Part shown: one piece after another, positions 1 through 64,000 of the stretch | Numbering within the stretch: the first letter of the stretch is position 1 | Layout of the letters: each line of letters begins with the position of its first letter | NCBI GenBank assembly: GCA_032718475.1 | Contig: JAUCBJ010000641.1 | Location: 57,723 to 121,722, forward strand | Direction: 5' to 3' | DNA: 64,000 nt | DNA from: Nemertoderma westbladi | Taxonomy: Eukaryota > Animalia > Xenacoelomorpha | Notes under the pieces: model-generated | What the model saw: the letters and a program-made list of their open reading frames with translations, nothing else | What the model was told of the DNA's origin: nothing | Database searches by the model: none | Position numbers and translations under genes: made by a program

Positions 1-3000
1 ATATGTTGTATACTCTGGTGTAAGTGACTCACCATTATATCTATATGTTGTATACTCTGGTGTAAGTGACTCACCATTCTATCTATTTGTTGTATACTCT
101 GGTGTAAGTGATTCACCATTCTATCTATATGTTGTATACTCTGGTGTAAGTGACTCACCATTATATCTATTTGTTGTATACTCTGGTGTAAGTGACTCAC
201 CATTCTATCTATATGTAGTATACTCTGGTGTAAGTGACTCACCATTATATCTATTTGTTGTATACTCTGGTGTAAGTGACGCACCATTCTATCTATATGT
301 TGTATACTCTGGTGTAAGTGACTCACCATTCTATCCATATGCTGTATACTCTGGTGTAAGTGACTCACCATTCTATCTATATGTTGTATACTCTGGTGTA
401 AGTGACTCACCATTCTATCTATTTGTTGTATACTCTGGTGTAAGTGACTCACCATTCCATCTATATGTTGTATACTCTGGTGTAAGTGACTCACCATTCT
501 ATCTATATGTAATATACTCTGGTGTAAGTGACTCACCATTCTATCTATGTTGTATACTCTGGTGTAAGTGACTCACCATTCTATCTATATGTTGTATACT
601 CTGGTGTAAGTGACTCACCATTCTATCTAAATCTAAATGTTGTATACTCTGGTGTAAGTGACTCACCATTCTATCTATGTTGTATACTCTGGTGTAAGTG
701 ACTCACCATTCTATCTATATGTTGTATACTCTGGTGTAAGTGAATCACCATTCTATCTATATGTTGTATACTCTGGTGTAAGTGACTCACCATTCTATCT
801 ATTTGTTGTATACTCTGGTGTAAGTGACTCACCATTCTATCTAAATCTAAATGTTGTATACTCTGGTGTAAGTGACTCACCATTCTATCTATGTTGTATA
901 CTCTGGTGTAAGTGACTCACCATTCTATCTATATGTTGTATACTCTGGTGTAAGTGACTCACCATTATTTCTAAATGTTGTATACTCTGGTGTAAGTGAC
1001 TCACCATTCTATCTATATGTTGTATACTCTGGTGTAAGTGACTCACCATTCTATCTATATGTTGTATACTCTGGTGTAAGTGACTCACCATTCTATCTAT
1101 ATGTTGTATACTCTGGTGTAAGTGACTCACCATTCTATCTATATGTTGTATACTCTGGTGTAAGTGACTCACCATTCTATCTATATGTTGTATACTCTGG
1201 TGTAAGTGACTCACCATTCTATCTATATGTTGTATACTCTGGTGTAAGTGACTCACCATTCTATCTATATGTTGTATACTCTGGTGTAAATGACTCACCA
1301 TTCTATCTATATGTTGTATACTCTGGTGTAAGTGACTCACCATTCCATCTAAATGTTGTATACTCTGGTGTAAGTGACTCACCATTCTATCTATATGTAA
1401 TATACTCTGGTGTAAGTGACTCACCATTCTATCTATGTTGTATACTCTGGTGTAAGTGACTCACCATTCTATCTATATGTTGTATACTCTGGTGTAAGTG
1501 ACTCACCATTCTATCTATTTGTTGTATACTCTGGTGTAAGTGACTCACCATTCCATCTATATGTTGTATACTCTGGTGTAAGTGACTCACCATTCTATCT
1601 ATATGTAATATACTCTGGTGTAAGTGACTCACCATTCTATCTATGTTGTATACTCTGGTGTAAGTGACTCACCATTCTATCTAAATCTAAATGTTGTATA
1701 CTCTGGTGTAAGTGACTCACCATTCTATCTATGTTGTATACTCTGGTGTAAGTGACTCACCATTCTATCTATATGTTGTATACTCTGGTGTAAGTGAATC
1801 ACCATTCTATCTATATGTTGTATACTCTGGTGTAAGTGACTCACCATTCTATCTATTTGTTGTATACTCTGGTGTAAGTGACTCACCATTCTATCTAAAT
1901 CTAAATGTTGTATACTCTGGTGTAAGTGACTCACCATTCTATCTATGTTGTATACTCTGGTGTAAGTGACTCACCATTCTATCTATATGTTGTATACTCT
2001 GGTGTAAGTGACTCACCATTATATCTAAATGTTGTATACTCTGGTGTAAGTGACTCACCATTCTATCTATATGTTGTATACTCTGGTGTAAGTGACTCAC
2101 CATTCTATCTATATGTTGTATACTCTGGTGTAAGTGACTCACCATTCTATCTATATGTTGTATACTCTGGTGTAAGTGACTCACCATTCTATCTATATGT
2201 TGTATACTCTGGTGTAAGTGACTCACCATTCTATCTATATGTTGTATACTCTGGTGTAAGTGACTCACCATTCTATCTATATGTTGTATACTCTGGTGTA
2301 AGTGACTCACCATTCTATCTATATGTTGTATACTCTGGTGTAAATGACTCACCATTCTATCTATATGTTGTATACTCTGGTGTAAGTGACTCACCATTCC
2401 ATCTAAATGTTGTATACTCTGGTGTAAGTGACTCACCATTCTATCTATATGTAATATACTCTGGTGTAAGTGACTCACCATTCTATCTATGTTGTATACT
2501 CTGGTGTAAGTGACTCACCATTCTATCTATATGTTGTATACTCTGGTGTAAGTGACTCACCATTCTATCTATTTGTTGTATACTCTGGTGTAAGTGACTC
2601 ACCATTCCATCTATATGTTGTATACTCTGGTGTAAGTGACTCACCATTCTATCTATATGTAATATACTCTGGTGTAAGTGACTCACCATTCTATCTATGT
2701 TGTATACTCTGGTGTAAGTGACTCACCATTCTATCTATATGTTGTATACTCTGGTGTAAGTGACTCACCATTCTATCTATATGTTGTATACTCTGGTGTA
2801 AGTGATTCACCATTCTATCTATATGTTGTATACTCTCGTGTAAGTGACTCACCATTCCATCTATATGTTGTATACTCTGGTGTAAGTGACTCACCATTCT
2901 ATCTATATGTAATATACTCTGGTGTAAGTGACTCACCATTCTATCTATGTAATATACTCTGGTGTAAGTGACTCACCATTCTATCTATATGTTGTATACT

Positions 3001-6000
3001 CTGGTGTAAGTGACTCACCATTCTATCTATATGTTGTATACTCTGGTGTAAGTGAATCACCATTCTATCTATATGTTGTATACTCTGGTGTAAGTGACTC
3101 ACCATTCTATCTATATGTTGTATACTCTGGTGTAAGTGACTCACCAGTCTATCTATATGTTGTATACTCTGGTGTAAGTGACTCACCATTCCATCTATAT
3201 GTTTTATACTCTGGTGTAAGTGACTCACCATTCTATCTATGTGTTGTATACTCTGGTGTAAGTGACTCACCATTCTATCTATATGTTGTATACTCTGGTG
3301 TAAGTGACTCACCATTCTATCTATATGTTGTATACTCTGGTGTAAGTGACTCACCATTCCATCTATATGTTTTATACTCTGGTGTAAGTGACTCACCATT
3401 CTATCTATATGTTGTATACTCTGGTGTAAGTGACTCACCATTCTATCTATATGTTGTATACTCTGGTGTAAGTGACTCACCATTCTATCTATATGTTGTA
3501 TACTCTGGTGTAAGTGACTCACCATTCTACCTATGTTGTATACTCTGGTGTAAGTGACTCACCATTCTATCTATATGTTGTATACTCTGGTGTAAGTGAC
3601 TCACCTTTCTATCTATATGTTGTATACTGATACTCTGGTGGAAGTGACTCGCCATTCCATCTATATGTTGTATACTCTGGTGTAAGTGACTCACCATTCC
3701 ATCTATATGTTGTATACTCTGGTGTAAGTGACTCACCATTCCATCTATATGTTGTATACTCTGGTGTAAGTGACTCACCATTCTATCTATATGTTGTATA
3801 CTCTGGTGTAAGTGACTCACCATTCCATCTATATGTTGTATACTCTGGTGTAAGTGACTCACCATTCTATCTATATGTAATATACTCTGGTGTAAGTGAC
3901 TCACCATTCTATCTATGTTGTATACTCTGGTGTAAGTGACTCACCATTCTATCTATATGTTGTATACTCTGGTGTAAGTGACTCACCATTCTTTCTAAAT
4001 GTTGTATACTCTGGTGTAAGTGACTCACCATTCTATCTATGTTGTATACTCTGGTGTAAGTGACTCACCATTCTATCTATATGTTGTATACTCTGGTGTA
4101 AGTGAATCACCATTCTATCTATATGTTGTATACTCTGGTGTAAGTTTCTCACCATTCTATCTATGTTGTATACTCTGGTGTAAGTGACTCACCATTCTAT
4201 CTATATGTAGTATACTCTGGTGTAAGTGACTCACCATTCTATCTATATGTTGTATACTCTGGTGTAAGTGACTCACCATTCTATCTATATGTTGTATACT
4301 CTGGTGTAAGTGACTCACCATTCTATCTATGTTGTATACTCTGGTGTAAGTGACTCACCATTATATCTATATGTTGTATACTCTGGTGTAAGTGACTCAC
4401 CATTATATCTATATGTTGTATACTCTGGTGTAAGTGACTCACCATTCTATCTATATGTTGTATTCTCTGGTGTAAGTGACTCACCATTCTATCTATATGT
4501 TGTATTCTCTGGTGTAAGTGACTCACCATTCTATCTATTTGTTGTATACTCTGGTGTAAGTGACTCACCATTCTATCTAAATCTAATGTTGTATACTCTG
4601 GTGTAAGTGACTCACCATTCTATCTATGTTGTATACTCTGGTGTAAGTGACTCACCATTCTATCTATATGTTGTATACTCTGGTGTAAGTGACTCACCAT
4701 TATATCTAAATGTTGTATACTCTGGTGTAAGTGACTCACCATTCTATCTATATGTTGTATACTCTGGTGTAAGTGACTCACCATTCTATCTATATGTTGT
4801 ATACTCTGGTGTAAGTGACTCACCATTCTATCTATATGTTGTATACTCTGGTGTAAGTGACTCACCATTCTATCTATATGTTGTATACTCTGGTGTAAGT
4901 GACTCACCATTCTATCTATATGTTGTATACTCTGGTGTAAGTGACTCACCATTCTATCTATATGTTGTATACTCTGGTGTAAGTGACTCACCATTCTATC
5001 TATATGTTGTATACTCTGGTGTAAGTGACTCACCATTCTATCTATATGTTGTATACTCTGGTGTAAGTGACTCACCATTCTATCTAAATGTTGTATACTC
5101 TGGTGTAAGTGACTCACCATTCTATCTATATGTTGTATACTCTGGTGTAAGTGACTCACCATTATATCTATATGTTGTATACTCTGGTGTAAGTGACTCA
5201 CCATTCTATCTATATGTTGTATACTCTGGTGTAAGTGACTCACCATTCTATCTATATGTTGTATACTCTGGTGTAAGTGACTCACCATTCTATCTATTTG
5301 TTGTATACTCTGGTGTAAGTGACTCACCATTCTATCTATTTGTTGTATACTCTGGTGTAAGTGACTCACCATTCTATCTATATGTTGTATACTCTGGTGT
5401 AAGTGACTCACCATTCTATCTATATGTTGTATACTCTGGTGTAAGTGACTCACCATTCTATCTATATGTTGTATACTCTGGTGTAAGTGACTCACCATTC
5501 TATCTATATGTTGTATACTCTGGTGTAAGTGACTCACCATTCTATCTATATGTTGTATACTCTGGTGTAAGTGACTCACCATTCTATCTATATGTTGTAT
5601 ACTCTGGTGTAAGTGACTCACCATTCTATCTATATGTTGTATACTCTGGTGTAAGTGACTCACCATTCTATCTATATGTTGTATACTCTGGTGTAAGTGA
5701 CTCACCATTCTATCTATATGTTGTATACTCTGGTGTAAGTGACTCACCATTCTATCTATATGTTGTATACTCTGGTGTAAGTGACTCACCATTCTATCTA
5801 TATGTTGTATACTCTGGTGTAAGTGACTCACCATTCTATCTATATGTTGTATACTCTGGTGTAAGTGACTCACCATTCTATCTATATGTTGTATACTCTG
5901 GTGTAAGTGACTCACCATTCTATCTATATGTTGTATACTCTGGTGTAAGTGACTCACCATTCTATCTATATGTTGTATACTCTGGTGTAAGTGACTCACC

Positions 6001-9000
6001 ATTCTATCTATATGTTGTATACTCTGGTGTAAGTGACTCACCATTCTATCTATATGTTGTATACTCTGGTGTAAGTGACTCACCATTCTATCTATATGTT
6101 GTATACTCTGGTGTAAGTGACTCACCATTCTATCTATATGTTGTATACTCTGGTGTAAGTGACTCACCATTCTATCTATATGTTGTATACTCTGGTGTAA
6201 GTGACTCACCATTCTATCTATATGTTGTATACTCTGGTGTAAGTGACTCACCATTCTATCTATATGTTGTATACTCTGGTGTAAGTGACTCACCATTCTA
6301 TCTATATGTTGTATACTCTGGTGTAAGTGACTCACCATTCTATCTATATGTTGTATACTCTGGTGTAAGTGACTCACCATTCTATCTATATGTTGTATAC
6401 TCTGGTGTAAGTGACTCACCATTCTATCTATATGTTGTATACTCTGGTGTAAGTGACTCACCATTCTATCTATATGTTGTATACTCTGGTGTAAGTGACT
6501 CACCATTCTATCTATATGTTGTATACTCTGGTGTAAGTGACTCACCATTCTATCTATATGTTGTATACTCTGGTGTAAGTGACTCACCATTCTATCTATA
6601 TGTTGTATACTCTGGTGTAAGTGACTCACCATTCTATCTATATGTTGTATACTCTGGTGTAAGTGACTCACCATTCTATCTATATGTTGTATACTCTGGT
6701 GTAAGTGACTCACCATTCTATCTATATGTTGTATACTCTGGTGTAAGTGACTCACCATTCTATCTATATGTTGTATACTCTGGTGTAAGTGACTCACCAT
6801 TCTATCTATATGTTGTATACTCTGGTGTAAGTGACTCACCATTCTATCTATATGTTGTATACTCTGGTGTAAGTGACTCACCATTCTATCTATATGTTGT
6901 ATACTCTGGTGTAAGTGACTCACCATTCTATCTATATGTTGTATACTCTGGTGTAAGTGACTCACCATTCTATCTATATGTTGTATACTCTGGTGTAAGT
7001 GACTCACCATTCTATCTATATGTTGTATACTCTGGTGTAAGTGACTCACCATTCTATCTATATGTTGTATACTCTGGTGTAAGTGACTCACCATTCTATC
7101 TATATGTTGTATACTCTGGTGTAAGTGACTCACCATTCTATCTATATGTTGTATACTCTGGTGTAAGTGACTCACCATTCTATCTATATGTTGTATACTC
7201 TGGTGTAAGTGACTCACCATTCTATCTATATGTTGTATACTCTGGTGTAAGTGACTCACCATTCTATCTATATGTTGTATACTCTGGTGTAAGTGACTCA
7301 CCATTCTATCTATATGTTGTATACTCTGGTGTAAGTGACTCACCATTCTATCTATATGTTGTATACTCTGGTGTAAGTGACTCACCATTCTATCTATATG
7401 TTGTATACTCTGGTGTAAGTGACTCACCATTCTATCTATGTTGTATACTCTGGTGTAAGTGACTCACCATTCTATCTATATGTTGTATACTCTGGTGTAA
7501 GTGACTCACCATTCTATCTATATGTTGTATACTCTGGTGTAAGTGACTCACCATTCTATCTATATGTTGTATACTCTGGTGTAAGTGACTCACCATTCTA
7601 TCTATATGTTGTATACTCTGGTGTAAGTGACTCACCATTCTATCTATATGTTGTATACTCTGGTGTAAGTGACTCACCATTCTATCTATATGTTGTATAC
7701 TCTGGTGTAAGTGACTCACCATTCTATCTATATGTTGTATACTCTGGTGTAAGTGACTCACCATTCTATCTATATGTTGTATACTCTGGTGTAAGTGACT
7801 CACCATTCTATCTATATGTTGTATACTCTGGTGTAAGTGACTCACCATTCTATCTATATGTTGTATACTCTGGTGTAAGTGACTCACCATTCTATCTATA
7901 TGTTGTATACTCTGGTGTAAGTGACTCACCATTCTATCTATTTGTTGTATACTCTGGTGTAAGTGACTCACCATTCTATCTAATCTAAATGTTGTATACT
8001 CTGGTGTAAGTGACTCACCATTCTATCTATGTTGTATACTCTGGTGTAAGTGACTCACCATTCTATCTATATGTTGTATACTCTGGTGTAAGTGACTCAC
8101 CATTCTATCTAAATGTTGTATACTCTGGTGTAAGTGACTCACCATTCTATCTATATGTTGTATACTCTGGTGTAAGTGACTCACCATTCTATCTATATGT
8201 TGTATACTCTGGTGTAAGTGACTCACCATTCTATCTATATGTTGTATACTCTGGTGTAAGTGACTCACCATTCTATCTATATGTTGTATACTCTGGTGTA
8301 AGTGACTCACCATTCTATCTATATGTTGTATACTCTGGTGTAAGTGACTCACCATTCTATCTATATGTTGTATACTCTGGTGTAAGTGACTCACCATTCT
8401 ATCTATATGTTGTATACTCTGGTGTAAGTGACTCACCATTCTATCTATATGTTGTATACTCTGGTGTAAGTGACTCACCATTCTATCTATATGTTGTATA
8501 CTCTGGTGTAAGTGACTCACCATTCTATCTATATGTTGTATACTCTGGTGTAAGTGACTCACCATTCTATCTATATGTTGTATACTCTGGTGTAAGTGAC
8601 TCACCATTCTATCTATATGTTGTATACTCTGGTGTAAGTGACTCACCATTCTATCTATATGTTGTATACTCTGGTGTAAGTGACTCACCATTCTATCTAT
8701 TTGTTGTATACTCTGGTGTAAGTGACTCACCATTCTATCTATTTGTTGTATACTCTGGTGTAAGTGACTCACCATTCTATCTATATGTTGTATACTCTGG
8801 TGTAAGTGACTCACCATTCTATCTATATGTTGTATACTCTGGTGTAAGTGACTCACCATTCTATCTATATGTTGTATACTCTGGTGTAAGTGACTCACCA
8901 TTCTATCTATATGTTGTATACTCTGGTGTAAGTGACTCACCATTCTATCTATATGTTGTATACTCTGGTGTAAGTGACTCACCATTCTATCTATATGTTG

Positions 9001-10650
9001 TATACTCTGGTGTAAGTGACTCACCATTCTATCTATATGTTGTATACTCTGGTGTAAGTGACTCACCATTCTATCTATATGTTGTATACTCTGGTGTAAG
9101 TGACTCACCATTCTATCTATATGTTGTATACTCTGGTGTAAGTGACTCACCATTCTATCTATATGTTGTATACTCTGGTGTAAGTGACTCACCATTCTAT
9201 CTATATGTTGTATACTCTGGTGTAAGTGACTCACCATTCTATCTATATGTTGTATACTCTGGTGTAAGTGACTCACCATTCTATCTATATGTTGTATACT
9301 CTGGTGTAAGTGACTCACCATTCTATCTATATGTTGTATACTCTGGTGTAAGTGACTCACCATTCTATCTATATGTTGTATACTCTGGTGTAAGTGACTC
9401 ACCATTCTATCTATATGTTGTATACTCTGGTGTAAGTGACTCACCATTCTATCTATATGTTGTATACTCTGGTGTAAGTGACTCACCATTCTATCTATAT
9501 GTTGTATACTCTGGTGTAAGTGACTCACCATTCTATCTATATGTTGTATACTCTGGTGTAAGTGACTCACCATTCTATCTATATGTTGTATACTCTGGTG
9601 TAAGTGACTCACCATTCTATCTATATGTTGTATACTCTGGTGTAAGTGACTCACCATTCTATCTATATGTTGTATACTCTGGTGTAAGTGACTCACCATT
9701 CTATCTATATGTTGTATACTCTGGTGTAAGTGACTCACCATTCTATCTATATGTTGTATACTCTGGTGTAAGTGACTCACCATTCTATCTATATGTTGTA
9801 TACTCTGGTGTAAGTGACTCACCATTCTATCTATATGTTGTATACTCTGGTGTAAGTGACTCACCATTCTATCTATATGTTGTATACTCTGGTGTAAGTG
9901 ACTCACCATTCTATCTATATGTTGTATACTCTGGTGTAAGTGACTCACCATTCTATCTATTTGTTGTATACTCTGGTGTAAGTGACTCACCATTCTATCT
10001 ATATGTTGTATACTCTGGTGTAAGTGACTCACCATTCTATATATATGTTGTATACTCTGGTGTAAGTGAGTCACCATTCTATCTATATGTTGTATACTCT
10101 GGTGTAAGTGACTCACCATTCTATCTATATGTTGTATACTCTGGTGTAAGTGACTCACCATTCTATCTATATGTTGTATACTCTGGTGTAAGTGACTCAC
10201 CATTCTATCTATATGTTGTATACTCTGGTGTAAGTGAGTCACCATTCTATCTATATGTTGTATACTCTGGTGTAAGTGACTCACCATTCTATCTATATGT
10301 TGTATACTCTGGTGTAAGTGACTCACCATTCTATCTATATGTTGTATACTCTGGTGTAAGTGACTCACCATTCTATCTAAATGTTGTATACTCTGGTGTA
10401 AGTGACTCACCATTCTATCTAAATGTTGTATACTCTGGTGTAAGTGACTCACCATTCTATCTATATGTTGTATACTCTGGTGTAAGTGACTCACCATTAT
10501 ATCTGAATGTTGTATACTCTGGTGTAAGTGACTCACCATTCTATCTATATGTTGTATACTCTGGTGTAAGTGACTCACCATTCTATCTATATGTTGTATA
10601 CTCTGGTGTAAGTGACTCACCATTCTATCTAAATGTTGAATGCTCTGGTG
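1..10650 (-). repeat. 42-bp tandem array (~250 units, runs off the window) derived from MEMO1 exon end plus splice donor
   Basis: Minus-strand unit CACCAGAGTATACAACATATAGATAGAATG|GTGAGTCACTTA; merges into the true exon end CACCAGAGCATTCAACATTTAGATAGAATG at 10650-10621; 40- and 48-bp variant units occur. Confidence 0.98.
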
Positions 10651-10843
10651 AATATGACCACGAGTAGCATCGTGATATGTATAACGGAATCGATGTCCCC
10701 AGTGGCAGAAATCCGAAGATATTACAAATAAAGTAGACGGGTCGGCCAGGTAAGGGGCCAATATAGCACCATAGCAACGCTCCTCTGCAAGCTTTATAGA
10801 CCCAACTAAAATGGGTACTATGGTAACATGGTCAATATAGTCC
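10621..10843 (-). CDS. MEMO1: MEMO1 coding exon 4 (later exons lie beyond the array, outside the window)
   Basis: DYIDHVTIVPILVG...LFVISSDFCHWGHRFRYTY...SIQHLDRM matches MEMO family SSDFCHWG motif; acceptor TTTTTACAG, donor GTGAGT. Confidence 0.93.
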
Positions 10844-11070
10844 CTGTAAAAATAAGATTGAGTCCAATTCATGAAAGGGAGCCGAACTTGTGAGATGTTA
10901 CGTTCCTCGTTGCTAGATAAATATATAAATCACATTTAGCGAGGAACTGATTCCTGTGAATAATATTCAGATTAAACTTATTTAAGCACGATCCAATAAT
11001 ACTAAATGTTCTAATAAAACTACTAATAATAATACATTTGTCGCTATAAATATAAAGGTAGTTAACTAAC

Positions 11071-11179
11071 TCCATGACTTTTGCTATAAAGGGCAACTGC
11101 ATCTCGATACTGTGTTCATCTTCGTCTGTTTGTTTACTGATAGTTTCAAACTTCTCGGTTGCTTCTAAAGCTTGGTAAA
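11071..11179 (-). CDS. MEMO1: MEMO1 coding exon 3
   Basis: YQALEATEKFETISKQTDEDEHSIEMQLPFIAKVME (EHSIEM motif); TTTTAG acceptor, GTTAGT donor; phases fit neighbours. Confidence 0.93.
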
Positions 11180-11438
11180 CTAAAATAAATGGTTGATAAT
11201 GGAATGTTGAACAACAAACTGATAACAAACAACATGAAAGCCTTGAACAGAAAGGGGGGGGGGGGGGGGGGGGGGGGTGGTGACATTTGCTTAGCACCAA
11301 AAATATATGTGTTATTTGTTTAATTGTATTTAGTTTATTTGTTTTGGTTAGTATATAACGTGCCACTGTAACATGCTCGTTTCCCGAAACTTATAAATTA
11401 ATATATATAAATATTATGAAATTAATATTAATAAGCAA

Positions 11439-11477
<39 letters not shown>

Positions 11478-11661
11478 AGCATAAAGGGGAGTGAAAATAT
11501 CAGAGACTGGAACTCTGGAAGAATATACAATATATAATAATAAAATGAAACTAATTGAGCAAAAAGGTTACCGCACATACAAATAAATACTACCGGTACA
11601 TAAAATAATTTACAACATTACGATTTAGAGTAGAGGGACAGTCCATAACAATAATACCAAC

Positions 11662-11937
11662 CCTCGGCGTCGATTCGTAGATTACCAAAAGGAGTTCTGT
11701 AAACGAGACAGCTAGTGAGGGCACATTTCGAGAGATATCGATGGTGTGAAGGTCCAAGTATGAAGACTCTACGGACTATGGAGGGCTCCACCTGTCTGTA
11801 AGCGTAGGAAGCACAGTCGCCGCAGTAGGTGTAGCCGGCATGGGGCGCGATAATCGCACGCGCTGGACGCAAACATTCCGCGTCGCTGTCTGAAGCTTTA
11901 TTCAACCAGCCGTCCAACTGCCGTGAGAGCGATGAAG
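11662..11937 (-). CDS. MEMO1: MEMO1 coding exon 2
   Basis: [11 protein letters not shown]...[15 protein letters not shown]...[10 protein letters not shown]...[11 protein letters not shown]; CCCATTAG acceptor, GTTGGT donor. Confidence 0.94.
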
Positions 11938-12967
11938 CTAATGGGAATGACAAGGAAATAAAGTGAAGTTAGATAACGTTATTTATATGATTCCAGATTT
12001 AGAGAGGCCAAAGGGGCGCAGTACAGGTAGCGCAGGGAAAAAATACGATACGAAAAGACGATTCGAGACGAACCAATTTCAGAATTTTTCATGATACGGT
12101 ACGATACCGTACGAATGCAATTTTTAGAAAATACAATACGATCCGAAAATTCCAAGACACACGAATAATGTTTCGTATTTTTTAAAAAATTTCAAAATTT
12201 TTAAGGTCTATTCCACATACCGGTAGCATAATAGTTTTCCATCAGTTTAACATCATTCACTCGCTTGGCGTTTTTTTCTATTACATAAATACCTACTGAA
12301 ATAGCCAACCATAGGCAATTATAGCTGCCTAGCATCTGGCTCTCTGGTAGGCCTACTGTATTCCCTATTGAAAAGTTTTACATGTGTTCAGCTGTTTGGC
12401 GCAGCATTTTAACTTGCGCCGCGTGCCGGGAGCTGGCGCAAAAATGTGTTACGCCGGGTGAAGTTCTGAAAGGGCTGGCGCAGAAATGTCAATGAATACC
12501 GGTATACTGCGCCGGGCGCTGGGGCAGCCAGCGTAGCATCGTCAATGATAGAGATGCTGCGCTCAGCGCTGCAGCGCAATTTTTGAATTGGTGGCGTAGC
12601 TTTGCACCAAGCAGGCGCTAGAATTTTTGCACTTGGCAGCTTCGAGCTTGGGGCCGCGTTCGCCGCAGAAAATAAATAGATAGGATAGAAAATAGATCCG
12701 TATTGCAGTAGGAAACATAGGCAGATAGGCCTGCCCTTAAATACCGGTAAGTACCTGACCAGACTGCCAGAACACTACAGCACTATGCCTACAGCACTCG
12801 GCATAGGCTTATACCAGCACCAGGCCTGCAGGCCAGCTACCGCCTACCGGTACCAGCTGACCTGTCTGCCTGTATCGACTGGTAACTGGCAGACTGGGTA
12901 CGCCATACAGCCATACGCATACAGGCATAGGCCTACGCCTAATCCCAGAATACAGGAATCGACTTAC

Positions 12968-13043
12968 CATCACTATTATACCACGTTCCCGCATGAGAAC
13001 ATTCTCTGATATCAGACGAATTATGTTTGATTTTCTTGTACAT
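12968..13043 (-). CDS. MEMO1: MEMO1 coding exon 1
   Basis: ATG at 13043; MYKKIKHNSSDIRECSHAGTWYNSD then G|GTAAGT; HAGxWY N-terminal motif; four exons sum to 684 nt, in frame. Confidence 0.9.
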
Positions 13044-13323
13044 TTTTATAGTTGACAGGTTGAAGAGGTTGGCCTCTCAGTCTCTACCGTCCTCCGTCAA
13101 GGTCAAACAGTAGGTACCAGTACCGGTACGGCAGTACGGTGTAGCAATAGCAATGAGTTGTCGCTGTGCAAGGTAGGCTACGTTCCGTACCGTTCAGCCG
13201 TCTGGCCGTTACAGATTGAACAGATATCTGGATATGGGAGTTCGAGTTGTCGTTGCGCACCTGACAGCCTGACAGCAAAACTGGCCAATATTAACAATTC
13301 CAAGACGGTCTGGGCCTGACTGG

Positions 13324-16300
13324 TTGCCTAACTCAACTTTTTTCGAACCTTATAATTTAAAAGCCGTTGGTAATAACGACTTCGACACAGAATTCAACCC
13401 TGATGTGCATATAAATGCACATATAAATGCACCTAAAAATTGTACATACTACTTTTCAGATGATTTCAATGAAAAATTCAATAACGAAAATTTATATGAT
13501 TTGTCTTTACTTCACCTAAATTCAAGGAGCCTACCAGGCAACTTTGAGAACATATCTGCATATATAAAACAACAAATATCAATAAAATTTGATGCTATAG
13601 GAATTAGTGAGACATGGCTAAATGCAGATAGGCATATAATCGACAATTATAATTTGGAAGGATATAATTTTTTTCAAAAAAATAGGGAAACAAAGTTGGG
13701 TGGGGGAGTTGGTCTTTACATTAAAGACACAATATCAGCTATACCACGTGATGACCTTTCCAAGCTTCCGAGTATTGGAAATGGATTGGATTCACTATTT
13801 ATAGAAATTCCACAAGAGAAAAGTAAAAATATCTTAATTGGTGTCATTTATCGACCCCCTGATCATTGCATTCAGGACAGCATCACATCACTAAACATCA
13901 TATTACAAAAAATTACAGACGAGGGCAAAATTTGTTACCTTATGGGGGATTATAATATGGACCTCCTTAAGGTAGAACAGCATGCACCAACAAGTGATTT
14001 TTTTAATTTAATGACTTCTCATTGTTTTCACCCAACCATTTCTAAACCAACCCGTATCACTGACACAACTGCTACCTTAATTGATAACATATTTGTAAAC
14101 ACGCTTCCTACTTCTCTCGACTCTGGTATTTTTATATGTAATTTAACAGATCACCTACCCATATTTCTCCTCAGTAAATTTAACAGCAAACTTAGTAAGA
14201 GAGACATTAAAAAATTTGTATTACAGAGGCAATATTCTGAAAAAAACAGTACAATTTTTAATGAGAAACTCACTAGCTTTGACTGGAATACCATGTTGCT
14301 GCTAGCTAGTGACCATGACAATGCAAATGATATGTACAATAAATTTGTAGCAATTTACTCAAAAATATATAATGAGTGCTTTCCAATGAAACGAATAAAA
14401 TTAGCAAATCCCAAAACACCATGGATACCGCATAATATATTAAAATGTATCAAGAAAAAAGACAGATTTTACCACGATTACCTCATCCATAAAAATGAAA
14501 AAGCCAAAGAAAAATTTGTGAAATATCGCGATGCACTGAAGACAATCATTCGAAGGTCTAAAATTAATTATTTTAATAACGCCATGGACAGTAAAACTCG
14601 AACAGTGAAACAAATATGGCAATCTATAAATCAACTAATTAACCGCAAAGTCAACAAAACATCTGGGCCGACTTTAATTCATCATGATTCCCGTACTGCC
14701 ACGGAACCCAAAACGATTGCTACCTCCATGAATCAGTATTATTCTCGTGTAGCTTTTAATCTTGACAAAGAGATACCAATAGTCGAAGGTAATCCCATTG
14801 ATTATTTATCACCAATTAAATTTCCCAATTATCATCTAGATGAATTTAATAGTGTTTCATGTTCTGATATTAAAACAATAGTTTTGGATTTTGGTTCAAA
14901 GGCCAGCCCCGGTCATGATGGTATCCGTGGTAAAATTGTCCAGAACTCATTACAGCCGATCCTATTACCTCTAACATATATTATTAATTGCTCTCTCCGC
15001 ACCGGTATTGTACCAGACAGTCTGAAAATTGCACGAGTTATTCCAATTTTTAAATGTGATGACCCCACGATTCCTAAAAACTATAGACCAATATCGGTCT
15101 TACCATTCTTCTCTAAGATTTTCGAAAAAGTTGTTGCTAAACAACTTCTAAAATATGTCACCCACCAGGTAATTATATCGCCATCACAATTTGGGTTTCA
15201 GGCAAACATATCAACGCAATTAGCATTATTAACACTTGTAGACAAAATTACATCATCCCTTGAAAAGAAACAATCAACATTAGCACTCTCAATAGACCTA
15301 TCAAAGGCATTTGACACGGTTAACCATGCAATTCTATTAAGCAAAATGGAACACTATGGAATAAAAGGTGTTGCATTGGAATGGTTCCAAAGTTACTTGT
15401 TCCAACGTAAACAATATGTAGCCATTGACAATATTTGTTCCGAACAAAAAATTATCCAGTGCGGGGTGCCCCAGGGGTCCATTCTAGGTCCTCTGCTTTT
15501 CCTCCTATACTGCAACGACATAACCAATGTCTCCAAAATATTTAGTTTTGTTTTATTTGCGGACGACACCAGCATAGTTAACTCTAGTAATAATATTGAT
15601 AACCTGATTGCCAGTACGAACTCTGAATTACAAAATCTCCAAAAATGGTTTTGTGTCAATCGCCTATCCTTGAATATCAGCAAAACAAACTATATTATCT
15701 TCAATACAAGCAACCGGATCATCAGTCCATCAACTCCAATTCACATTAATAACATTGACATTACTCGAGTAAAGGTGGCCAAATTCCTTGGTGTACACAT
15801 AGATGAGCGACTAAACTGGAAGTACCATCTACACCAAATAAGTATGAAGATTAGTAAAAATATAGGTGTTATAAACAAGGTAAAATCATTTATGACTACA
15901 GAATCTTTAGCAGCTCTATACTACGCAATGGTCCATCCATACTTAAGTTACTGTACGGTAGTTTGGGGTAAATCAATAACGGACAATACTGAACAACTAG
16001 TACCCAGTTACACCAGATCAAAATTTAGACATAGAAGGAGGAGGAGGCGAAAAGTTTATGATGTTGTTTCAATAACAAACATTTTTAAATTGCACAAACA
16101 CCAACAGAAAATTATTTCAATAATTCAACATCGCGATCTTAATTTTTCACCACCTACACTTAATCACATTTTTACTCAACAAGTAGCTATCCTCTCCTTT
16201 AAGTCTATCCGTAATATAACCCCCCATGGGATATTGCCCGACCTATTAACACCCGTTTCAAATGTACACACCCATGAGACAAGATCCTCACAATCTCAAA

Positions 16301-16470
16301 ATGCGTTCCGTCTACGAAATAGGCTAAAAATCCGAACTCAATCTATTTACGCTCTAGCACCAGTAATTTGGAATGGTCTACCTCTTGCAGTGCGACAGTC
16401 TAGCGGATTATTACAATTTAAGTACAAATTAAATAATTTCTTAAGGGGTACTACTATAACTACAACGTAA
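13324..16470 (+). CDS. LINE ORF2: AP endonuclease plus reverse transcriptase, uninterrupted 1048 aa
   Basis: APE motifs LNSRSL, ISETWL, GGGVGLY, IYRPP, GDYN, TDHLP; RT motifs YRPISVL, QFGF, DLSKAFD, GVPQGSILGP, FADD, KFLG. Confidence 0.95.
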   Translation: MPNSTFFEPYNLKAVGNNDFDTEFNPDVHINAHINAPKNCTYYFSDDFNEKFNNENLYDLSLLHLNSRSLPGNFENISAYIKQQISIKFDAIGISETWLNADRHIIDNYNLEGYNFFQKNRETKLGGGVGLYIKDTISAIPRDDLSKLPSIGNGLDSLFIEIPQEKSKNILIGVIYRPPDHCIQDSITSLNIILQKITDEGKICYLMGDYNMDLLKVEQHAPTSDFFNLMTSHCFHPTISKPTRITDTTATLIDNIFVNTLPTSLDSGIFICNLTDHLPIFLLSKFNSKLSKRDIKKFVLQRQYSEKNSTIFNEKLTSFDWNTMLLLASDHDNANDMYNKFVAIYSKIYNECFPMKRIKLANPKTPWIPHNILKCIKKKDRFYHDYLIHKNEKAKEKFVKYRDALKTIIRRSKINYFNNAMDSKTRTVKQIWQSINQLINRKVNKTSGPTLIHHDSRTATEPKTIATSMNQYYSRVAFNLDKEIPIVEGNPIDYLSPIKFPNYHLDEFNSVSCSDIKTIVLDFGSKASPGHDGIRGKIVQNSLQPILLPLTYIINCSLRTGIVPDSLKIARVIPIFKCDDPTIPKNYRPISVLPFFSKIFEKVVAKQLLKYVTHQVIISPSQFGFQANISTQLALLTLVDKITSSLEKKQSTLALSIDLSKAFDTVNHAILLSKMEHYGIKGVALEWFQSYLFQRKQYVAIDNICSEQKIIQCGVPQGSILGPLLFLLYCNDITNVSKIFSFVLFADDTSIVNSSNNIDNLIASTNSELQNLQKWFCVNRLSLNISKTNYIIFNTSNRIISPSTPIHINNIDITRVKVAKFLGVHIDERLNWKYHLHQISMKISKNIGVINKVKSFMTTESLAALYYAMVHPYLSYCTVVWGKSITDNTEQLVPSYTRSKFRHRRRRRRKVYDVVSITNIFKLHKHQQKIISIIQHRDLNFSPPTLNHIFTQQVAILSFKSIRNITPHGILPDLLTPVSNVHTHETRSSQSQNAFRLRNRLKIRTQSIYALAPVIWNGLPLAVRQSSGLLQFKYKLNNFLRGTTITTT

Positions 16471-16932
16471 GTATCAATTTCACTTGTTTTCTATAATTAT
16501 TTCGCTAGTTATTGTTATCATTTAGTTATTATAATTTTCACTTGTTTTCTATATTCTGCTAGTTATTGTTATTCTATGTATCAATAATAAATTTAAACAT
16601 ATTAATGTACGTATTATAATTAGTTTTGTTGCAACAGTAAGCTTTTTGTAGGCCCATTTTAAGAATTGTATAAGGTTTTTTTTTTCTCTACTGTATGTAT
16701 ATTGTTTGTTTGTTTAAACTGGTGTCTGAAATAATGGGATCCTCCGTGCAGGCACCAGCCACGCAAATCTAATCCAATTATTTTAAATTCACAATGTAAT
16801 TAAATACTATATTATTAATAATAATAGCTTGTTTCTATCAGTTCATATTATTGTGTTGTGCATGCATTATTATATAATTTAATATCAATATTTGTGTGGG
16901 AATAGTTTAATAAAAGTTAAAGTTAAAGTTAA
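13324..16932 (+). mobile_element. CR1/L2-group LINE lacking ORF1, with 3' UTR and (AAGTTA)n tail
   Basis: ORF2 followed by AT-rich UTR, AATAAA and aagttaaagttaaagttaag near 16910-16932; 5' boundary approximate. Confidence 0.85.
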
Positions 16933-17059
16933 GACTGTATTCAGTACAGCAGTAGGTCAGTACAGTAGGTGGTACAGTGGTAGGCCAATATGTGTCTGAA
17001 TCTGAAAGCAGGCAGAAAAATGCTGTTTTTTACAGTAATCAACTTAATTAACTAATTAA

Positions 17060-17300
17060 CTGCTATTATCTTAGCTTCTCGAAGGCCATACGCAAATAAA
17101 ACTGGGAAAATTTCTAAACTTTTTCCAAACAACATGTGTATGTACCAAGTTTGGTTAGATTTCATCGAGGATTCACTGAGTTATTAACGTTCAAAATTAG
17201 ACACAACAGAACGACAGAATAACAGACACCCCACACAGATTGAGATAGTGCTACCCGTATTCTAAGCTCGCTTAATTTCGTGGCTCGCCCCGCGTTAATA
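17060..17300 (-). mobile_element. Probable Helentron-associated (HINE/DINE-1-like) element fragment
   Basis: Minus-strand start TTATTAACGCGGGGCGAGCCACG..GCGAGC resembles the 36761 element start TTATGCTGTGGGGCGAGACACG..GCGAGC; TCTG-like repeats and CCAAACTTGG core. Confidence 0.45.
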
Positions 17301-17509
17301 ATATTGTTAGAAATGTAATGAAACTTCCCCAGTAGGCCCTATAAGTCCAATACGATTTACTTAATCTCGATCCTACTTCTTATACCGACGTCCCCTTTCC
17401 AACTAAATTTCTAAGTTCTGAGACACGCGGCCGCAGAGATATAAGCTATTTAATTATTAACCTATCCATCACTCGGGAATTCTTTCCTAACTTTCAATAA
17501 ACTTTCAAA

Positions 17510-17800
17510 ATTCACTCATATAAAGGTGGAGAACCGAGTGATTTTAATAATTACAGGCCAATCTCTTTACTCCCCGTTTTATCTAAAATTTTCGATATAA
17601 TAATCAACCGTCAACTGCAATCCTACCTACAGTAGATAAATATAATATACTAAACAATTTGGGTTCCGTGCTAAAACTTCTACTTCTCAGACGCTACTAA
17701 CTGTTATAGAAAAAATACGCCCAGCCCAAGACCAATAATATTCAACTTGTACAATTTTCATAGATTTAAAAAAGGTCTTTGATAAGTTGAACCATAAAAG
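17510..17800 (+). pseudogene. Degraded CR1/L2 RT fragment
   Basis: NYRPISLLPVLSKIF, QFGFRAKTST, IDLKKVFD with stops and frameshifts. Confidence 0.8.
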
Positions 17801-19050
17801 ACAAATTATTTCTAGTCTTGAACCCTACTGCCGCAGTGCCGGATTAAGCCTCTGGTGGCCCTAAGGCACATTTTAGTAATTTCCAAAAATGGCCCGAAAA
17901 TTTATATTTGTCCGCAAACCATTTCAAAAGAAAAAGCTGCTAAAAACAACTGAAATTGTTGCGAATGATATATAAAGTATTTTCGTTGGATGACTGCGTG
18001 CCAATAAGTACTTTGCAAGAATAGTTTTCATCAAGAATTGTAACATTACTAAACGGGATATTATGCTATTCTTATAAAACCTTTGCTATAAAAAGTATAA
18101 TAGAGCTTCATAAACTCTTTGTTCGAAAAATATGGCACTTTTTGAGCAGGTCGGTTTTTTTCAAAAATTCTGTAAATTGTGTGGCATTTATATGTAAATT
18201 AGCTCATGTTTAAAGATCTGTAATACCACCTGCATTAAAGTTCTTGGCTCAAGACTTTGGTAAAATGGACCTAGATATGTAGGCTATCTTCTATGAAAAC
18301 TTTAAAACAATTTTATTAGCACAAAATGATTGTTTTTGAAAAATTTATGGGGGTTTTAGTATGTCCGGGCTATATTTTGGGAATCTAATATTTTGTGATA
18401 GACAAAGTGTAGTAGGGTACACAATCGGTTCTAGAATATCCAAATGGCCATGTTTTACAAAACCAACGATAGTAGTCCTAAAGCTGCTGAACATTTTGGT
18501 ATATGTTTGATGGCAATTGAGTAAAAAATAAAATAGTAGTAGGGAATTGAGTGATGAAAAAGTCAAAATTGACAAACTGATAAAAAGGTTTGTTATACAG
18601 AGAGTCATAAATATCAGCAATATATTATGTTGTTGAAAAGAGCAGTTTTGAGGTAAAAAAATAATTCAATCTTGAAAACCGATCTTATGAAAGCCCTTCT
18701 ATCAAACTACAAAAAATTGTGTAAATTTTCGAAAATTTCATTTCTGTGGGGGTTATAGTTGGCCCCTGTAAGCATTTAACAATTTTGATCGGATCGTGGG
18801 AATGTGTTATTTATTTGCTGTAGGGTACTTATACAGGGTACTTATCTACAGGGTAGGGCCTAGTTATCTTTACAGGACTTGCTGAGAAATACAACACACC
18901 AAAAGTGCAAAGACATAATATTTCTGATCTAGATTTGGACTTGCTGAGAAAGTAATGTTCTTCGATAAGAGAATAGTCTCGGAAATAAGCACTTTTTGTC
19001 ACTATTTTAATTTACTAAAATTTAATTATGCTGTCCGAGAGTTTTAGGTT

Positions 19051-20163
19051 TTGCAGGAATTGCTTGATCTCATCTGTAACAACTCAACTGTACCCGAAAT
19101 TTCATCAGAAACCATAAGGACTGCGATTCTCTCGTTGAACAAAAATAAGTCGCCAGACTCTGCATCACTAGTAGTGGAGCACCTACTAGCTCTTAATCCA
19201 ACTCTTGTTGTAGGGGTTCTCCACAATATCTTTAGAACATCGTTGCGCCTAGGTCATTGTCCCCAACTTCTTGGGGAGACGATAATTACATGTATCTATA
19301 AGGGTCACAGGAAAGATAGATTTCATCCATCCTCATATCGTCCGGGGTCTACGGTCAATATTATTGCAAAGATCTTGGAAGCGATTTGCCTCTCAGAATT
19401 TCTTCGGAGTGTCATAAAACCGCATGAGCTGTCGATGGCGTACCAGAAAGGCATTGGGTGTGACACTTCTATCAGTCTAGCATATGAGATTATAAACCAC
19501 TTTAACAGTAGCCGAGCTCCAGTGTACTTGTGCCAGACAGATATTGACTCAGCATTCGACACAGTGTGTAGACTCCTTCTGCAGTATTACCTTAGTGGCC
19601 GTTTCTTTTTCAAATTTGGTGAGGAGGTTGACATCAATAGCTTCACTCCAAGAAATGGAGTTAAGCAAGGATCTATCCTTTCACCGATCCTGTTTAATTT
19701 TCATATTTCTGATGCAATTGAGGCTGTTAAGAATTCTGGACTGGGGTGTAGAATTATTATGAATCGCAGTGTCTCCATCCTCAACTATGCCGACGATATC
19801 ATTTTATTTGCTGAATGCGGTGGGGACATCGATAATATGATGGTACTTCTGGATACCGAGCTAAAGAAAATTGGACTTTCTATCTCCATAAGTAAAACTC
19901 ACTGGACGATGGTAAATGGGTCATCTAAAGTGCAGAGTCTCTCTGACAGAACGCTATCAATCCTTGGTACAAATGTACTGTTCACTAAGTCAATATCTTT
20001 CCTTGGATTTACTTTCTACCAATCTCCATATCAGCTTCTAAATGAATGTCGACGCAGGATATCGTCAATGGGGGCGATCTTCCACACCAGGGGTTGGACA
20101 GTACGGCAATTTCCTGCGGAATGCATTGCCAGGCTATGGAATGCTGTCGCTGTGCCTGGTATC
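19051..20163 (+). pseudogene. Non-LTR RT ORF, part 1, cut by BEL/Pao A
   Basis: SYRP, DIDSAFDTV, GVKQGSILSPILF, YADD, FLG; ends at the GTATC target duplication. Confidence 0.88.
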
Positions 20164-21370
20164 TGTTCGCGCTTTCAGACCTTTGGCAGTTTAACCCGCC
20201 AAATTAAGATGTCTTCTAGATATTAAATCGTTTTTAGTCTATGACAAGTATTTGATTCACTACACTAGTCGAAACCAATCTGTGCGCGACCATTCACCCG
20301 CTGGATATTCCCGGGAGATTGGGTTCGACGGTTTAATTTTATTGCTATGTAAGCCTAATGTATTATTCGACTGACAGTATTATATAATCTCTGACAATAT
20401 TATTCACCTTCGGGAATATTAACAGTTCCTTTAGGACGTGGCGCTTTATCTATATAAACAGAGTTATGACTTAAACTACTCACAACGATATGGCTTAATT
20501 ATAATTCACATATATGGCGCATTCTTTAGGAATTGCTTCTTTAACAAACTCACTCATACGCAATGCTGCACAATACTGCACACTAATCTGCCAATCTTCA
20601 CTGATTTTAGTCACATATAAAAGGAACACAGACTGACTCATGTAGGGTCTATCAAATAACATTAGATTCACTTCAAACCACTTTAACATAAGTCACAATC
20701 GTTATTGGTAACCTTTCTCTCTTACCTTCGGTATATCAAGAATATTGGGTTTCGGGGTTATTTCTCGTTATTCCAAATATAATAATTCATCAACCATATT
20801 ATGAAGAACTGACAGTAAATAGCAGTATAAAACAACAACTGAACACTGATTGTTATGAGTTTGCAATGTTTCAGCAGTCAGGATGTATGATCAGTTAGCA
20901 GTGAGATATTTACAGGTTAAAGGATATATGTCCTTATAATTAAACCTACTAGTGTAAGACTAAAAACTGAAAACACGGAGGTGCCAAAAGCCGGTTCTTA
21001 GGCTCTGGGCAAAAACATAACACTGAACTACTGAGTTTCTGTATTTACCTCCAACACAGAGACAACAAACGCTCTGATTGGTCAACCTGAACAACGAGAG
21101 AACAAAGAAACAAAGAAACGTCGACGTGGCAATATCAGCTGCTAGCCGTCGTCATGGTAGCGACACTGTTTTCAAGAGTATCGAGCTTTTACGTCACGGA
21201 ATTACGGATTATGTCCTCTAAAGTACAAATACAGAAGAAATAGCTTTTATGTCCGCTAAAACACCAGTACAGCAAGGACACGGCCTTTTTATGCCTGGTA
21301 AACCAACTACAGAGTATTTTACGGGAAAAATAAGGAAAAATAACCGGGCAATTCAGCAAAAGCTTTTACA
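20164..21370 (-). repeat. 3' LTR of element A
   Basis: Only about 3 differences seen versus 32152-33358; preceded on minus strand by purine tract GGGAGCGG (21378-21371). Confidence 0.97.
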
Positions 21371-21399
21371 CCGCTCCCAGAAAATGGGATTTTCAGTCT

Positions 21400-22781
21400 A
21401 TAAAATATAAAAATCACAGTTTCTAAAACATAAAGATACTCTAAACAGTTAGTCTTTCTTACGCAGACGGCGTTTACGCAGTTTTTTGAGGCTAGCAAGA
21501 GTCTTTCTCTCTTTGGGGGGAGCCACTTTACTAGGAGGGCCATAACTCCTGGGTGAAGGGTGCAATATGATTGCATCAGAAGGTGTAGGTTTATGGTCGA
21601 GGTATCTGCCGTTTCGATATGCTTCTCCTCGAGCTGATTTTCCTCCGCTCGTAGCTGGATACGTTCATCCAAAAACTCTCGCAGAGAATAGGATCGTCCA
21701 AGTTCGATAACTTCTTAGAGATTCTGGATTTCCCAATCGAATTGAGATAAGGCCAATTCGTTTATCGATTGGACTTACTGTTATAACTTACGTTTATCTG
21801 AACAAACGCAGGTTTCCTTTTTGATCTTTATAGAATAGCGTTTAACTCGTTTCGTACAACGCTCTCCTTCACCTTGATGAGGGGTTGTATCGCGTTAAAC
21901 GGGGACGACCATACGGTTGGATAGTGATATTAGGTGTCTGCGTCATAATCCGGCTAGGCAAGATGGGCGGCTAGCTAGAAATCACTGTCGGAGTGTTACC
22001 GATTAATTGTTAGGGTAGCACTAGATCTTGAACAGTGAATACCGTCCGCGAGGATCCGCGACACCACCAGGATCACAGGTCTGAGGTCCAACTAAGGAAT
22101 GAGGAGGTTTGACCGAGTATTCCGGGACTCTGATCGTAGGTTTACTCTAGGATCGTTAGAGCCGAGTGAGCATAGGTGATACGTCAAACAAGTTTCGCTC
22201 GAAACTCCAGTAAATATAATGAATACAACTGTGTTTAACACAACGTTTCCGTGGATGTTTATGTCTTTCCGTTTATTGGCTGGATCTAGGGCATTTACCG
22301 TAATAATACCAAAGACGCACGTCTGGTAGGGGAAACGCGGGTGATATTTATTTGTTGTTACAATGCTTCTATCAAGAATTCCAAATATACGTTGGAGTTA
22401 CCGCGTTTATTTGTTTCTTTAGTGTCTTTTCTTTCGAGTCGATTTCGAATAGAATTTTCGCATTCGAATTTCAGTTTATGGTTCCGACTCCGCTGGGCAG
22501 GATATATAGTCGACATAGTCCGTATTGTGTAAATCGATAGGATGACCAGTAGTTAAGAAGACCATATACGTACCATTACGCTGCGTATATCGAGCAGCGA
22601 ATTTTCTATAGTCCAACTCGCGCGCGAGCTGCTCTTGGGACATTGGCGGTTCGATATAACGACCATCGTCCTCCGCAGCAGTTGGACTAACGTCGCCGCG
22701 TATTAAGCTATCAACAAACGCTTGTAAAAGTAGAGTATATCGCTCCCCGATACCAAGACCATCTTCTATCAACTCCGTCAT
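21400..22781 (-). pseudogene. Decayed, deleted copy of the extra ORF in element A
   Basis: MTELIEDGLGIGERYTL... homologous to the 44870 ORF; stops; jumps near 21610 to the basic C-terminus. Confidence 0.85.
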
Positions 22782-24430
22782 ATCTGCTATATATGAGTTT
22801 ATCCATATTATAATGAGTTTATATTTAGGCGAGCGGACGTCGCTGCCTACCCCAATCAACCCCCGGACAGTACGAGATCCTCAGCGCCGATGTGTCGTCG
22901 CCGCTGTACTTTCGCCAACGACGTAGCCGCACAACGACAACGACCACCGGCACAAGTCACTCAACTGTCCGTCCCAAAGGCTTAGATGTACTTCAGGTTT
23001 TCCTTGGAGAGTTAGGTTACTTTTACGATTGCGACTAGCTACTGTAAACACACTTTAGCAGTAACATTCACCTATAAACTCACAAATACCACACAACTGG
23101 TCACAACTACGCACATTCGGGCCATTTGTCCGTTAGTCAATGCCTTCCAGAATGTCACTGTATTATTATGTATCCTTGGATACTAGTAGTGCGCTATTTA
23201 TTCCCTATGCTATTCAATGGGACAAGCTTTCTATTGTTCGTTTAACTCAATTCTAATTCTAGCGTGGTTGTTGCTATGGTGACATTATGCAAAGCTAGCG
23301 GTAGAATTAGAGTAATTCCAATGCATACAGATCTGGGATGTTATTTAATAGTAATTCTTTAATAGTCAATGTCCTGTTTATACATGACTTTACGAATTTT
23401 ATCGGCTATTAACTATGTTTGGGAGACTTTCGTACACGCATACGCATAATAATATAAATCTCCGCTCCCTTGATCTATTAATTAATGGAATTTTGGGAAT
23501 GTTATAAATTGCGTAAAATGGCAATTTATTAAATTCATTAAAAGACATGAATTTAAATTTATTCCCTGAAATTTTATTATTTGATAATTAAATGGACATA
23601 TTTTGATTCTAGAACTTGTCTAGGGACACAAGATCCTTAATTCTAAGAAAATTGTCTCTTTAAGAATATCGGTAAATGCTACGATATCTTAATTGACTAG
23701 AATTGTTGAAGGATCTGAATTTTACAGATTTTGACTTATTTGATTTGTAAATATTAACTAATTAATATTTGAGATGGGCACCGATTTATTCCAGAACTTG
23801 TCTGGGGACGTTAACCATTGATTCTAGAATTTGTCTTTCAAGTATATCGGTGGGTGCCACGATATCTTAATCGACTAGAATTACAGATGGTCAAAGGGTT
23901 TAACAGATTTATTTTGCGTTATACGCTACTGTTAAAGGGACATCACGCTACTATATGTATTATTTAATATACGGTATGAGAGCAATATCGCACGAAGCAA
24001 TGTCAGTGTGAAGAGGCAAGTCGTTTCCAAGGTCTACCCAGAGCTTGGTTTAGCCGAGACACGAGGATCTGAACTTTGCATTCCTAATACTCTGCCTACC
24101 AATAATACTTAAATATAGTAGTGGCTTTATTGTACTTTAATAAGTACAGACATTTCATCTCACTGCAGTTACGTATTTATAATATAATACGGACAGTAAG
24201 GAAAGAGAAAAAATAATTATTTCTTCGCCGTCTCACTAAATATAATATAAGTAATTACGTACGTAATAAACACGAATATATTGCACTATTCTACAAAATA
24301 ATCGCCAAAATAATATTCTACTAAATTAAATAAAACGATTATAATAAAATTACATAGTAATACATACATAAATATAAAAATGATAAAAATAATATAAAAT
24401 AATAGAGTCACACGCCCACTCCATATGTTG

Positions 24431-25222
24431 TTACGTTATGGAGTCCCTAGATGTTTGAAGGATTAGGGAGGTGGTCGCGGGAAGAGAATCTTGCCTTCCA
24501 CAGTTTCCGGAGAGTCCTCCATTCCCTTCCGATAAACACAAACGACCGACTGGGTGATTGAGTCGCTGCATCCTGAATACAATTCCAGGTTTCCTCTTCG
24601 TCCTGGAATAGTGACGATAGAAACATCGCTCAAAGTATATGACGGCGTCACAAAGCCGATTCCAGGAGCTATAGTGGTCCGTCGCTCTCTGCAGGAGAGG
24701 TGAGAGTCCCTGCGAGACGTCTGATGTTCCAGAGCTCCAATCGCTCTCTCTGATCTTCATGAAGGATCCACTCGCGGTGGGGAGGCCCAGATCCACGGCG
24801 TCGTCCCTGGCAACATGTAATACCGACAGATCTATCCCGGGTTCAAATAACTCCGATCCACCCGTCCTGGTTTCAGGTTCGACTTTCTCCGCTCCCTTGG
24901 CTGGTCTAATCTCAGTCGGAGTAAGATGGGGAGGCCATTCATTCTCCTTACTCAGGAAGTCGGGTTCACCTAACCGGTCTATAGTATCTGTCAGTTCTTG
25001 AGGAGTTGCTCCTCTGGAAGCGATGTCCGTTGGATTAAACTTCTTGGGGCAATATCTCCATTGATCTACATTGGAGCTAAGATTGTCATTATCTGAGGAG
25101 TGTGGTGTTCCCTCAGTTGGGTCGTCTCCCTCACTAGTATCATCTTCCCATTCACTCACCTGGCGGACGCGATCTTGAAGCAGTCTTTCTCTGAGCGTTC
25201 TTCGGGAAGGTCCAGTAAGGTA
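24431..25222 (-). pseudogene. Pol remnants of element A (fused post-protease, RNase H tail and integrase C-terminal pieces)
   Basis: QWRYCPKKFNPTDIASRG, HYSSWNRL, LNHPVGRLCL match separate parts of element B pol. Confidence 0.85.
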
Positions 25223-25235
25223 CCAACCTACTCTA

Positions 25236-25858
25236 CTACTACTACTACTAGGATCGGCATGCTGCATTGCAGCTGCATTTTTAAGAATGCTGTGCCGGCT
25301 TGTCAACAAAATTGCACCGCCACAACTCCCTATCACCCATGACATTTGCTAGATCATCCGCATCTTTAAGGCCAGTGTCCTTTAAGATGCGTCTCAAGAA
25401 AGTCATGGGCTGTCCACCATGCTTATTCGCTCCATGAGGCTGCCAAAGTACAAGATTATGCACTGGCTGGTCCTCACGGCGAAAGCAATGTCCTGCAAAG
25501 CGGAGGCGATTTTGTTCTAGTGTCAAGCTTGGGGGAACCAATGAGACACCTCCAATGTTATATAGTGTCTGGTTGGAGATGTGTGCATTGTACTTGACAC
25601 AATGTACCCGGCGTAGCATTCTTGTGAATGTGCCATCCAGAGATTTGGTGTCCTCAGCAGTTAGAGCCCAGCATGGACTCCCGTAGAGGAGTACTGGAAC
25701 TACTGCTGCTCTAAATAATCGGACCTTAAGTTTCCGATTAATTCTAGGTGACTTCCAAATCCTGGAAAGCCTATTCAAGGCTGCCCATGCCTTTCCCTTA
25801 CGTATTCGAAGGTCCTCACCTGACTTCCGGATCCATGATCCCAGGTAACAGAAGTCGT
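25236..25858 (-). mobile_element. 5'-truncated RTE-like LINE inserted in element A
   Basis: DFCYLGSWI...RIWKS...LLYGSPCW...LRFAGHCFR; (TAG)n tail; 13-bp TSD CCAACCTACTCTA at 25223-25235 and 25859-25871; empty site present in B near 50465. Confidence 0.92.
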
Positions 25859-28800
25859 CCAACCTACTCTAGTTCTTACCGCATAGGTCTGTAGGGGCTG
25901 CGGTTGAGCAGGCCGTTTCTCTAACGTCTCCAGCGCCTCATGCGCGTTTTGGCCGATGAGTATTTGCACTCCAGGATAATCAGTCTGGAATCGAGGTATG
26001 TTAAGATGTTGGATGCTCTCATCCTCGTCCCAATCATAAAGGTCTGCTTGAGTAGTAGCGAAGTTCTTTATAGCCACCATTTTCACTGACCTTATGCTGT
26101 GTTCTCCTAATTCGTCCTGGGGGGTGGACAACGCTCCGACATAATAATCAGCTGTTATTGTAGATTTCCAAACTTGCATAATGCCTGACATGTTGAGCTT
26201 AGTTTGGAACTTGGGTTGTCCAGCAAATATATTTTCGGCTAGCTCTTTATCGATGAATGTTCCTGTGCTGCCGGAGTCCAGGAGGGCGTTCACTATATAG
26301 CTCTTCTGAGGTCCGTGGACCCGTAACTGGACTACAGGAAATTCTCGGATTCCTATATTGGAAGTTGGCGCTTTCCAAGATGGTTGTTGATCGGAAGTAG
26401 TTAAGGTAAGGTCGCTGTCTGTGTCTTTCTCGTACACGAGTGTTCGATACACTGCGGTGGTGTTTATTAGGTAACAGGATTCGTTTTGGTCGGAGAACTC
26501 GTCCGTATAGAATCCTTCCATCTCAGATTGATCAGTGTCGTTCACATCACTGAATTGGACATGTAGTTCGGACTCACTTACCTGACTCGGGCTGTTTCGT
26601 TCGAATTCCGTGTGCAACAAGATATGATGTTTTGCGCCGCACTTTGCACACCTTGCGTCGGAGTTACAGGTTCGCCGTTGGTGTCCTCGTCTGAGGCAAT
26701 TATAACACAACCGCTTATCCCACATGACTTCACGTCTATCCTTTAGTGATTTCCTCAGGAATTTATCACACGCATTTAAACGGTGGGGCCCGTCGCACAG
26801 CACACATTTGGGCTTGATGTTACTTACTTTAACATGTGCTGTGTGGTGCACACTTGTTCTTTCCTCAGGCTTTCTCACCTGAATTCTTTTAGGAGACGTA
26901 GGAGGGGTTTTTTGTACCGGTTCCCTTCTGTCATTGGGTCGAGACTTGGATTTACTTACCTGATCTTTAGGCATTTTATTGACATAAGATCTGTCAGTGT
27001 CTTTCCCGCTGTCCTCTCCTTGAGAAGTTTGGCTTTCACCGTCGTCGGTATAACATACTGGTATTACCCTTCTCCTAGAAACGGGTTTCTCACTTACCTT
27101 ACTTTCCGCTGTCTTCTCTCTGGACTGCTTCAGGAGCTGTAATTTCACTTCTCCATCTAGGAATGACATGAGATCAGCCATGGTAGGGTCTCGCCGTTGT
27201 TGTTCCATCATATATAACACTTTCTTATCCCAGCGTGTACCTACTCCACCTTTAGGTAAAGTAGAAGCCACTGCTCTAATAACCATAGTGTTCTGATACT
27301 CATGAGACTTACCTAGCCAATCTAATTGTCTGCAGATCTCCTGGATCTCATCGGAAAACTCGATAATTCCGCTACTAATAAACTTTCGGGGCGCTACTAA
27401 CTTTGCATACAAGTACCCAGCGATATTATTCCTATTACCATACCTGATATTTAGTGTATCCCAAACTTGTCTTAATCCGTCTGGATGTCCAATAAACTTT
27501 AACGCCATTAACTTGGGAGATCCTTCCAAGCATTCGATGAGGTATCTAAGTTTTTCTCCATTAGATAGTACAGAGTTCTGTATGTTATCTTTGTAATATT
27601 CATTAAAAGGTAACCATTTCATCTCATCTCCATTGAACTTAACGATCTCTCCCACCTTTACCGCTTGTCGGGCTTCGGTTCTAGCCATTTGACGCGTAAA
27701 ACTTTCTTGGGCCATCGTGCTATTTAATATCGAATTATCGGTATATAAATTTCTCGGATTATGATCAGTTCTATATGGAATATCATTATCAACAGGTCTA
27801 TAATTACCCTTAATAGGGTTCACTATAGGAGTTTCTACTTCGCTAGCAGTATAGATGCGTGTAGGCTCCACACCTTGCGCATGCGATACTTCAGACCTAA
27901 CAGGTTGACACATTGTTACAGAGGGTGGTGGTATACCCTTTTGGGTGTTTACTAATTTATCGCGTTCAAGCGCGATACTTTGCTGCACTTCTTGCAACTC
28001 TAGCCTACTTTCCCTTACTGTGCCCTTGAATTGTTGGACAGTCTCCTGCATCTGCCCGAGCAGGAGATCCATCCCCCGTCGTCTCTCGTCCACCCATTCG
28101 ACCGCCGAAGCGGGAGTCGCCAACGTTGTAGCGGGCGGACGAGGGACAACGGGCGACAAATCTGGAATATTTCGCTCGGAGTCCAGGGTATGCACTGTCT
28201 CATGGACTGTTCTGCTGGGCACAGGTAGCTTAGTGCTGTGCAAAGGGAATTGAGAAGTAGGTTCAGGGAGTACAGGTGTCTCTACGACCGAAAGGGTAGC
28301 TTCGGGAACAGGCCTAATTATTTCAGGCTCATCTACTATAGTAGGGAGTCTCTCTATTGTAATTATTTGGTCTGTGGGTTCTGTACTACCTACTTTGGTG
28401 TTATTTAGTTGCCTTCTAACAGCTGGAGGCAAATCAGGCAATTTCTGCCGGTGGAATGTTCTTTTACGTCTGCTTAGGCGAGATCGATTTCTTCCGCCTT
28501 CAGTGTCGGTGGTATTGCCTTCCTCAGATGATGTATACCCCTGTCTCTTGGGAGTAGATCGACTCATCATCTGCATATTGCTCGCTGTTAACTGTTTATT
28601 GAAGTTGTCTTGCTTCTCTTGAAGAATTTCCAACTCTAGTTGGGTTGCCTCTTCAGATGCCCTCCGTTCGGCTTCTACCACTGCCTCTGCTATTGCCAGT
28701 GCCGCTTTTCTTTCGGCTTCTGCCGCTGCCACTGCTGCTGCCACTGCCGTTGTCTTTCTATCTTCTATACGTTTTTTCTTTACTTGTTCTTCTTGTTCTC

Positions 28801-29929
28801 TAGCAATGCGGAGTTGTTCATCGAATTTAGCTTGGTTCGCCGCTAACCTATCCACATCAATCGCATCTAACACGAGTTTGGCTCCTTCGCTATTAGGGCT
28901 AAGTCCCTCTAGCCTTCTCCTCAACTCTTCATCTCCCAAAAAACGCTGATAGTCTGACAGATAGATATCAATGGCATCCTTCTTATGCGGTTTCTCTGCC
29001 GTCGCTTCACTTTCCACTTGGGAAAAAGTAGCGTCCGTCGATTCTCCATGGGTTGAGCGCTCCTCCAACTGAGCTTTCCACTGAGCTGCTCCTTGAACCT
29101 GGCGACTCACCCGTTGAAACCAAGTTTTTACGGCAACTTGCAACGACGTGTCTTGTTTTCTTTTAGAAGCCTCCTCAAAGGCGGATAAGATTAGCCTAAT
29201 CCGCAAAACTCTTTCTCTAACTTGATAAAGCAGCGATCCCTGCTCTTGAGGTCCTTGAGGTTGTTGAAAAAGTTGCTTTTCTACTCGCTCCACAGAGCTG
29301 AAGAATCCCTGTGCGTATCCGGCTGCGGACCTCTTCCACACAGCTGGATCGATGGTTTCCTTGGCTACTCCCATCCGGTGTATGTCTTCCCAGGCAGCTT
29401 CTGATAAATCAAACGGGAGTCCGGGTCCGGGGAAGTTCCATTGCAACTCGACAATAGACTTCAGTTCTTCACTCGTGTATCCCGCGTAACTATCTCTAGT
29501 TGACCGTTGACTTCTCGCCCAATCGATCTGGTGTTCTTCCACCGCGATCAATAACCCAGCGAGCACGGCTGCAGGAAGGATGAGAAGGGGATCCGTATAA
29601 ACCGCATCCGTCATCTCTGCTCCGCGCTCGGGTGTCAGCTCTACAGTATCCTCACTACTGGAGCTGCTGGGCCGCTGAGGAATAAGTTCTTGACTAGCGG
29701 GTTGTTGCTGTTCCGCTGCTTGTTGGTCCCGCTTGACCTGAGCTCGGGTGCCTATGATAGACCTACGATGTTGGACTAGCCTAGGTTCTGTTATTACTAC
29801 TGGAGGGATGACCTTCCTCACAGTGGGAGGTGAACTGAACTTACGACCAGACGGTTGTACGTCTCGATCTGAGTTGCAGATAGTTACATCTAATAAACTG
29901 TCTGACAGGTTCTGCTTAGTATCAGACAT
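25859..29929 (-). CDS. BEL/Pao Gag-protease of element A (frame runs into the RTE insert to 25775)
   Basis: KFNGDEMKWLPF capsid-like region, three Cys/His knuckles, ALLDSGS protease. Confidence 0.9.
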
Positions 29930-32139
29930 GACTAGGTATGTACAGTTGAATGCCTACTGCTATATTACAGTCTAAGCAAGTCTAGTAACTCAGTATTAAC
30001 TGCTAGCCTAGTAATTAATTACCGTTACTGCTACTCAGTGTAGCGTGATATATAATATATTATAATACCGGTATGCTTATAGTATAGATAACTATTATTA
30101 CAGACTAGTTTTATCACCGAATACCGGTATAATTTAGCACAAATATATATAAATATATAATAGGTCTATCTGGAATACCGGTATACAGCTTACAGTTTGT
30201 AGGATATATAATTCTGAAATAGAATTAATTACACGTACCGGTATAATTTCAGCCTAGATTTATAGAAATAAAGATAATAGGCCTATCGTAAATACCGGTA
30301 TATCAATTATTTTAAAAATAACTGAATTTCTGAATTTCAAGGGTTACTTGGTTACTTTACTTACTTTATTACCGTTATTTGAGCAGTAATCCAACTGATA
30401 TTGAGACCTAATGGTTGTATGGTAGGCCTACTATTTATAAATCGTTAGATTTGATTTATAATATATATATACCCGTTTTAATGGGTTTTGTCTATGTTTG
30501 AAATAAATGTTATTATTTCTGGGGTAATCACTACACAAAGCGGTGCGCTTTCAGTGAAGTGTTACGTATAGGACACTAAAACAAATGATTCTAATTTACC
30601 TAAGTTACTTAATACTACAAATTACGTACAATTCGGGTTGAGATTACAATCTCTAAATAAACACAAAAATTTACAAAAACACAAATACGAATTTTTTAGG
30701 GTAATTTTACAAGAAGTCTACAAACCAGTCTAACAAAGGGTTAGAAATCTGGTTATTACAGCGGACAGGGTACTGCGGTATTTGAAAATAATACGTAGTA
30801 GTAAATACACTGCGTTGTCTAGATAGGAAAATACCACCGCCTGACGACCTATAGCCGTATCGTTATAGGTTCTACGTTATGTATCACGGAGTGTTCCTAT
30901 CTAGAAGTTAATAGAGCTAATCGAATGTGCCTATCAACCACTTTACAACACAAATATAATGCCTACACTAATTACTTCGGAAAGTACTGTACACTAAACC
31001 CTAAATTAGGTACGAGTACTTGTACAACAGATAATCAGTAGTTAAATATACTTGAACAGCTAAAAGAACCACGGCATCTGCTGGAGTGACCGATGCACAA
31101 AATCACCAGTCTTTACCTACGCCGAGCAGCCCGTGTAGTACCGGGGTTAATTTAACTATAGCGGTATGTATAACAAACACAATTACTGTAGGAACAAACT
31201 TGGGGAATGAATGTTGCGGATAATCGCATAAACTCTGAATAATAAATATTACGCTACGCGTACAAACTACTCAAACAAAATACAGACCGAACACTGACAG
31301 ACTACTATCAAGCCTAAACAAACTACGGTATATGCAGACTCCGAAATGATTAGGGAGTATGCGCTCTAACCCAGTAGTGCGACTTATTCTTTAGTTGGGG
31401 GTTTACCTTACAGCGTTCGCTGCCCCTACTTCCTAACCGTACTTAATCAGACAAATGATCTACACACACTGCAATCCGTTCAGACCTAATAACAGCCAGA
31501 CAACTATCCAGCCTACAAATTATCTAAATAAAATTATACGCTACCCGTACAGACTTACACAAACAAAGTACAGACTAAACGATGGCAGACTACTCTCAAG
31601 CCTAAATAAACCGCAGGACATGCAGACTCCGAAATGATTAGGGAGTATGCGCTCTAACCCAGTAGTGCGACTTATTCTTTAGTTGGGGGTTTACCTTACA
31701 GCGTTCGCTGCCCCTACTTCCTAACGGTACTTAATCGGACAGGTGATCTACACACACTGCAATTCGTTCGGACTTAACAGCAATCAGACAACAGCTCAGC
31801 CTACAAATCGTCTGTACAATCTGATCAGGCTTACACGCCTTCTGTTCAATACTGGCCTACAAATAAATAAAACTTGACAGAAATAAGTAAACCATATAAA
31901 GGAATAAGGGGTGATCAATCCCTAATCCCTCAAACAGCCTACCGGTATGCAACAATCAAATCGAATAATACTAGTGTACTTATACGGAAGTACCGGTTAG
32001 GACAGCTAGGCCCTACTGACCTACGGCAGTACCGGTTCTAGCGGTTGGGCCTACTGACCTACAGATGTACCGGTCTGCCGGTTCAGGTTTACCGGTTGAC
32101 CAGTACTTTCAACTTTATTGCTTACTGCAACAAAGAAGC

Positions 32140-32151
32140 TATATCCTTTAA
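32140..32151 (-). promoter_or_regulatory. Primer-binding position of A, complementary to its own LTR (32905-32916)
   Basis: Minus strand reads TTAAAGGATATA directly after the LTR, no TGG; LTR minus strand contains TATATCCTTTAA. Confidence 0.7.
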
Positions 32152-33358
32152 TGTTCGCGCTTTCAGACCTTTGGCAGTTTAACCCGCCAAATTAAGATGT
32201 CTTCTAGATATTAAATCGTTTTTAGTCTATGACAAGTATTTGATTCACTACACTAGTCGAAACCAATCTGTGCGCGACCATTCACCCGCTGGATATTCCC
32301 GGGAGATTGGGTTTGACGGTTTAATTTTATTGCTATGTAAGCCTAATGTATTATTCGACTGACAGTATTATATAATCTCTGACAATATTATTCACCTTCG
32401 GGAATATTAACAGTTCCTTTAGGACGTGGCGCTTTATCTATATAAACAGAGTTATGACTTAAACTACTCACAACGATATGGCTTAATTATAATTCACATA
32501 TATGGCGCATTCTTTAGGAATTGCTTCTTTAACAAACTCACTCATACGCAATGCTGCACAATACTGCACACTAATCTGCCAATCTTCACTGCTTTTAGTC
32601 ACATATAAAAGGAACACAGACTGACTCATGTAGGGTCTATCAAATAACATTAGATTCACTTCAAACCACTTTAACATAAGTCACAATCGTTATTGGTAAC
32701 CTTTCTCTCTTACCTTCGGTATATCAAGAATATTGGGTTTCGGGGTTATTTCTCGTTATTCCAAATATAATAATTCATCAACCATATTATGAAGAACTGA
32801 CAGTAAATAGCAGTATAAAACAACAACTGAACACTGATTGTTATGAGTTTGCAATGTTTCAGCAGTCAGGATGTATGATCAGTTAGCAGTGAGATATTTA
32901 CAGGTTAAAGGATATATGTCCTTATAATTAAACCTACTAGTGTAAGACTAAAAACTGAAAACACGGAGGTGCCAAAAGCCGGTTCTTAGGCTCTGGGCAA
33001 AAACATAACACTGAACTACTGAGTTTCTGTATATACCTCCAACACAGAGACAACAAACGCTCTGATTGGTCAACCTGAACAACGAGAGAACAAAGAAACA
33101 AAGAAACGTCGACGTGGCAATATCAGCTGCTAGCCGTCGTCATGGTAGCGACACTGTTTTCAAGAGTATCGAGCTTTTACGTCACGGAATTACGGATTAT
33201 GTCCTCTAAAGTACAAATACAGAAGAAATAGCTTTTATGTCCGCTAAAACACCAGTACAGCAAGGACACGGCCTTTTTATGCCTGGTAAACCAACTACAG
33301 AGTATTTTACGGGAAAAATAAGGAAAAATAACCGGGCAATTCAGCAAAAGCTTTTACA
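32152..33358 (-). repeat. 5' LTR of element A
   Basis: Direct repeat of 20164-21370. Confidence 0.97.
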
Positions 33359-33487
33359 GTATCCTTTATGGCCTAGAATTTAATTTTGGAATGCTTTCAG
33401 GTACTGAAGTGGAATCGCTGAATGGACAGTTTCGTAAAATCATGCGTGGTCTCATGTACTGTAATAATCGTGTGTCAAACTCAGCTC
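33359..33487 (+). pseudogene. Non-LTR RT ORF, part 2
   Basis: Continues in frame after the TSD: (VPG)ILYGLEF...FRKIMRGLMYCNNRVSNSA. Confidence 0.8.
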
Positions 33488-33975
33488 TGTGGTGATCAGC
33501 AGCAAGGACATACAAAATATGAAACACAACAATATCAAATTACAAAAAACGTTATAAATAATATAACGCCATCTAGGAAAGTTTACAGGAAACAACAAAA
33601 TTGCGCTAGAATAATCCTGACCGCTGATTGGAGGATAACAAAGAGGGATAGATAGGTAGGATAATACCGGTAAGTAAGTGATATATCAAGATATGGTCAG
33701 TACAATACAGTACCTACAGTAGTAGTTTAGATTCGTGTTTCTTTTTGGATGTCTGACATCTGATTGTCTGACGTATGTACCGATGTATTTTGATTTATCT
33801 GTTTTGATTAGATTTATCTGCAGTATTATGTTCTGATGTTATGAACTAACAAACTAATCGTTTTAGCCAGCCTGCCAGTTAACGGCAGATTTTCTTCAGG
33901 GAAACCAGAAAAACTAAGTGGTAGATTGCCACGGAACCCGGGTTTGACCTTATCCTGTTATCCAGCTTTCACATT

Positions 33976-33992
33976 TGGGGGCTCGTCCGGGA
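33976..33992 (+). promoter_or_regulatory. tRNA-Pro primer-binding site
   Basis: TGGGGGCTCGTCCGGGA, matching the tRNA-Pro PBS known from murine leukemia virus. Confidence 0.92.
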
Positions 33993-34151
33993 GGATTTTT
34001 TTTCTTCCTGGTTACTGCTGCTGGTTATAGACTTGTTACTTGTACCGTCAGACCGCTGGGCGTAGATATCGATTGTTGGTTATCGGTAAACTGGCTGACT
34101 TTGGACTTGTACCGGTAATATCAAGCATTCAGACAGTCAGCGAGTCAGGGT

Positions 34152-34811
34152 ATGACAGACGTTTTTGGATTCGAGAATGATAGCGATAGTACCGGTAGTA
34201 GATGCGGAGGGTCTGACCAAACGCAAATAGCCGTCGGTCCGAGAGAAGAATCAAGTTGGACGGACATAAACTTAAATAGTCCGGCGGTTGTCGTTCCTGG
34301 TTCCGGTTGCGACCGTCCTAGATATTCTGAAACGCAGTCTCACGGTAGGAATCGGTTTCCTGCAGTACCGGTACCAGGAGAAGGGGACGATTACATACAT
34401 CCTAATAGAGAGCAGCAAGGTACCGATACCTGTATACAGCTTGAACACAACGCACCGATAATGGCGGATATCAGGAAGGAACCGGAAATATTCGACGGGC
34501 GTGGAGATGTTGATTCCTGGGTTAGTGCATTGCAGCGATTGGGACGTCTTCGAAGATGGAATTACGTGATGATGGGAAGGGTTGCTTCCGTTTATGTGTC
34601 AGGTACCGCGGCTCGCGTAATAGAAGAATTACCTACTGAACAACAAGTCGATTTTGATAGCGTAGTAGCCGCTCTGCGAGCTAGATTTAGGCCTTTACCC
34701 CCCGATGTTATATGTAGTAAGCTGTTAGATTGTAGGCTTGGAATAAATGAAACTATAGAGGAGTATGTAGATAAACTCCAGAAATGGGGACAGCAAGCCT
34801 GGACAAAGTGA
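34152..34811 (+). CDS. Gypsy-type Gag capsid protein, 219 aa
   Basis: PEIFDGRGDVDSWV...VSGTAARVIEELP...FDSVVAALRARF...NETIEEYVDKL (major-homology-like region). Confidence 0.85.
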   Translation: MTDVFGFENDSDSTGSRCGGSDQTQIAVGPREESSWTDINLNSPAVVVPGSGCDRPRYSETQSHGRNRFPAVPVPGEGDDYIHPNREQQGTDTCIQLEHNAPIMADIRKEPEIFDGRGDVDSWVSALQRLGRLRRWNYVMMGRVASVYVSGTAARVIEELPTEQQVDFDSVVAALRARFRPLPPDVICSKLLDCRLGINETIEEYVDKLQKWGQQAWTK

Positions 34812-36212
34812 TGTCGGCACACCTTAGTGTACAGTAGTACATACAGTAAGGTATAAGTATATACAGTAGAACAGTGACTGATGATATTTACATAAACCAA
34901 CAAACTATATGCAATATGCACTACCGTATGCAGTTTAGATCCTACTAAACATTTTGTAGGTTATTATTGCACGGTCAGTATATTATTGGTATGTATACGT
35001 GTTACTATTTAGATTAGACATATTTAGTGTTTTGTTTTATGAATGTAAATTAAACTATAAATTTTTGCTGTTCCCATTTCACCCCTCTTTGTTGTCGCAG
35101 AAAAATAACTATTTAGCGGAACCGAATCCTCTAATCTCATTTGGTAGTAAATGTGGTGTTGTTTTACATTTGAATAAATGTACAGTATGTATTTTATTTT
35201 TGGATACCATAAGTTTATTGATATGTTTATTCATTCTGTAGAGACTTATTTTGTTTCTGTTTATTTCATAGAAAACTCGCCAATTGGCTATTTTGCTTGC
35301 TTTGGGCGCCAAAGGAGGTCTTGAAGGTCTGTTGTATATTATTAGCCTATTGGTTATTAACTTTTTTATTAAATAACATTTGCCTATTGGCTATCATTTT
35401 GCATTGTATGTATTAATTGTTGTCTAATGACTGTCATATTCAGTAAATTTAATTGCCTATTGGCTAAGCTACTGTAGCTGAAATTAATAACTACTTAGTA
35501 CATATTGCAGTTGGTATTGGCAACTGGTAGTTGGAATGGGAATTCACATTTCCTGTACATAAATGAATAAAGTGTACCAAGTGCGTTGGATTTTAACTAA
35601 TTCTATGTTCATATATTTTGTAGGTATTTTTACATTATTATTGTGCTGTTTTTATTTAGATTCGGTTCTGCAAAATATTTTTATCAAACCACTCGGGACG
35701 AGTGGTTTCCTTTCGTGGGGGGGATTTGTGGTGATCAGCAGCAAGGACATACAAAATATGAAACACAACAATATCAAATTACAAAAAACGTTATAAATAA
35801 TATAACGCCATCTAGGAAAGTTTACAGGAAACAACAAAATTGCGCTAGAATAATCCTGACCGCTGATTGGAGGATAACAAAGAGGGATAGATAGGTAGGA
35901 TAATACCGGTAAGTAAGTGATATATCAAGATATGGTCAGTACAATACAGTACCTACAGTAGTAGTTTAGATTCGTGTTTCTTTTTGGATGTCTGACATCT
36001 GATTGTCTGATGTATGTACCGATGTATTTTGATTTATCTGTTTTGATTAGATTTATCTGCATTATTATGTTCTGATGTTATGAACTAACAAACTAATCGT
36101 TTTAGCCAGCCTGCCAGTTAACGGCAGATTTTCTTCAGGGAAACCAGAAAAACTAAGTGGTAGATTGCCACGGAACCCGGGTTTGACCTTATCCTGTTAT
36201 CCAGCTTTCACA

Positions 36213-36509
36213 GCTCTATGCTTGCTGTATGGAGCATCTTCACTTAGTAATCTTGTGTCAGAACGCTCAATTGGATTGATTAGACGGATATCTCGATGTC
36301 CAAAGGAGTCACTCCAGCAGAATCTGCGGTACTTGTTGATGACGAATTCACTTGCGTCAAATAACGTGAAGATGGGGCTGAGTCACACATACGAGATTGC
36401 TAGACAGACATCAAGCCTTCCATCCATGTTTAATATGCTAAACTATACCTACTCCAATGAGGAACTGAGATCACGGATGGATGAAGGTGCAGCAACTACC
36501 ACAGACTGA
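36213..36509 (+). pseudogene. Non-LTR RT ORF, part 3 (C-terminus)
   Basis: Continues after the GCTC TSD: ALCLLYGASSLSNLVSERSIGLIRRI... Confidence 0.7.
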
Positions 36510-36757
36510 CAGACTTTGTTAGCTACAACTTTCTGAGAGCCTGTTATGCTACAAATGGTTTAACCTTCGCTAACAAAGTAAGCCTGGTCCACAACTACTT
36601 TCAATTTTAGGTGGAAGCTTTAATGTCTCATTGCAACAAATATCGATTGATTTCTGTTTGTACTGATATATTTAATGATGATTGTTAATAATGTTGGTAT
36701 GTGTCTAATGTTATCCTATAACAATACTGTACTATACTTTTATCACGATCCATGATT

Positions 36758-37572
36758 TTATTATGCTGTGGGGCGAGACACGTAGTCGGCGAGCCTTTGC
36801 ATACGGTTCATATAGGGCAAATGGGGCATGTCCGTCTGTCTGTCCGTCTGTCTGGTAAATGTTTGAACGCGAATTTCTCGGCATCGCTCGTTCGGATTTG
36901 ATCCAAACTTAGTAGGTAAGTAGTAGAGAGAAAGTTTAGAAAGTTTGTAAAGTTTGGTGAAAAATCATGCAGTCTGACGTCAGCTACGACAGATTATGTG
37001 GTTTTTAGAAAATGTTAAATTTCTCGGGAAGGCCTCATTTTCCTGAGCTGAAATTTTGGTGGCCTGTAGAGAATCATGAAGTCTATCTTTTACGAAATTG
37101 AAAAGTTAAGACATTTAATTGGGGATCCGCTAGAGACTCAGAAGTAATGACATATGCCTACCGGTACGGTACTGCTGTACAGTGCTGCACTGGTAAGTAC
37201 GAAATTGCAGAATAACAATTTGACATCACCTAGCGGATTAACATATGATTGTATATCGAATGAATACATTTATAGCATGGGATATGGGGTCCAAACTAGA
37301 CATGCCCCATTTGTTCTATATGAACCGTATGCCAAGGCTTGCCGACTACGTGTCTCGCCCCACAGTGTGCTAGCCTAGGCACTGGCTTGGTCAATGACTT
37401 TAGCTTGCTTCATGAAATATTATTGGGCACGGCTGCCCTTGCCATGCCTTAGGCTCTATGGGAGAGAATGGAATCACACAGACTTTTGAAAAACGGCCAT
37501 AGTATAACTATATCAGTTCGCTGATGGCTCGCCATTCGTGTCTCGCCCCACACAATCGCATTACTACTTGTT
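36758..37572 (+). mobile_element. HINE/DINE-1-like (Helentron-associated) non-autonomous element
   Basis: ~65-bp inverted repeat 36766-36832 / 37299-37365, (GTCY)n microsatellite near 36830-36853, third subterminal copy CGTGTCTCGCCCCACA near 37538, end CTACTTGTT. Confidence 0.7.
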
Positions 37573-37689
37573 CTTAATACCGGTAATACAGTACCATATA
37601 CTAATTCTATAACCTAAACGTAACCATTATTATTGCATTTGTATTTTAAAATATACTATTATTCTATTTATATTCATATTTTTCCTTTT

Positions 37690-37872
37690 CAAAGTATTGA
37701 CATGGCCTTTCGAAGTGTTGACATGGGGTAAAAATTTACAATAAATAGGCGCTATTTAAACCATTATTTCGAAGTGTTGACATGGTTTTTCGAAGTGTTG
37801 ACTATTTCGAAGTGTTGACTATTTTGAAGTGTTGACTATTTCGAAGTGTTGACTAATTCGAAGTGTTGACCA
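37690..37872. repeat. Short tandem repeat, ~18-bp TTTCGAAGTGTTGACTA units
   Basis: About 7 copies of CGAAGTGTTGAC-like sequence. Confidence 0.85.
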
Positions 37873-38499
37873 TATACCGTATTCCCCCAAAATACTGTAA
37901 ATACATATTCTCCCCAAAATAAATACATATTATTCCCCCAAAATAAATGCTTATTCCCCCAAAATAATCAAATATTCTACCAAATTTAACAGAAACTCTG
38001 AGTTACAGACACTTAGTTGCAGACTATTGGTACAAGGATCGTCGGGTGAGTAGGCTACATACCCAAGGCTTTACTGACCGTTCTGTACAAAACAAAGATA
38101 AGTCGCATTAGGTCCCAAAGAGCGTTAGGTCCCATTGCTATTTAAAGGAGCAGGTTAGTAAAGGAGCAGGTTACAGAGGCGTGTTGGGGGAACCAAAACA
38201 TAAACGAAAGTTAACATGTTACAAGATTATGCAGGTCTTTATAATTGGGTCTTTGTTTTGTACTCACCCGAGGATCGTCGGTATAGGCCTAATATGATTA
38301 AACATTTTGTTTGATTTACGGAAAAAGCAATGAATGAATTTGTATAAATACCTTTTCAATAAAATATTTGGTGCGGGAAGAATTGTTTTTGGTTGACAAG
38401 TAATTATTTTAGGGAGATTGAATAATTGCTTTTGGGGATGAATAATTATTTTTGGTGAGAGAGAAATTCAAAATTGGGGGATGTAAATTGGTGCTACAA

Positions 38500-39260
38500 A
38501 AAAGTATATTTGGTGACTGGTTAATAGCTAACCGATTGTCTCTTAACTTGTCCAAAATAGAATATACTGTACCCTATTTTCCAATATAATTAATGATGCT
38601 ACTCAAATCCCACGACCTCGAATCAATAAAAATAACATTAATTATTCAACTAGCACAAAATTTCTTGGAGTTTGGGTAAACAATGATTTGTCTTGGAAAC
38701 CACATATTCAATATATCCTTTAAAAGATTTCTAGAACGACTGCTCTATTCTATAAACTAGGCTATATCTTCCTTCCCTCCATATATTCTTCGAGGGGAAT
38801 TCTATTTCAGTCTAATCCACCCCTACCTACACTACGTACTCCTACTCTGGGGAAGTAGGCCTACAAATGTTACTACTTTAAAGCCTCTCTGTATTAAAAT
38901 TAATAAACTGCTCCGTTGTATAACCTTCAGCCACTTCCAGGCTTTGTCTGCACCCTTATACAAGTCATTACATATATTACCATTACAGTATAATTGCTTT
39001 CCAAACACCAGACCACCCTATTCATGCCTGCGTGACATTAATAGGTTTCGAATTAATCCTGTTTAGATTTAGGTATACGTCAACCACGCACCAAAATTAT
39101 ACCCGGTTAAGTTAATTTCCATATCCCCCATACAAGGTTGGATATTGCACAACGATCTACCTACCTCGGTCCTACTATTTGGAATAATATCCTTCCCACT
39201 GATCAACAATCCACTACACAATGTTTTTCTAAAAACTACAAACAGTATCTACTCATGTTC
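38500..39260 (+). pseudogene. Degraded CR1/L2 RT C-terminal fragment
   Basis: DWLIANRLSLNLSK, TKFLGVWVNNDLSWKPHI, SLIHPYLHY, GPTIWNNI with frameshifts. Confidence 0.8.
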
Positions 39261-39375
39261 TATTTAGTCTACCCAACAGATGTTTCTCCCCGGCTGGCAC
39301 CCTGGTTCAGTTTTCTGGTTATGTTAGTTTAATCAACAGTTGTTGTAAACGTCCCAGATACAAAAACCTAACTAC

Positions 39376-40531
39376 TGTTTGCGCTTTTAAGACCTTTGAC
39401 AGTTTAACCTGCCAAATTAGGATGTCTTTTAGATGATATATAGTCTTTAGCCTATGACGAGTATTTGATACACTACATTAGCCGAAGCCAGTCTATGCGC
39501 AATCATTCACCCGCTGGATATACCCGGGAGACTGAATTCGGAAGCTTAATGATTGATGGTGTAAGCCTACTGTATTATTCGACTGATCGTAATATATAAT
39601 CTCTGACAAATATTATTCACTTTCGGGAAATATTAACAGTTCCTTTAGGACGTGGCGCTCTAATTATGTAAACAGAGTTATGACTTAAACTAGACACAAC
39701 GAAAAGGCTATAGATTCACGTATATGGCGCATTCTTTAGGAGATGCTTTGTTATCAGTTACAATCATACACAATGCTGCACAATACTGCACACCAATCTG
39801 CCGACCTTCACTAATTTTAGTCACATACAAAGAGAATAACAGACAATACATGTAGGGCCTATAAAATAGCATTAGATTCACTTCAAACCACTTAACATAG
39901 GTCGCAATCGTTTATCTGTAACCTGTCTCTCTAACCTTTAGTATATCAAGAAGGTTGGGTGTCTGACTATTGATCAGTATTCCAAATATAATCTTCCATC
40001 AACAAATATAATGAATAACCGACAGCAAAAGCAGTAATGTTAAGTAAGATATGCATGATATGTTTAGTAAGCATTGATAAGGTAACTCGATAACAGATAT
40101 ACGTTCTATAATTAAGCCTACTAATGTAAGACTAAAGACTGAAACACGGAGGTGCCAAAAGCCGGTGTTCTTAGGCTCTGGGCAAAAACATAACACTGAA
40201 TTCCTGAGTTTCTGTATCCACCTCCAACACAGAGACAAAAACGCTCTGATTGGTCAACCGAACAACGAGAGAACAAAGAAACAAAGAAATGTCGACGTGG
40301 CAATATCAGCTGTTAACCGTCGTCATGGTAGCGACACTGTTTTCAAGAGTATCTAGCTTATCGCGTCACGAGATTGCGGATTATGTCCTCTAAAGTACAA
40401 ATACAGAGGAAATGACTTTTATGTCCTCTAAAACACCAGTACAGCAAGGACACGGCCTTTTTATGCCTGGCAAACCAACTACAGAGTACTTTAAGGGAAA
40501 ATAACCGGTTAATTACGCAAAAGCTTTTACA
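39376..40531 (-). repeat. 3' LTR of element B
   Basis: TGTTTGCGC...CTTTTACA; homologous to the other three BEL LTRs. Confidence 0.95.
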
Positions 40532-40609
40532 CCGCTCCCAGAAAATGGGATTTAAGTCTATAAAATATAACAAATCACAGTTTCTAAAATATAAAAATAC
40601 TCTAAACAG

Positions 40610-42049
40610 TTAGTCTTTCTTACGCGGACGGCGTTTACGCAGTTTTTTGAGGCTAGTAAGAGTCCTTTTCTCTTTGGGGCGAGCCACTTTACTAGGAGGG
40701 CTGTAACTCCTGGGTGAAGGGTGCAATACAATTGCATCAGAAGGTTTCGGATTGCGATCGGTGTATCCGCCGGTCGAGGTACCTGGTTGATTGATATCAA
40801 CTTCCGTGGAGCGCGGTCTAACAGCCTTTAGGGCGCGCCTCAGGACAGCAGCTCCTACGGGTCCTTGACGGGTTGTCTGGGCAATGGCGGTAGGCGGACC
40901 GTGAGTGGTGAGAAACTTCCTTGGTTTAATAGTTCTTTCCAGCTCGCGTTCTCGGGCTCGATATTCGTAGGGCCGTCGAGATACTTCCTGTAACTCAGGG
41001 TGCGAGTTGATAAATAAATCGCCATACTCAGGGTCTTGACGGATATAATTGATCAAATGGTATGAAGTAATATCGTTAGGATTGACATTCCTAAGGTATC
41101 TTCTAACAAATTTAGTGGAAATACACTCACCAACACGCTTCATTAGCTCGTAACTCGGTATGCGTGTTTTTTGTTCCACAGACGCTAATAAATAAGGATG
41201 GAACGCGTAAACTCCCTCGTAAGAGCGTCCAGGGTAGTATCGATGACGGGACTCACAGTGTAAATCCGCGTTAGCTTCCCAAGCTCGGATGTAGCGCAGG
41301 GTAATCATTTCATCTACGCTCTCTAAATCGTGATTAAAGGGGCAATTATAACTGGCATGTCCTTTAAGTTGACAGTGGTGGCATTGAGTCATAAATTGGG
41401 GGCAGACTGCAAAAATATGAGAGTTATTAAGTCTGCAATACGCACAATATATCTCCATCATTGGTTGTTTGTGGAAATAGGAGCAGGGTACGTCTGAGTC
41501 CATAGGGGTGAAATGGTCTCTCGATGCGCATAATCGACAACGTTTTCGAGAAACATAGTTAGCGTGTCGATAATCGTATGCGGTGAGACATTGTGGACCT
41601 TGATACCACTCTAAGACGTAGTCGTTATCGCTGCTCCGGGGCGCTGTAGGCTGAATCGCTTCAGCTTCTAAGCATATTGGTTCGTCTTCCAATTGCATAG
41701 CTGAGGTAGGTGCGGCTGTCTCCGCAAGCTGACCCACTGTCTGAACTTCGACGACAGAATAACCCGTGGGTATTCGGGGTCTTTGTATAACAGATGAATG
41801 CAAGTTCTGTATACAAACGTCCTGAAAAAGGGCAAATCCCGCGCTGTTTAGTTTCTCCGCCGCTGAGTCTCTCAGGCTGAGTTTGGTCAGAGCGCGGTCC
41901 TTGAACTGACTATCAACGTTACGGAACGGAGTCAGAAAGCGCCTGAAACATTCGAAACGGATGAATTTATTGTGTTCATCTAACTTGGCGAGTTTGGTTC
42001 CAAGTATTAAGGGATGGGTGCGGGGTGCGTATGGTACGACTGCACACAT
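40610..42049 (-). CDS. Extra ORF, distal part: Cys/His zinc knuckles and basic tail
   Basis: CRLCASRDH..C, CAYCRLNNSHIFAVC, CHHCQLKGHASYNC; C-terminal KKLRKRRPRKKD; overlaps the upstream ORF in another frame. Confidence 0.75.
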   Translation of the reverse strand: MCAVVPYAPRTHPLILGTKLAKLDEHNKFIRFECFRRFLTPFRNVDSQFKDRALTKLSLRDSAAEKLNSAGFALFQDVCIQNLHSSVIQRPRIPTGYSVVEVQTVGQLAETAAPTSAMQLEDEPICLEAEAIQPTAPRSSDNDYVLEWYQGPQCLTAYDYRHANYVSRKRCRLCASRDHFTPMDSDVPCSYFHKQPMMEIYCAYCRLNNSHIFAVCPQFMTQCHHCQLKGHASYNCPFNHDLESVDEMITLRYIRAWEANADLHCESRHRYYPGRSYEGVYAFHPYLLASVEQKTRIPSYELMKRVGECISTKFVRRYLRNVNPNDITSYHLINYIRQDPEYGDLFINSHPELQEVSRRPYEYRARERELERTIKPRKFLTTHGPPTAIAQTTRQGPVGAAVLRRALKAVRPRSTEVDINQPGTSTGGYTDRNPKPSDAIVLHPSPRSYSPPSKVARPKEKRTLTSLKKLRKRRPRKKD

Positions 42050-44870
42050 CGGCTAGCCAACCGGCAAGTGCTGCGTTTTCAAAGATCGTGTATATAGCTA
42101 AGGAGGGACGAAGTGGAACACTCATAAAGCTATACACGGCGCCAGGTGCGGTCAATGGTCCATCAAAGTATAAACGAGAATAGTGATCTCCGTATACTTG
42201 TTGGTAATTTATAGGATTTCCAACCTTGAAATTCCATCCGTATTCTTGAAAGGCAAGATGTCCGATGGAGGTTCGTTGTACTTTGGTAATTCCGCTGGGT
42301 GTATTGGCATACATAGTGCGGAAGAAACCTCGGCCTTCTGCCCAAGGAGCAATCAGCTGAGTATCAACGAAGGGGTATGGAATGTTCTCCATATTCCGAA
42401 AGTCGTTCTGTAGGTCTCCATAAACAGCTGAGCCGATTTTAAGGATTCCTTCGTTAAACAGCATCTCGAGCACGGGTTGGGGTAACATCGATCCATCGAT
42501 ACCCATGGCCGGCTTGCACTCGGTGTCGGTGACGTAACGCTGCGCGAGTTCAAATTGTCCATGTCGGAGTTTCTTTTGTGTCTCAGTAAGAGTTTCAAAA
42601 GAATAATCAATAACGTCGGAACACGCTCGAGTAAATACGTGGGTAGAACCAGCGAGTCCTCGTATATGTATCATCTGCGTAGTTCCAAGTTCTCCAACCG
42701 GAACGCTACCTTCGTTATCGTAAGTGACAACTCCATACATCTCGATAACGTTAAGAGTTTCGTTCCACTCTTTAGTGGCGTTTTCGAGTGTCATTCCCAC
42801 AGGATGCCACAAGGTAGCACATTCGCTAGCATTAGGCAGGTCTTTATACTTTAAATATTGTGTGGTATATGTTTCCACATCTCCATATCGTTGTATTCTT
42901 TCCTCCTCGAATAACACATCAAGATTCCAGTGCACTAAACGAGTTTTGATGAATCCATCAAGATTATACGGAGGTATTGTTTCTTTCTCTATTCTGGAAA
43001 CATTATATGGTTTTCGAAACGAGTTTACTTTAACTAACTGATCCAGATGTTTCTGCAGTTGTTCGAGTTCGACAAGATCGAGAGGATTTATTAACGGTAG
43101 AAACTTCAGACTATGTGTAGGATCTTCCGGTTTTACCATGTAATATTGTTTTAGATTGACGTAATAAGGGTGATCTTTGATCCCATAAAACGAGTCCGGT
43201 AAAGGTCTAGCGCGTATGTTTACATCGTGTACCATGCGACGGACAAGATCTGCTCTATTGTCCAGAGGTTCAACGAGTATACCATCGACACGAGCGGGTT
43301 CGATGGGCGGACGCTGCAACAGAGGAGCGTCGGCGATAAGATCGCGAGATCTTAGGTTGATATCAATCGGTTGGGGTTGTGCCGTCGCAAAAAGTTTGTC
43401 TCCGAAATGGGGAACCATCGAGGGATGAAGAATGGTTTTAGAGTAGAGATCCGTCATAAGGATTTCCGCTTCGGGTTGAGCTAAAGCCGCTTCTTCTCTC
43501 TCATCCAGTTCTATATGTCTCTCCTCGAGCTGATTCTCCTCCGCTTGTTGTTGTAGACGCTCATCTAGAAACTCTTGTAAAGAGTAGGTTCGTCCACGTT
43601 CGATGTCCTCCTCGAGATTTTGTATTTCTCTATCGAACTGGGGTAAAGCTAATTCCTTCACCGCTTGGACTTGTTGCTGCAATTTACGCTTCTCCAAACA
43701 ATCGTACGTTCCCTTTCCGATTTTCTGCCGAATAGCGTCTAATGCGTTTCGTACGACGCTCTCTTCGACTTCCGTAACGGGTTGGATAGAGGTGAAGCCG
43801 GGACGGTTGTATGGGTTAAACGGCGATATTAGTTGACCACGTCCCAATCCAGCTAGGTAGGGTTGGCGAATGTCTCGTGAGCCTACTACCAGAGTGCCAC
43901 CGATCAACTGTTCGGGTAACACTAGATCTTTGAACAGTGAGTACAGTTCGGGAGGATCCGTGATACTATTAGGGTCAAGAGTTTGAGGTCTAACTGAGGA
44001 ATGCGGAGGTCTGACCGAGTATTCCGGAACTCTGATCATCGGTTTGTTCAAGGATCGCTTGAGTCGAGCGACCGCAGGGGACACGTCGAACAGGTTTCGC
44101 TCGAAACTCCCGTAAGTATATCGTGTAAAACTGTGTTTAGCGCAACGTCTCCGCGGATGTTTATGTCTTTCCATTTGCTGATTGGGTCTAGGGCATTCGT
44201 CACAGTAATACCAAAGACGCATGTCCTGCAGAGGAAACGCGGGTGATCGTTCTCCAGTTTTACAATATTCCTCCATCTGTTCGAAGCTATCTGGGACAAC
44301 AGGTAGCGGTCGATCGGCGGTAAGATACATCATAGTGAAATAGAGTCGTTTGAGTTCTATCATAGGATCATGATGTATACCTTGAGGATATCGAGTTTCG
44401 AGATTTTGTTGACTGGCAATATTGAGGTATGTTTCTCTCAAGAATTCCAGATAATCGTTGAAGTCGTTGCGTTTATCCGGTTCTTCAACGTCTTCTCTTT
44501 CGAGTCGGTTTCGAATAGAGTTCTCGTGTTCTATTCTTGGCTTATCGTTCCGATTCCGTTGGGTATGATATTTAAATAAAACCATTTCCCTTTCGGTATC
44601 CACATCGTCCGTATTGTGTAAATCGATAGGGTGGCCGGTAGTTAAGAAGTCCATATACGTACCATTACGATGCGTATAGCGAGCTGTGAACTTTCTATAG
44701 TCCAATTCACGCGTAAGTTGCTCCAGGGACATTGGCGGTTCGATATAACGACCATCATCCTCCGTAGTAGTTGGACCAGCGTCGCCGTGTATCAAGCTAT
44801 CGACAAACGCTTGTAAAGGTAGAGTATATCGCTCCCTGATACCAAGATCATCTTCTATCAACTCAGTCAT
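41976..44870 (-). CDS. Extra ORF, 964 aa, with putative DEDD/DnaQ 3'-5' exonuclease domain (WRN/EXD/RNase D-like)
   Basis: VVTYDNEG (ExoI), LPQPVLEMLFNEGILKIGSAVYGD (ExoII), FVDTQ, SIGHLA, PLTAPGAVYS (ExoIII-like), about 42110-42760. Confidence 0.72.
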   Translation of the reverse strand: MTELIEDDLGIRERYTLPLQAFVDSLIHGDAGPTTTEDDGRYIEPPMSLEQLTRELDYRKFTARYTHRNGTYMDFLTTGHPIDLHNTDDVDTEREMVLFKYHTQRNRNDKPRIEHENSIRNRLEREDVEEPDKRNDFNDYLEFLRETYLNIASQQNLETRYPQGIHHDPMIELKRLYFTMMYLTADRPLPVVPDSFEQMEEYCKTGERSPAFPLQDMRLWYYCDECPRPNQQMERHKHPRRRCAKHSFTRYTYGSFERNLFDVSPAVARLKRSLNKPMIRVPEYSVRPPHSSVRPQTLDPNSITDPPELYSLFKDLVLPEQLIGGTLVVGSRDIRQPYLAGLGRGQLISPFNPYNRPGFTSIQPVTEVEESVVRNALDAIRQKIGKGTYDCLEKRKLQQQVQAVKELALPQFDREIQNLEEDIERGRTYSLQEFLDERLQQQAEENQLEERHIELDEREEAALAQPEAEILMTDLYSKTILHPSMVPHFGDKLFATAQPQPIDINLRSRDLIADAPLLQRPPIEPARVDGILVEPLDNRADLVRRMVHDVNIRARPLPDSFYGIKDHPYYVNLKQYYMVKPEDPTHSLKFLPLINPLDLVELEQLQKHLDQLVKVNSFRKPYNVSRIEKETIPPYNLDGFIKTRLVHWNLDVLFEEERIQRYGDVETYTTQYLKYKDLPNASECATLWHPVGMTLENATKEWNETLNVIEMYGVVTYDNEGSVPVGELGTTQMIHIRGLAGSTHVFTRACSDVIDYSFETLTETQKKLRHGQFELAQRYVTDTECKPAMGIDGSMLPQPVLEMLFNEGILKIGSAVYGDLQNDFRNMENIPYPFVDTQLIAPWAEGRGFFRTMYANTPSGITKVQRTSIGHLAFQEYGWNFKVGNPINYQQVYGDHYSRLYFDGPLTAPGAVYSFMSVPLRPSLAIYTIFENAALAGWLADVCSRTIRTPHPSLNTWNQTRQVR

Positions 44871-46513
44871 ATCTGCTATGAGTTTATCAATATTATAATG
44901 AGTCTATATATATTAGGCTAGCGGGCGTCGCTGCCTACCCCTCTTTTGCCCCCGGACAGTGTAAGATCCTCAGCGCCGATGTACCGTCGTCGCCGTGCTT
45001 TCGCCAACGATGTAGCTACACAACGACAACGATAACCGGCACAAGTCACTTCACTGTCCGTCCCAAAGGCTTAGATGTACTGCAGGTTCTTCTTGGAGAG
45101 TTAGGGTTACTTTCACAATTGCGACTCGCTACTGTAAACACACCTTAGTAGTAACATTCACCTACAAACACACAAATTCAACACAACTGCAACAAACTGC
45201 ACACATTCGGGCCATTTGTCCGTTAGTCAGTACCTTCCAGAATGTCACTGTATTTATTATGTATCCTTGGATACTAGCAGTGCGCTATTTATTCCCTATG
45301 CTATTCAATGGGGCATGCTTTCTATTGTTCTTTTAACTCACTTCTAATTCTAGCGTGGTTGTTGCCATGGTGACATTATGGAAAGCTAGCGGTAGAATTA
45401 GGGTAATTCTCATGCATACAGATTTGGGATGCTATTTAATAGTAATTCTTTAATGGTCAATATCCCCTTTATACATGATTCTATGAATTTTATCGGCTAT
45501 TGACTATGCATTGGAGACCCTCGCACACAAATACACTTAATAGAGTGAATCTCCGCTCCCATGATCCATTAATTAATGGAACTTTGGGAATGTTATAAAT
45601 TGCACAAAATGACAATTTATTAAATTCATTGAAATATATGAATTTAAATCTATTCCCGTAAATTTTATTATTTAATATTAAAATGGACACAATTTTATTC
45701 CAGAACGTGTCTGGGGACTGGGATCCTTGATTCTAGGAATTTTGTCCTTTTAAGAGTATCGGTAAGTGCTACGATATCTTAATCGACTAGAATTTTAAAG
45801 GATCTGATATTTGACAGATTTTTGTAAATATTAATAATTAATATTTAGGATGGGCACCAGTTTATTCCAGAACTTGTCTGGGGACGTTAACCATTGATTC
45901 TAGAAATTTGTCTTTCAAGTATATCGGTGGGTGCTGCGATATCTTAATCGACTAGAATTACATATGGTCAAAGGGTTTAACAGATTTATTTTGCGTTATA
46001 CGCTACTGTTAAAGGGACATCACGCTACTATATGTATTATTTAATATACGGTATGAGAGCAATATCGCACGAAGCAATGTCAGTGTGAAGAGGCAAGTCG
46101 TTTCCAAGGTCTACCCAGAGCTTGGTTTAGCCGAGACACGAGGATCTGAACTTTGCATTCCTAATACTCTGCCTACCAATAATACTTGAATATAGTAGTG
46201 GCTTTATTGTACTTTAATAAGTACGGATATTTCATCTTACTGTAGTCACGTATTGATAATGTAATACGGGCAGTAAGGAAAGAGAAAAAGAATTATTTCT
46301 CGCCGTCGCACTAAATATATAATATACGTAATTAAATAATAAATGCGAATATATATTGCACTAATCTACTAAATAATCTCTAAAATACTATACTACTAAA
46401 TAAAATTAAATAAAACGATTAAAATAAAATTACATAATAATACATACATAAATATAAAAATAAAACAAATACAAATATAAAGTAATATGGTCACACACCC
46501 ACTCCAGCCATTG

Positions 46514-49500
46514 TTAAGTTGGGGAGTCCCTAGATGTTTGTTGGATTAGGGAGGTGGTCGTGGGAAGAGTATCTTGTCTCCCATAGTTTCCGGAGAGTTC
46601 TCTGTCTCTTTCCAGTAAACATAAACGTCCCACCGGGCGATTGAGCTGCTGCGTCTCGAAGAAAATTCCCGGTTTCTTGAAGTTACGTCGCATGACGACG
46701 AGTTCTACCGATCGCACCAAACCGTCATCCGAGATGTGGGTCTCGATGATACGACCTGTCTGCCACCTCTTACGTGGAAGATCTACATCCACAATAAGAA
46801 CCATGTCTCCAGCGCTAACGTTTTCTTGCTGCGCAAACCACTTAGTTCGAAGTTGTAGCGTGGGCAGATAATGTTTTTCGAAATGGTCAGCGAAACGACG
46901 GGATAACAACTGCATGAGTTGCCAAGTTTGTCGGCAGTATTCGTCTCCGTCTGTGATTTCCGATTGTGGGAGCATGGCTACAGGTTTCTTCAGTAGGAAG
47001 TGCGCGGGTGTTAGCGCTTCCAGGGAATCGGGACTCGATGAGACTGGCATAAGCGGTCTCTCGTTGAGATAGGCGGCGATTTCTTCCATTAACGTCCGCA
47101 AAAGTTCGTCGGTGAGATAAGCGCGGCAAGGCACTATAAAATGAAATGCTGTCTTCACGCTTCTTATTAATCTCTCCCAACTTCCTCCCCACCAAGGGGC
47201 GTCGGCGGCGTTGAAGGTCCAACTAGACGCTGTTACTCGTAGTTGGTCGTCCACCTGTCTTTGGTTCCAATCTTTGGCGTAAGCTTTGATTTCATTGTTG
47301 GCACCAATGAAGTTTGTTCCCTTATCAGATCTCATCGTGTTACTAGTGCCAAAGCGAGCGATCTGTCGTCGTAAGCTTAATAGAAAGCTGTTGGTAGATA
47401 AATCGTTCACCATATCGAGATGGATGGCTCTACAAGTCATACAAACAAAGATTACACACCATCTCTTGACTATAGTCCTAGCACGATATACTTCAATAGG
47501 GCCAAATAAATCCACACCGGTATTAGTAAAGGGTGGTTCATAAAAGCTTACTCGTTCCCTAGGTAATTCTGCCTCTCTCTGTGTTAAAGGCCTACTGAAT
47601 GCTTTCCTACAGGGTATACAGTTCCTAAGAACTTGGTTCAGAGCTCTACGGGGTTTATAAAAATAATAGCGAGTTCGAATTTCGCTAAGAACTCATTCTC
47701 TACCAGCATGATAAAGTTTGCTGTGAACATCTACAATCATCTTGACTTGTATTTCAAGATTTCTAATGAGTATGGGGAACTTAGTATCAAAGGATAATGG
47801 GGCATTCGTTAACCTTCCTCCAACACGTATCAACCCATCTATCATTGTGCTAGAGAAACGATCCCTTAAGCGCATCTGTGGATTTCTCAACAACAGGAAA
47901 TACTTATCGGAATCTTCATAGCATTGTAAGAGTCTCAGCATCTGTTTGTTGGTTTCTTCATGCTCCTGATAACTGATCTTCTCCTTCAGAAACTTGTCGG
48001 GTACCTTATATTTGGGAATGTCTTTAATAACATGGACCTGCACTGATGTGATTGGAGCGGTATCACCCTTTGTTTTCATCCCAGAGTAGTGATGGTGAAA
48101 ACATCTCTTTAAATATGTAACGGCCTTACAAAGCCGATTCCAAGAACTGTAGTGATGCATCGCTCTCTGCAGAAGAGGTGAGAGTCCTTGCGAGACGTCT
48201 GGTATACCAGATTTCCAATCCTTATCATGGATTTCCACAATGGGTTTATTTGTGGCTGTGGGTTTCTGATCCAAAGCGTCGTCTCCGGAAGTATGTAGTA
48301 CAGACAGATCTACTGTGGGTTTGAATAACTTCGATTTACTCGCCTGAGTTTTAGGTTTGACTTTCTCCGCTCCCTTGGCCTGTCTAATTTCTGCTGTAGT
48401 AAGATGAGGAGGCCATTCTTCTTCTTCTTGGTAGAGGAAGTTGGGTCCACCTAACCAGTCTGGAGTATCTACCAGTTCTTGTGGAGTTGCTCCCCTGGAA
48501 GCGATGTCTGCTGGATTAATCGTTCCGGGGCAATGTCTCCATTGATCCATCGTCGTGCGACTGAGTATAATAGCTACTCTGTTGGTAATAAAGACGCTGA
48601 ACTGACAGACTTCATTGGTTATATACTCCAACACGAGTAAAGCGTCGGTCCAATAGACAGTTTTCTCCAGGGGATAGTCGATCTGTTCTGTTACATTCCG
48701 GCCGATGGCTGTAGCGTATAGAGCCACTTTTAACTCCGCTCGAGGAACTTTCAACTTGTTGTTTATTAATGCCTTAGAGGTAACCAAGGCGACTTTAATT
48801 CCGTCCGGAGTTTCCACCCTTAGGTAGGCTACTATACCTATTCCCATATCGCTGGCGTCTCCAAACACATGGAGTTGATATGAATACGTAGGGAGAACAT
48901 GACCAAACTATGAACGGGAAATTATGAAGTTTTCGATGGCTGGTAGAGAATCTTCCCATTTCATCCACTTCTTTAATAATTCTCCCTTAAGTGGATCGTC
49001 CCATGAGTGGTTTTCAAGCCACATTTGTTGTACTAAACTCCGAGCAATCAATATAACTGGGCTAATAAATCCCAATGGATCGAAATAAGTGCTCAGGATA
49101 CTTAAACAAATCCGTTTAGTCCGAACTGGATTATCTCGCTGTTTTAATTGGAAAAACAGGATGTCTCTTTCTGTGTCCCATTTCAAACCAAGGGTCTTAG
49201 TTTCTGGGAGATCATCCTTTATTAGATCTAGGTCTTTTGCTCCTCGATCTTCTACCGGGATCGACTCCAGAAACTCACGGGAGTTGCTGGTGAATTTAGT
49301 TAATCGAAATCCACCTCTTTTTAAGCACTCTACCGTTCCTTTAGCGACGTCAATGGCTTCTTCGACTGATGGAAGGGACTTTAGATTATCGTCCATGTAG
49401 ATGTCTCGTTTGATATTGTCGATCACTTCTTTAGAGAAGGCGTCTCGGTTGTCATCCGCAGTGGTGCGCACCACGGAACAGGCGTTTGAAGGGCTCGAGA

Positions 49501-52500
49501 TTATCCCAAAGGCTTGGATGGTCATCCAGTACTCCACCGGTTTCTTGTTGAGGTCTCCTTCAGGCCACCACAGAAATCGTAGGCTGTCTCGATCCCTATC
49601 CAGCGCTTTGACTTGTAAGAACATGCCTTCTATATCTGAGGCGAAAGCAATTGAATATTGTCTTAATCTTAATAGTATTCCCAACAAGGATTGGAGTAAG
49701 TTGGGTCCGGGTAACAATTCAGAATTAAGAGATTGGCCCATATAAAGGGCGGAACCGTCAAACACCACTCGTACTTCATGGGGTTTACCGGGTTTGGGAA
49801 CGTAATGGTGAGTTAAATAATACGTTCTCTCAGTTATAGGTGTTTCTTCCGGTACTAGCTCCGCATATCCCTTGCTAATAAACTTCTTCAACTGCGTTTG
49901 ATACATTTCTTTAGCTGAAGAATTTGCCGTAAGGCGTCGATGTAGTTGCGCAATTCTTTTCTCCGCCAAAGGTCTGTTGTTAATGAACTTCGGTTCTCGC
50001 TTTCGGAAAGGAAGTCCGATCTCATACCTACCTTGATCTTTAAGAAAACGAGTAGTTGTCGCTTGGATCTGCTTGGCTCTTTCTTCCTCCACCGATAGGG
50101 CCTTATCGTAGGAGTTGGGCTCTACAACCTCTTGAGTAAAGAATCTTACGGCGTGTTCATCCCGAGTCTTGGCATTATAACGTTCAATGACGTCATTAAG
50201 CTCGTCGTTATAGTCGTCTCGCTCGGATGGGAGAAGGAGTTGACATAAGTTCACTTGATTTTGCCAAGTCTCGCTTTCCTTAAGGAGATCGATGGCATTC
50301 TCCTCATCGAAAAGTTGATATATATCGTCGTTGTCTGAGGAGTATGGAGTTCCCTCAGTTGGATCGTCGAACTCACTGTTCTCAACTTCCCATTCTCGCA
50401 CTTGATATACCTGATCTTTCGGTAATCTTTCCATGAGAGTTCTACGGGAAGGGCCAGTAAAGTACCAACCTACTCTAGTTCTTACCGCATAGGTCTGTAG
50501 TGGCTGCGGTTGAGCAGGCCGTTTCTCCAATGTCTCGAGCGCCTCATGCGCGTTTTGGCCGATGAGTATTTGCACTCCAGGATAATCAGTCTGGAATCGA
50601 GGTATCTTAAGATGTTGGATGCTCTCATCCTCGTCCCAATTATAAAGGTCTGCTTGAGTGGTAGCGAAGTTCTTTATAGCCACCATTTTCACTGACCTTA
50701 TGCTACGTTCTCCTAGTTCGTCCTGGGGGGTGGACAACGCACCTACATAATAATCCGCTGTTACTGTGGATTTCCAAACTTGCATAATTCCTGACATGTT
50801 TAGCTTAGTTCGGAACTTGGGTTGTCCATCGAATATGTCTTCGGCTAGCTCTTTGTCGATGAATGTTCCTGTACTACCGGAGTCAAGGAGGGCGTTCACT
50901 ACATAACTCCTTTTTGGTCCGTGGACCCTTACCTGTACCACAGGAAATTCTCTAATCCCTACATTGGAAGTTGGCGCTTTCCAAAATGGTTGTTGATCAG
51001 AAGTAGTTAGGGTAAGGTCGCTGTCCGTATCTCTTTCATACGTGAGTGCTCGATACACTGTGGTATTTATCGTGTAACAGGATTCGTTTTCGTCGGAGAA
51101 CTCGTCCGTATAGAATCCTTCCATCTCAGATTGATCAGTGTCGTTCACATCACTGAATTGGACATGTAGTTCGGAATCACTTACCTGACTCGGACTATTT
51201 CGCTCGAATTCAGTGTGCAACAAGATATGATGTTTCGCACCGCACTTGGCACATCTTGTGTCAGAGTAACAGGTTCGCCGTTGGTGTCCATGTCTGAGGC
51301 AATTATAACACAACCGCTTATCCCACATGACTTCACGTCTCTCAGTTAATGATTTCTTTAGAAATTCATCACACATATTTAAGCGATGGGTCCCATCACA
51401 TAGCGCACATTTCGGTTTGATGTTACTCACCTTACTCTGAGTAACATTGTGTACACTTGTTTTTTCTTCGGGCTTTCTCACCTGAATTCTCTTGGGAGAC
51501 GTAGGAGGAGTTTTTCTTACCTGCTCTCTCCTGTCATTGGTTCGAGACTTGAATTTACTTACCTGATCTTTAGGCATTTTATTTACGTAATAAGATCTGT
51601 CAGTGTCTTTCCCGCCATCTTCTCCTTGAGAAGTCTGGCTTTCGCCGTCATCTGTATAACACACTGGTGTTACCTTTCTCCTAGAGACGGGTTTTTCACT
51701 TACCTTGTTTTCCGGTGTCTTCTCTCTGGACAGTTTCAGGAGCTGTAATTTCACTTCTCCATCTAGGAATGACATGAGATCAGCCATGGTAGGGTCTCGT
51801 CGTTGTTGTTCCATCATATATAACACTTTCTTATCCCAGCGTGTACCTACTCCACCCTTCGGTAAAGTAGAAGCCACTGCTCTAATAACCATAGCACTCT
51901 GATACTCATGAGACTTACCTAGCCAATCTAATTGTCTGCAGATCTCCTGAATCTCATCGGAAAACTCTATAATCCCGCTGCTCATAAACTTTCGGGGCGC
52001 CACTAACTTTGCATACAAATACCCAGCTATGTTATTCCTATTACCATACCTGATGTTTAGTGTATCCCAAACTTGTCTTAATCCGTCTGGATGTCCAATA
52101 AACTTTAACGCCATTAACTTGGGAGATCCTTCCAAGCACTCGATGAGGAACCTAAGTTTCTCTCCATTAGATAGCACAGAGTTCTGTATGTTATCTTTGT
52201 AATATTCATTAAAAGGTAACCATTTCATCTCATCTCCATTGAACTTGACGATCTCTCCCACCTTTACTGCTTGCCGGGCTTCGGTTCTAGCCATTTGACG
52301 CGTAAAACTTTCTTGGGCCATCGTGTTATTTAATATCGAGTTATCGGTATATAAATTTCTCGGATTATGATCCGGTCTATAGGGAATATCATTATCAACA
52401 GGTCTATAATTACTCTTAATAGGGTTCACTATAGGAGTTTCTACTTCGCTAGCAGTATAGATGCGTGTAGGCTCCACACCTTGCGCATGAGATACTTCAG

Positions 52501-54589
52501 ACCTAACAGGTTGACACATTGTTACAGGGGGTGGTGGTATACCCTTTTGTAAATTTACTAATTTATCACATTCTAGCGCGATATTTTGCTGCACTTCTTG
52601 CAACTCTAACCTACTTTCCTTTACGGTTCCCTTTAACTGTTGAACAGTCCCTTCTAACTCTCGGACCTGTTGGGAGGAGCGCACTCGATTCTCCTCCATC
52701 TTTCCGAGGAGAATGTCCATCCCCCGCCGTCTCTCGTCCACCCAATCAACCGCCGAAGCGGGATCCGCCAACGTCGTAGCGGGCAGACGAGGGACTACGG
52801 GCGATATATCCTTTATATTTCGCTCGGAGTCCAGGACCGACACTGTTTCAAGGGCTGTTCCTCTAGGCACAGATAATTTGGTGCTGTGTAAAGGGAATTT
52901 AAAGGTAGGTTCTGGGAGTACAGGTGTCTCTATCACCGAAGGGGTGATTTCAAGAACAGGCCTAATTATTTCAGGCTCATCTACTATAGTAGGGAGTCTT
53001 TCTATTTTAATTATTTGGTCTGTGGGTTCTGTACTACCTAAGTTTGTGTTATTTAGTTGCCTTCTAACAGCTGGGGGCAAATCAGGTAATTTCTGACGGT
53101 GGGACATTCTTTTACGTCTGCTTAGGCGAGATCGATTTCCTCCTCCTTCAGGATCGGTGGTATCGCCTTCCTCAGATGATGTATAACCCTGTCTTTTGGG
53201 AGTAGATCGATTCATCATCTGCATATTACTAGCTGTTAACTGTTTACTGAAGTCGTCTTGCTTCTCTTGAAGATTTTCCAACTCCAGTTGGGCGATCTCT
53301 TCAGCCGCTCTCCGTTCTGCTTCCGCCACCGCCGCCGCTTTTGCCTCTGCCGCTGCTTCTGCCAAGGTCGCTTTTCTTTCTGCCTCTGCCACTGCTGCTA
53401 TCTTTCTGTCTTCTATACGTTTTTTCTTTATTTGTTCTTCTTGAACCTTAGCGATGCGGATACTTTCATTGAATTTAGCTTGGTTCGCAGCTAACCTATC
53501 CACATCGATTGCGTCCAACACACGCTGGGCTCCTTCACTATTAGGGCTAAGTCCCTCTAGCCTTCTCCTCAGCTCTTCATCACCTACAAAACGTTGATAG
53601 TCCGACAGATAGATATCAATAGCATCCCTCTTATGCGGTTTCTCTGCTGTCGCTTCACTCTCCACTTGGGAAAATGTAGCGTCTGTTGATTCTCCATGGG
53701 TTGAGCGCTCATCTAGTTGGGCTTTCCACTGAGCCGTTCCTTGAACCTGGAGACTCACCTTTTGAAACCAAGTCTTTACAGCAACTTGCAACGACGTGTC
53801 TTGTCTTCTTTTAGAAGCCTCCTCAAAGGCTGATAAGATTAGCCTGATTCGTAGAATTCTTTCTCTAACTTGATAAAGCAGTTGTCCCTGCTCTTGAGGT
53901 CCTTGGGGTTGTTGAAACAGTTGTTTTTCTACTTGCTCCATAGAGCTGAAGAATCCCTGTGCGTATCCGGCTGCGGACCTCTTCCACACAGCTGGATCGG
54001 TGGTCTCCTTGGCTACTCCCATCCGGTGTATGTCTTCCCAGGCAGCTTCTGATAAATCAAACGGGAGTCCGGGTCCGGGGAAGTTCCATTGCGACTCGAC
54101 CATAGACTTCAGTTCTTCCCTTGTGTATCCCTCATAACTATCTTTAGTTGATCGCTTACTTCTCGCCCAATCGATCTGGTGTTCTTCCACCGCGATCAAT
54201 ATCCTAGTGAGTACGGCTGCAGGCAGGATGAGAAGGGGATCCGAATAAACCGCATCCGTCATCTTTGCTCCGCGCTCGGGTGTCAGCTCTACAGTATCTT
54301 CACTACTGGAGCTGTTGGGCTGCTGAGAAATAAGTTCTTGGCTCGCGGGTTGTTGCTGTTCCGCTGCTTCTTGGTCCCGCTTGACCTGGGCTCGAGTGCC
54401 TATGATAGACCTATGATGTTGGACCAGCCTCGGTTCTGTTATTACTACTGGAGGGATGACCTTCCTCACAGTGGGAGGTGAACTGAACTTAGGTGTAGAC
54501 GGTTCTACACCCTTATCTGAGTCGCAGATAGTTACATCTAATAAACTGTCTGACATGTTCTGCTTAGTATCAGACATGTTTGTTTGCAC
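46514..54589 (-). pseudogene. BEL/Pao Gag-Pol of element B with two in-frame stops (48908-48910 TAG, 47693-47695 TGA)
   Basis: Three track ORFs share one frame; LLDSGS, DIEGMFLQV, YMDD, FGDASD, NPADIASRG, DLFGP, SDKGTNF, GSWERLI. Confidence 0.93.
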
Positions 54590-56784
54590 AGTTGAATGCC
54601 TACTGCTATATTACAGTCCAAGCAAGTCTAGTAATTCAGTATTAACTGCTAGCCTAGTAGTTAATTACCGATACTGCTACTCAGTGTAGCGTGATATATA
54701 TAATATTAGAATACCGGTATGCTTATGGTATATATAAGTATTATTACAGACTAGATTTTTCACAGAAACCGGTATATAATTTTAGCACAAATATATATAA
54801 ATATATAATAGGCCTATAGTGGATACCGGTATGCAGTTTACACTTATAGTATATATAAGTATAATTATTAACTAGAATTAATTACAGAATACCGGTATGA
54901 TTTCAGCTTATATTTATAAAATAAAAATAATAAGCCTATTGTAAATACCGGTATATCAATTATTTTAGAATAATTGAATTTCTGAATTTTAAGGGTTACT
55001 TGGTTACTTTAACTTACTTTATTACCGTTATTTGAGCAGTAGTCCAACTGATATTGAGACTTAATTGTTATATGGCAGGCCTACTATTTATAAATCGTTT
55101 GAGTTGATTTATAATATATATAGACCCGTTTAATGGGTTTTGTCAATGTTTGAAATAAATGTTATTATTTCTGGGGGAGTCACTACACATAAGCAGTGCG
55201 CTCTCAGTGGAGTGCTACTTGTTAGACACTAAAACAAATAATTCTAATTTATCTAAGTTACTTAATACTACAAATTACGTACAATTCGTTTGAGATTACA
55301 ATATCTAAATAAACACAAAAATTTAATTACAAATACACAAATACGAATTTTTAGGGTAATTTTACAAGAAGTCTACTAACCAGCCTAACAAAGGGTTAGA
55401 ATATCTGGTTATTACAACGGACAGGTTACTACGGTATTTGAAAATAATAAGTAGTAGTAAATATACTGTGTTATCCAGATAGGAAAATACCACCGCCTGA
55501 CGACCTATAACCGTATCGCTATAGGTACTACGTTATGTATCACGGAGTGTCCCTACCTAGAAGTTAATTACCGCGGTCTACCAGAACCAACGTGCCTATT
55601 AACCACTTTACAACACAAATACTGCCTACACACTAATTGCTTTCGGAAAGCACTGTACACTAAACCCTAAATTAGGTACAAGTACTTGTATAACAAATAA
55701 TCAGTAGTTAAAAATACTTGAACAGCCAAAAGAACCACGGTATCTGCCGGAGTGACCAAAGCACAAAATCTCCAGTCTTTACCTACGCCGAGCAGCCCTG
55801 ATGTAGTACCGGGGTTAGTTTAACTATAACGGTATGTATAACAAACACAATTACTGTAGGAATAAACTTGGGGAATGAATGTTGCGAATAATAGCATAAA
55901 CTCTGAATAATAAATATTACGCTACGCGTACAAACTACTCAAACAAAATGCAGACCAAATACTGACAGACTACTATCAAGCCTAAACAAACTACGGTATA
56001 TGCAGACTCCAAAATGATTAGTTAGTATGCGTTCTAACCCAGTAGTACGACTTATTCTTTCACAGGGGGTTTACCTCACAGCACTTGAAGCCCCTACTTT
56101 CCTAACTTAGCACTTTATCGGACAGATGCTCTACACACACCGAAATTTCCTCAAACCCAACAACAGCCAGACAACTATCCAGCCTACAAATTATCTAAAT
56201 AAAATTATACGCTACCCGTACAGACTACACAAACAAAGTACAGACCAAACGATGGCAGACTACTATCAAGCCTAAATAAACCACAGGACATGCAGACTCC
56301 GAAATGGTTAAGTAGTATGCGTTCTAACCCAGTAGTACGACTTATTCTTTAGATGGGGGTTTACCTTACAGCTATGGCTGCCCCTACTTCCTAACCGTTC
56401 TTTATCGGACATACACTCTACATGCACTGCAATCCGTTCAGACCTAATTAACAGTTAGCCAACAGTCAAGCCTACAAATTATCTGTACAATCTGAGCAGG
56501 CTTACACGCCTTCTGCTCAATACTGGCCTACAAATAAATAAAACTGACAGAAATAGGCCTAAGTAAAATCCCAATAAAAACCAGGCGTCCCCGATTAATT
56601 ATTAAGACCTACCGGCATATAATAATCAAATCGAATAATACTGCTGTACTTGTACTGTAAGTAAGTACCGGTCCGGATGATCAGGCAGTCAGGCCTACTG
56701 GTTACCGGTCGACCGGTACTTTCGACTAGATTGCTTACACCGCAATCCAGAAGCAATATCTGTTATTGTTTCTGGATTAGTTCA

Positions 56785-56795
56785 ATATCTGTTAT
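56785..56795 (-). promoter_or_regulatory. Primer-binding position of B, complementary to its own LTR (57519-57529)
   Basis: Minus strand reads ATAACAGATAT directly after the LTR; LTR minus strand contains ATATCTGTTAT. Confidence 0.7.
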
Positions 56796-57966
56796 TGTAT
56801 GCGCTTTTAAGACCTTTGACAGTTTAACCTGCCAAATTAGGATGTCTTTTAGATGATATATATTCTTTAGCTTATGACGAGTATTTGAGACACTACATTA
56901 GCCGAAGCCAGTCTATGCGCAATCATTCACCCGTTGGATATACCCGGGAGACTGAATTCGGAGCTTAATGATTGATGGTGTAAGCCTACTGTATTATTCG
57001 ACTGATCGTAATATATAATCTCTGACAAATATTATTCACTTTCGGGAAATATTAACAGTTCCTTTAGGGCGTGGCGCTCTAAATATGTAAACAGAGTTAT
57101 GACTTAAACTAGACACAACAAAAAGGCTATAGATTCACGTATATGGCGCATTCTTTAGGAGATGCTTTGTTATCAGTTACAATCATACACAATGCTGCAC
57201 AATACTGCACACTAATCTGCCAACCTTCACTAAATTTGGTCACGTATAAAGAGAGCAACATACAATTTATGTCGGGCATATGAAATAGCATTAGATTCAC
57301 TTCAAACCACTTAACATAGGTCGCAATCGTTTATTTGTAACCGGTCTCTCTAACCTTTAGTATATCAAGAAGGTGGGGTGTCTGACTATTGATCAGTATT
57401 CCGATATAATATTTCATCAACCAATATAATGAATAACCGACAGCAAAAGCAGTAATATTAGTAATTTATGGATAGATATGGTATGTTAACTCGAATTGCA
57501 TTGGTATGGTTAGGTTAGATAACAGATATACGTTCTATAATTAAGCCTACTGATGTAAAGCTAAAGAATGCTGATATACGGAGGTGCCAAAAGCCAATGT
57601 TCTTAGGCTCTGGGCAAAAAACATAACACACTGAACTACTGAGTTCTGTATACACCTCCAACACAGAGACAAAAAACGCTCTGATTGGTCAACCGAACAA
57701 CGAGAGAACAAAGAAACAAAGAAATGTCGACGTGGCAATATCAGCTGTTAGCCGTCGTCATGGTAGCGACACTGTTTTCAAGAGCACCCAGCCCACCGCG
57801 TCACGAGACCGCGGATTATGTCCTCTAAAGTACAAACACAGAAGAAACGACCCCCACGCCCTCCAAAACACCAGCACAGCAAGGACACGGCCCTTTTATG
57901 CCTGGCAAACCAACTACAGAGTACTTTAAGGGAAAATAACCGGTTAATTACGCAAAAGCTTTTACA
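56796..57966 (-). repeat. 5' LTR of element B
   Basis: TGTATGCGC...CTTTTACA; clearly diverged from 39376-40531. Confidence 0.95.
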
Positions 57967-60900
57967 GAAACTTTCAGTTTGAAATGTATAAAATGTGAAA
58001 CTTTCAGTTTGAAATGTATAAAATGTGAATCTTTCAGTTTGAAATGTATAAAATGTGAAACTTTCAGTTTGAAATGTATAACATGTGAAACTTTCAGTTT
58101 GAAATGTATAAAATGTGAAACTTTCAGTTTGAAATGTATAAAATGTGAAACTTTCAGTTTGAAATGTATAACATGTGAAACTTTCAGTTTGAAATGTATA
58201 AAATGTGAAACTTTCAGTTTGAAATGTATAACATGTGAAACTTTCAGTTTGAAATGTATAAAATGTGAAACTTTCAGTTTGAAATGTATAAAATGTGAAA
58301 CTTTCAGTTTGAAATGTATAAAATGTGAAACTTTCAGTTTGAAATGTATAAAATGTGAAACTTTCAGTTTGAAATGTATAAAATGTGAAACTTTCAGTTT
58401 GAAATGTATAAAATGTGAAACTTTCAGTTTGAAATGTATAAAATGTGAAACTTTCAGTTTGAAATGTATAAAATGTGAAACTTTCAGTTTGAAATGTATA
58501 AAATGTGAAACTTTCAGTTTGAAATGTATAAAATGTGAAACTTTCAGTTTGAAATGTATAACATGTGAAACTTTCAGTTTGAAATGTATAAAAAGTGAAA
58601 CTTTCAGTTTGAAATGTATAAAATGTGAAACTTTCAGTTTGAAATGTATAAAATGTGAAACTTTCAGTTTGAAATATATAAAATGTGAAACTTTCAGTTT
58701 GAAATGTATAAAATGTGAAACTTTCAGTTTGAAATGTATAACATGTGAAACTTTCAGTTTGAAATGTATAACATATGAAACTTTCAGTTTGAAATGTATA
58801 AAATGTCAAACTTTCAGTTTGAAATGTATAAAATGTGAAACTTTCAGTTTGAAATGTATAACATGTGAAACTTTCAGTTTGAAATGTATAAAATGTCAAA
58901 CTTTCAGTTTGAAATGTATAAAATGTGAAACTTTCAGTTTGAAATGTATAAAATGTCAAACTTTCAGTTTGAAATGTATAAAATGTGAAACTTTCAGTTT
59001 GAAATGTATAAAATGTCAAACTTTCAGTTTGAAATGTATAAAATGTCAAACTTTCAGTTTGAAATGTATAAAATGTGAAACTTTCAGTTTGAAATGTATA
59101 AAATGTCAAACTTTCAGTTTGAAATGTATAAAATGTGAAACTTTCAGTTTGAAATGTATAAAATGTGAATCTTTCAGTTTGAAATGTAGAAAATGTGAAA
59201 CTTTCAGTTTGAAATGTATAAAATGTGAAACTTTCAGTTTGAAATGTATAAAATGTGAATCTTTCAGTTTGAAATGTATAAAATGTGAAACTTTCAGTTT
59301 GAAATGTATAACATGTGAAACTTTCAGTTTGAAATGTATAAAATGTCAAACTTTCAGTTTGAAATGTATAAAATGTGAAACTTTCAGTTTGAAATGTATA
59401 ACATGTCAAACTTTCAGTTTGAAATGTATAAAATGTCAAACTTTCAGTTTGAAATGTATAAAATGTGAAACTTTCAGTTTGAAATGTATAACATGTGAAA
59501 CTTTCAGTTTGAAAAGTATAAAATGTGAAACTTTCAGTTTGAAATATATAAAATGTGAAACTTTCAGTTTGAAATGTATAAAATGTGAAACTTTCAGTTT
59601 GAAATGTATAAAATGTGAAACTTTCAGTTTGAAATGTATAAAATGTGAAACTTTCAGTTTGAAATGTATAAAATGTGAAACTTTCAGTTTGAAATGTATA
59701 AAATGTGAAACTTTCAGTTTGAAATGTATAAAATGTGAATCTTTCAGTTTGAAATGTATAAAATGTGAAACTTTCAGTTTGAAATGTATAACATGTGAAA
59801 CTTTCAGTTTGAAATGTATAAAATGTCAAACTTTCAGTTTGAAATGTATAAAATGTGAAACTTTCAGTTTGAAATGTATAACATGTGAAACTTTCAGTTT
59901 GAAATGTATAAAATGTCATACTTTCAGTTTGAAATGTATAAAATGTGAAACTTTCAGTTTGAAATGTATAAAATGTGAATCTTTCAGTTTGAAATGTAGA
60001 AAATGTGAAACTTTCAGTTTGAAATATATAAAATGTGAAACTTTCAGTTTGAAATGTATAAAATGTGAAACTTTCAGTTTGAAATGTATAAAATGTGAAA
60101 CTTTCAGTTTGATATGTATAAAATGTGAAACTTTCAGTTTGAAATGTATAAAATGTGAAACTTTCAGTTTGAAATGTATAAAATGTGAAACTTTCAGTTT
60201 GAAATGTATAAAATGTGAAACTTTCAGTTTGAAATGTATAAAATGTGAAACTTTCAGTTTGAAATGTATAAAATGTGAAACTTTCAGTTTGAAATGTATA
60301 AAATGTGAAACTTTCAGTTTGAAATGTATAACATGTGAAACTTTCAGTTTGAAATGTATAACATGTGAAACTTTCAGTTTGAAATGTATAACATGTGAAA
60401 CTTTCAGTTTGAAATGTATAACATGTGAAACTTTCAGTTTGAAATGTATAAAATGTCAAACTTTCAGTTTAAAATGTATAAAATGTCAAACTTTCAGTTT
60501 GAAATGTATAAAATGTCAAACTTTCAGTTTGAAATGTATAAAATGTCAAACTTTCAGTTTGAAATGTATAAAATGTCAAACTTTCAGTTTGAAATGTATA
60601 AAATGTCAAACTTTCAGTTTGAAATGTATAAAATGTGAAACTTTCAGTTTGAAATGTATAACATGTGAAACTTTCAGTTTGAAATGTATAAAATGTGAAA
60701 CTTTCAGTTTGAAATGTATAAAATGTGAAACTTTCAGTTTGAAATGTATAAAATGTGAAACTTTCAGTTTGAAATGTATAAAATGTGAAACTTTCAGTTT
60801 GAAATGTATAAAATGTGAAACTTTCAGTTTGAAATGTATAAAATGTGAAACTTTCAGTTTGAAATGTATAAAATGTGAAACTTTCAGTTTGAAATGTATA

Positions 60901-62487
60901 AAATGTGAATCTTTCAGTTTGAAATGTATAAAATGTGAAACTTTCAGTTTGAAATGTATAAAATGTGAAACTTTCAGTTTGAAATGTATAAAATGTGAAA
61001 CTTTCAGTTTGAAATGTATAAAATGTGAAACTTTCAGTTTGAAATGTATAAAATGTGAATCTTTCAGTTTGAAATGTATAAAATGTGAAACTTTCAGTTT
61101 GAAATGTATAAAATGTCAAACTTTCAGTTTGAAATGTATAAAATGTGAAACTTTCAGTTTGAAATGTATAACATGTGAAACTTTCAGTTTGAAATGTATA
61201 AAATGTCAAACTTTCAGTTTGAAATGTATAAAATGTGAAACTTTCAGTTTGAAATGTATAAAATGTGAATCTTTCAGTTTGAAATGTAGAAAATGTGAAT
61301 CTTTCAGTTTGAAATGTATAAAATGTGAAACTTTCAGTTTGAAATGTATAAAATGTGAAACTTTCAGTTTGAAATGTATAACATGTGAAACTTTCAGTTT
61401 GAAATGTATAAAATGTCAAACTTTCAGTTTGAAATGTATAAAATGTGAAACTTTCAGTTTGAAATGTATAACATGTGAAACTTTCAGTTTGAAATGTATA
61501 AAATGTCAAACTTTCAGTTTGAAATGTATAAAATGTGAAACTTTCAGTTTGAAATGTATAAAATGTGAATCTTTCAGTTTGAAATGTAGAAAATGTGAAA
61601 CTTTCAGTTTGAAATGTATAAAATGTGAAACTTTCAGTTTGAAATGTATAAAATGTGAATCTTTCAGTTTGAAATGTATAAAATGTGAAACTTTCAGTTT
61701 GAAATGTATAACATGTGAAACTTTCAGTTTGAAATGTATAAAATGTCAAACTTTCAGTTTGAAATGTATAAAATGTGAAACTTTCAGTTTGAAATGTATA
61801 ACATGTGAAACTTTCAGTTTGAAATGTATAAAATGTCAAACTTTCAGTTTGAAATGTATAAAATGTCAAACTTTCAGTTTGAAATGTATAAAATGTCAAA
61901 CTTTCAGTTTGAAATGTATAAAATGTCAAACTTTCAGTTTGAAATGTATAAAATGTGAAACTTTCAGTTTGAAATGTATAACATGTGAAACTTTCAGTTT
62001 GAAATGTATAAAATGTGAAACTTTCAGTTTGAAATGTATAAAATGTGAAACTTTCAGTTTGAAATGTATAAAATGTGAAACTTTCAGTTTGAAATGTATA
62101 AAATGTGAAACTTTCAGTTTGAAATGTATAAAATGTGAAACTTTCAGTTTGAAATGTATAAAATGTGAAACTTTCAGTTTGAAATGTATAAAATGTGAAA
62201 CTTTCAGTTTGAAATGTATAAAATGTGAATCTTTCAGTTTGAAATGTATAAAATGTGAAACTTTCAGTTTGAAATGTATAACATGTGAAACTTTCAGTTT
62301 GAAATGTATAAAATGTCAAACTTTCAGTTTGAAATGTATAAAATGTGAAACTTTCAGTTTGAAATGTAGAAAATGTGAAACTTTCAGTTTGAAATGTATA
62401 AAATGTGAAACTTTCAGTTTGAAATGTATAAAATGTGAAACTTTCAGTTTGAAATGTATAAAATGTGAAACTTTCAGTTTGAAATGT
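57967..62487. repeat. 30-bp tandem array, ~150 units
   Basis: AAATGTGAAACTTTCAGTTTGAAATGTATA with point variants and no visible indels. Confidence 0.98.
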
Positions 62488-62784
62488 TCTCGAATGCTTG
62501 GCAGTGCCCTTAACAGCTGATACAGTGACCGGTAAAGATGATTGAGAAAACGAACCACCTTAAATGAACGGGTAGGCTAAATTTGTAGACAATGAATGTA
62601 TCTGTCTGTAAGGGCCATTAAACGCAGCCAATCATCGCCAATACCTTGAAAACACTGTCCGGTGTTCAGACAGGCATGTGCAATGAACAACAAGATGATG
62701 CAACCAAGCACATCCTGACTTTGGAGAACAAGGTACTGATGGCGACAGAAGTCCTGTTATTTCAGCTCATTTGATTAAAAAGTT

Positions 62785-63167
62785 ACTTACGGACAGCGGG
62801 ACTCCCAGATCCCGCAAACGGAAACAGCTGCCATTTTTTCCCTGTAATATGTATAAAAATGTTGTTAGTTGTTTTGAATAAAGGGAAGGTGTGTCTATTT
62901 AATTTCAGTAATTACTGCACTTAATGACTATTTGTATCAGAACTACAGTTCTCCAAACATTGTCAAAGTAAAAAAAATATTATTCAAATTTGAGATTATA
63001 CAAAAACTTAACAAATAATAAAATTTGTGAAATTTCGCTGGGATGAGTTGCTCTCATCTATAATTAGTCCACTAAAACAAATATTTCGTCCGAAGTGCGA
63101 AAATCAACTTCAGGAGATTAGCTTTTGTGTTTGGGACTCCGGAGTCCCGCAGTCCTCAAAGGGCTAA
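62785..63167. mobile_element. Possible piggyBac-like MITE
   Basis: Imperfect inverted ends GGACAGCGGGACTCCCAGATCCC and GGGACTCCGGAGTCCCGCAGTCCTCAAAGGGCTAA. Confidence 0.4.
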
Positions 63168-64000
63168 CTTATCTGACAATGCGACTCTTTAAAACTGAGA
63201 AAATTTAGTTTAGTTTAGTTTAATACGCCAAATACAAATAAAAATTAATATCATAATAATAAATAATAATAATAAATTAAATAATAATTAGGATATATCT
63301 ATTTAATTAATGAAGAAACAGTAATAACATAAAGTTCCTGATAGATAAGAAAAAGTAATAATATAAAGTACCTACCGCACCGTTAATAATAATATAAAGT
63401 AATCATACTGTATAACATATAACGCCACTACTACAGTACCATGTCGCCAAATCCACCCAAATGTCATCCGATGTCGTCACCATATACACCAATGCCACGC
63501 CTTGTAGTATTAATGGCTAATTATAGTAATGAAACATGTTTTATTAAGTATTTATTTCATTCCGAGCCATTTGAAATGTCTAAATAACAGTACAAACATA
63601 TTAAATTACAAAATATAGTTTAATGAGGTAAATTTCAACTAATAAGATACAAACATTATCTGACTACCCATATTAAGCCTTGAACTAGAAAGCCAGCAAG
63701 CTGGCTTTAAACGAACCTGCCCCTCAAACCAGTACCCTGAGTGAGTGAAAATAAAAACACGAAAATTGTCATCAACTCAACGATAGAAACACCAGCTGCT
63801 GGTATTCATGTGGGCCTAGTAAGCTACTACTATTTATTGAATGGATAGGCCCAAACTGCAGAGAAGTATATTACTTGCCAAAATTATTACTATCTCACTC
63901 TAACCCAGACAGTAATCAAATATCAACTGTAAGTTTGTATAATGTATTACCCCACCAGATGAATACCTCTTCCAAGTGAATCCTATGACAATAATCTATA

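What the first reader, a model, noticed from the sequence alone, without database searches (positions are those of the whole stretch)
1..10650. MEMO1 exon end and 5' splice site amplified about 250 times in frame
Seen: each 42-bp unit has the last 30 exon nt plus ATG|GTGAGT, the same context as the real donor at 10620. The proximal ~60 units (to about 8030) keep the MEMO1 frame open, each adding VSHLHQSIQHIDRM; frameshifting 40-bp units appear only further out. Similarity between exon GTCATATTCACCAG and unit junction GTCACTTACACCAG suggests slippage origin. Inference: splicing must choose among hundreds of equal donors, giving either a ladder of His-rich isoforms, NMD-coupled dampening, or strict first-donor selection.
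Basis: partly seen in the sequence, partly recalled or inferred. Interest (0 to 1): 0.82.

Follow-up and report, generated by a model that had tools for sequence, protein, structure and literature searches.

The report
Giant splice-donor minisatellite in MEMO1
In an animal's MEMO1 gene, the end of exon 4 and its splice signal are copied head to tail about 250 times into the next intron, but spliced sequences from two studies leave the exon at the first signal, so this is likely a tolerated, very large example of a repeat type already known from lancelet and human genes.

Summary
On the minus strand, MEMO1 exon 4 ends at 10621 and is followed by 252 complete units of a 42-bp repeat (12 intron-like bases plus 30 bases 27/30 identical to the exon end), running off the window. 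240 of 253 donor sites read ATG|GTGAGT; the frame stays open for 61 units. The isoform-ladder idea is not supported. Two public runs from two studies behave as spliced RNA; in both, exon 4 joins the next MEMO1 exon at the first donor. The open frame shows no coding constraint: 3 of 23 distinct codon changes are silent (19 of 126 possible), an out-of-frame run of 66 units is equally free of frameshifts, and the antisense frame is open too. DNA contigs from two studies hold the unit at high depth, so it is not an assembly invention. It is a junction-spanning ('mirage') minisatellite like lancelet Adh3/globins and human F7 intron 7, about ten times larger than the largest published case I saw. 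This scan has already noted the same thing, sometimes larger, in many other genes of this genome (unchecked notes); that recurrence, not this locus, is the interesting part.

The parts
12968..13043 (-). MEMO1 coding exon 1 (from ATG; transcript extends further 5')
   Evidence: X5 record 24 covers 12968-13100, joint 11937/12968
11662..11937 (-). MEMO1 exon 2
   Evidence: Pfam Memo E 2.8e-23; joints in X4 and X5
11071..11179 (-). MEMO1 exon 3
   Evidence: Pfam Memo E 2.1e-06; joints in X4 and X5
10621..10843 (-). MEMO1 exon 4; its last 30 bases (10621-10650) are the source of the exon-like part of the unit
   Evidence: Pfam Memo E 3.2e-13; 27/30 identity to unit
10615..10623 (-). Authentic 5' splice site ATG|GTGAGT (cut between 10621 and 10620), the donor used in spliced contigs
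   Evidence: loose ends at 10620 in X4 and X5 that read as the next MEMO1 exon
10579..10620 (-). Repeat unit 1 (equal to the consensus): 12 intron-like bases plus 30 exon-like bases ending in ATG
8059..10620 (-). Units 1-61, all 42 bp, open in the MEMO1 frame (14 residues each); no sign of coding constraint
4656..8058 (-). Units 62-142: three frameshifting units (62, 63, 76), then 66 units without a frameshift, out of the MEMO1 frame
1..4655 (-). Units 143-252 and a partial unit: variable part with block duplications (offset 25 units); array runs off the window, the rest of the intron and exon 5 onward lie outside

Best explanation
This is an intronic minisatellite whose unit spans the MEMO1 exon 4 / intron 4 border; it likely arose by slippage and grew by ordinary repeat turnover, and it is likely tolerated because the spliced sequences seen leave the exon at the first donor, which would remove the other copies with the intron. 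Steps: (1) inferred: a 42-base duplication was seeded by mispairing between GTCA in the exon and GTCA four bases into the intron, which lie exactly one unit apart; (2) inferred from pattern: slippage and unequal exchange expanded and homogenised it, leaving block duplications; (3) shown for two runs: the first donor is joined to the next exon, giving a normal MEMO1 frame; (4) inferred from the F7 model and exon definition: the exon 4 acceptor pairs with the nearest donor, and the copies lack a good acceptor of their own, so they stay silent; (5) the open frame is a by-product of a period divisible by three and four intron codons without a stop.
For: X5 record 24 (1445 bases, depth 58) runs through exons 1-4 with joints at all three introns and leaves at 10620; X4 shows the same joints at depth about 6,800-8,000 and a junction contig at 10620 of depth 6,533, of the same order as neighbouring exon contigs (6,000-7,319). 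The loose end, read by hand in the exon frame, gives GMDLIEQLDA; 58 of 63 full-length homologs have G at the next position and similar residues after it. X4 and X5 belong to two studies; the DNA-like runs X1 and X2 show none of these joints. The X4 junction contig has one other letter over 41 bases (the shared variant at 10639), so it comes from the exon, not from a unit. 61 of 63 full-length homologs keep exactly 49 residues between the motifs flanking this junction (2 lacked a motif), and the junction lies inside a predicted helix 205-221 of a homolog model. No coding constraint: 3 silent, 20 non-silent distinct codon changes against 19 of 126 possible silent (binomial P 1.0). Block duplications: units 189-204 match 214-229, 206-213 match 231-238. 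AG sites in the unit have 3-4 T in the 14 bases upstream, the three real acceptors 7-8. Precedent: PMC1557585, PMC3087553, PMC3902484.
Against: Only assembled contigs could be laid, which drop rare variants and cannot measure isoform shares; both spliced runs are listed as 'DNA?' and are taken as RNA from their joints. Only X5 shares a sample label with DNA runs that hold the array (X1, X3); whether the X4 animal carries it is not known. No frameshifting unit falls among the first 61, which is unlikely if units are treated as independent (P 0.003), though not among variant units only (0 of 9 against 20 of 81, Fisher P 0.20). In two human cases (6-16 and CBS) the next two copies are used as well (PMC1557585, introduction). 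An unchecked note on a GALNS array in this genome reports splicing from a variant copy. The distal end of the array, which would show the ancestral intron start, is outside the window, so step 1 is not closed. The first-donor mechanism was shown in mammalian cells, not in this animal.
Confidence: 0.83

Rival explanations
1. The proximal copies act as alternative donors and give a ladder of in-frame MEMO1 isoforms with 14-residue, histidine-rich inserts, at low level or in particular tissues.
For: 61 proximal units keep the frame and 240 of 253 donors are identical to the real one; naive P 0.003 for no frameshift among the first 61; human 6-16 and CBS use two further copies (PMC1557585, introduction); 14 residues is close to four helical turns, so one insert might be accommodated (inference).
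Against: Spliced contigs of two studies use the first donor; no coding constraint among unit variants; an equally long frameshift-free run (units 77-142) lies out of frame; the antisense frame is open for 885 codons and the unrelated 30-bp array has a 1,526-codon open frame; 61 of 61 homologs with both motifs have no insertion here.
Confidence: 0.07
2. The array lowers or delays MEMO1 output: distal donors give premature stops that are destroyed by NMD, or the long intron slows transcription, so that array length tunes expression.
For: Donors beyond unit 61 would carry a stop; such transcripts would be scarce in steady-state RNA, so the contigs do not test them; tandem repeat length affects splicing at many human loci (PMC10078293, abstract start and passages).
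Against: First-donor contigs are present at high depth in X4; nothing in the unit variants points to selection; in F7 silent copies included ones without a premature stop (PMC1557585, discussion).
Confidence: 0.05
3. The array is inflated or misplaced by assembly, or the expressed MEMO1 is a second, uninterrupted copy and this locus is silent.
For: No listed contig bridges exon and array by 31 letters on both sides (X1 reaches 19 bases into unit 1, X2 12); depth ratios differ widely between runs; no genome was available to look for a paralog; all five runs laid show G at 10639 where the window has A.
Against: Unit contigs stand at depth 1,373 against 45-77 for listed unique contigs in X1 and 6,346-9,083 against 23 in X2, two studies (not copy numbers); the exon contigs of X1 and X2 run on into unit sequence; 34 distinct unit types in ordered blocks are not what a collapsed or looped assembly gives; the X5 transcript differs from the window by only 4 letters over the four exons.
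Confidence: 0.04

Closest known systems
Lancelet 'mirage' minisatellites (Adh3, globins BflGb6 and BflGb9, troponin C, PGBD5). Seen: matching passages of PMC3087553 and PMC3902484; the Adh3 and troponin C papers only as cited there.
   Same: Head-to-tail copies of an exon-intron border with intact splice signals; normal splicing reported; concerted turnover; unit size within the 10-72 bp given for Adh3.
   Different: At least 253 copies over 10.6 kb against 3-6 for BflGb6; units here keep the reading frame; length instability not tested directly here.
Human F7 intron 7 37-bp VNTR, with 6-16 (25 extra sites), CBS intron 13 (15-20), LMNB2 (10-15) and PDGF intron 4 (16-18) as cited there. Seen: abstract, introduction and discussion of PMC1557585.
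   Same: First unit spans the exon-intron border, so the exact donor is repeated downstream; the most upstream donor is the one used (F7, LMNB2, PDGF).
   Different: Ten to fifty times more copies; 30 of 42 bases are exon-derived (4 of 37 in F7); use of the second and third copy as in 6-16 and CBS was not seen but could not be measured.
Human splicing-associated tandem repeats (spl-TRs). Seen: start of abstract and 12 passages of PMC10078293.
   Same: A tandem repeat next to a splice site that could change splicing with its length.
   Different: That catalogue covers motifs up to 20 bp and rests on association with measured splicing; no such effect is shown here.

Membership tests
Junction-spanning ('mirage', F7-type) minisatellite | Head-to-tail tandem array with a unit of minisatellite size | tested here: met
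   42 bp x 253.5, 96% matches
Junction-spanning ('mirage', F7-type) minisatellite | Unit spans a real exon-intron border of the host gene | tested here: met
   30 exon-like plus 12 intron-like bases; border confirmed by spliced contigs leaving at 10620
Junction-spanning ('mirage', F7-type) minisatellite | Splice signal repeated intact in the copies | tested here: met
   240 of 253 ATG|GTGAGT, 252 of 253 with GT
Junction-spanning ('mirage', F7-type) minisatellite | Host mRNA is spliced normally at the authentic site | tested here: met
   X4 and X5, two studies, first donor joined to the next exon; minor isoforms not measurable
Junction-spanning ('mirage', F7-type) minisatellite | Copy number varies between alleles or cells | tested here: inconclusive
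   Depth ratios differ between runs (about 18-31 in X1, about 270-390 in X2) but contig depth is no copy number, and X1 and X3 share a sample label yet look different
Coding VNTR / in-frame isoform ladder | Units are included in mature mRNA | tested here: inconclusive
   The junction contigs seen come from the first donor; contigs cannot exclude minor forms
Coding VNTR / in-frame isoform ladder | Units show coding constraint (silent changes favoured, frameshifts avoided) | tested here: not met
   3 of 23 silent against 19 of 126 possible; Fisher P 0.20 for frameshifts among variant units; 66-unit out-of-frame run equally clean
MEMO1 family (host gene) | Pfam Memo domain and homology along the protein | tested here: met
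   PF01875 in exons 2, 3, 4; exon 4 is 61-72% identical to the 120 listed homologs

The most novel reading that the evidence does not exclude
This animal has a mutational process tied to 5' splice sites (for example pausing or RNA-DNA hybrids where the spliceosome first binds) that seeds and inflates satellites out of its own exon ends in dozens of genes, so that much of its intron length is made of spare splice donors; the MEMO1 array, with about 240 identical in-frame donors, would then be a natural test bed for how one donor is chosen among hundreds, and a reservoir for in-frame exon extension.
Probability: 0.25. Interest if true: 0.7.

Novelty: new member of a known kind. Interest (0 to 1): 0.25.

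Why it matters
As a single locus it matters little: it extends a known, tolerated repeat type to a copy number about ten times the largest published case I saw (25 extra sites) and shows first-donor choice in an invertebrate-like genome with about 240 identical competitors. It also warns that gene predictors may call a false 900-residue repeat protein here. It would matter more if the recurrence noted across this genome is confirmed as a true bias towards splice donors, since that would link splicing to repeat birth and intron growth and make donor choice measurable over many natural arrays.

Tried and rejected
No whole genome is held, so no paralog search, no distal array end, no genome-wide count. 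No RNA holder listed; X4 and X5 were taken as spliced RNA only from their joints. Parts without cover, given here only and not as evidence: X4 shows depth 0 over 10555-10619 (unit sequence) while bubbles of depth 4-10 beside the junction were kept (8 of 9 X4 records shown); of the 2 X5 records laid neither lies on the unit. The second X4 junction contig (depth 3.95) was checked as a possible unit-derived junction: its length and ends place the extra letter at 10631, not at the unit-diagnostic 10632, and it matches the exon upstream, so it was rejected as an error bubble. No loose end marking the far end of the array appeared in X2 or X3 (124 records not shown). Copy number from depth: rejected as unreliable. 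Hairpin masking of donors: a 5-pair stem covers each donor, the first one alike, and is not better than shuffles (z -0.5 and -0.7; exon end plus three units z -2.0). Mini-exons from the unit's own AG: weak pyrimidine tracts, not tested in RNA. Second array 57967-62487 as another junction repeat: abuts a possible small minus-strand exon, but the GT context is weak and four candidate peptides gave no Pfam match: not shown. Organism: not determined; two acoelomorph genome papers (PMC9911081, PMC10565955; passages on tandem repeats, satellite, intron) did not mention such arrays in the passages seen, and their supplements were not read. Paper searches with no hit: (MEMO1, tandem repeat, intron) listed 5 papers whose titles and abstract starts do not concern this; the library lacks most subscription papers, so absence from print is not established. 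Frame slips were corrected.

Full report
What is there. The first 10,650 bases are one tandem array of period 42 (253.5 copies, 96% matches). On the minus strand it follows four coding exons at 13043-12968, 11937-11662, 11179-11071 and 10843-10621, which give 228 codons without a stop. Exons 2, 3 and 4 each match Pfam Memo, and exon 4 is 61-72% identical to the 120 listed of 637 hits, which are MEMO1 proteins of arthropods, annelids and fishes with no close relative. The host is therefore an animal, likely an invertebrate; I did not determine which. The remaining exons lie beyond position 1.

The array. There are 253 donor-like sites and 252 complete units: 227 of 42 bp, 18 of 40, 5 of 48 and 2 of 47, in 34 types, 162 equal to the consensus. 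240 of 253 sites read ATG|GTGAGT, as the real donor does, and 252 keep GT. Each unit is 12 intron-like bases and 30 bases that match the exon end at 27 positions. The first 61 units keep the MEMO1 frame; unit 62 (8058) is 40 bp and the frame stops at 8023-8025.

Is the open frame meaningful? The tests say no. Distinct codon changes among 42-bp variants are 3 silent and 20 non-silent, against 19 silent of 126 possible single changes (P 1.0). No frameshift among the first 61 units has a naive probability of 0.003, which counts against my reading, but units are not independent: the proximal part is poor in all variants, and among variant units the split is 0 of 9 against 20 of 81 (Fisher P 0.20). 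Units 77-142, 66 in a row, are as free of frameshifts although they lie behind a stop and out of frame. One antisense frame is open for 885 codons, and the unrelated 30-bp array at 57967-62487 has an open frame of 1,526 codons. A period divisible by three is enough to explain the frame.

Which donor is used? Five public runs hold the exon region, from three studies, all guessed as DNA. Laid on 10579-13100, X4 and X5 behave as spliced RNA: both have joints that skip exactly the three introns (227, 482 and 1,030 bases, CT..AC on the plus strand), which X1 and X2 lack. X5 has one 1,445-base contig (depth 58) through all four exons that leaves the window at 10620; X4 has two contigs that leave at the same base. 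The loose letters, read by hand in the exon frame, give GMDLIEQLDA, as expected for the next MEMO1 exon: 58 of 63 full-length homologs have G at that position, followed by similar residues. In the close view the main X4 junction contig has depth 6,533, of the same order as neighbouring exon contigs (6,000-7,319), and differs from the exon only at 10639, a silent variant shown by all five runs laid; it is therefore exon-derived. X5 shares a sample label with DNA runs X1 and X3, which hold the array. Limits: these are assembled contigs, which drop rare forms and do not measure shares; the tissue is unknown; the array status of the X4 animal is unknown.

Is the array real DNA? Unit contigs stand at depth 1,373 in X1 (listed unique contigs mostly 45-77) and 6,346-9,083 in X2 (exon contig 23), from two studies; X3 shows many unit contigs too. 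The exon contigs of X1 and X2 run 19 and 12 bases into unit 1, short of the 31 letters the tool asks for a bridge. Depth is no copy number, and the best holder may be related to the window's source, but X2 differs from the window at many sites and is from another study. The unit is thus highly repeated in this species, next to exon 4; its exact length and variation are open.

Would an insert be tolerated? 61 of 63 full-length homologs (285-320 residues, chosen from the 120 listed) keep exactly 49 residues between the two motifs that flank the junction; 2 lacked a motif. In a model of homolog P0004 (mean pLDDT 89) the junction falls inside helix 205-221, and solved human MEMO1 structures align without a gap there. 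Inserts of many units would likely disturb the fold; a single 14-residue insert might not.

How it likely arose. GTCA occurs 38 bases before the exon end and again four bases into the intron-like part, exactly 42 bases apart. Mispairing there during replication or repair would copy this very unit. An in-register run of four occurs in 4 of 181 background windows, but the test was chosen after seeing the match, and the next four bases differ at three positions. The far end of the array, which would show the old intron start, is not in the window. Later growth left marks of ordinary turnover: a near-uniform stretch at units 17-125 and block duplications with an offset of 25 units further out. Tolerance follows if the exon 4 acceptor pairs with the nearest donor. 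That is what mutational work on human F7 found (PMC1557585; abstract, introduction, discussion read), and the AG sites in the unit have poorer pyrimidine tracts than the three real acceptors. These steps are inferred, not shown in this animal.

What is known. Minisatellites whose first unit spans an exon-intron border are described for human F7 (5-9 copies), 6-16 (25 extra sites), CBS (15-20), LMNB2 and PDGF; only the first donor is used in F7, LMNB2 and PDGF, and two further ones in 6-16 and CBS. In lancelets they are called mirages (Adh3, troponin C, globins, PGBD5) and are reported not to disturb splicing (passages of PMC3087553 and PMC3902484). I took the lancelet lead and the word from earlier notes of this scan and checked the passages. 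This array meets four of the five features I listed; length variation is inconclusive. I found no paper on a MEMO1 array or on genome-wide giant donor arrays, in a library that lacks most subscription papers.

Context from the scan. Notes on other pieces of this genome (AI notes, unreviewed, not tested by me) describe the same kind of array in PRPF8, GALNS, TFCP2, HBS1L, KIDINS220, MPDZ, CLUAP1 and others, up to about 1,300 copies, mostly with the first donor used and one report of splicing from a variant copy; similar smaller cases were noted in other genomes. If right, the MEMO1 array is one ordinary case of a genome-wide habit. Within this window two arrays fill 24% of the bases, but I could not show that the second is junction-derived.

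Verdict. A real, large, junction-spanning minisatellite; a new member of a known kind; likely tolerated through first-donor splicing (confidence 0.83). Interest 0.25 for the locus. The bolder reading, a splice-donor-biased process of satellite birth across this genome, has probability about 0.25 and would deserve about 0.7.

Noticed in passing
window 57967-62487: A second minisatellite, 30 bp x about 151. On the minus strand it starts right after a possible small exon (about 62558-62472) whose last 15 bases form half of the unit, followed by a weak GT context; no Pfam match for four candidate peptides, so a junction origin is possible but not shown.
   Followed up: partly
window 1-10620: Nearly every unit holds the heptamer TGASTCA (249 matches in the window), which I recall as the AP-1 binding consensus; it arises from the donor plus the next two bases. 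A dense binding array is conceivable, untested.
   Followed up: no
window 10639: All five runs laid show G where the window has A, a silent change in exon 4; the units carry a third letter at the matching position.
   Followed up: partly
window 10630-10680: The end of exon 4 folds as RNA into a hairpin better than shuffles (z -3.3, 3 of 200 shuffles as good); one of three stretches folded, so possibly chance.
   Followed up: no
window 13273-16470 (+) and 19048-20226 (+): LINE-type reading frames (endonuclease and reverse transcriptase, Pfam PF03372, PF00078); the first begins about 230 bases upstream of the MEMO1 start codon, pointing away from it.
   Followed up: partly
window 24431-29953 and 46514-54610 (-): Two related BEL/Pao-type retrotransposon copies (DUF1759, Peptidase_A17, DUF5641).
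   Followed up: partly
window 40610-44903 (-), related pieces near 21319-22880: Two long adjacent reading frames (975 and 480 codons); the 975-codon one has no Pfam match, the other was not scanned; shorter related copies lie near 21-23 kb, suggesting an unclassified repeat element.
   Followed up: no
proteins P0002, P0003, P0009: Three homologs from unnamed assemblies stop matching MEMO1 at the position of this exon end and run on into unrelated sequence, which suggests the same intron position in other animals.
   Followed up: no

What the first reader, a model, noticed from the sequence alone, without database searches (positions are those of the whole stretch)
32140..32916. BEL/Pao family appears to self-prime: PBS pairs with its own LTR and covaries between elements
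Seen: neither BEL element has a TGG-starting tRNA PBS. In A the 12 nt after the 5' LTR (TTAAAGGATATA) are the reverse complement of LTR 32905-32916. In B the 11 nt (ATAACAGATAT, 56795-56785) complement 57519-57529, the homologous LTR position next to TATAATTA. The PBS differs between A and B at 3 positions and the LTR partner changes to match at each. Known: Tf1/sushi-group Gypsy elements self-prime with an ~11-nt piece of their own transcript 5' end, whereas BEL/Pao elements are generally described as tRNA-primed. Inference: independently evolved self-priming; the primer 3' end would abut the LTR edge as required.
Basis: partly seen in the sequence, partly recalled or inferred. Interest (0 to 1): 0.92.

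Follow-up and report, generated by a model that had tools for sequence, protein, structure and literature searches.

The report
BEL/Pao retrotransposons prime themselves
Two related jumping genes of the BEL/Pao group lack the usual tRNA landing site and carry there 11-12 letters that pair with their own terminal repeat and change in step with it, as do many distant relatives, so a large branch of a family described as tRNA-primed likely starts copying itself with a piece of its own RNA.

Summary
Observation confirmed. Elements A (20164-33358) and B (39376-57966) are minus-strand BEL/Pao elements. Directly after each 5' LTR lie 12 (A) or 11 (B) nt complementary to the homologous site of the element's own LTR, with 3 of 3 differences compensated (shuffle P 0.0004 and 0.001). 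A tRNA-type element in the same window shows no such match. Among 17 outside BEL/Pao loci with a defined LTR end, 12 show the same signature (2 contiguous, 10 across a canonical splice junction in the LTR), 2 are tRNA-type, 3 unresolved; 0 of 182 cross-family pairs reach 10 nt. The paired length peaks at 11 nt, as in Tf1. One locus has the intron acceptor in one LTR and the joined form in the other. A self-derived primer is likely (about 0.85 in all forms), but no RNA data test it. Against: B's predicted fold disfavours the pairing. ICTV describes the family as tRNA-primed; I found no paper reporting BEL/Pao self-priming. This scan noted the pattern before in other genomes.

The parts
32152..33358 (-). 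Element A 5' LTR, 1207 bp, TG...CA
   Evidence: 3 differences from the 3' LTR
32905..32916 (-). A: LTR segment complementary to the PBS (predicted self-primer), LTR position 443-454, 753 nt from the LTR end
32140..32151 (-). A: PBS position, 12 nt, abuts the 5' LTR, no TGG
32917..32930 (-). A: upstream stretch (contains TATAA at -10) that may form a second helix with 32139-32125; not significant alone and not in the global fold
20164..21370 (-). Element A 3' LTR; carries the same segment at 20917-20928
21371..21378 (-). A: polypurine tract abutting the 3' LTR
33359..33363 (.). A: 5-bp target-site duplication, matched at 20159-20163
25775..29953 (-). A: gag-containing ORF (DUF1759); the RT and integrase regions of B have no counterpart in A, so A is non-autonomous
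56796..57966 (-). Element B 5' LTR, 1171 bp
57519..57529 (-). B: LTR segment complementary to the PBS, homologous to A's, 723 nt from the LTR end
57459..57518 (-). B: hypervariable tract just 3' of the segment (48% of columns differ between B's two LTRs, against 4% in the distal R-U5 part)
56785..56795 (-). B: PBS position, 11 nt, abuts the 5' LTR
56756..56766 (-). B: second copy of the PBS; it keeps the downstream context homologous to A
39376..40531 (-). Element B 3' LTR, 1156 bp; same segment at 40090-40100; no target-site duplication with the 5' LTR
40532..40539 (-). B: polypurine tract abutting the 3' LTR
46514..54610 (-). B: gag-pol in one frame, broken into three ORFs by two stops: DUF1759, protease and RT motifs, Peptidase_A17 (RNase H region), integrase with DUF5641
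40610..44903 (-). B: two extra ORFs after integrase (975 and 480 aa), no membrane segment, unrelated to priming as far as tested

Best explanation
These two BEL/Pao elements have no tRNA-type primer site; the 11-12 nt after the 5' LTR pair exactly with a segment of their own LTR, and that segment of the element's own RNA likely serves as the primer for minus-strand DNA synthesis. Steps: (1, inferred) transcription starts in the 5' LTR at or some tens of bases upstream of the segment; (2, complementarity shown, pairing predicted) the segment folds onto the PBS across a loop of about 750 nt; (3, inferred from Tf1) the RNase H of RT cuts 3' of the segment, leaving a 3' OH exactly at the LTR edge; (4, inferred) RT copies U5-R up to the cut and jumps to the 3' LTR, which would explain the mutation hot spot just 3' of the segment; (5, inferred from Tf1) plus-strand synthesis copies about 11 nt of the retained primer into the new PBS, which would enforce the covariation. 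A lacks RT and would be copied in trans. In most relatives the same segment exists only after an LTR intron is removed; A and B carry the contiguous form.
For: Exact, register-correct complement with 3 of 3 compensated changes and P 0.0004/0.001. In-window control: the small element at 33488-36212 has a TGG-type site and at most 4 nt self-complement. Outside loci: 12 of 17 with a defined LTR end are self-complementary over 10-15 nt, 2 TGG-type loci reach only 4-5 nt; 18 of 53 more loci score in a blind scan, the 15 spliced ones above all 25 shuffles; 0 of 182 cross-family pairs reach 10 nt. Sister loci L086/L087 covary at 2 positions across the junction. Length mode 11 nt in 16 of 25, the Tf1 primer length (PMC7175516, passages). 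L057 has a pyrimidine-AG acceptor in its 5' LTR copy at the exact place where its 3' copy reads the joined segment. Divergence of B's two LTRs is 0 in the segment, 48% in the next 60 columns, 2-4% further on. A's predicted fold pairs all 12 nt with probability 0.84-0.96 when the RNA starts 0-40 nt upstream.
Against: No RNA evidence on start site, cleavage or primer. B's predicted fold pairs the segment elsewhere once 5 or more upstream bases are included; forcing the helix costs 9.5 kcal/mol (12.9 for the second PBS copy). A's pairing drops to 0.53 at 30 nt upstream in one run and to 0.03-0 at 60-100 nt. The loop (723-753 nt) is longer than in all 23 outside cases (48-360 nt). A has TATAA 10 nt before the segment; if that were the TATA box, the start would fall just 3' of the segment (spacing recalled). 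Host tRNAs could not be checked. The outside loci are short-read contigs, possibly chimeric, and not phylogenetically independent; 3 of 17 and 35 of 53 gave no hit, many lacking a whole LTR.
Confidence: 0.66

Rival explanations
1. The primer is still element RNA but comes from the 3' LTR copy of the segment or from a second, co-packaged RNA (in spliced families a spliced RNA would donate the primer and an unspliced RNA would be the template).
For: Both LTRs carry the segment. It avoids a 3-9 nt first exon and explains why the intron survives in progeny. L057 shows the joined form in its 3' LTR. A's TATAA at -10 could put the start 3' of the 5' copy. B's cis fold is unfavourable.
Against: No precedent known to me; A folds readily in cis; TATA-like words at -10 to -12 occur in only 3 of 26 rows and not in B.
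Confidence: 0.19
2. A host tRNA, tRNA half or other small RNA primes, and the LTR-PBS pairing has another role (masking the site, circularising or dimerising the RNA, aiding strand transfer).
For: ICTV describes tRNA priming for the family; half-tRNA priming exists in Ty1/copia (PMC6317226, passages); host tRNAs were not available.
Against: PBS letters differ from family to family and at 3 of 11 positions between close relatives A and B; the pairing ends exactly at or 0-4 nt from the LTR edge with a fixed length near 11; TGG-type elements lack the pairing.
Confidence: 0.1
3. The match is a by-product of template switching or fold-back during reverse transcription, without a role in priming.
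For: B's leader shows a real slippage event: a 29-nt duplication holding an inverted copy of downstream sequence.
Against: The same register and length recur in 23 outside cases, 19 of them only across a splice junction; no alternative primer site is present.
Confidence: 0.04
4. Chance in AT-rich DNA.
For: Both motifs are AT-rich; one unrelated copy of A's 12-mer lies at 38712.
Against: Shuffle P 0.0004 and 0.001, homologous position, three compensated changes, replication elsewhere.
Confidence: 0.01

Closest known systems
Tf1/Tf2 of Schizosaccharomyces pombe, Tj1 of S. japonicus, Tf1/sushi and Tcn1 groups (Ty3/gypsy)
   Same: No tRNA site; about 11 nt of the element's own LTR complementary to the PBS, its 3' end at the LTR edge (PMC7175516 and PMC4600332, passages).
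   Different: Different superfamily. [quoted passage not shown]
TAR lineage (Houba, Osr-1) of plant Ty1/copia
   Same: Self-priming predicted from an LTR complement of at least 10 nt starting 0-5 nt after the 5' LTR (PMC6317226, passages); A and B meet that criterion.
   Different: Ty1/copia, plants; no splice-junction form mentioned in the passages read.
Belpaoviridae / BEL-Pao as described by ICTV
   Same: LTRs, PPT, gag-PR-RT-RH-IN order, family-specific Pfam domains.
   Different: ICTV gives an 18-nt PBS for tRNA-Arg or tRNA-Gly and genomes of 4.2-10 kb (PMC8742986, whole text); A and B have no tRNA-type PBS and span 13.2 and 18.6 kb.
Cer7 of Caenorhabditis elegans (BEL-type)
   Same: Recalled, from no call: a BEL element proposed to encode its own primer.
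   Different: Recalled as a tRNA-like sequence in the internal region, not an LTR segment; the search listed no paper describing it, so this is unchecked.
Fungal GalEa copia 'conserved hairpin site'
   Same: No tRNA PBS; self-complementary sequence at the PBS position (PMC5445492, passages).
   Different: There both arms lie downstream of the LTR 12-41 nt apart (spacing from PMC6934838) and the authors found no LTR complement.

Membership tests
BEL/Pao (Belpaoviridae) | Family-specific gag and pol domains | tested here: met
   DUF1759, Peptidase_A17, DUF5641 above cut-off
BEL/Pao (Belpaoviridae) | Pol order protease, RT, RNase H, integrase | tested here: met
   B ORFs 54610 to 46514; protease and RT read from motifs in the translation
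BEL/Pao (Belpaoviridae) | RT groups with BEL/Pao proteins | tested here: met
   Of the 120 listed relatives all carry PF05380 or PF03564, best 43-45% identity; clade within the family unresolved; no non-BEL outgroup was included
BEL/Pao (Belpaoviridae) | LTRs with TG...CA, PPT, target-site duplication | tested here: met
   A: all met, 5-bp duplication; B: LTRs and PPT, no duplication
BEL/Pao (Belpaoviridae) | 18-nt PBS for tRNA-Arg or tRNA-Gly (ICTV description; I treat it as descriptive, membership resting on the proteins) | tested here: not met
   No TGG after either LTR; ICTV text
Tf1/sushi group | Ty3/gypsy (chromovirus) RT and integrase | tested here: not met
   Domains are BEL/Pao; not a member
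Tf1-type self-priming (works like) | About 11-nt LTR segment complementary to the PBS, 3' end at the LTR edge | tested here: met
Tf1-type self-priming (works like) | Segment is the very 5' end of the transcript | tested here: inconclusive
   No usable RNA data; second helix across families argues for an upstream start, not significant for A or B alone
Tf1-type self-priming (works like) | RNase H cleavage 3' of the segment; primer found on minus-strand DNA | not testable with these tools
   Only indirect: mutation hot spot 3' of the segment
Tf1-type self-priming (works like) | U5-inverted-repeat stem flanking the PBS | not tested
   Only pairing of the bases 3' of the segment with the U5 end was tested, with no signal (p 0.55-0.61)

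The most novel reading that the evidence does not exclude
Self-priming is the normal mode of a large marine-invertebrate branch of BEL/Pao, with a primer that is an internal 11-nt segment of a two-helix structure and that in most families is created by splicing of an LTR intron; A and B are intron-free members on a deep branch, and tRNA priming in a nested subclade may be a secondary gain.
Probability: 0.5. Interest if true: 0.88.

Novelty: new variant of a known kind. Interest (0 to 1): 0.75.

Why it matters
The reference description of Belpaoviridae is tRNA priming, assumed by analogy and called poorly understood. If this holds, all three LTR retrotransposon superfamilies contain tRNA-independent lineages, which bears on whether self-priming is ancestral (raised in PMC3601003, passages). 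It names an exact 11-nt primer and cut site that can be tested, explains why PBS-based annotation fails on these elements, implies escape from control by tRNA supply and tRNA fragments (inference), and in relatives ties initiation of reverse transcription to host splicing.

Tried and rejected
No host genome is held and ARAGORN finds no tRNA in the window, so neither family-wide copy counts nor a host tRNA comparison could be done. Sequencing runs: no RNA holder listed; the one holder X1 is kept as contigs of uncertain kind, covers U3 as well as R-U5 and cannot show a start; no difference was listed inside either 12-mer, but 22 rows were hidden, so I draw nothing from it; variation at the PBS among other copies stays unexamined. 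First metagenome scan with the single protein found nothing; viral contigs nothing. A splice-junction primer in A or B: best 9-10 nt, p 0.13-0.27, shorter than the contiguous match, rejected. Pairing of bases 3' of the segment with the U5 end: no signal. A shared TATA box at -25 to -31: only 2 of 26 rows. An initiator reading of the segment's first base (A in 15 of 25, preceded by a pyrimidine in 17 of 25) weakens in the fixed 11-nt register (Y-A in 9 of 25); not used. Scan hits dropped as likely chance or misplaced: L026, L032, L055 and the contiguous hit of L090. Dropped before the count of 17: L089 (tandem repeat, not an LTR) and L018 (repeat stops short of the LTR end). L086, L018, L021, L025, L033, L044 were left out of the 25-case table as near-copies; L038 was resolved later and is not in it. 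The careful tree did not finish; only quick trees are reported. Envelope reading of B's extra ORFs: no membrane segment, no PDB match, fold unusable at pLDDT 31. Literature: 10 searches listed no paper reporting self-priming in BEL/Pao; word searches in the main text of PMC3118150, PMC6238403, PMC554778 and PMC2774666 found no mention of PBS, tRNA or priming; their supplements, Repbase/GyDB entries and subscription papers were not seen and could hold an earlier remark.

Full report
Anatomy. Self-comparison of the window shows two related minus-strand LTR elements. A spans 20164-33358, with 1207-bp LTRs differing at 3 positions and a 5-bp target-site duplication; it keeps a gag ORF but has no counterpart of B's 48548-50323 (RT) or 46677-48074, so it is a young non-autonomous copy. 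B spans 39376-57966; its LTRs (1171 and 1156 bp) are about 92% identical and have no matching duplication, so it is probably a recombinant of two insertions (inference). Pfam gives DUF1759, Peptidase_A17 and DUF5641; the RT region's nearest relatives are BEL/Pao proteins at 43-45% identity, the best named ones from corals, echinoderms, molluscs and a hemichordate. No host genome is held.

The observation. Both PBS positions abut the LTR's terminal CA and are exactly complementary to a segment at the same alignment columns of all four LTRs: 12 nt in A, 11 in B. All 3 differences are compensated; crossed pairs give 5 and 6 nt. Shuffles reach the observed length 8 and 21 times in 20000. A small element at 33488-36212 with a TGG-type site (resembles a tRNA-Pro site, recalled) has at most 4 nt of self-complement. 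B's PBS is duplicated; the distal copy keeps the context homologous to A. Between B's two LTRs the segment is identical, the 60 columns 3' of it differ at 48%, the next 60 at 2%, distal R-U5 at 4% and U3 at 9-13%: a hot spot where minus strong-stop DNA would end and jump.

Relatives. An alignment of 56 RT regions fetched 80 metagenome and 17 genome-collection loci; 44 of 97 had a direct repeat around RT and 17 had a usable LTR 3' end. A look-up of this scan's earlier notes suggested testing splice junctions; the notes are unchecked and I tested the idea on these loci. Of 17: 2 contiguous 11-nt complements (L057, L078); 10 complements of 10-15 nt formed across a donor and a pyrimidine-rich AG acceptor in the LTR (nine, reached by 0-3 of 60 shuffles; L038 at a 4-nt offset, not shuffled); 2 TGG-type (L051, L009); 3 unresolved. 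In a 14 x 14 PBS-against-LTR matrix the 12 self-type diagonals are 10-15 nt, the two TGG diagonals 4-5, and 0 of 182 off-diagonal cells reach 10. A blind scan of 53 of the other 80 loci (those with 250 nt or more upstream of gag) gave 15 spliced hits, each above all 25 shuffles, and 3 accepted contiguous hits; 35 gave no accepted hit, many without a whole LTR. Sisters L086 and L087 differ at 2 exon-end positions and both PBSs follow. In 25 non-redundant cases the paired length is 11 in 16, 12 in 3, 10 and 13 in 2 each, 14 and 15 once. In L057 the 5' LTR copy has an acceptor exactly where the 3' copy reads the uninterrupted segment: a precise intron loss, which shows the splice is real and can turn the spliced form into the contiguous one; the donor lies beyond the contig end and the contig may be chimeric (copies 88% alike).

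Where the RNA starts. Sequence 5' of the segment pairs with sequence 3' of the PBS better in cognate than in crossed pairs (p at most 1e-4) and better than in shuffles (mean z -0.70, 20 of 25 negative, Wilcoxon p 0.005; control window mean z -0.12, 10 of 24 negative). Pairing peaks at -4 to -12 after a bulge of about 3 nt, with G-U pairs. Rows are not independent, and only 4 of 25 are significant alone; A (p 0.16) and B's distal copy (p 0.21) are not, and A's global fold does not form the second helix. Together with the 3-9 nt exon parts in spliced families, this favours a start upstream of the segment, unlike Tf1, whose first 11 bases are the primer, released by RNase H between bases 11 and 12 (PMC7175516, passages). 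That Tf1 keeps its primer I take from a reference title in PMC6317226.

Folding. A pairs segment and PBS at probability 0.84-0.96 for most starts 0-40 nt upstream (0.53 at 30 nt in a run with a shorter 3' end) and loses it at 60-100 nt. B pairs at 0.73-0.76 only for starts 0-1 nt upstream in one run and at 0 for 5-60 nt; forcing it costs 9.5 kcal/mol. Folds of 800 nt are weak evidence either way, and B's leader is rearranged, but this counts against.

Phylogeny. In quick trees of 120 and 59 rows (L095 and other short segments absent; long rows and near-copies left out of the second) B is a long branch in an unresolved position at the base of the 50-row group (SH-aLRT 94, not starred) that holds all self-type loci; contiguous cases are scattered (5 changes for 5 rows) and the two TGG loci fall together (93) inside the group. 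Direction of change and clade name are not established.

What is known. ICTV: 18-nt PBS for tRNA-Arg or tRNA-Gly, replication poorly understood (PMC8742986, whole text). Self-priming is described for Tf1/sushi and Tcn1 and predicted for plant TAR elements (PMC6317226, PMC4600332, PMC5341516, passages). Ten searches and word searches in four BEL/Pao papers found no report for BEL/Pao; supplements and subscription papers were not seen. PMC5443660 gave nothing relevant. The scan's own notes list seven similar findings in other genomes and none in this genome; they are not evidence.

Verdict. The feature is real and belongs to a branch-wide signature. A primer made from the element's own LTR RNA is likely (0.66 in cis from the 5' LTR, 0.19 from the 3' copy or in trans). 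It works like Tf1 but is not a member of that group, and probably differs in using an internal segment. New variant of a known kind; interest 0.75, held back by the absence of any RNA or biochemical test.

Noticed in passing
window 41976-44903 (-): 975-aa extra ORF in element B; its last 260 residues score 0.92 to 3'-5' exonuclease clusters (PF01612) in the ESM Atlas, with no Pfam hit and no usable fold. A BEL element carrying a DEDD-type nuclease-like domain would be unusual; A keeps only the part matching 43509 and above.
   Followed up: partly
window 40610-42052 (-): 480-aa Cys/His-rich ORF overlapping the previous one; weak zinc-knuckle hit, E 0.03.
   Followed up: partly
window 33488-36212 (+): Small element with 486-bp LTRs 99.6% identical, 4-bp target-site duplication, TGG-type PBS, weak Retrotrans_gag hit and no pol ORF of 150 aa or more; inserted about 130 bp from A.
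   Followed up: partly
window 56756-56795: 29-nt duplication of the LTR end and PBS in B containing an inverted copy of downstream leader sequence; looks like a strand-transfer slip.
   Followed up: partly
window 1-about 11000 and 57967-62487: A 42-bp satellite array and a 30-bp-period array; the second abuts B's 5' LTR.
   Followed up: no
window 13273-16470 and 19048-20226 (+): Two non-LTR retrotransposon ORFs (endonuclease plus RT; RT only), the second running into A's 3' LTR.
   Followed up: no
window 25236-25858: About 600 bp in A without counterpart in B, with a weak DUF6451 hit; probably an insertion at a deletion breakpoint.
   Followed up: no
window 31234-31808 and 55902-56484: About 290-bp tandem duplication in the 5' leader of both elements.
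   Followed up: no
L004, L007, L008, L038, L045 versus L022, L027, L030, L057, L093: The spacer between LTR and PBS (0-4 nt) tends to go with extra bases between PPT and 3' LTR; exceptions L029, L064. Suggests matched end processing by integrase.
   Followed up: partly
L081-L097: BEL/Pao elements, several with both LTRs, sit in contigs filed under bacterial genome bins: animal DNA contaminating those assemblies.
   Followed up: no
L083: Read by eye: 10 of 11 nt pair across a canonical junction with one mismatch; counted as unresolved.
   Followed up: partly

Follow-up and report, generated by a model that had tools for sequence, protein, structure and literature searches.

A putative RNase D-like exonuclease with zinc knuckles coded downstream of pol in a BEL/Pao retrotransposon of Nemertoderma westbladi

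A BEL/Pao retrotransposon of unusual size, element B, has an extra coding region of about 1,420 codons (ORF3) between its pol stop and its 3' LTR. It lies in the analyzed window, a stretch of 64,000 nucleotides of Nemertoderma westbladi contig JAUCBJ010000641.1 whose numbering is used throughout (Table 1). Intact ORF3 is proposed to code for a large RNA-binding protein, a 3'-5' exonuclease of the RNase D/WRN type joined to zinc knuckles, that would shorten the element's own RNAs from their 3' ends. This reading of the sequence is plausible, if a little short of an even chance. It builds on the position of ORF3, its motifs and knuckles, the constraint on its coding sequence and one homologous protein with the same order of parts.

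Table 1. Features of elements A and B in the window
Feature	Position	Strand	Remarks
Element A, internally deleted young relative	20164..33358	minus	LTRs 99.75% identical; 5-bp target duplication GATAC
ORF3 remnant of element A, decayed	21371..22781	minus	N-terminal half fused to tail
Element B, BEL/Pao	39376-57966	minus	18.6 kb, size unusual
5' LTR of element B	56796..57966	minus	1,171 bp, TG...CA; 91.8% identity with 3' LTR
Candidate self-primer, 11-nt LTR segment	57519..57529	minus	Complementary to bases directly after 5' LTR
Primer-binding position	56785..56795	minus	Not of TGG tRNA type
gag-pol of element B, single frame	46514..54577	minus	pol stop at 46514
Spacer between pol and ORF3	44871..46513	minus	Non-coding, 1.64 kb; internal duplication of ~140 bp; 88% identity to element A
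ORF3 part 1	41976..44870	minus	964 aa from first ATG; N-terminal 690 aa, then exonuclease-like domain
DEDDy-like 3'-5' exonuclease domain (inferred fold)	42030..42785	minus	~30-aa insertion after third strand
ExoI, D718-x-E720	42711..42719	minus	Aligned with references
ExoII, D819	42414..42416	minus	17 residues before DTQ, a spacing shared with P0001 and with E. coli RNase D
ExoIII, favored register, Y927-x3-E931	42078..42092	minus	Alignment to P0001
ExoIII, alternative register (earlier annotation), Y913-x3-S917	42120..42134	minus	Alignment
ORF3 frame break	41976..42052	minus	Two open reading frames overlap
ORF3 part 2	40610..42052	minus	480 aa counted between stops; acidic linker, then three knuckles, further block, low-complexity basic tail
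Three Cys/His knuckles	41342..41539 (41539-41483, 41446-41402, 41383-41342)	minus	zf-CCHC_3, E 0.03
Basic C-terminal tail, putatively NLS-like	40613..40648	minus	KKLRKRRPRKKD
3' LTR of element B	39376..40531	minus	1,156 bp; paired with 5' LTR

Element B is assigned to BEL/Pao by its domain order protease-RT-RNase H-integrase and its paired TG...CA LTRs. Its gag-pol codes, in order, for a long gag, a CCHC motif, protease (DSG), RT (YMDD), RNase H and integrase, and the BEL/Pao domains DUF1759 (E 8.5e-11), Peptidase_A17 (E 7e-15) and DUF5641 (E 2.6e-20) are matched upstream of ORF3. The copy is defective: two in-frame stops interrupt pol and ORF3 has one frame break. No target-site duplication was found at element B, whose 5' LTR adjoins a 30-bp satellite. 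Simulated from LTR divergence, new stops would number ~5 for ORF3 and 10 for gag-pol (observed: 0 and 2), a count that is not relied on because element B, lacking a target duplication, may be a recombinant. The spacer presumably contains the ORF3 promoter or a splice acceptor; a pattern search of the spacer for a pyrimidine-tract splice acceptor gave none.

The first-pass annotation had placed about 1400 codons between integrase and 3' LTR. The extra region is present, divided into two frames of 964 and 480 codons that overlap by 77 nt. The frame break may be private to copy B, programmed, or the sign of a true two-gene layout, and is absent from the 12 indels listed for contigs on the element (317 further indels exist). 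The exonuclease-like domain itself is unbroken and lies within one frame. The N-terminal 690 residues of part 1 feature a CxxC/His cluster at 223-246 and a probable coiled coil at residues 400-460; a Pfam search of part 1 matched no family. A hydropathy scan, the single method used here, found no hydrophobic segment in ORF3 (best 19-residue Kyte-Doolittle means of 1.19 and 0.92). The maximum of 1.19 falls short of an Env membrane anchor, in line with the initial view that ORF3 is not an Env.

The sole match to ORF3 among 1.84 billion representatives is the distant protein P0001 (E 4e-5), a single ORF of 648 aa on a 9.4-kb contig, with an exonuclease, then three knuckles, then a basic tail. Its nuclease shows 30% identity over 150 aa to the element B domain, and the two sets of knuckles align with 31.6 bits. 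Similarity of ExoI alone (319/1,000 shuffles) and of the block after the knuckles (858/1,000) is not significant, and MAFFT pairwise alignment of the element B domain with P0001 misplaces ExoI. The first Atlas match of P0001 is an exonuclease-CCHC cluster from Euglenozoa (0.86, 163 shared features), taken as a lead only. Further relatives were found neither by word-index searches with 530-1687, 356-1134 and 116-441 aa, nor by locus scans of viral, metagenome and genome contigs, phages and plasmids, nor by PDB sequence searches with ORF3. E. coli RNase D used as query against viral contigs gave no match. Locus L001, sharing one 8-mer, was judged a chance match. Note that P0001 is the one homolog behind the shared layout.

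The motifs YDNE, LKIGSAVYGD and PL-x6-Y were confirmed in ORF3. D718 and E720 align with the D-T-E of 13 references and the D-V-E of P0001, ExoI not being significant by itself, while D819 matches the RNase D ExoII position in several alignments. The PL-x6-Y motif is present twice, leading to Ser917 or to Glu931. The Ser register had been read earlier as a sign of possibly altered catalysis, which is probably a misregister: the nearest homolog, P0001, favors Glu. The bacterial references alone leave the Ser and Glu registers tied (5.5 vs 4.1), and a joint alignment picked Ser. Neither register has the ExoIII Asp (Y-x3-D), the choice being Y-x3-E, as in P0001, or Y-x3-S; the domain is therefore termed DEDDy-derived rather than a canonical DEDDy member. 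In the favored register the active site of element B would read D-E-D-E, and Glu instead of Asp at ExoIII may lower activity.

Affiliation of the domain was assessed with a profile built from 13 bacterial exonucleases of the RNase D/Pol I type, significance being taken from 2,000 shuffles. P0001 scored 19.5 bits (0/2,000) and element B ORF3 a weak 4.7 bits (1/2,000). The hhalign values were 93% for P0001, 93% for the pair (51 columns) and 14% for the element B domain alone, 100 control shuffles reaching 5% at most. The domain has two NCBIfam matches in all, both to RNase D models (E 0.021 and 0.049). Atlas features relate it (0.91) to a cluster in which 50% of the proteins carry PF01612, a set that holds 24 of its 30 matches, and a PDB sequence search ranked RNase D second (E 0.79). 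Pfam leaves the element B domain unmatched and P0001 reaches PF01612 at E 0.2. AlphaFold gave a mean pLDDT of 31 for the single domain and of 33 with a two-sequence alignment whose N-terminal part is misaligned; on these uninformative models Foldseek returned nothing at E <= 0.001 and the best VIA Z was 2.9. A motif-chain shuffle test (0/5,000) was discounted, its pattern being derived from the same sequences and having failed to detect RNase D. Since both AlphaFold models failed, the DEDDy fold is deduced from sequence, and very probably correct. The original call of a DEDD-like exonuclease with knuckles is supported by sequence evidence, namely motifs, profile and hhalign signals and the knuckles; among the checks of a DnaQ fold, hhalign on the pair pointed towards it, Pfam left the domain unmatched and the structural models were uninformative.

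The three knuckles and the basic NLS-like tail announced at first sight were all located in ORF3 part 2. One knuckle is a canonical CCHC; the spacers of the other two are longer. The arrangement of a nuclease followed by a C-terminal CCHC array, as in Trypanosoma brucei RNase D (TbRND), is found in one ORF in P0001 and across the frame break in element B. The tail KKLRKRRPRKKD also occurs in element A. Such parts would also suit a non-catalytic RNA adaptor in which fold and knuckles bind genomic RNA while coiled coil and tail direct its export, transport or packaging, in the manner of Egalitarian with mRNAs. The Glu or Ser in place of Asp at ExoIII, the ~30-aa insertion inside the nuclease domain, the basic tail common to element B and P0001, and the use of the DEDDy fold for binding by Egl, Exu and Exd1 are consistent with this role. 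It is nevertheless unlikely: at 30% identity, element B and P0001 still share the Tyr and three of the acidic residues, with a fourth acidic residue in the favored register. Counting against the catalytic reading, Egalitarian retains all five catalytic residues and does not require them (bioRxiv 2025.08.03.668247).

Conservation of ORF3 was approached through element A, where RT, exonuclease and knuckles are missing and little is left of integrase. Its remnant had been taken as proof of a family feature. This holds for the N-terminal half and the tail; for exonuclease and knuckles, absent from A, the evidence comes instead from related contigs, which cover both almost without gaps at 83% identity. 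Between A and B, dN/dS is 0.27 (0.19-0.38) for 378 N-terminal codons outside the nuclease, and 0.81 (0.24-3.3) for the 53-codon tail. Across 5,788 nt, the 14 contig pieces listed in ORF3 show 962 differences and 4 gap letters; where A and B align outside coding sequence, gaps open 17 times in 1,652 nt and 31 times in 1,989 nt. All 12 indels listed fall outside coding regions (317 further indels exist). ORF3 appears to be kept under selection in the family. Neutral decay, named at the outset as an outcome that would refute the idea, is disfavored by the N-terminal dN/dS and the nearly gap-free contigs; the tail value counts on the other side. That ORF3 is no exonuclease, or a passenger useless to the element, is the least probable explanation: the lack of a confident fold and of a Pfam match and the frame break in copy B agree with it, and against it independent weak signals converge on one family, with frame conservation and the low dN/dS adding to them.

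In the favored reading, ORF3 would work like trypanosome RNase D, its knuckles holding single-stranded RNA and threading the 3' end into the nuclease, and in intact copies the nuclease would trim the element's own RNAs. ORF3 would be expressed separately, from the spacer, and its product would act in trans, because deleted copies, A among them, have moved recently while lacking the ORF3 nuclease. Among candidate substrates, the self-primer stands out as the most specific. The 11-nt self-complementarity was reached by 6 of 5,000 shuffles, and the signature is found in both A and B with different letters. The LTR transcript could pair over 11-12 nt with the primer site, up to the very edge of the LTR; an RNA cut farther downstream would then have to be shortened to the duplex. 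The self-primer of Tf1 is, as far as is known, made by RNase H alone, which counts against the need for a trimming enzyme. A wider version, unlikely as a whole, is that a giant self-primed BEL/Pao clade encodes a D-E-D-E exoribonuclease for primer maturation, the LTR transcript being gripped by the knuckles and trimmed to the 11-12-nt duplex, and that its gene is an old accessory shared with distant elements (P0001). The candidates proposed initially were an anti-piRNA factor, an RT proofreader or a primer-trimming enzyme; the self-priming signature hints at the last.

Anti-silencing is a possible though distinctly less likely role, in which ORF3 would degrade or sequester small RNAs or their precursors, or decoy host factors of the EXD1/Mut-7 type, leading to escape from piRNA control. 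Methylation of mature piRNAs at the 3' end makes them resistant to enzymes of this sort. The analysis connected ORF3 with neither EXD1 nor Mut-7, an EXD1-like cluster standing at only 0.77 in Atlas, and rotifer DEDDy ORF3s show no clear association with copy number (PMC5408684). EXD1 and Mut-7, which share the fold, work in silencing (PMC5408684), and arenavirus ExoN is described as suppressing host defense (PMC7968707). The large number of diverged contigs on the element, 144,620 in run X1, and the mobility of deleted copies without the nuclease, expected of a trans factor, also favor this role; if true, ORF3 would be a rare animal transposon-encoded silencing suppressor. A proofreader or cDNA-end editor of the reverse transcriptase, permitting an oversized genome, is very improbable. 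The 18.6 kb of element B against the 4.2-10 kb quoted for BEL/Pao (PMC3118150), the tie described between nidovirus genome growth and ExoN, and the proposal that the DEDDy domain of Dada transposase processes DNA ends suggest it, whereas the best matches are RNase D models, the knuckle layout fits an RNA enzyme, ORF3 is separate from pol and the copies are highly diverged.

DEDDy exonuclease ORF3s are published for the rotifer LTR retrotransposons Juno and Vesta and for Terminons (PMC5408684, PMC6431247). As described there, Juno and Vesta ORF3s are similar in placing an RNase D-like nuclease without TM segment in the env slot and in their altered acidic tetrad; compared by description, element B differs in being BEL/Pao, in its ~1,420 codons, its three knuckles and D-E-D-E versus the reported DEED. 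Literature searches found no exonuclease cargo in BEL/Pao, and the word exonuclease is absent from two BEL/Pao papers (PMC3118150, PMC13524379). DEDDy cargo in LTR retrotransposons was thus already known from rotifers, and the BEL/Pao carrier is new by the literature as covered, extending nuclease capture in the env slot to this group. Env-carrying BEL/Pao elements such as roo also have a third gene after pol (PMC3118150, PMC13524379), coding there for fusion glycoproteins, unlike ORF3 with no hydrophobic segment. Dada DNA transposons carry a DEDDy domain too, inserted in a DDE transposase and described with a full DEDD tetrad (PMC3706591). Egalitarian, EXD1, Mut-7 and WRN, products of host genes with RNA-binding or silencing roles, share the inferred fold and the LKIG-x5-D motif style; PDB sequence searches gave no significant match to them. 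To our knowledge, they have no knuckles of the ORF3 kind. The closest likeness of layout is to TbRND, whose DEDDy domain is followed by several C-terminal CCHC knuckles that raise RNA binding and cleavage (PMC7797062); the Atlas lead of P0001 (0.86) and a weak PDB match of the knuckles (7c42, E 2.9) point to it. TbRND is described as a cellular, mitochondrial protein of 351 aa in the solved chain with four knuckles near the nuclease, whereas element B has a ~200-aa linker, a long N-terminal region and Glu at ExoIII. The exonuclease-plus-knuckle design of this characterized enzyme would thus be carried by a mobile element. The role of retrotransposon DEDDy ORF3s, a question from 2017, becomes testable with element B because its domain is unbroken, many copies with and without the domain exist and the self-primer offers a candidate substrate.

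Two related BEL/Pao elements, both on the minus strand, lie within the 64-kb window (coordinates are collected in the table). The larger one, element B, carries between pol and its 3' LTR an extra coding region, ORF3, which is a real accessory gene under selection in this large BEL/Pao family and whose product, judged from its sequence, is probably a knuckle-bearing nuclease derived from the DEDDy 3'-5' exonucleases. Protease, RT and integrase motifs follow the expected order in the gag-pol of B, which is interrupted by two in-frame stops. The LTRs of B (1,171 and 1,156 bp) are 91.8% identical to each other; the 30-bp satellite adjoins its 5' end and no target duplication was found at B. A 288-bp tandem duplication lies within the leader of 2.2 kb, and the roughly 790 gag residues that precede DUF1759 match no Pfam family. 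The size of B is well over the 4.2-10 kb quoted for BEL/Pao elements in the available text of PMC3118150.

Features of the window
Feature	Coordinates	Strand	Remarks
Satellite arrays	1-10650; 57967-62487		253 copies of a 42-bp unit; 151 copies of a 30-bp unit; long ORFs inside are repeat by-products
LINE-type endonuclease-RT ORF	13273-16470		1,065 aa
RT fragment	19048-20226		beside the 3' end of A
Element A (deleted relative of B)	20164-33358	(-)	LTRs 99.75% identical; 5-bp target duplication
Self-pairing, A	32140-32151 with 32905-32916; 20917-20928		12 nt
Separate small LTR element	33488-36212		between A and B; 486-bp repeats, 99.6% identical
Retrotrans_gag fragment	34119-34811	(+)	inside the small LTR element
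Inverted repeat pair	36766-37365		67 nt, 466 nt apart, 94% complementary; possibly MITE
Element B	57966-39376	(-)	18.6 kb
Self-pairing, B	56785-56795 with 57519-57529; 40090-40100		11 nt
B gag-pol	54577-46514	(-)	DUF1759, Peptidase_A17, DUF5641
B spacer, gag-pol to ORF3		(-)	1.64 kb, non-coding
ORF3 part 1	ATG 44870 to stop 41976	(-)	964 codons
CxxC...H...C..H cluster	44204-44133		ORF3 residues 223-246
ORF3 part 2	42052-40610	(-)	second frame, 480 codons

The first-pass annotation had described about 1,400 extra codons free of TM segments. The extra length is genuine, but a frame break divides it between two frames, neither of which has a membrane-like segment, in line with the claim; 78 nt separate the end of part 2 from the 3' LTR. 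The Cys/His cluster in the N-terminal region, which has no assigned domain, is also legible in the remnant of ORF3 in A and is a possible fourth zinc site.

The Pfam check proposed for the exonuclease matched no family in part 1, and part 2 gave a weak knuckle match. A search of 1.84 billion representatives retrieved one protein, P0001 (648 aa, E 4e-5), a singleton encoded on a 9.4-kb contig. It shares 30% identity over 150 aa with the nuclease region, matches the knuckles independently (31.6 bits) and ends in a basic tail, so that the order nuclease-linker-three knuckles-tail exists in one ORF elsewhere. The reference profile was assembled from 13 bacterial exonucleases of the RNase D and Pol I types, two from E. 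coli and 11 from plasmids, the latter hand-picked for spread among 40 listed of 71 plasmid records. P0001 scored 19.5 bits against it (0/2,000 shuffles) and the window ORF 4.7 bits (1/2,000), gag-pol and reversed controls giving no signal. Profile comparison with the exonuclease reference gave 93% for P0001, 93% for P0001 paired with the window domain, and 14% for the latter alone (100 shuffles <=5%). The only two NCBIfam matches of the domain are RNase D models (E 0.02-0.05), a PHROG exonuclease (E 0.26) is one of four weak matches, and the Atlas places it at 0.91, adjoining PF01612 clusters. Two structure predictions of the nuclease domain yielded no usable fold. Because these signals, each of them weak for the window protein, combine, and through the link via P0001, a DEDDy-derived fold is very likely.

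Joint alignment places D718-x-E720 on ExoI and D819 on ExoII, while ExoIII is ambiguous because PL-x6-Y is present twice in ORF3. The bacterial references score both registers equally; the MAFFT joint alignment took the first, ending in Ser917, which corresponds to the earlier view of an ExoIII Asp replaced by Ser and possibly altered catalysis. P0001 has a plain Y-x3-E, against which the second register tops all 24-mers of the ORF (score 26 with 8 identities, versus 1 and 4). As this register is the best against P0001, we read the putative active site as D-E-D-E with Tyr927, a family trait and not a lesion. Such a site falls outside the strict DEDDy definition. RNA binding without catalysis, in the manner of Egalitarian, is an unlikely role for the protein.

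Element A had been invoked as proof that the cargo is a family feature, which holds for the N-terminal half and tail of ORF3, the only parts that A keeps; it lends no support to the nuclease. Very young and non-autonomous, A retains a long open gag-protease frame of 1,392 aa, whereas RT, the central portion of ORF3 and most of integrase are gone. Over the 378 N-terminal ORF3 codons common to A and B dN/dS is 0.27 (bootstrap 0.19-0.38), close to the 0.20 of gag-protease, the value for the 53-codon tail being uninformative. Read contigs from four runs span all 30 bins of B. The 14 listed pieces within ORF3, some spanning ExoI and others the knuckles, have 962 differences in 5,788 nt with 4 gap letters, and 12 are gap-free; the listing comprises the longest of >100,000 pieces and is thus a selected sample. 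Two non-coding A-B alignments (87-88% identity) show 17 gap openings over 1.7 kb and 31 over 2.0 kb, and the listed indels are all non-coding (12/12). Synonymous differences account for 7/13 in ORF3 and 12/16 in pol among 40 listed of 4,425. Contig joints reveal several deleted forms of the element, one of them matching the deletion in A.

The nearest characterised design is Trypanosoma brucei RNase D, whose C-terminal CCHC knuckles, in the available text of PMC7797062, bind single-stranded RNA and strongly enhance trimming; by analogy, the ORF3 knuckles may do the same. The ORF3 protein would be made apart from pol and act in trans; a proofreader serving an oversized genome is very improbable. 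A tRNA-type primer site is absent in both A and B. The bases directly after the 5' LTR pair instead with the element's own LTR, over lengths reached in 6/5,000 shuffles for B and 0/5,000 for A. The pairing occupies the equivalent LTR position in both, with letters that differ in a compensating manner, and no cross-pairing was found between the two elements. Because it does not run past the LTR edge, a fragment reaching further could prime only after 3'-5' trimming, and the self-primer is hypothetically a candidate substrate of the ORF3 nuclease. An anti-silencing role for the protein is a less likely alternative.

An exonuclease has reportedly been described for gypsy-class Cer3. The literature search, with Repbase, GyDB and most subscription papers outside its reach, found no exonuclease-bearing BEL/Pao element, and the term "exonuclease" does not occur in the available main text of PMC3118150, PMC2774666 and PMC13524379. 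Dada transposons contain a DEDDy domain, according to the accessible part of PMC3706591. In rotifers, RNase D-like DEDDy ORF3s are present in Terminons and in the LTR elements Juno and Vesta; the accessible portions of PMC5408684, PMC5718144 and PMC6431247 demonstrate no function for them. ORF3 of B resembles them in its probable nuclease and is a variant of this rotifer kind that is new in its carrier group, in its size and architecture, and in its putative tetrad.

Follow-up and report, generated by a model that had tools for sequence, protein, structure and literature searches.

A derived, one-stranded A-to-G cluster in the U3 region of a Bel/Pao retrotransposon of Nemertoderma westbladi, probably left by RNA editing

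Organisation of the locus

The window analysed here, a stretch of 64,000 nucleotides from contig JAUCBJ010000641.1 of Nemertoderma westbladi, contains two related Bel/Pao elements, A and B, together with satellites, other retroelement remnants and one host exon (Table 1). The MEMO1 exon lies on the same strand as both Bel/Pao elements and has matches in many invertebrate phyla, with up to ~75% identity; together with the Bel/Pao content it marks the host as an animal, probably an invertebrate. The LTRs of the small Ty3/gypsy-like element differ at 2 sites and are flanked by the 5-bp duplication AGCTC/AGCTT (4/5 positions); a gag remnant occupies 34119-34811, and the primer-binding position begins TTTGGGGGC.

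Table 1. Positions of the features found in the window
Feature	Position	Strand	Evidence or remark
42-bp satellite array	1-10650		~253 copies
MEMO1 exon	~11070-11170	-	only host gene seen
LINE ORF	13273-16470		endonuclease and RT domains, 1065 aa open
Second RT fragment	19048-20226		interrupted by element A
Element A, related internally deleted Bel/Pao copy	20164..33358	-	outgroup for cluster
Second A/G-skewed stretch	24710..24880	-	pol remnant of element A
Element A primer-binding position and LTR word	32140-32151 with 32905-32916	-	12 nt; LTR positions 442-453
Ty3/gypsy-like small element	33488-36212	+	486-bp LTRs
Element B, Bel/Pao	39376-57966	-	Pfam, LTRs
3' LTR of element B	39376..40531	-	1156 bp, unedited
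Putative PPT, short purine-rich tract	40532..40539	-	precedes 3' LTR; same in element A
Extra ORF, 480 aa	40610-42052	-	after pol; zinc-knuckle-like motifs below Pfam cut-off
Extra ORF, 975 aa	41976-44903	-	after pol
gag-pol of element B	46514..54610	-	DUF1759, YMDD, Peptidase_A17, DUF5641
Primer-binding position, element B	56785..56795	-	11 nt directly after 5' LTR, complementary to own LTR
5' LTR of element B	56796..57966	-	1171 bp, TG...CA ends; carries cluster
LTR word complementary to B primer-binding position	57519..57529	-	LTR positions 437-447
A-to-G cluster (T>C on + strand)	57785..57893	-	LTR-vs-LTR alignment, 109 bp
30-bp satellite	57967..62487	.	adjoins edited LTR; absent at left end of element B

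Element B is a Bel/Pao retrotransposon on the minus strand. It combines the characters of the Belpaoviridae, namely a DUF1759 gag, Peptidase_A17, DUF5641, a YMDD motif (residue 1738 of gag-pol), LTRs with TG...CA ends and the order PR-RT-RH-IN; the Pfam match to the aspartyl protease fell below the cut-off, and pol is interrupted near 48908 and again near 47693 by an in-frame stop. The purine-rich tract stands before the left LTR when the minus strand is read, which makes the left LTR the 3' and the edited LTR the 5' one. The ORFs, this tract and the primer-binding position together fix the sense strand, so that T>C on the plus strand corresponds to A>G on the sense strand of the element. Neither the 975-aa nor the 480-aa ORF contains a transmembrane segment, and they are thus not env-like. 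The LTRs of element A differ at 3 of 1207 sites, and this copy is bounded by a perfect 5-bp target-site duplication.

Position of the cluster in U3 and predicted self-priming

Measured from its 5' end, the 1171-nt LTR carries the cluster at 74-182 nt, with a CCAAT downstream of it at LTR position 279. In both elements the nucleotides at the primer-binding position are complementary to a word within the element's own LTR, for which the chance expectation was 0.0013 in element B (11 nt) and 0.0004 in element A (12 nt). The two LTR words fall in the same alignment column, and the three differences between them are accompanied by matching changes in the primer-binding position. Both Bel/Pao elements are predicted to use self-priming of the Tf1 type; we infer a start site near LTR position 437, where the RNA 5' end and the U3/R border are predicted to lie. 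With or without self-priming, the cluster is in U3. No tRNA genes were found in the 64-kb window.

The arrangement resembles that of Tf1 and Tj1, in which the sequence following the 5' LTR can pair with an 11-12-nt word of the LTR and not with a tRNA end (PMC4600332, PMC6317226). In these two sources self-priming is described for Tf1/Sushi and Tcn1 (Ty3/gypsy) and for TAR (Ty1/copia), whereas the elements considered here are Bel/Pao. A literature search found no report of self-priming in Bel/Pao, although papers using the spelling 'Bel-Pao' may have been missed.

The A-to-G cluster

Global alignment of 57785-57893 with 40350-40458 of the left LTR gave 19 T>C changes, one further difference (G>A at 57843) and no gaps, exactly the counts of a first-pass annotation made from the sequence. 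With the left LTR as reference, 19 of the 28 T in the 109 bp had changed to C (68%) and none of the 35 A to G, so that the change is confined to one strand. The LTR pair of element B shows 73 substitutions in 1152 aligned columns. Outside the cluster T>C contributes only 2 of 53 substitutions (2 of 296 T columns), the ordinary divergence between these LTRs being a mix of 11 substitution types. With the 21 T>C changes scattered at random over the 324 T columns, no 109 columns received more than 10 in any of 20,000 trials, compared with the 19 observed.

The unchanged adenines of the sense strand are clumped, seven consecutive ones falling in 57816-57831 (runs test, p = 0.008). A 14-nt sequence occurs both in this unchanged block and at 57854, where it is heavily changed, which argues that the outcome depended on position and not on sequence. 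All four A of a run at 57852-57855 are changed.

Direction of change and support in independent contigs

Both LTRs of element A carry T at 18 of the 19 cluster sites and G at the remaining one, 57789. At 57843 they side with the right, edited LTR, so the G/A difference there arose in the left LTR. Independent data were taken from the contigs of four public DNA runs (X1-X4), representing three samples and aligned at 80% likeness; the resulting variant table covers at least 16 of the 19 sites. At 57787, 57796, 57809 and 57810, T was present in all aligned contig depth of X1-X4, and at 57893 in 94-100% of it, ~5% of X1-X3 depth not being T. At 57789, T accounts for 36-47% of X1-X3 depth and X4 has G. 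In 57849-57859 the single contig of X4 has T at the five listed sites, and depth is 0 in X1-X3.

Since T is found in the LTRs of element A and in the family contigs, T is the state of the family, from which C is derived. The first-pass annotation had read this polarity from the A LTRs, where T does prevail, and had named a wider alignment as the place where an ancestral C would appear; the family contigs of the four runs carry T. RIP or CpG decay in the other copies, which would make C ancestral, is ruled out by the same outgroups. The cluster is confirmed in the assembled sequence as a derived, one-stranded A-to-G change in the U3 of a Bel/Pao 5' LTR.

The C haplotype was present in no aligned contig of X1-X4, from three samples that may not include the source individual and whose contigs drop rare variants. 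The fractions of the words of 55900-57966 present in the four runs were 0.64, 0.59, 0.50 and 0.16. Low-depth contigs were retained (LTR variants at depth 6-40 in X1, flank contigs at 25-35 in X2 and X3), and for this reason the absence of the C haplotype makes it slightly less likely that the copy is fixed in the species. As to whether the C alleles are real DNA, the contig result neither confirms nor refutes it.

The left LTR and the composition of element B

In one round of reverse transcription, U3 ends up in both LTRs. Because of this duplication, one edited RNA should yield two edited LTRs, and the left (3') LTR of element B is without the edits of the cluster. The first-pass annotation overlooked the location in U3 when it proposed RNA editing, a proposal that holds only if the left LTR derives from another insertion, and it called 40350-40458 the sister LTR.

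Several observations bear on this point. Element B has ACTAC as its left flank and GAAAC as its right flank, and hence no target-site duplication. The 30-bp satellite that adjoins the edited LTR is found nowhere else in the window. Outside the cluster the two LTRs differ at 8/404, 44/442 and 1/197 columns (53/1043 in total), and, again leaving the cluster aside, 57380-57966 contains 28 substitutions, at least 9 of which show the left-LTR letter in family contigs, for which reason these 9 are variants standing in the family and not post-insertion damage; many of the others lie within 57464-57517, where contig coverage is thin. The missing target-site duplication, the satellite on the right side only, the 53 other substitutions and the family-level differences together indicate that the left LTR is probably another insertion than the edited LTR and not its twin, contrary to the first reading.

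Element B is probably a join of two insertions, produced by recombination, conversion or assembly, one of which lay in the 30-bp satellite, whose left part is missing. Therefore the one-LTR pattern neither refutes RNA editing nor proves anything new. The edited twin LTR predicted by the RNA-editing model was not found in the window, and among the matches listed (32 pieces) no contig spans the left junction of element B.

A second A/G-skewed stretch in element A

In a scan of A against B over 12,331 aligned columns, the two strongest signals were the U3 cluster and a stretch within what remains of pol in element A. In the latter, G in A stands against A in B at 23 sites and the reverse at 5 (203 columns), compared with 9 and 9 in the flanking columns (266 columns); the scan gave p = 0.010 (5000 direction shuffles, both transition classes), and the changes are distributed over the codon positions as 11, 7 and 5. 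The 103 homologs considered as an outgroup were only ~30% identical over the full length and unusable. The stretch looks like an older edit in the lineage of element A, or perhaps G>A in B, and is weaker than the cluster.

Neighbour preference and duplex partner

The 5' neighbour is reported to be the most influential one for ADAR in vitro (PMC3113232), and G upstream is reported to be depleted at ADAR sites across Metazoa (PMC5625713). In the cluster, counted on the sense strand, adenines were edited in 7 of 10 cases after U, 6 of 7 after A, 3 of 4 after C and 3 of 7 after G, the 9 unchanged adenines following U (3), A (1), C (1) and G (4). The counts given by the first-pass annotation (U 7, A 6, C 3, G 3) were correct. 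The preference that it drew from them did not reach significance: the excess of U/A at edited sites gave p = 0.41 (Fisher), and the deficit of 5' G, 3/19 at edited against 4/9 at unedited sites, gave p = 0.17 (n = 28 adenines). Adenines after G are nevertheless the least edited class (3/7, against 16/21 for the others), and pooling with the second stretch, 24710-24880, brought the 5' G deficit to p = 0.06.

The fold-back dsRNA that had been suggested as a further check was not found in the window. The best inverted match to the cluster was 15 bp (E = 1.7), the only inverted self-match in the window at E < 0.001 was an unrelated 67-bp pair, with no inverted copy of the family, and the U3 end folded no better than its shuffles (z = -1.13); a 12-bp helix, the best in a 2.1-kb fold, was treated as chance. 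The family is abundant, its summed contig depth reaching thousands to hundreds of thousands as against 25-35 for the flank contigs. With no fold-back found, the partner would be an antisense transcript of another copy, and the abundance of the family makes an antisense RNA acting in trans the likely, though presumed, partner. Sense-antisense pairs and young repeats are described as main ADAR targets in animals, with editing at sense-antisense pairs reported to be common in some of them (PMC9989829).

Origin of the cluster

We consider it probable that host ADAR hyper-edited the RNA of the element, which was then reverse-transcribed and later underwent recombination. The genomic transcript would carry U3 at its 3' end, the only place where this region would occur in RNA, and ADAR would have edited this end while it was paired with the presumed antisense RNA from another family copy. 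Reverse transcriptase reads inosine as G. The edited cDNA product may then have integrated into the 30-bp satellite, its 3' part being replaced later through recombination, cDNA conversion or an assembly join with another family member, and with that part the edited twin LTR would have gone from the window. The unedited block 57816-57831 might have stayed unpaired within the duplex, or might stem from a switch of template to unedited RNA. The proposal of the first-pass annotation, an edited genomic RNA reverse-transcribed and integrated, fits the direction, strand and density of the changes; neighbour preference, duplex partner and the contigs searched for C alleles have not added to it. Counted against the ADAR reading is the share of changed adenines, 68%, which is higher than the 'nearly 50%' quoted for retroviral cases.

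Deamination of the adenines in DNA, either in plus-strand strong-stop DNA, from which only the 5' LTR arises, or in the integrated LTR, with ADAR acting on the DNA strand of an antisense R-loop, appears unlikely, although it predicts exactly what is seen, a sense-strand A>G cluster in U3 restricted to the 5' LTR. Hypoxanthine is normally excised from DNA. Moreover, with the left LTR probably another insertion, the one-LTR pattern needs no special mechanism. ADARs do deaminate dA in DNA/RNA hybrids in vitro, but that activity is best at mismatches or with a mutant enzyme (PMC5389660). That ADAR edited plus-strand strong-stop DNA or an R-looped 5' LTR specifically in a hybrid with antisense RNA, leaving a scar in the 5' LTR only, is in our view quite unlikely. 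If it were true, invertebrates without APOBECs would possess an adenosine-based DNA-editing defence against LTR retrotransposons, and the second stretch, in element A, would mean that the Bel/Pao family was struck more than once.

An artefact of assembly, arising from the use of edited RNA-derived reads in polishing or gap filling or from a local consensus error in a repeat, is improbable to a like degree. It would agree with the absence of the C haplotype from the contigs of four DNA runs and with the depth of 0 at 57849-57859 in X1-X3, and an assembler can also yield two unlike ends joined as in element B. However, even the best run contains only 0.64 of the words of the stretch, and contigs drop rare variants. 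In 150 units of the adjacent 30-bp satellite, none of the 77 variant letters is T>C or A>G, the remaining U3 differs at 1/197 columns, and polishing by DNA reads would pull toward the majority T. To our knowledge a pure one-stranded burst of transitions is not a known read error.

A burst of reverse transcriptase errors, in which skewed pools led to G opposite template T during plus-strand synthesis and hence to A>G in the 5' LTR only, is very unlikely. It would give a single type of change on the sense strand of the 5' U3 without dsRNA, in keeping with the failure to find a duplex, and the run of four A (57852-57855) is changed throughout. Against it stand the change of 68% across 109 nt, sharply bounded and with exact copying to either side, and the unedited 57816 block, identical in 14 nt to the edited one at 57854, which favours position over sequence. 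Furthermore, pool-driven hypermutation is mainly known as G>A.

That C is ancestral, or an ordinary divergent subfamily allele, is scarcely credible: in other parts of the LTR the two B copies do represent different haplotypes of the family, and the family is polymorphic at 57789 (T, G) and in ~5% of X1-X3 depth at 57893, but T in element A, ~20% diverged in the LTR, and in contigs of three samples has already largely refuted it, as has an ordinary LTR divergence of 11 types with T>C at 2/53.

Other mechanisms were rejected. TpA-specific hypermutation of duplex DNA, which is confined to TA steps and affects both strands, does not fit, with only 7/19 sites following U/T and one strand only changed; APOBEC editing needs G-to-A on the sense strand, where A-to-G is seen; and for a deaminase encoded by the element no HxE...PCxxC motif was found in the six frames of either element A or B.

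Relation to known systems

A-to-G hyper-editing, reaching nearly 50% of A, is reported for the U3 of Rous-associated virus 1 and for avian leukosis virus in two reviews, with Felder (1994) and Hajjar and Linial (1995) as the primary work (PMC12925331, PMC8586724). These avian retroviruses share with the present case an A-to-G cluster in U3 that is short, dense and confined to one strand, and that stands in DNA once reverse transcription is over. Here, in contrast, the element is an endogenous Bel/Pao in the genome assembly of a probably invertebrate animal, presumably of the germ line, 68% of the adenines and not ~50% are changed, no inverted repeat was found and the twin LTR is missing.

In the APOBEC screen of Knisbacher and Levanon, G-to-A marks made on minus-strand DNA were found fixed in vertebrate LTR retrotransposons (PMC4866542). 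In the same screen, 19 invertebrate genomes are placed at noise level and other cluster types called negligible (PMC4866542). The marks discussed here are likewise clustered, strand-biased, located in a genomic LTR element and polarised against its family; theirs are G-to-A, whereas these are A-to-G on the sense strand.

Metazoan ADAR hyper-editing of repeat-derived dsRNA, as described in two studies, resembles the cluster in affecting a young, abundant repeat with dense A-to-G (PMC5625713, PMC9989829). It is lowest after 5' G (PMC5625713), for which only a trend is seen here, and it is observed in RNA over unchanged DNA (PMC5625713, PMC9989829), while the present changes are in the DNA sequence. 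None of the titles and abstract openings searched dealt with fixed ADAR marks in endogenous LTR elements of invertebrates, Bel/Pao included, subscription papers lying mostly outside this search.

ADAR editing of repeat RNA is widespread and regarded as transient; here an RNA edit would have become heritable. If this is true, packaged retrotransposon RNA is within the reach of ADAR in the germ line, and RNA heavily loaded with inosine can still be copied and integrated. It is tempting to see in the cluster, which so far is one short cluster in one copy, an A-to-G counterpart of the deaminase marks of vertebrate retroelements, in an animal group for which the screen reported no APOBEC-type editing (PMC4866542). 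Because U3 is duplicated at reverse transcription, the site of editing is readable from intact copies: marks in both LTRs would point to RNA, marks in the 5' LTR only to plus-strand DNA.

Further observations on the two elements

The 975-aa ORF of element B has no Pfam match, and no homolog was found among 7997 candidates of 536-1707 aa. Atlas scores of 0.82-0.83 were obtained for it, the highest (0.83) giving a weak lead to a 3'-5' exonuclease domain. Element A retains a part of this ORF that is 75% alike. The leader region of both elements contains a 288-bp tandem duplication, at 31234-31808 in element A and 55902-56484 in element B.
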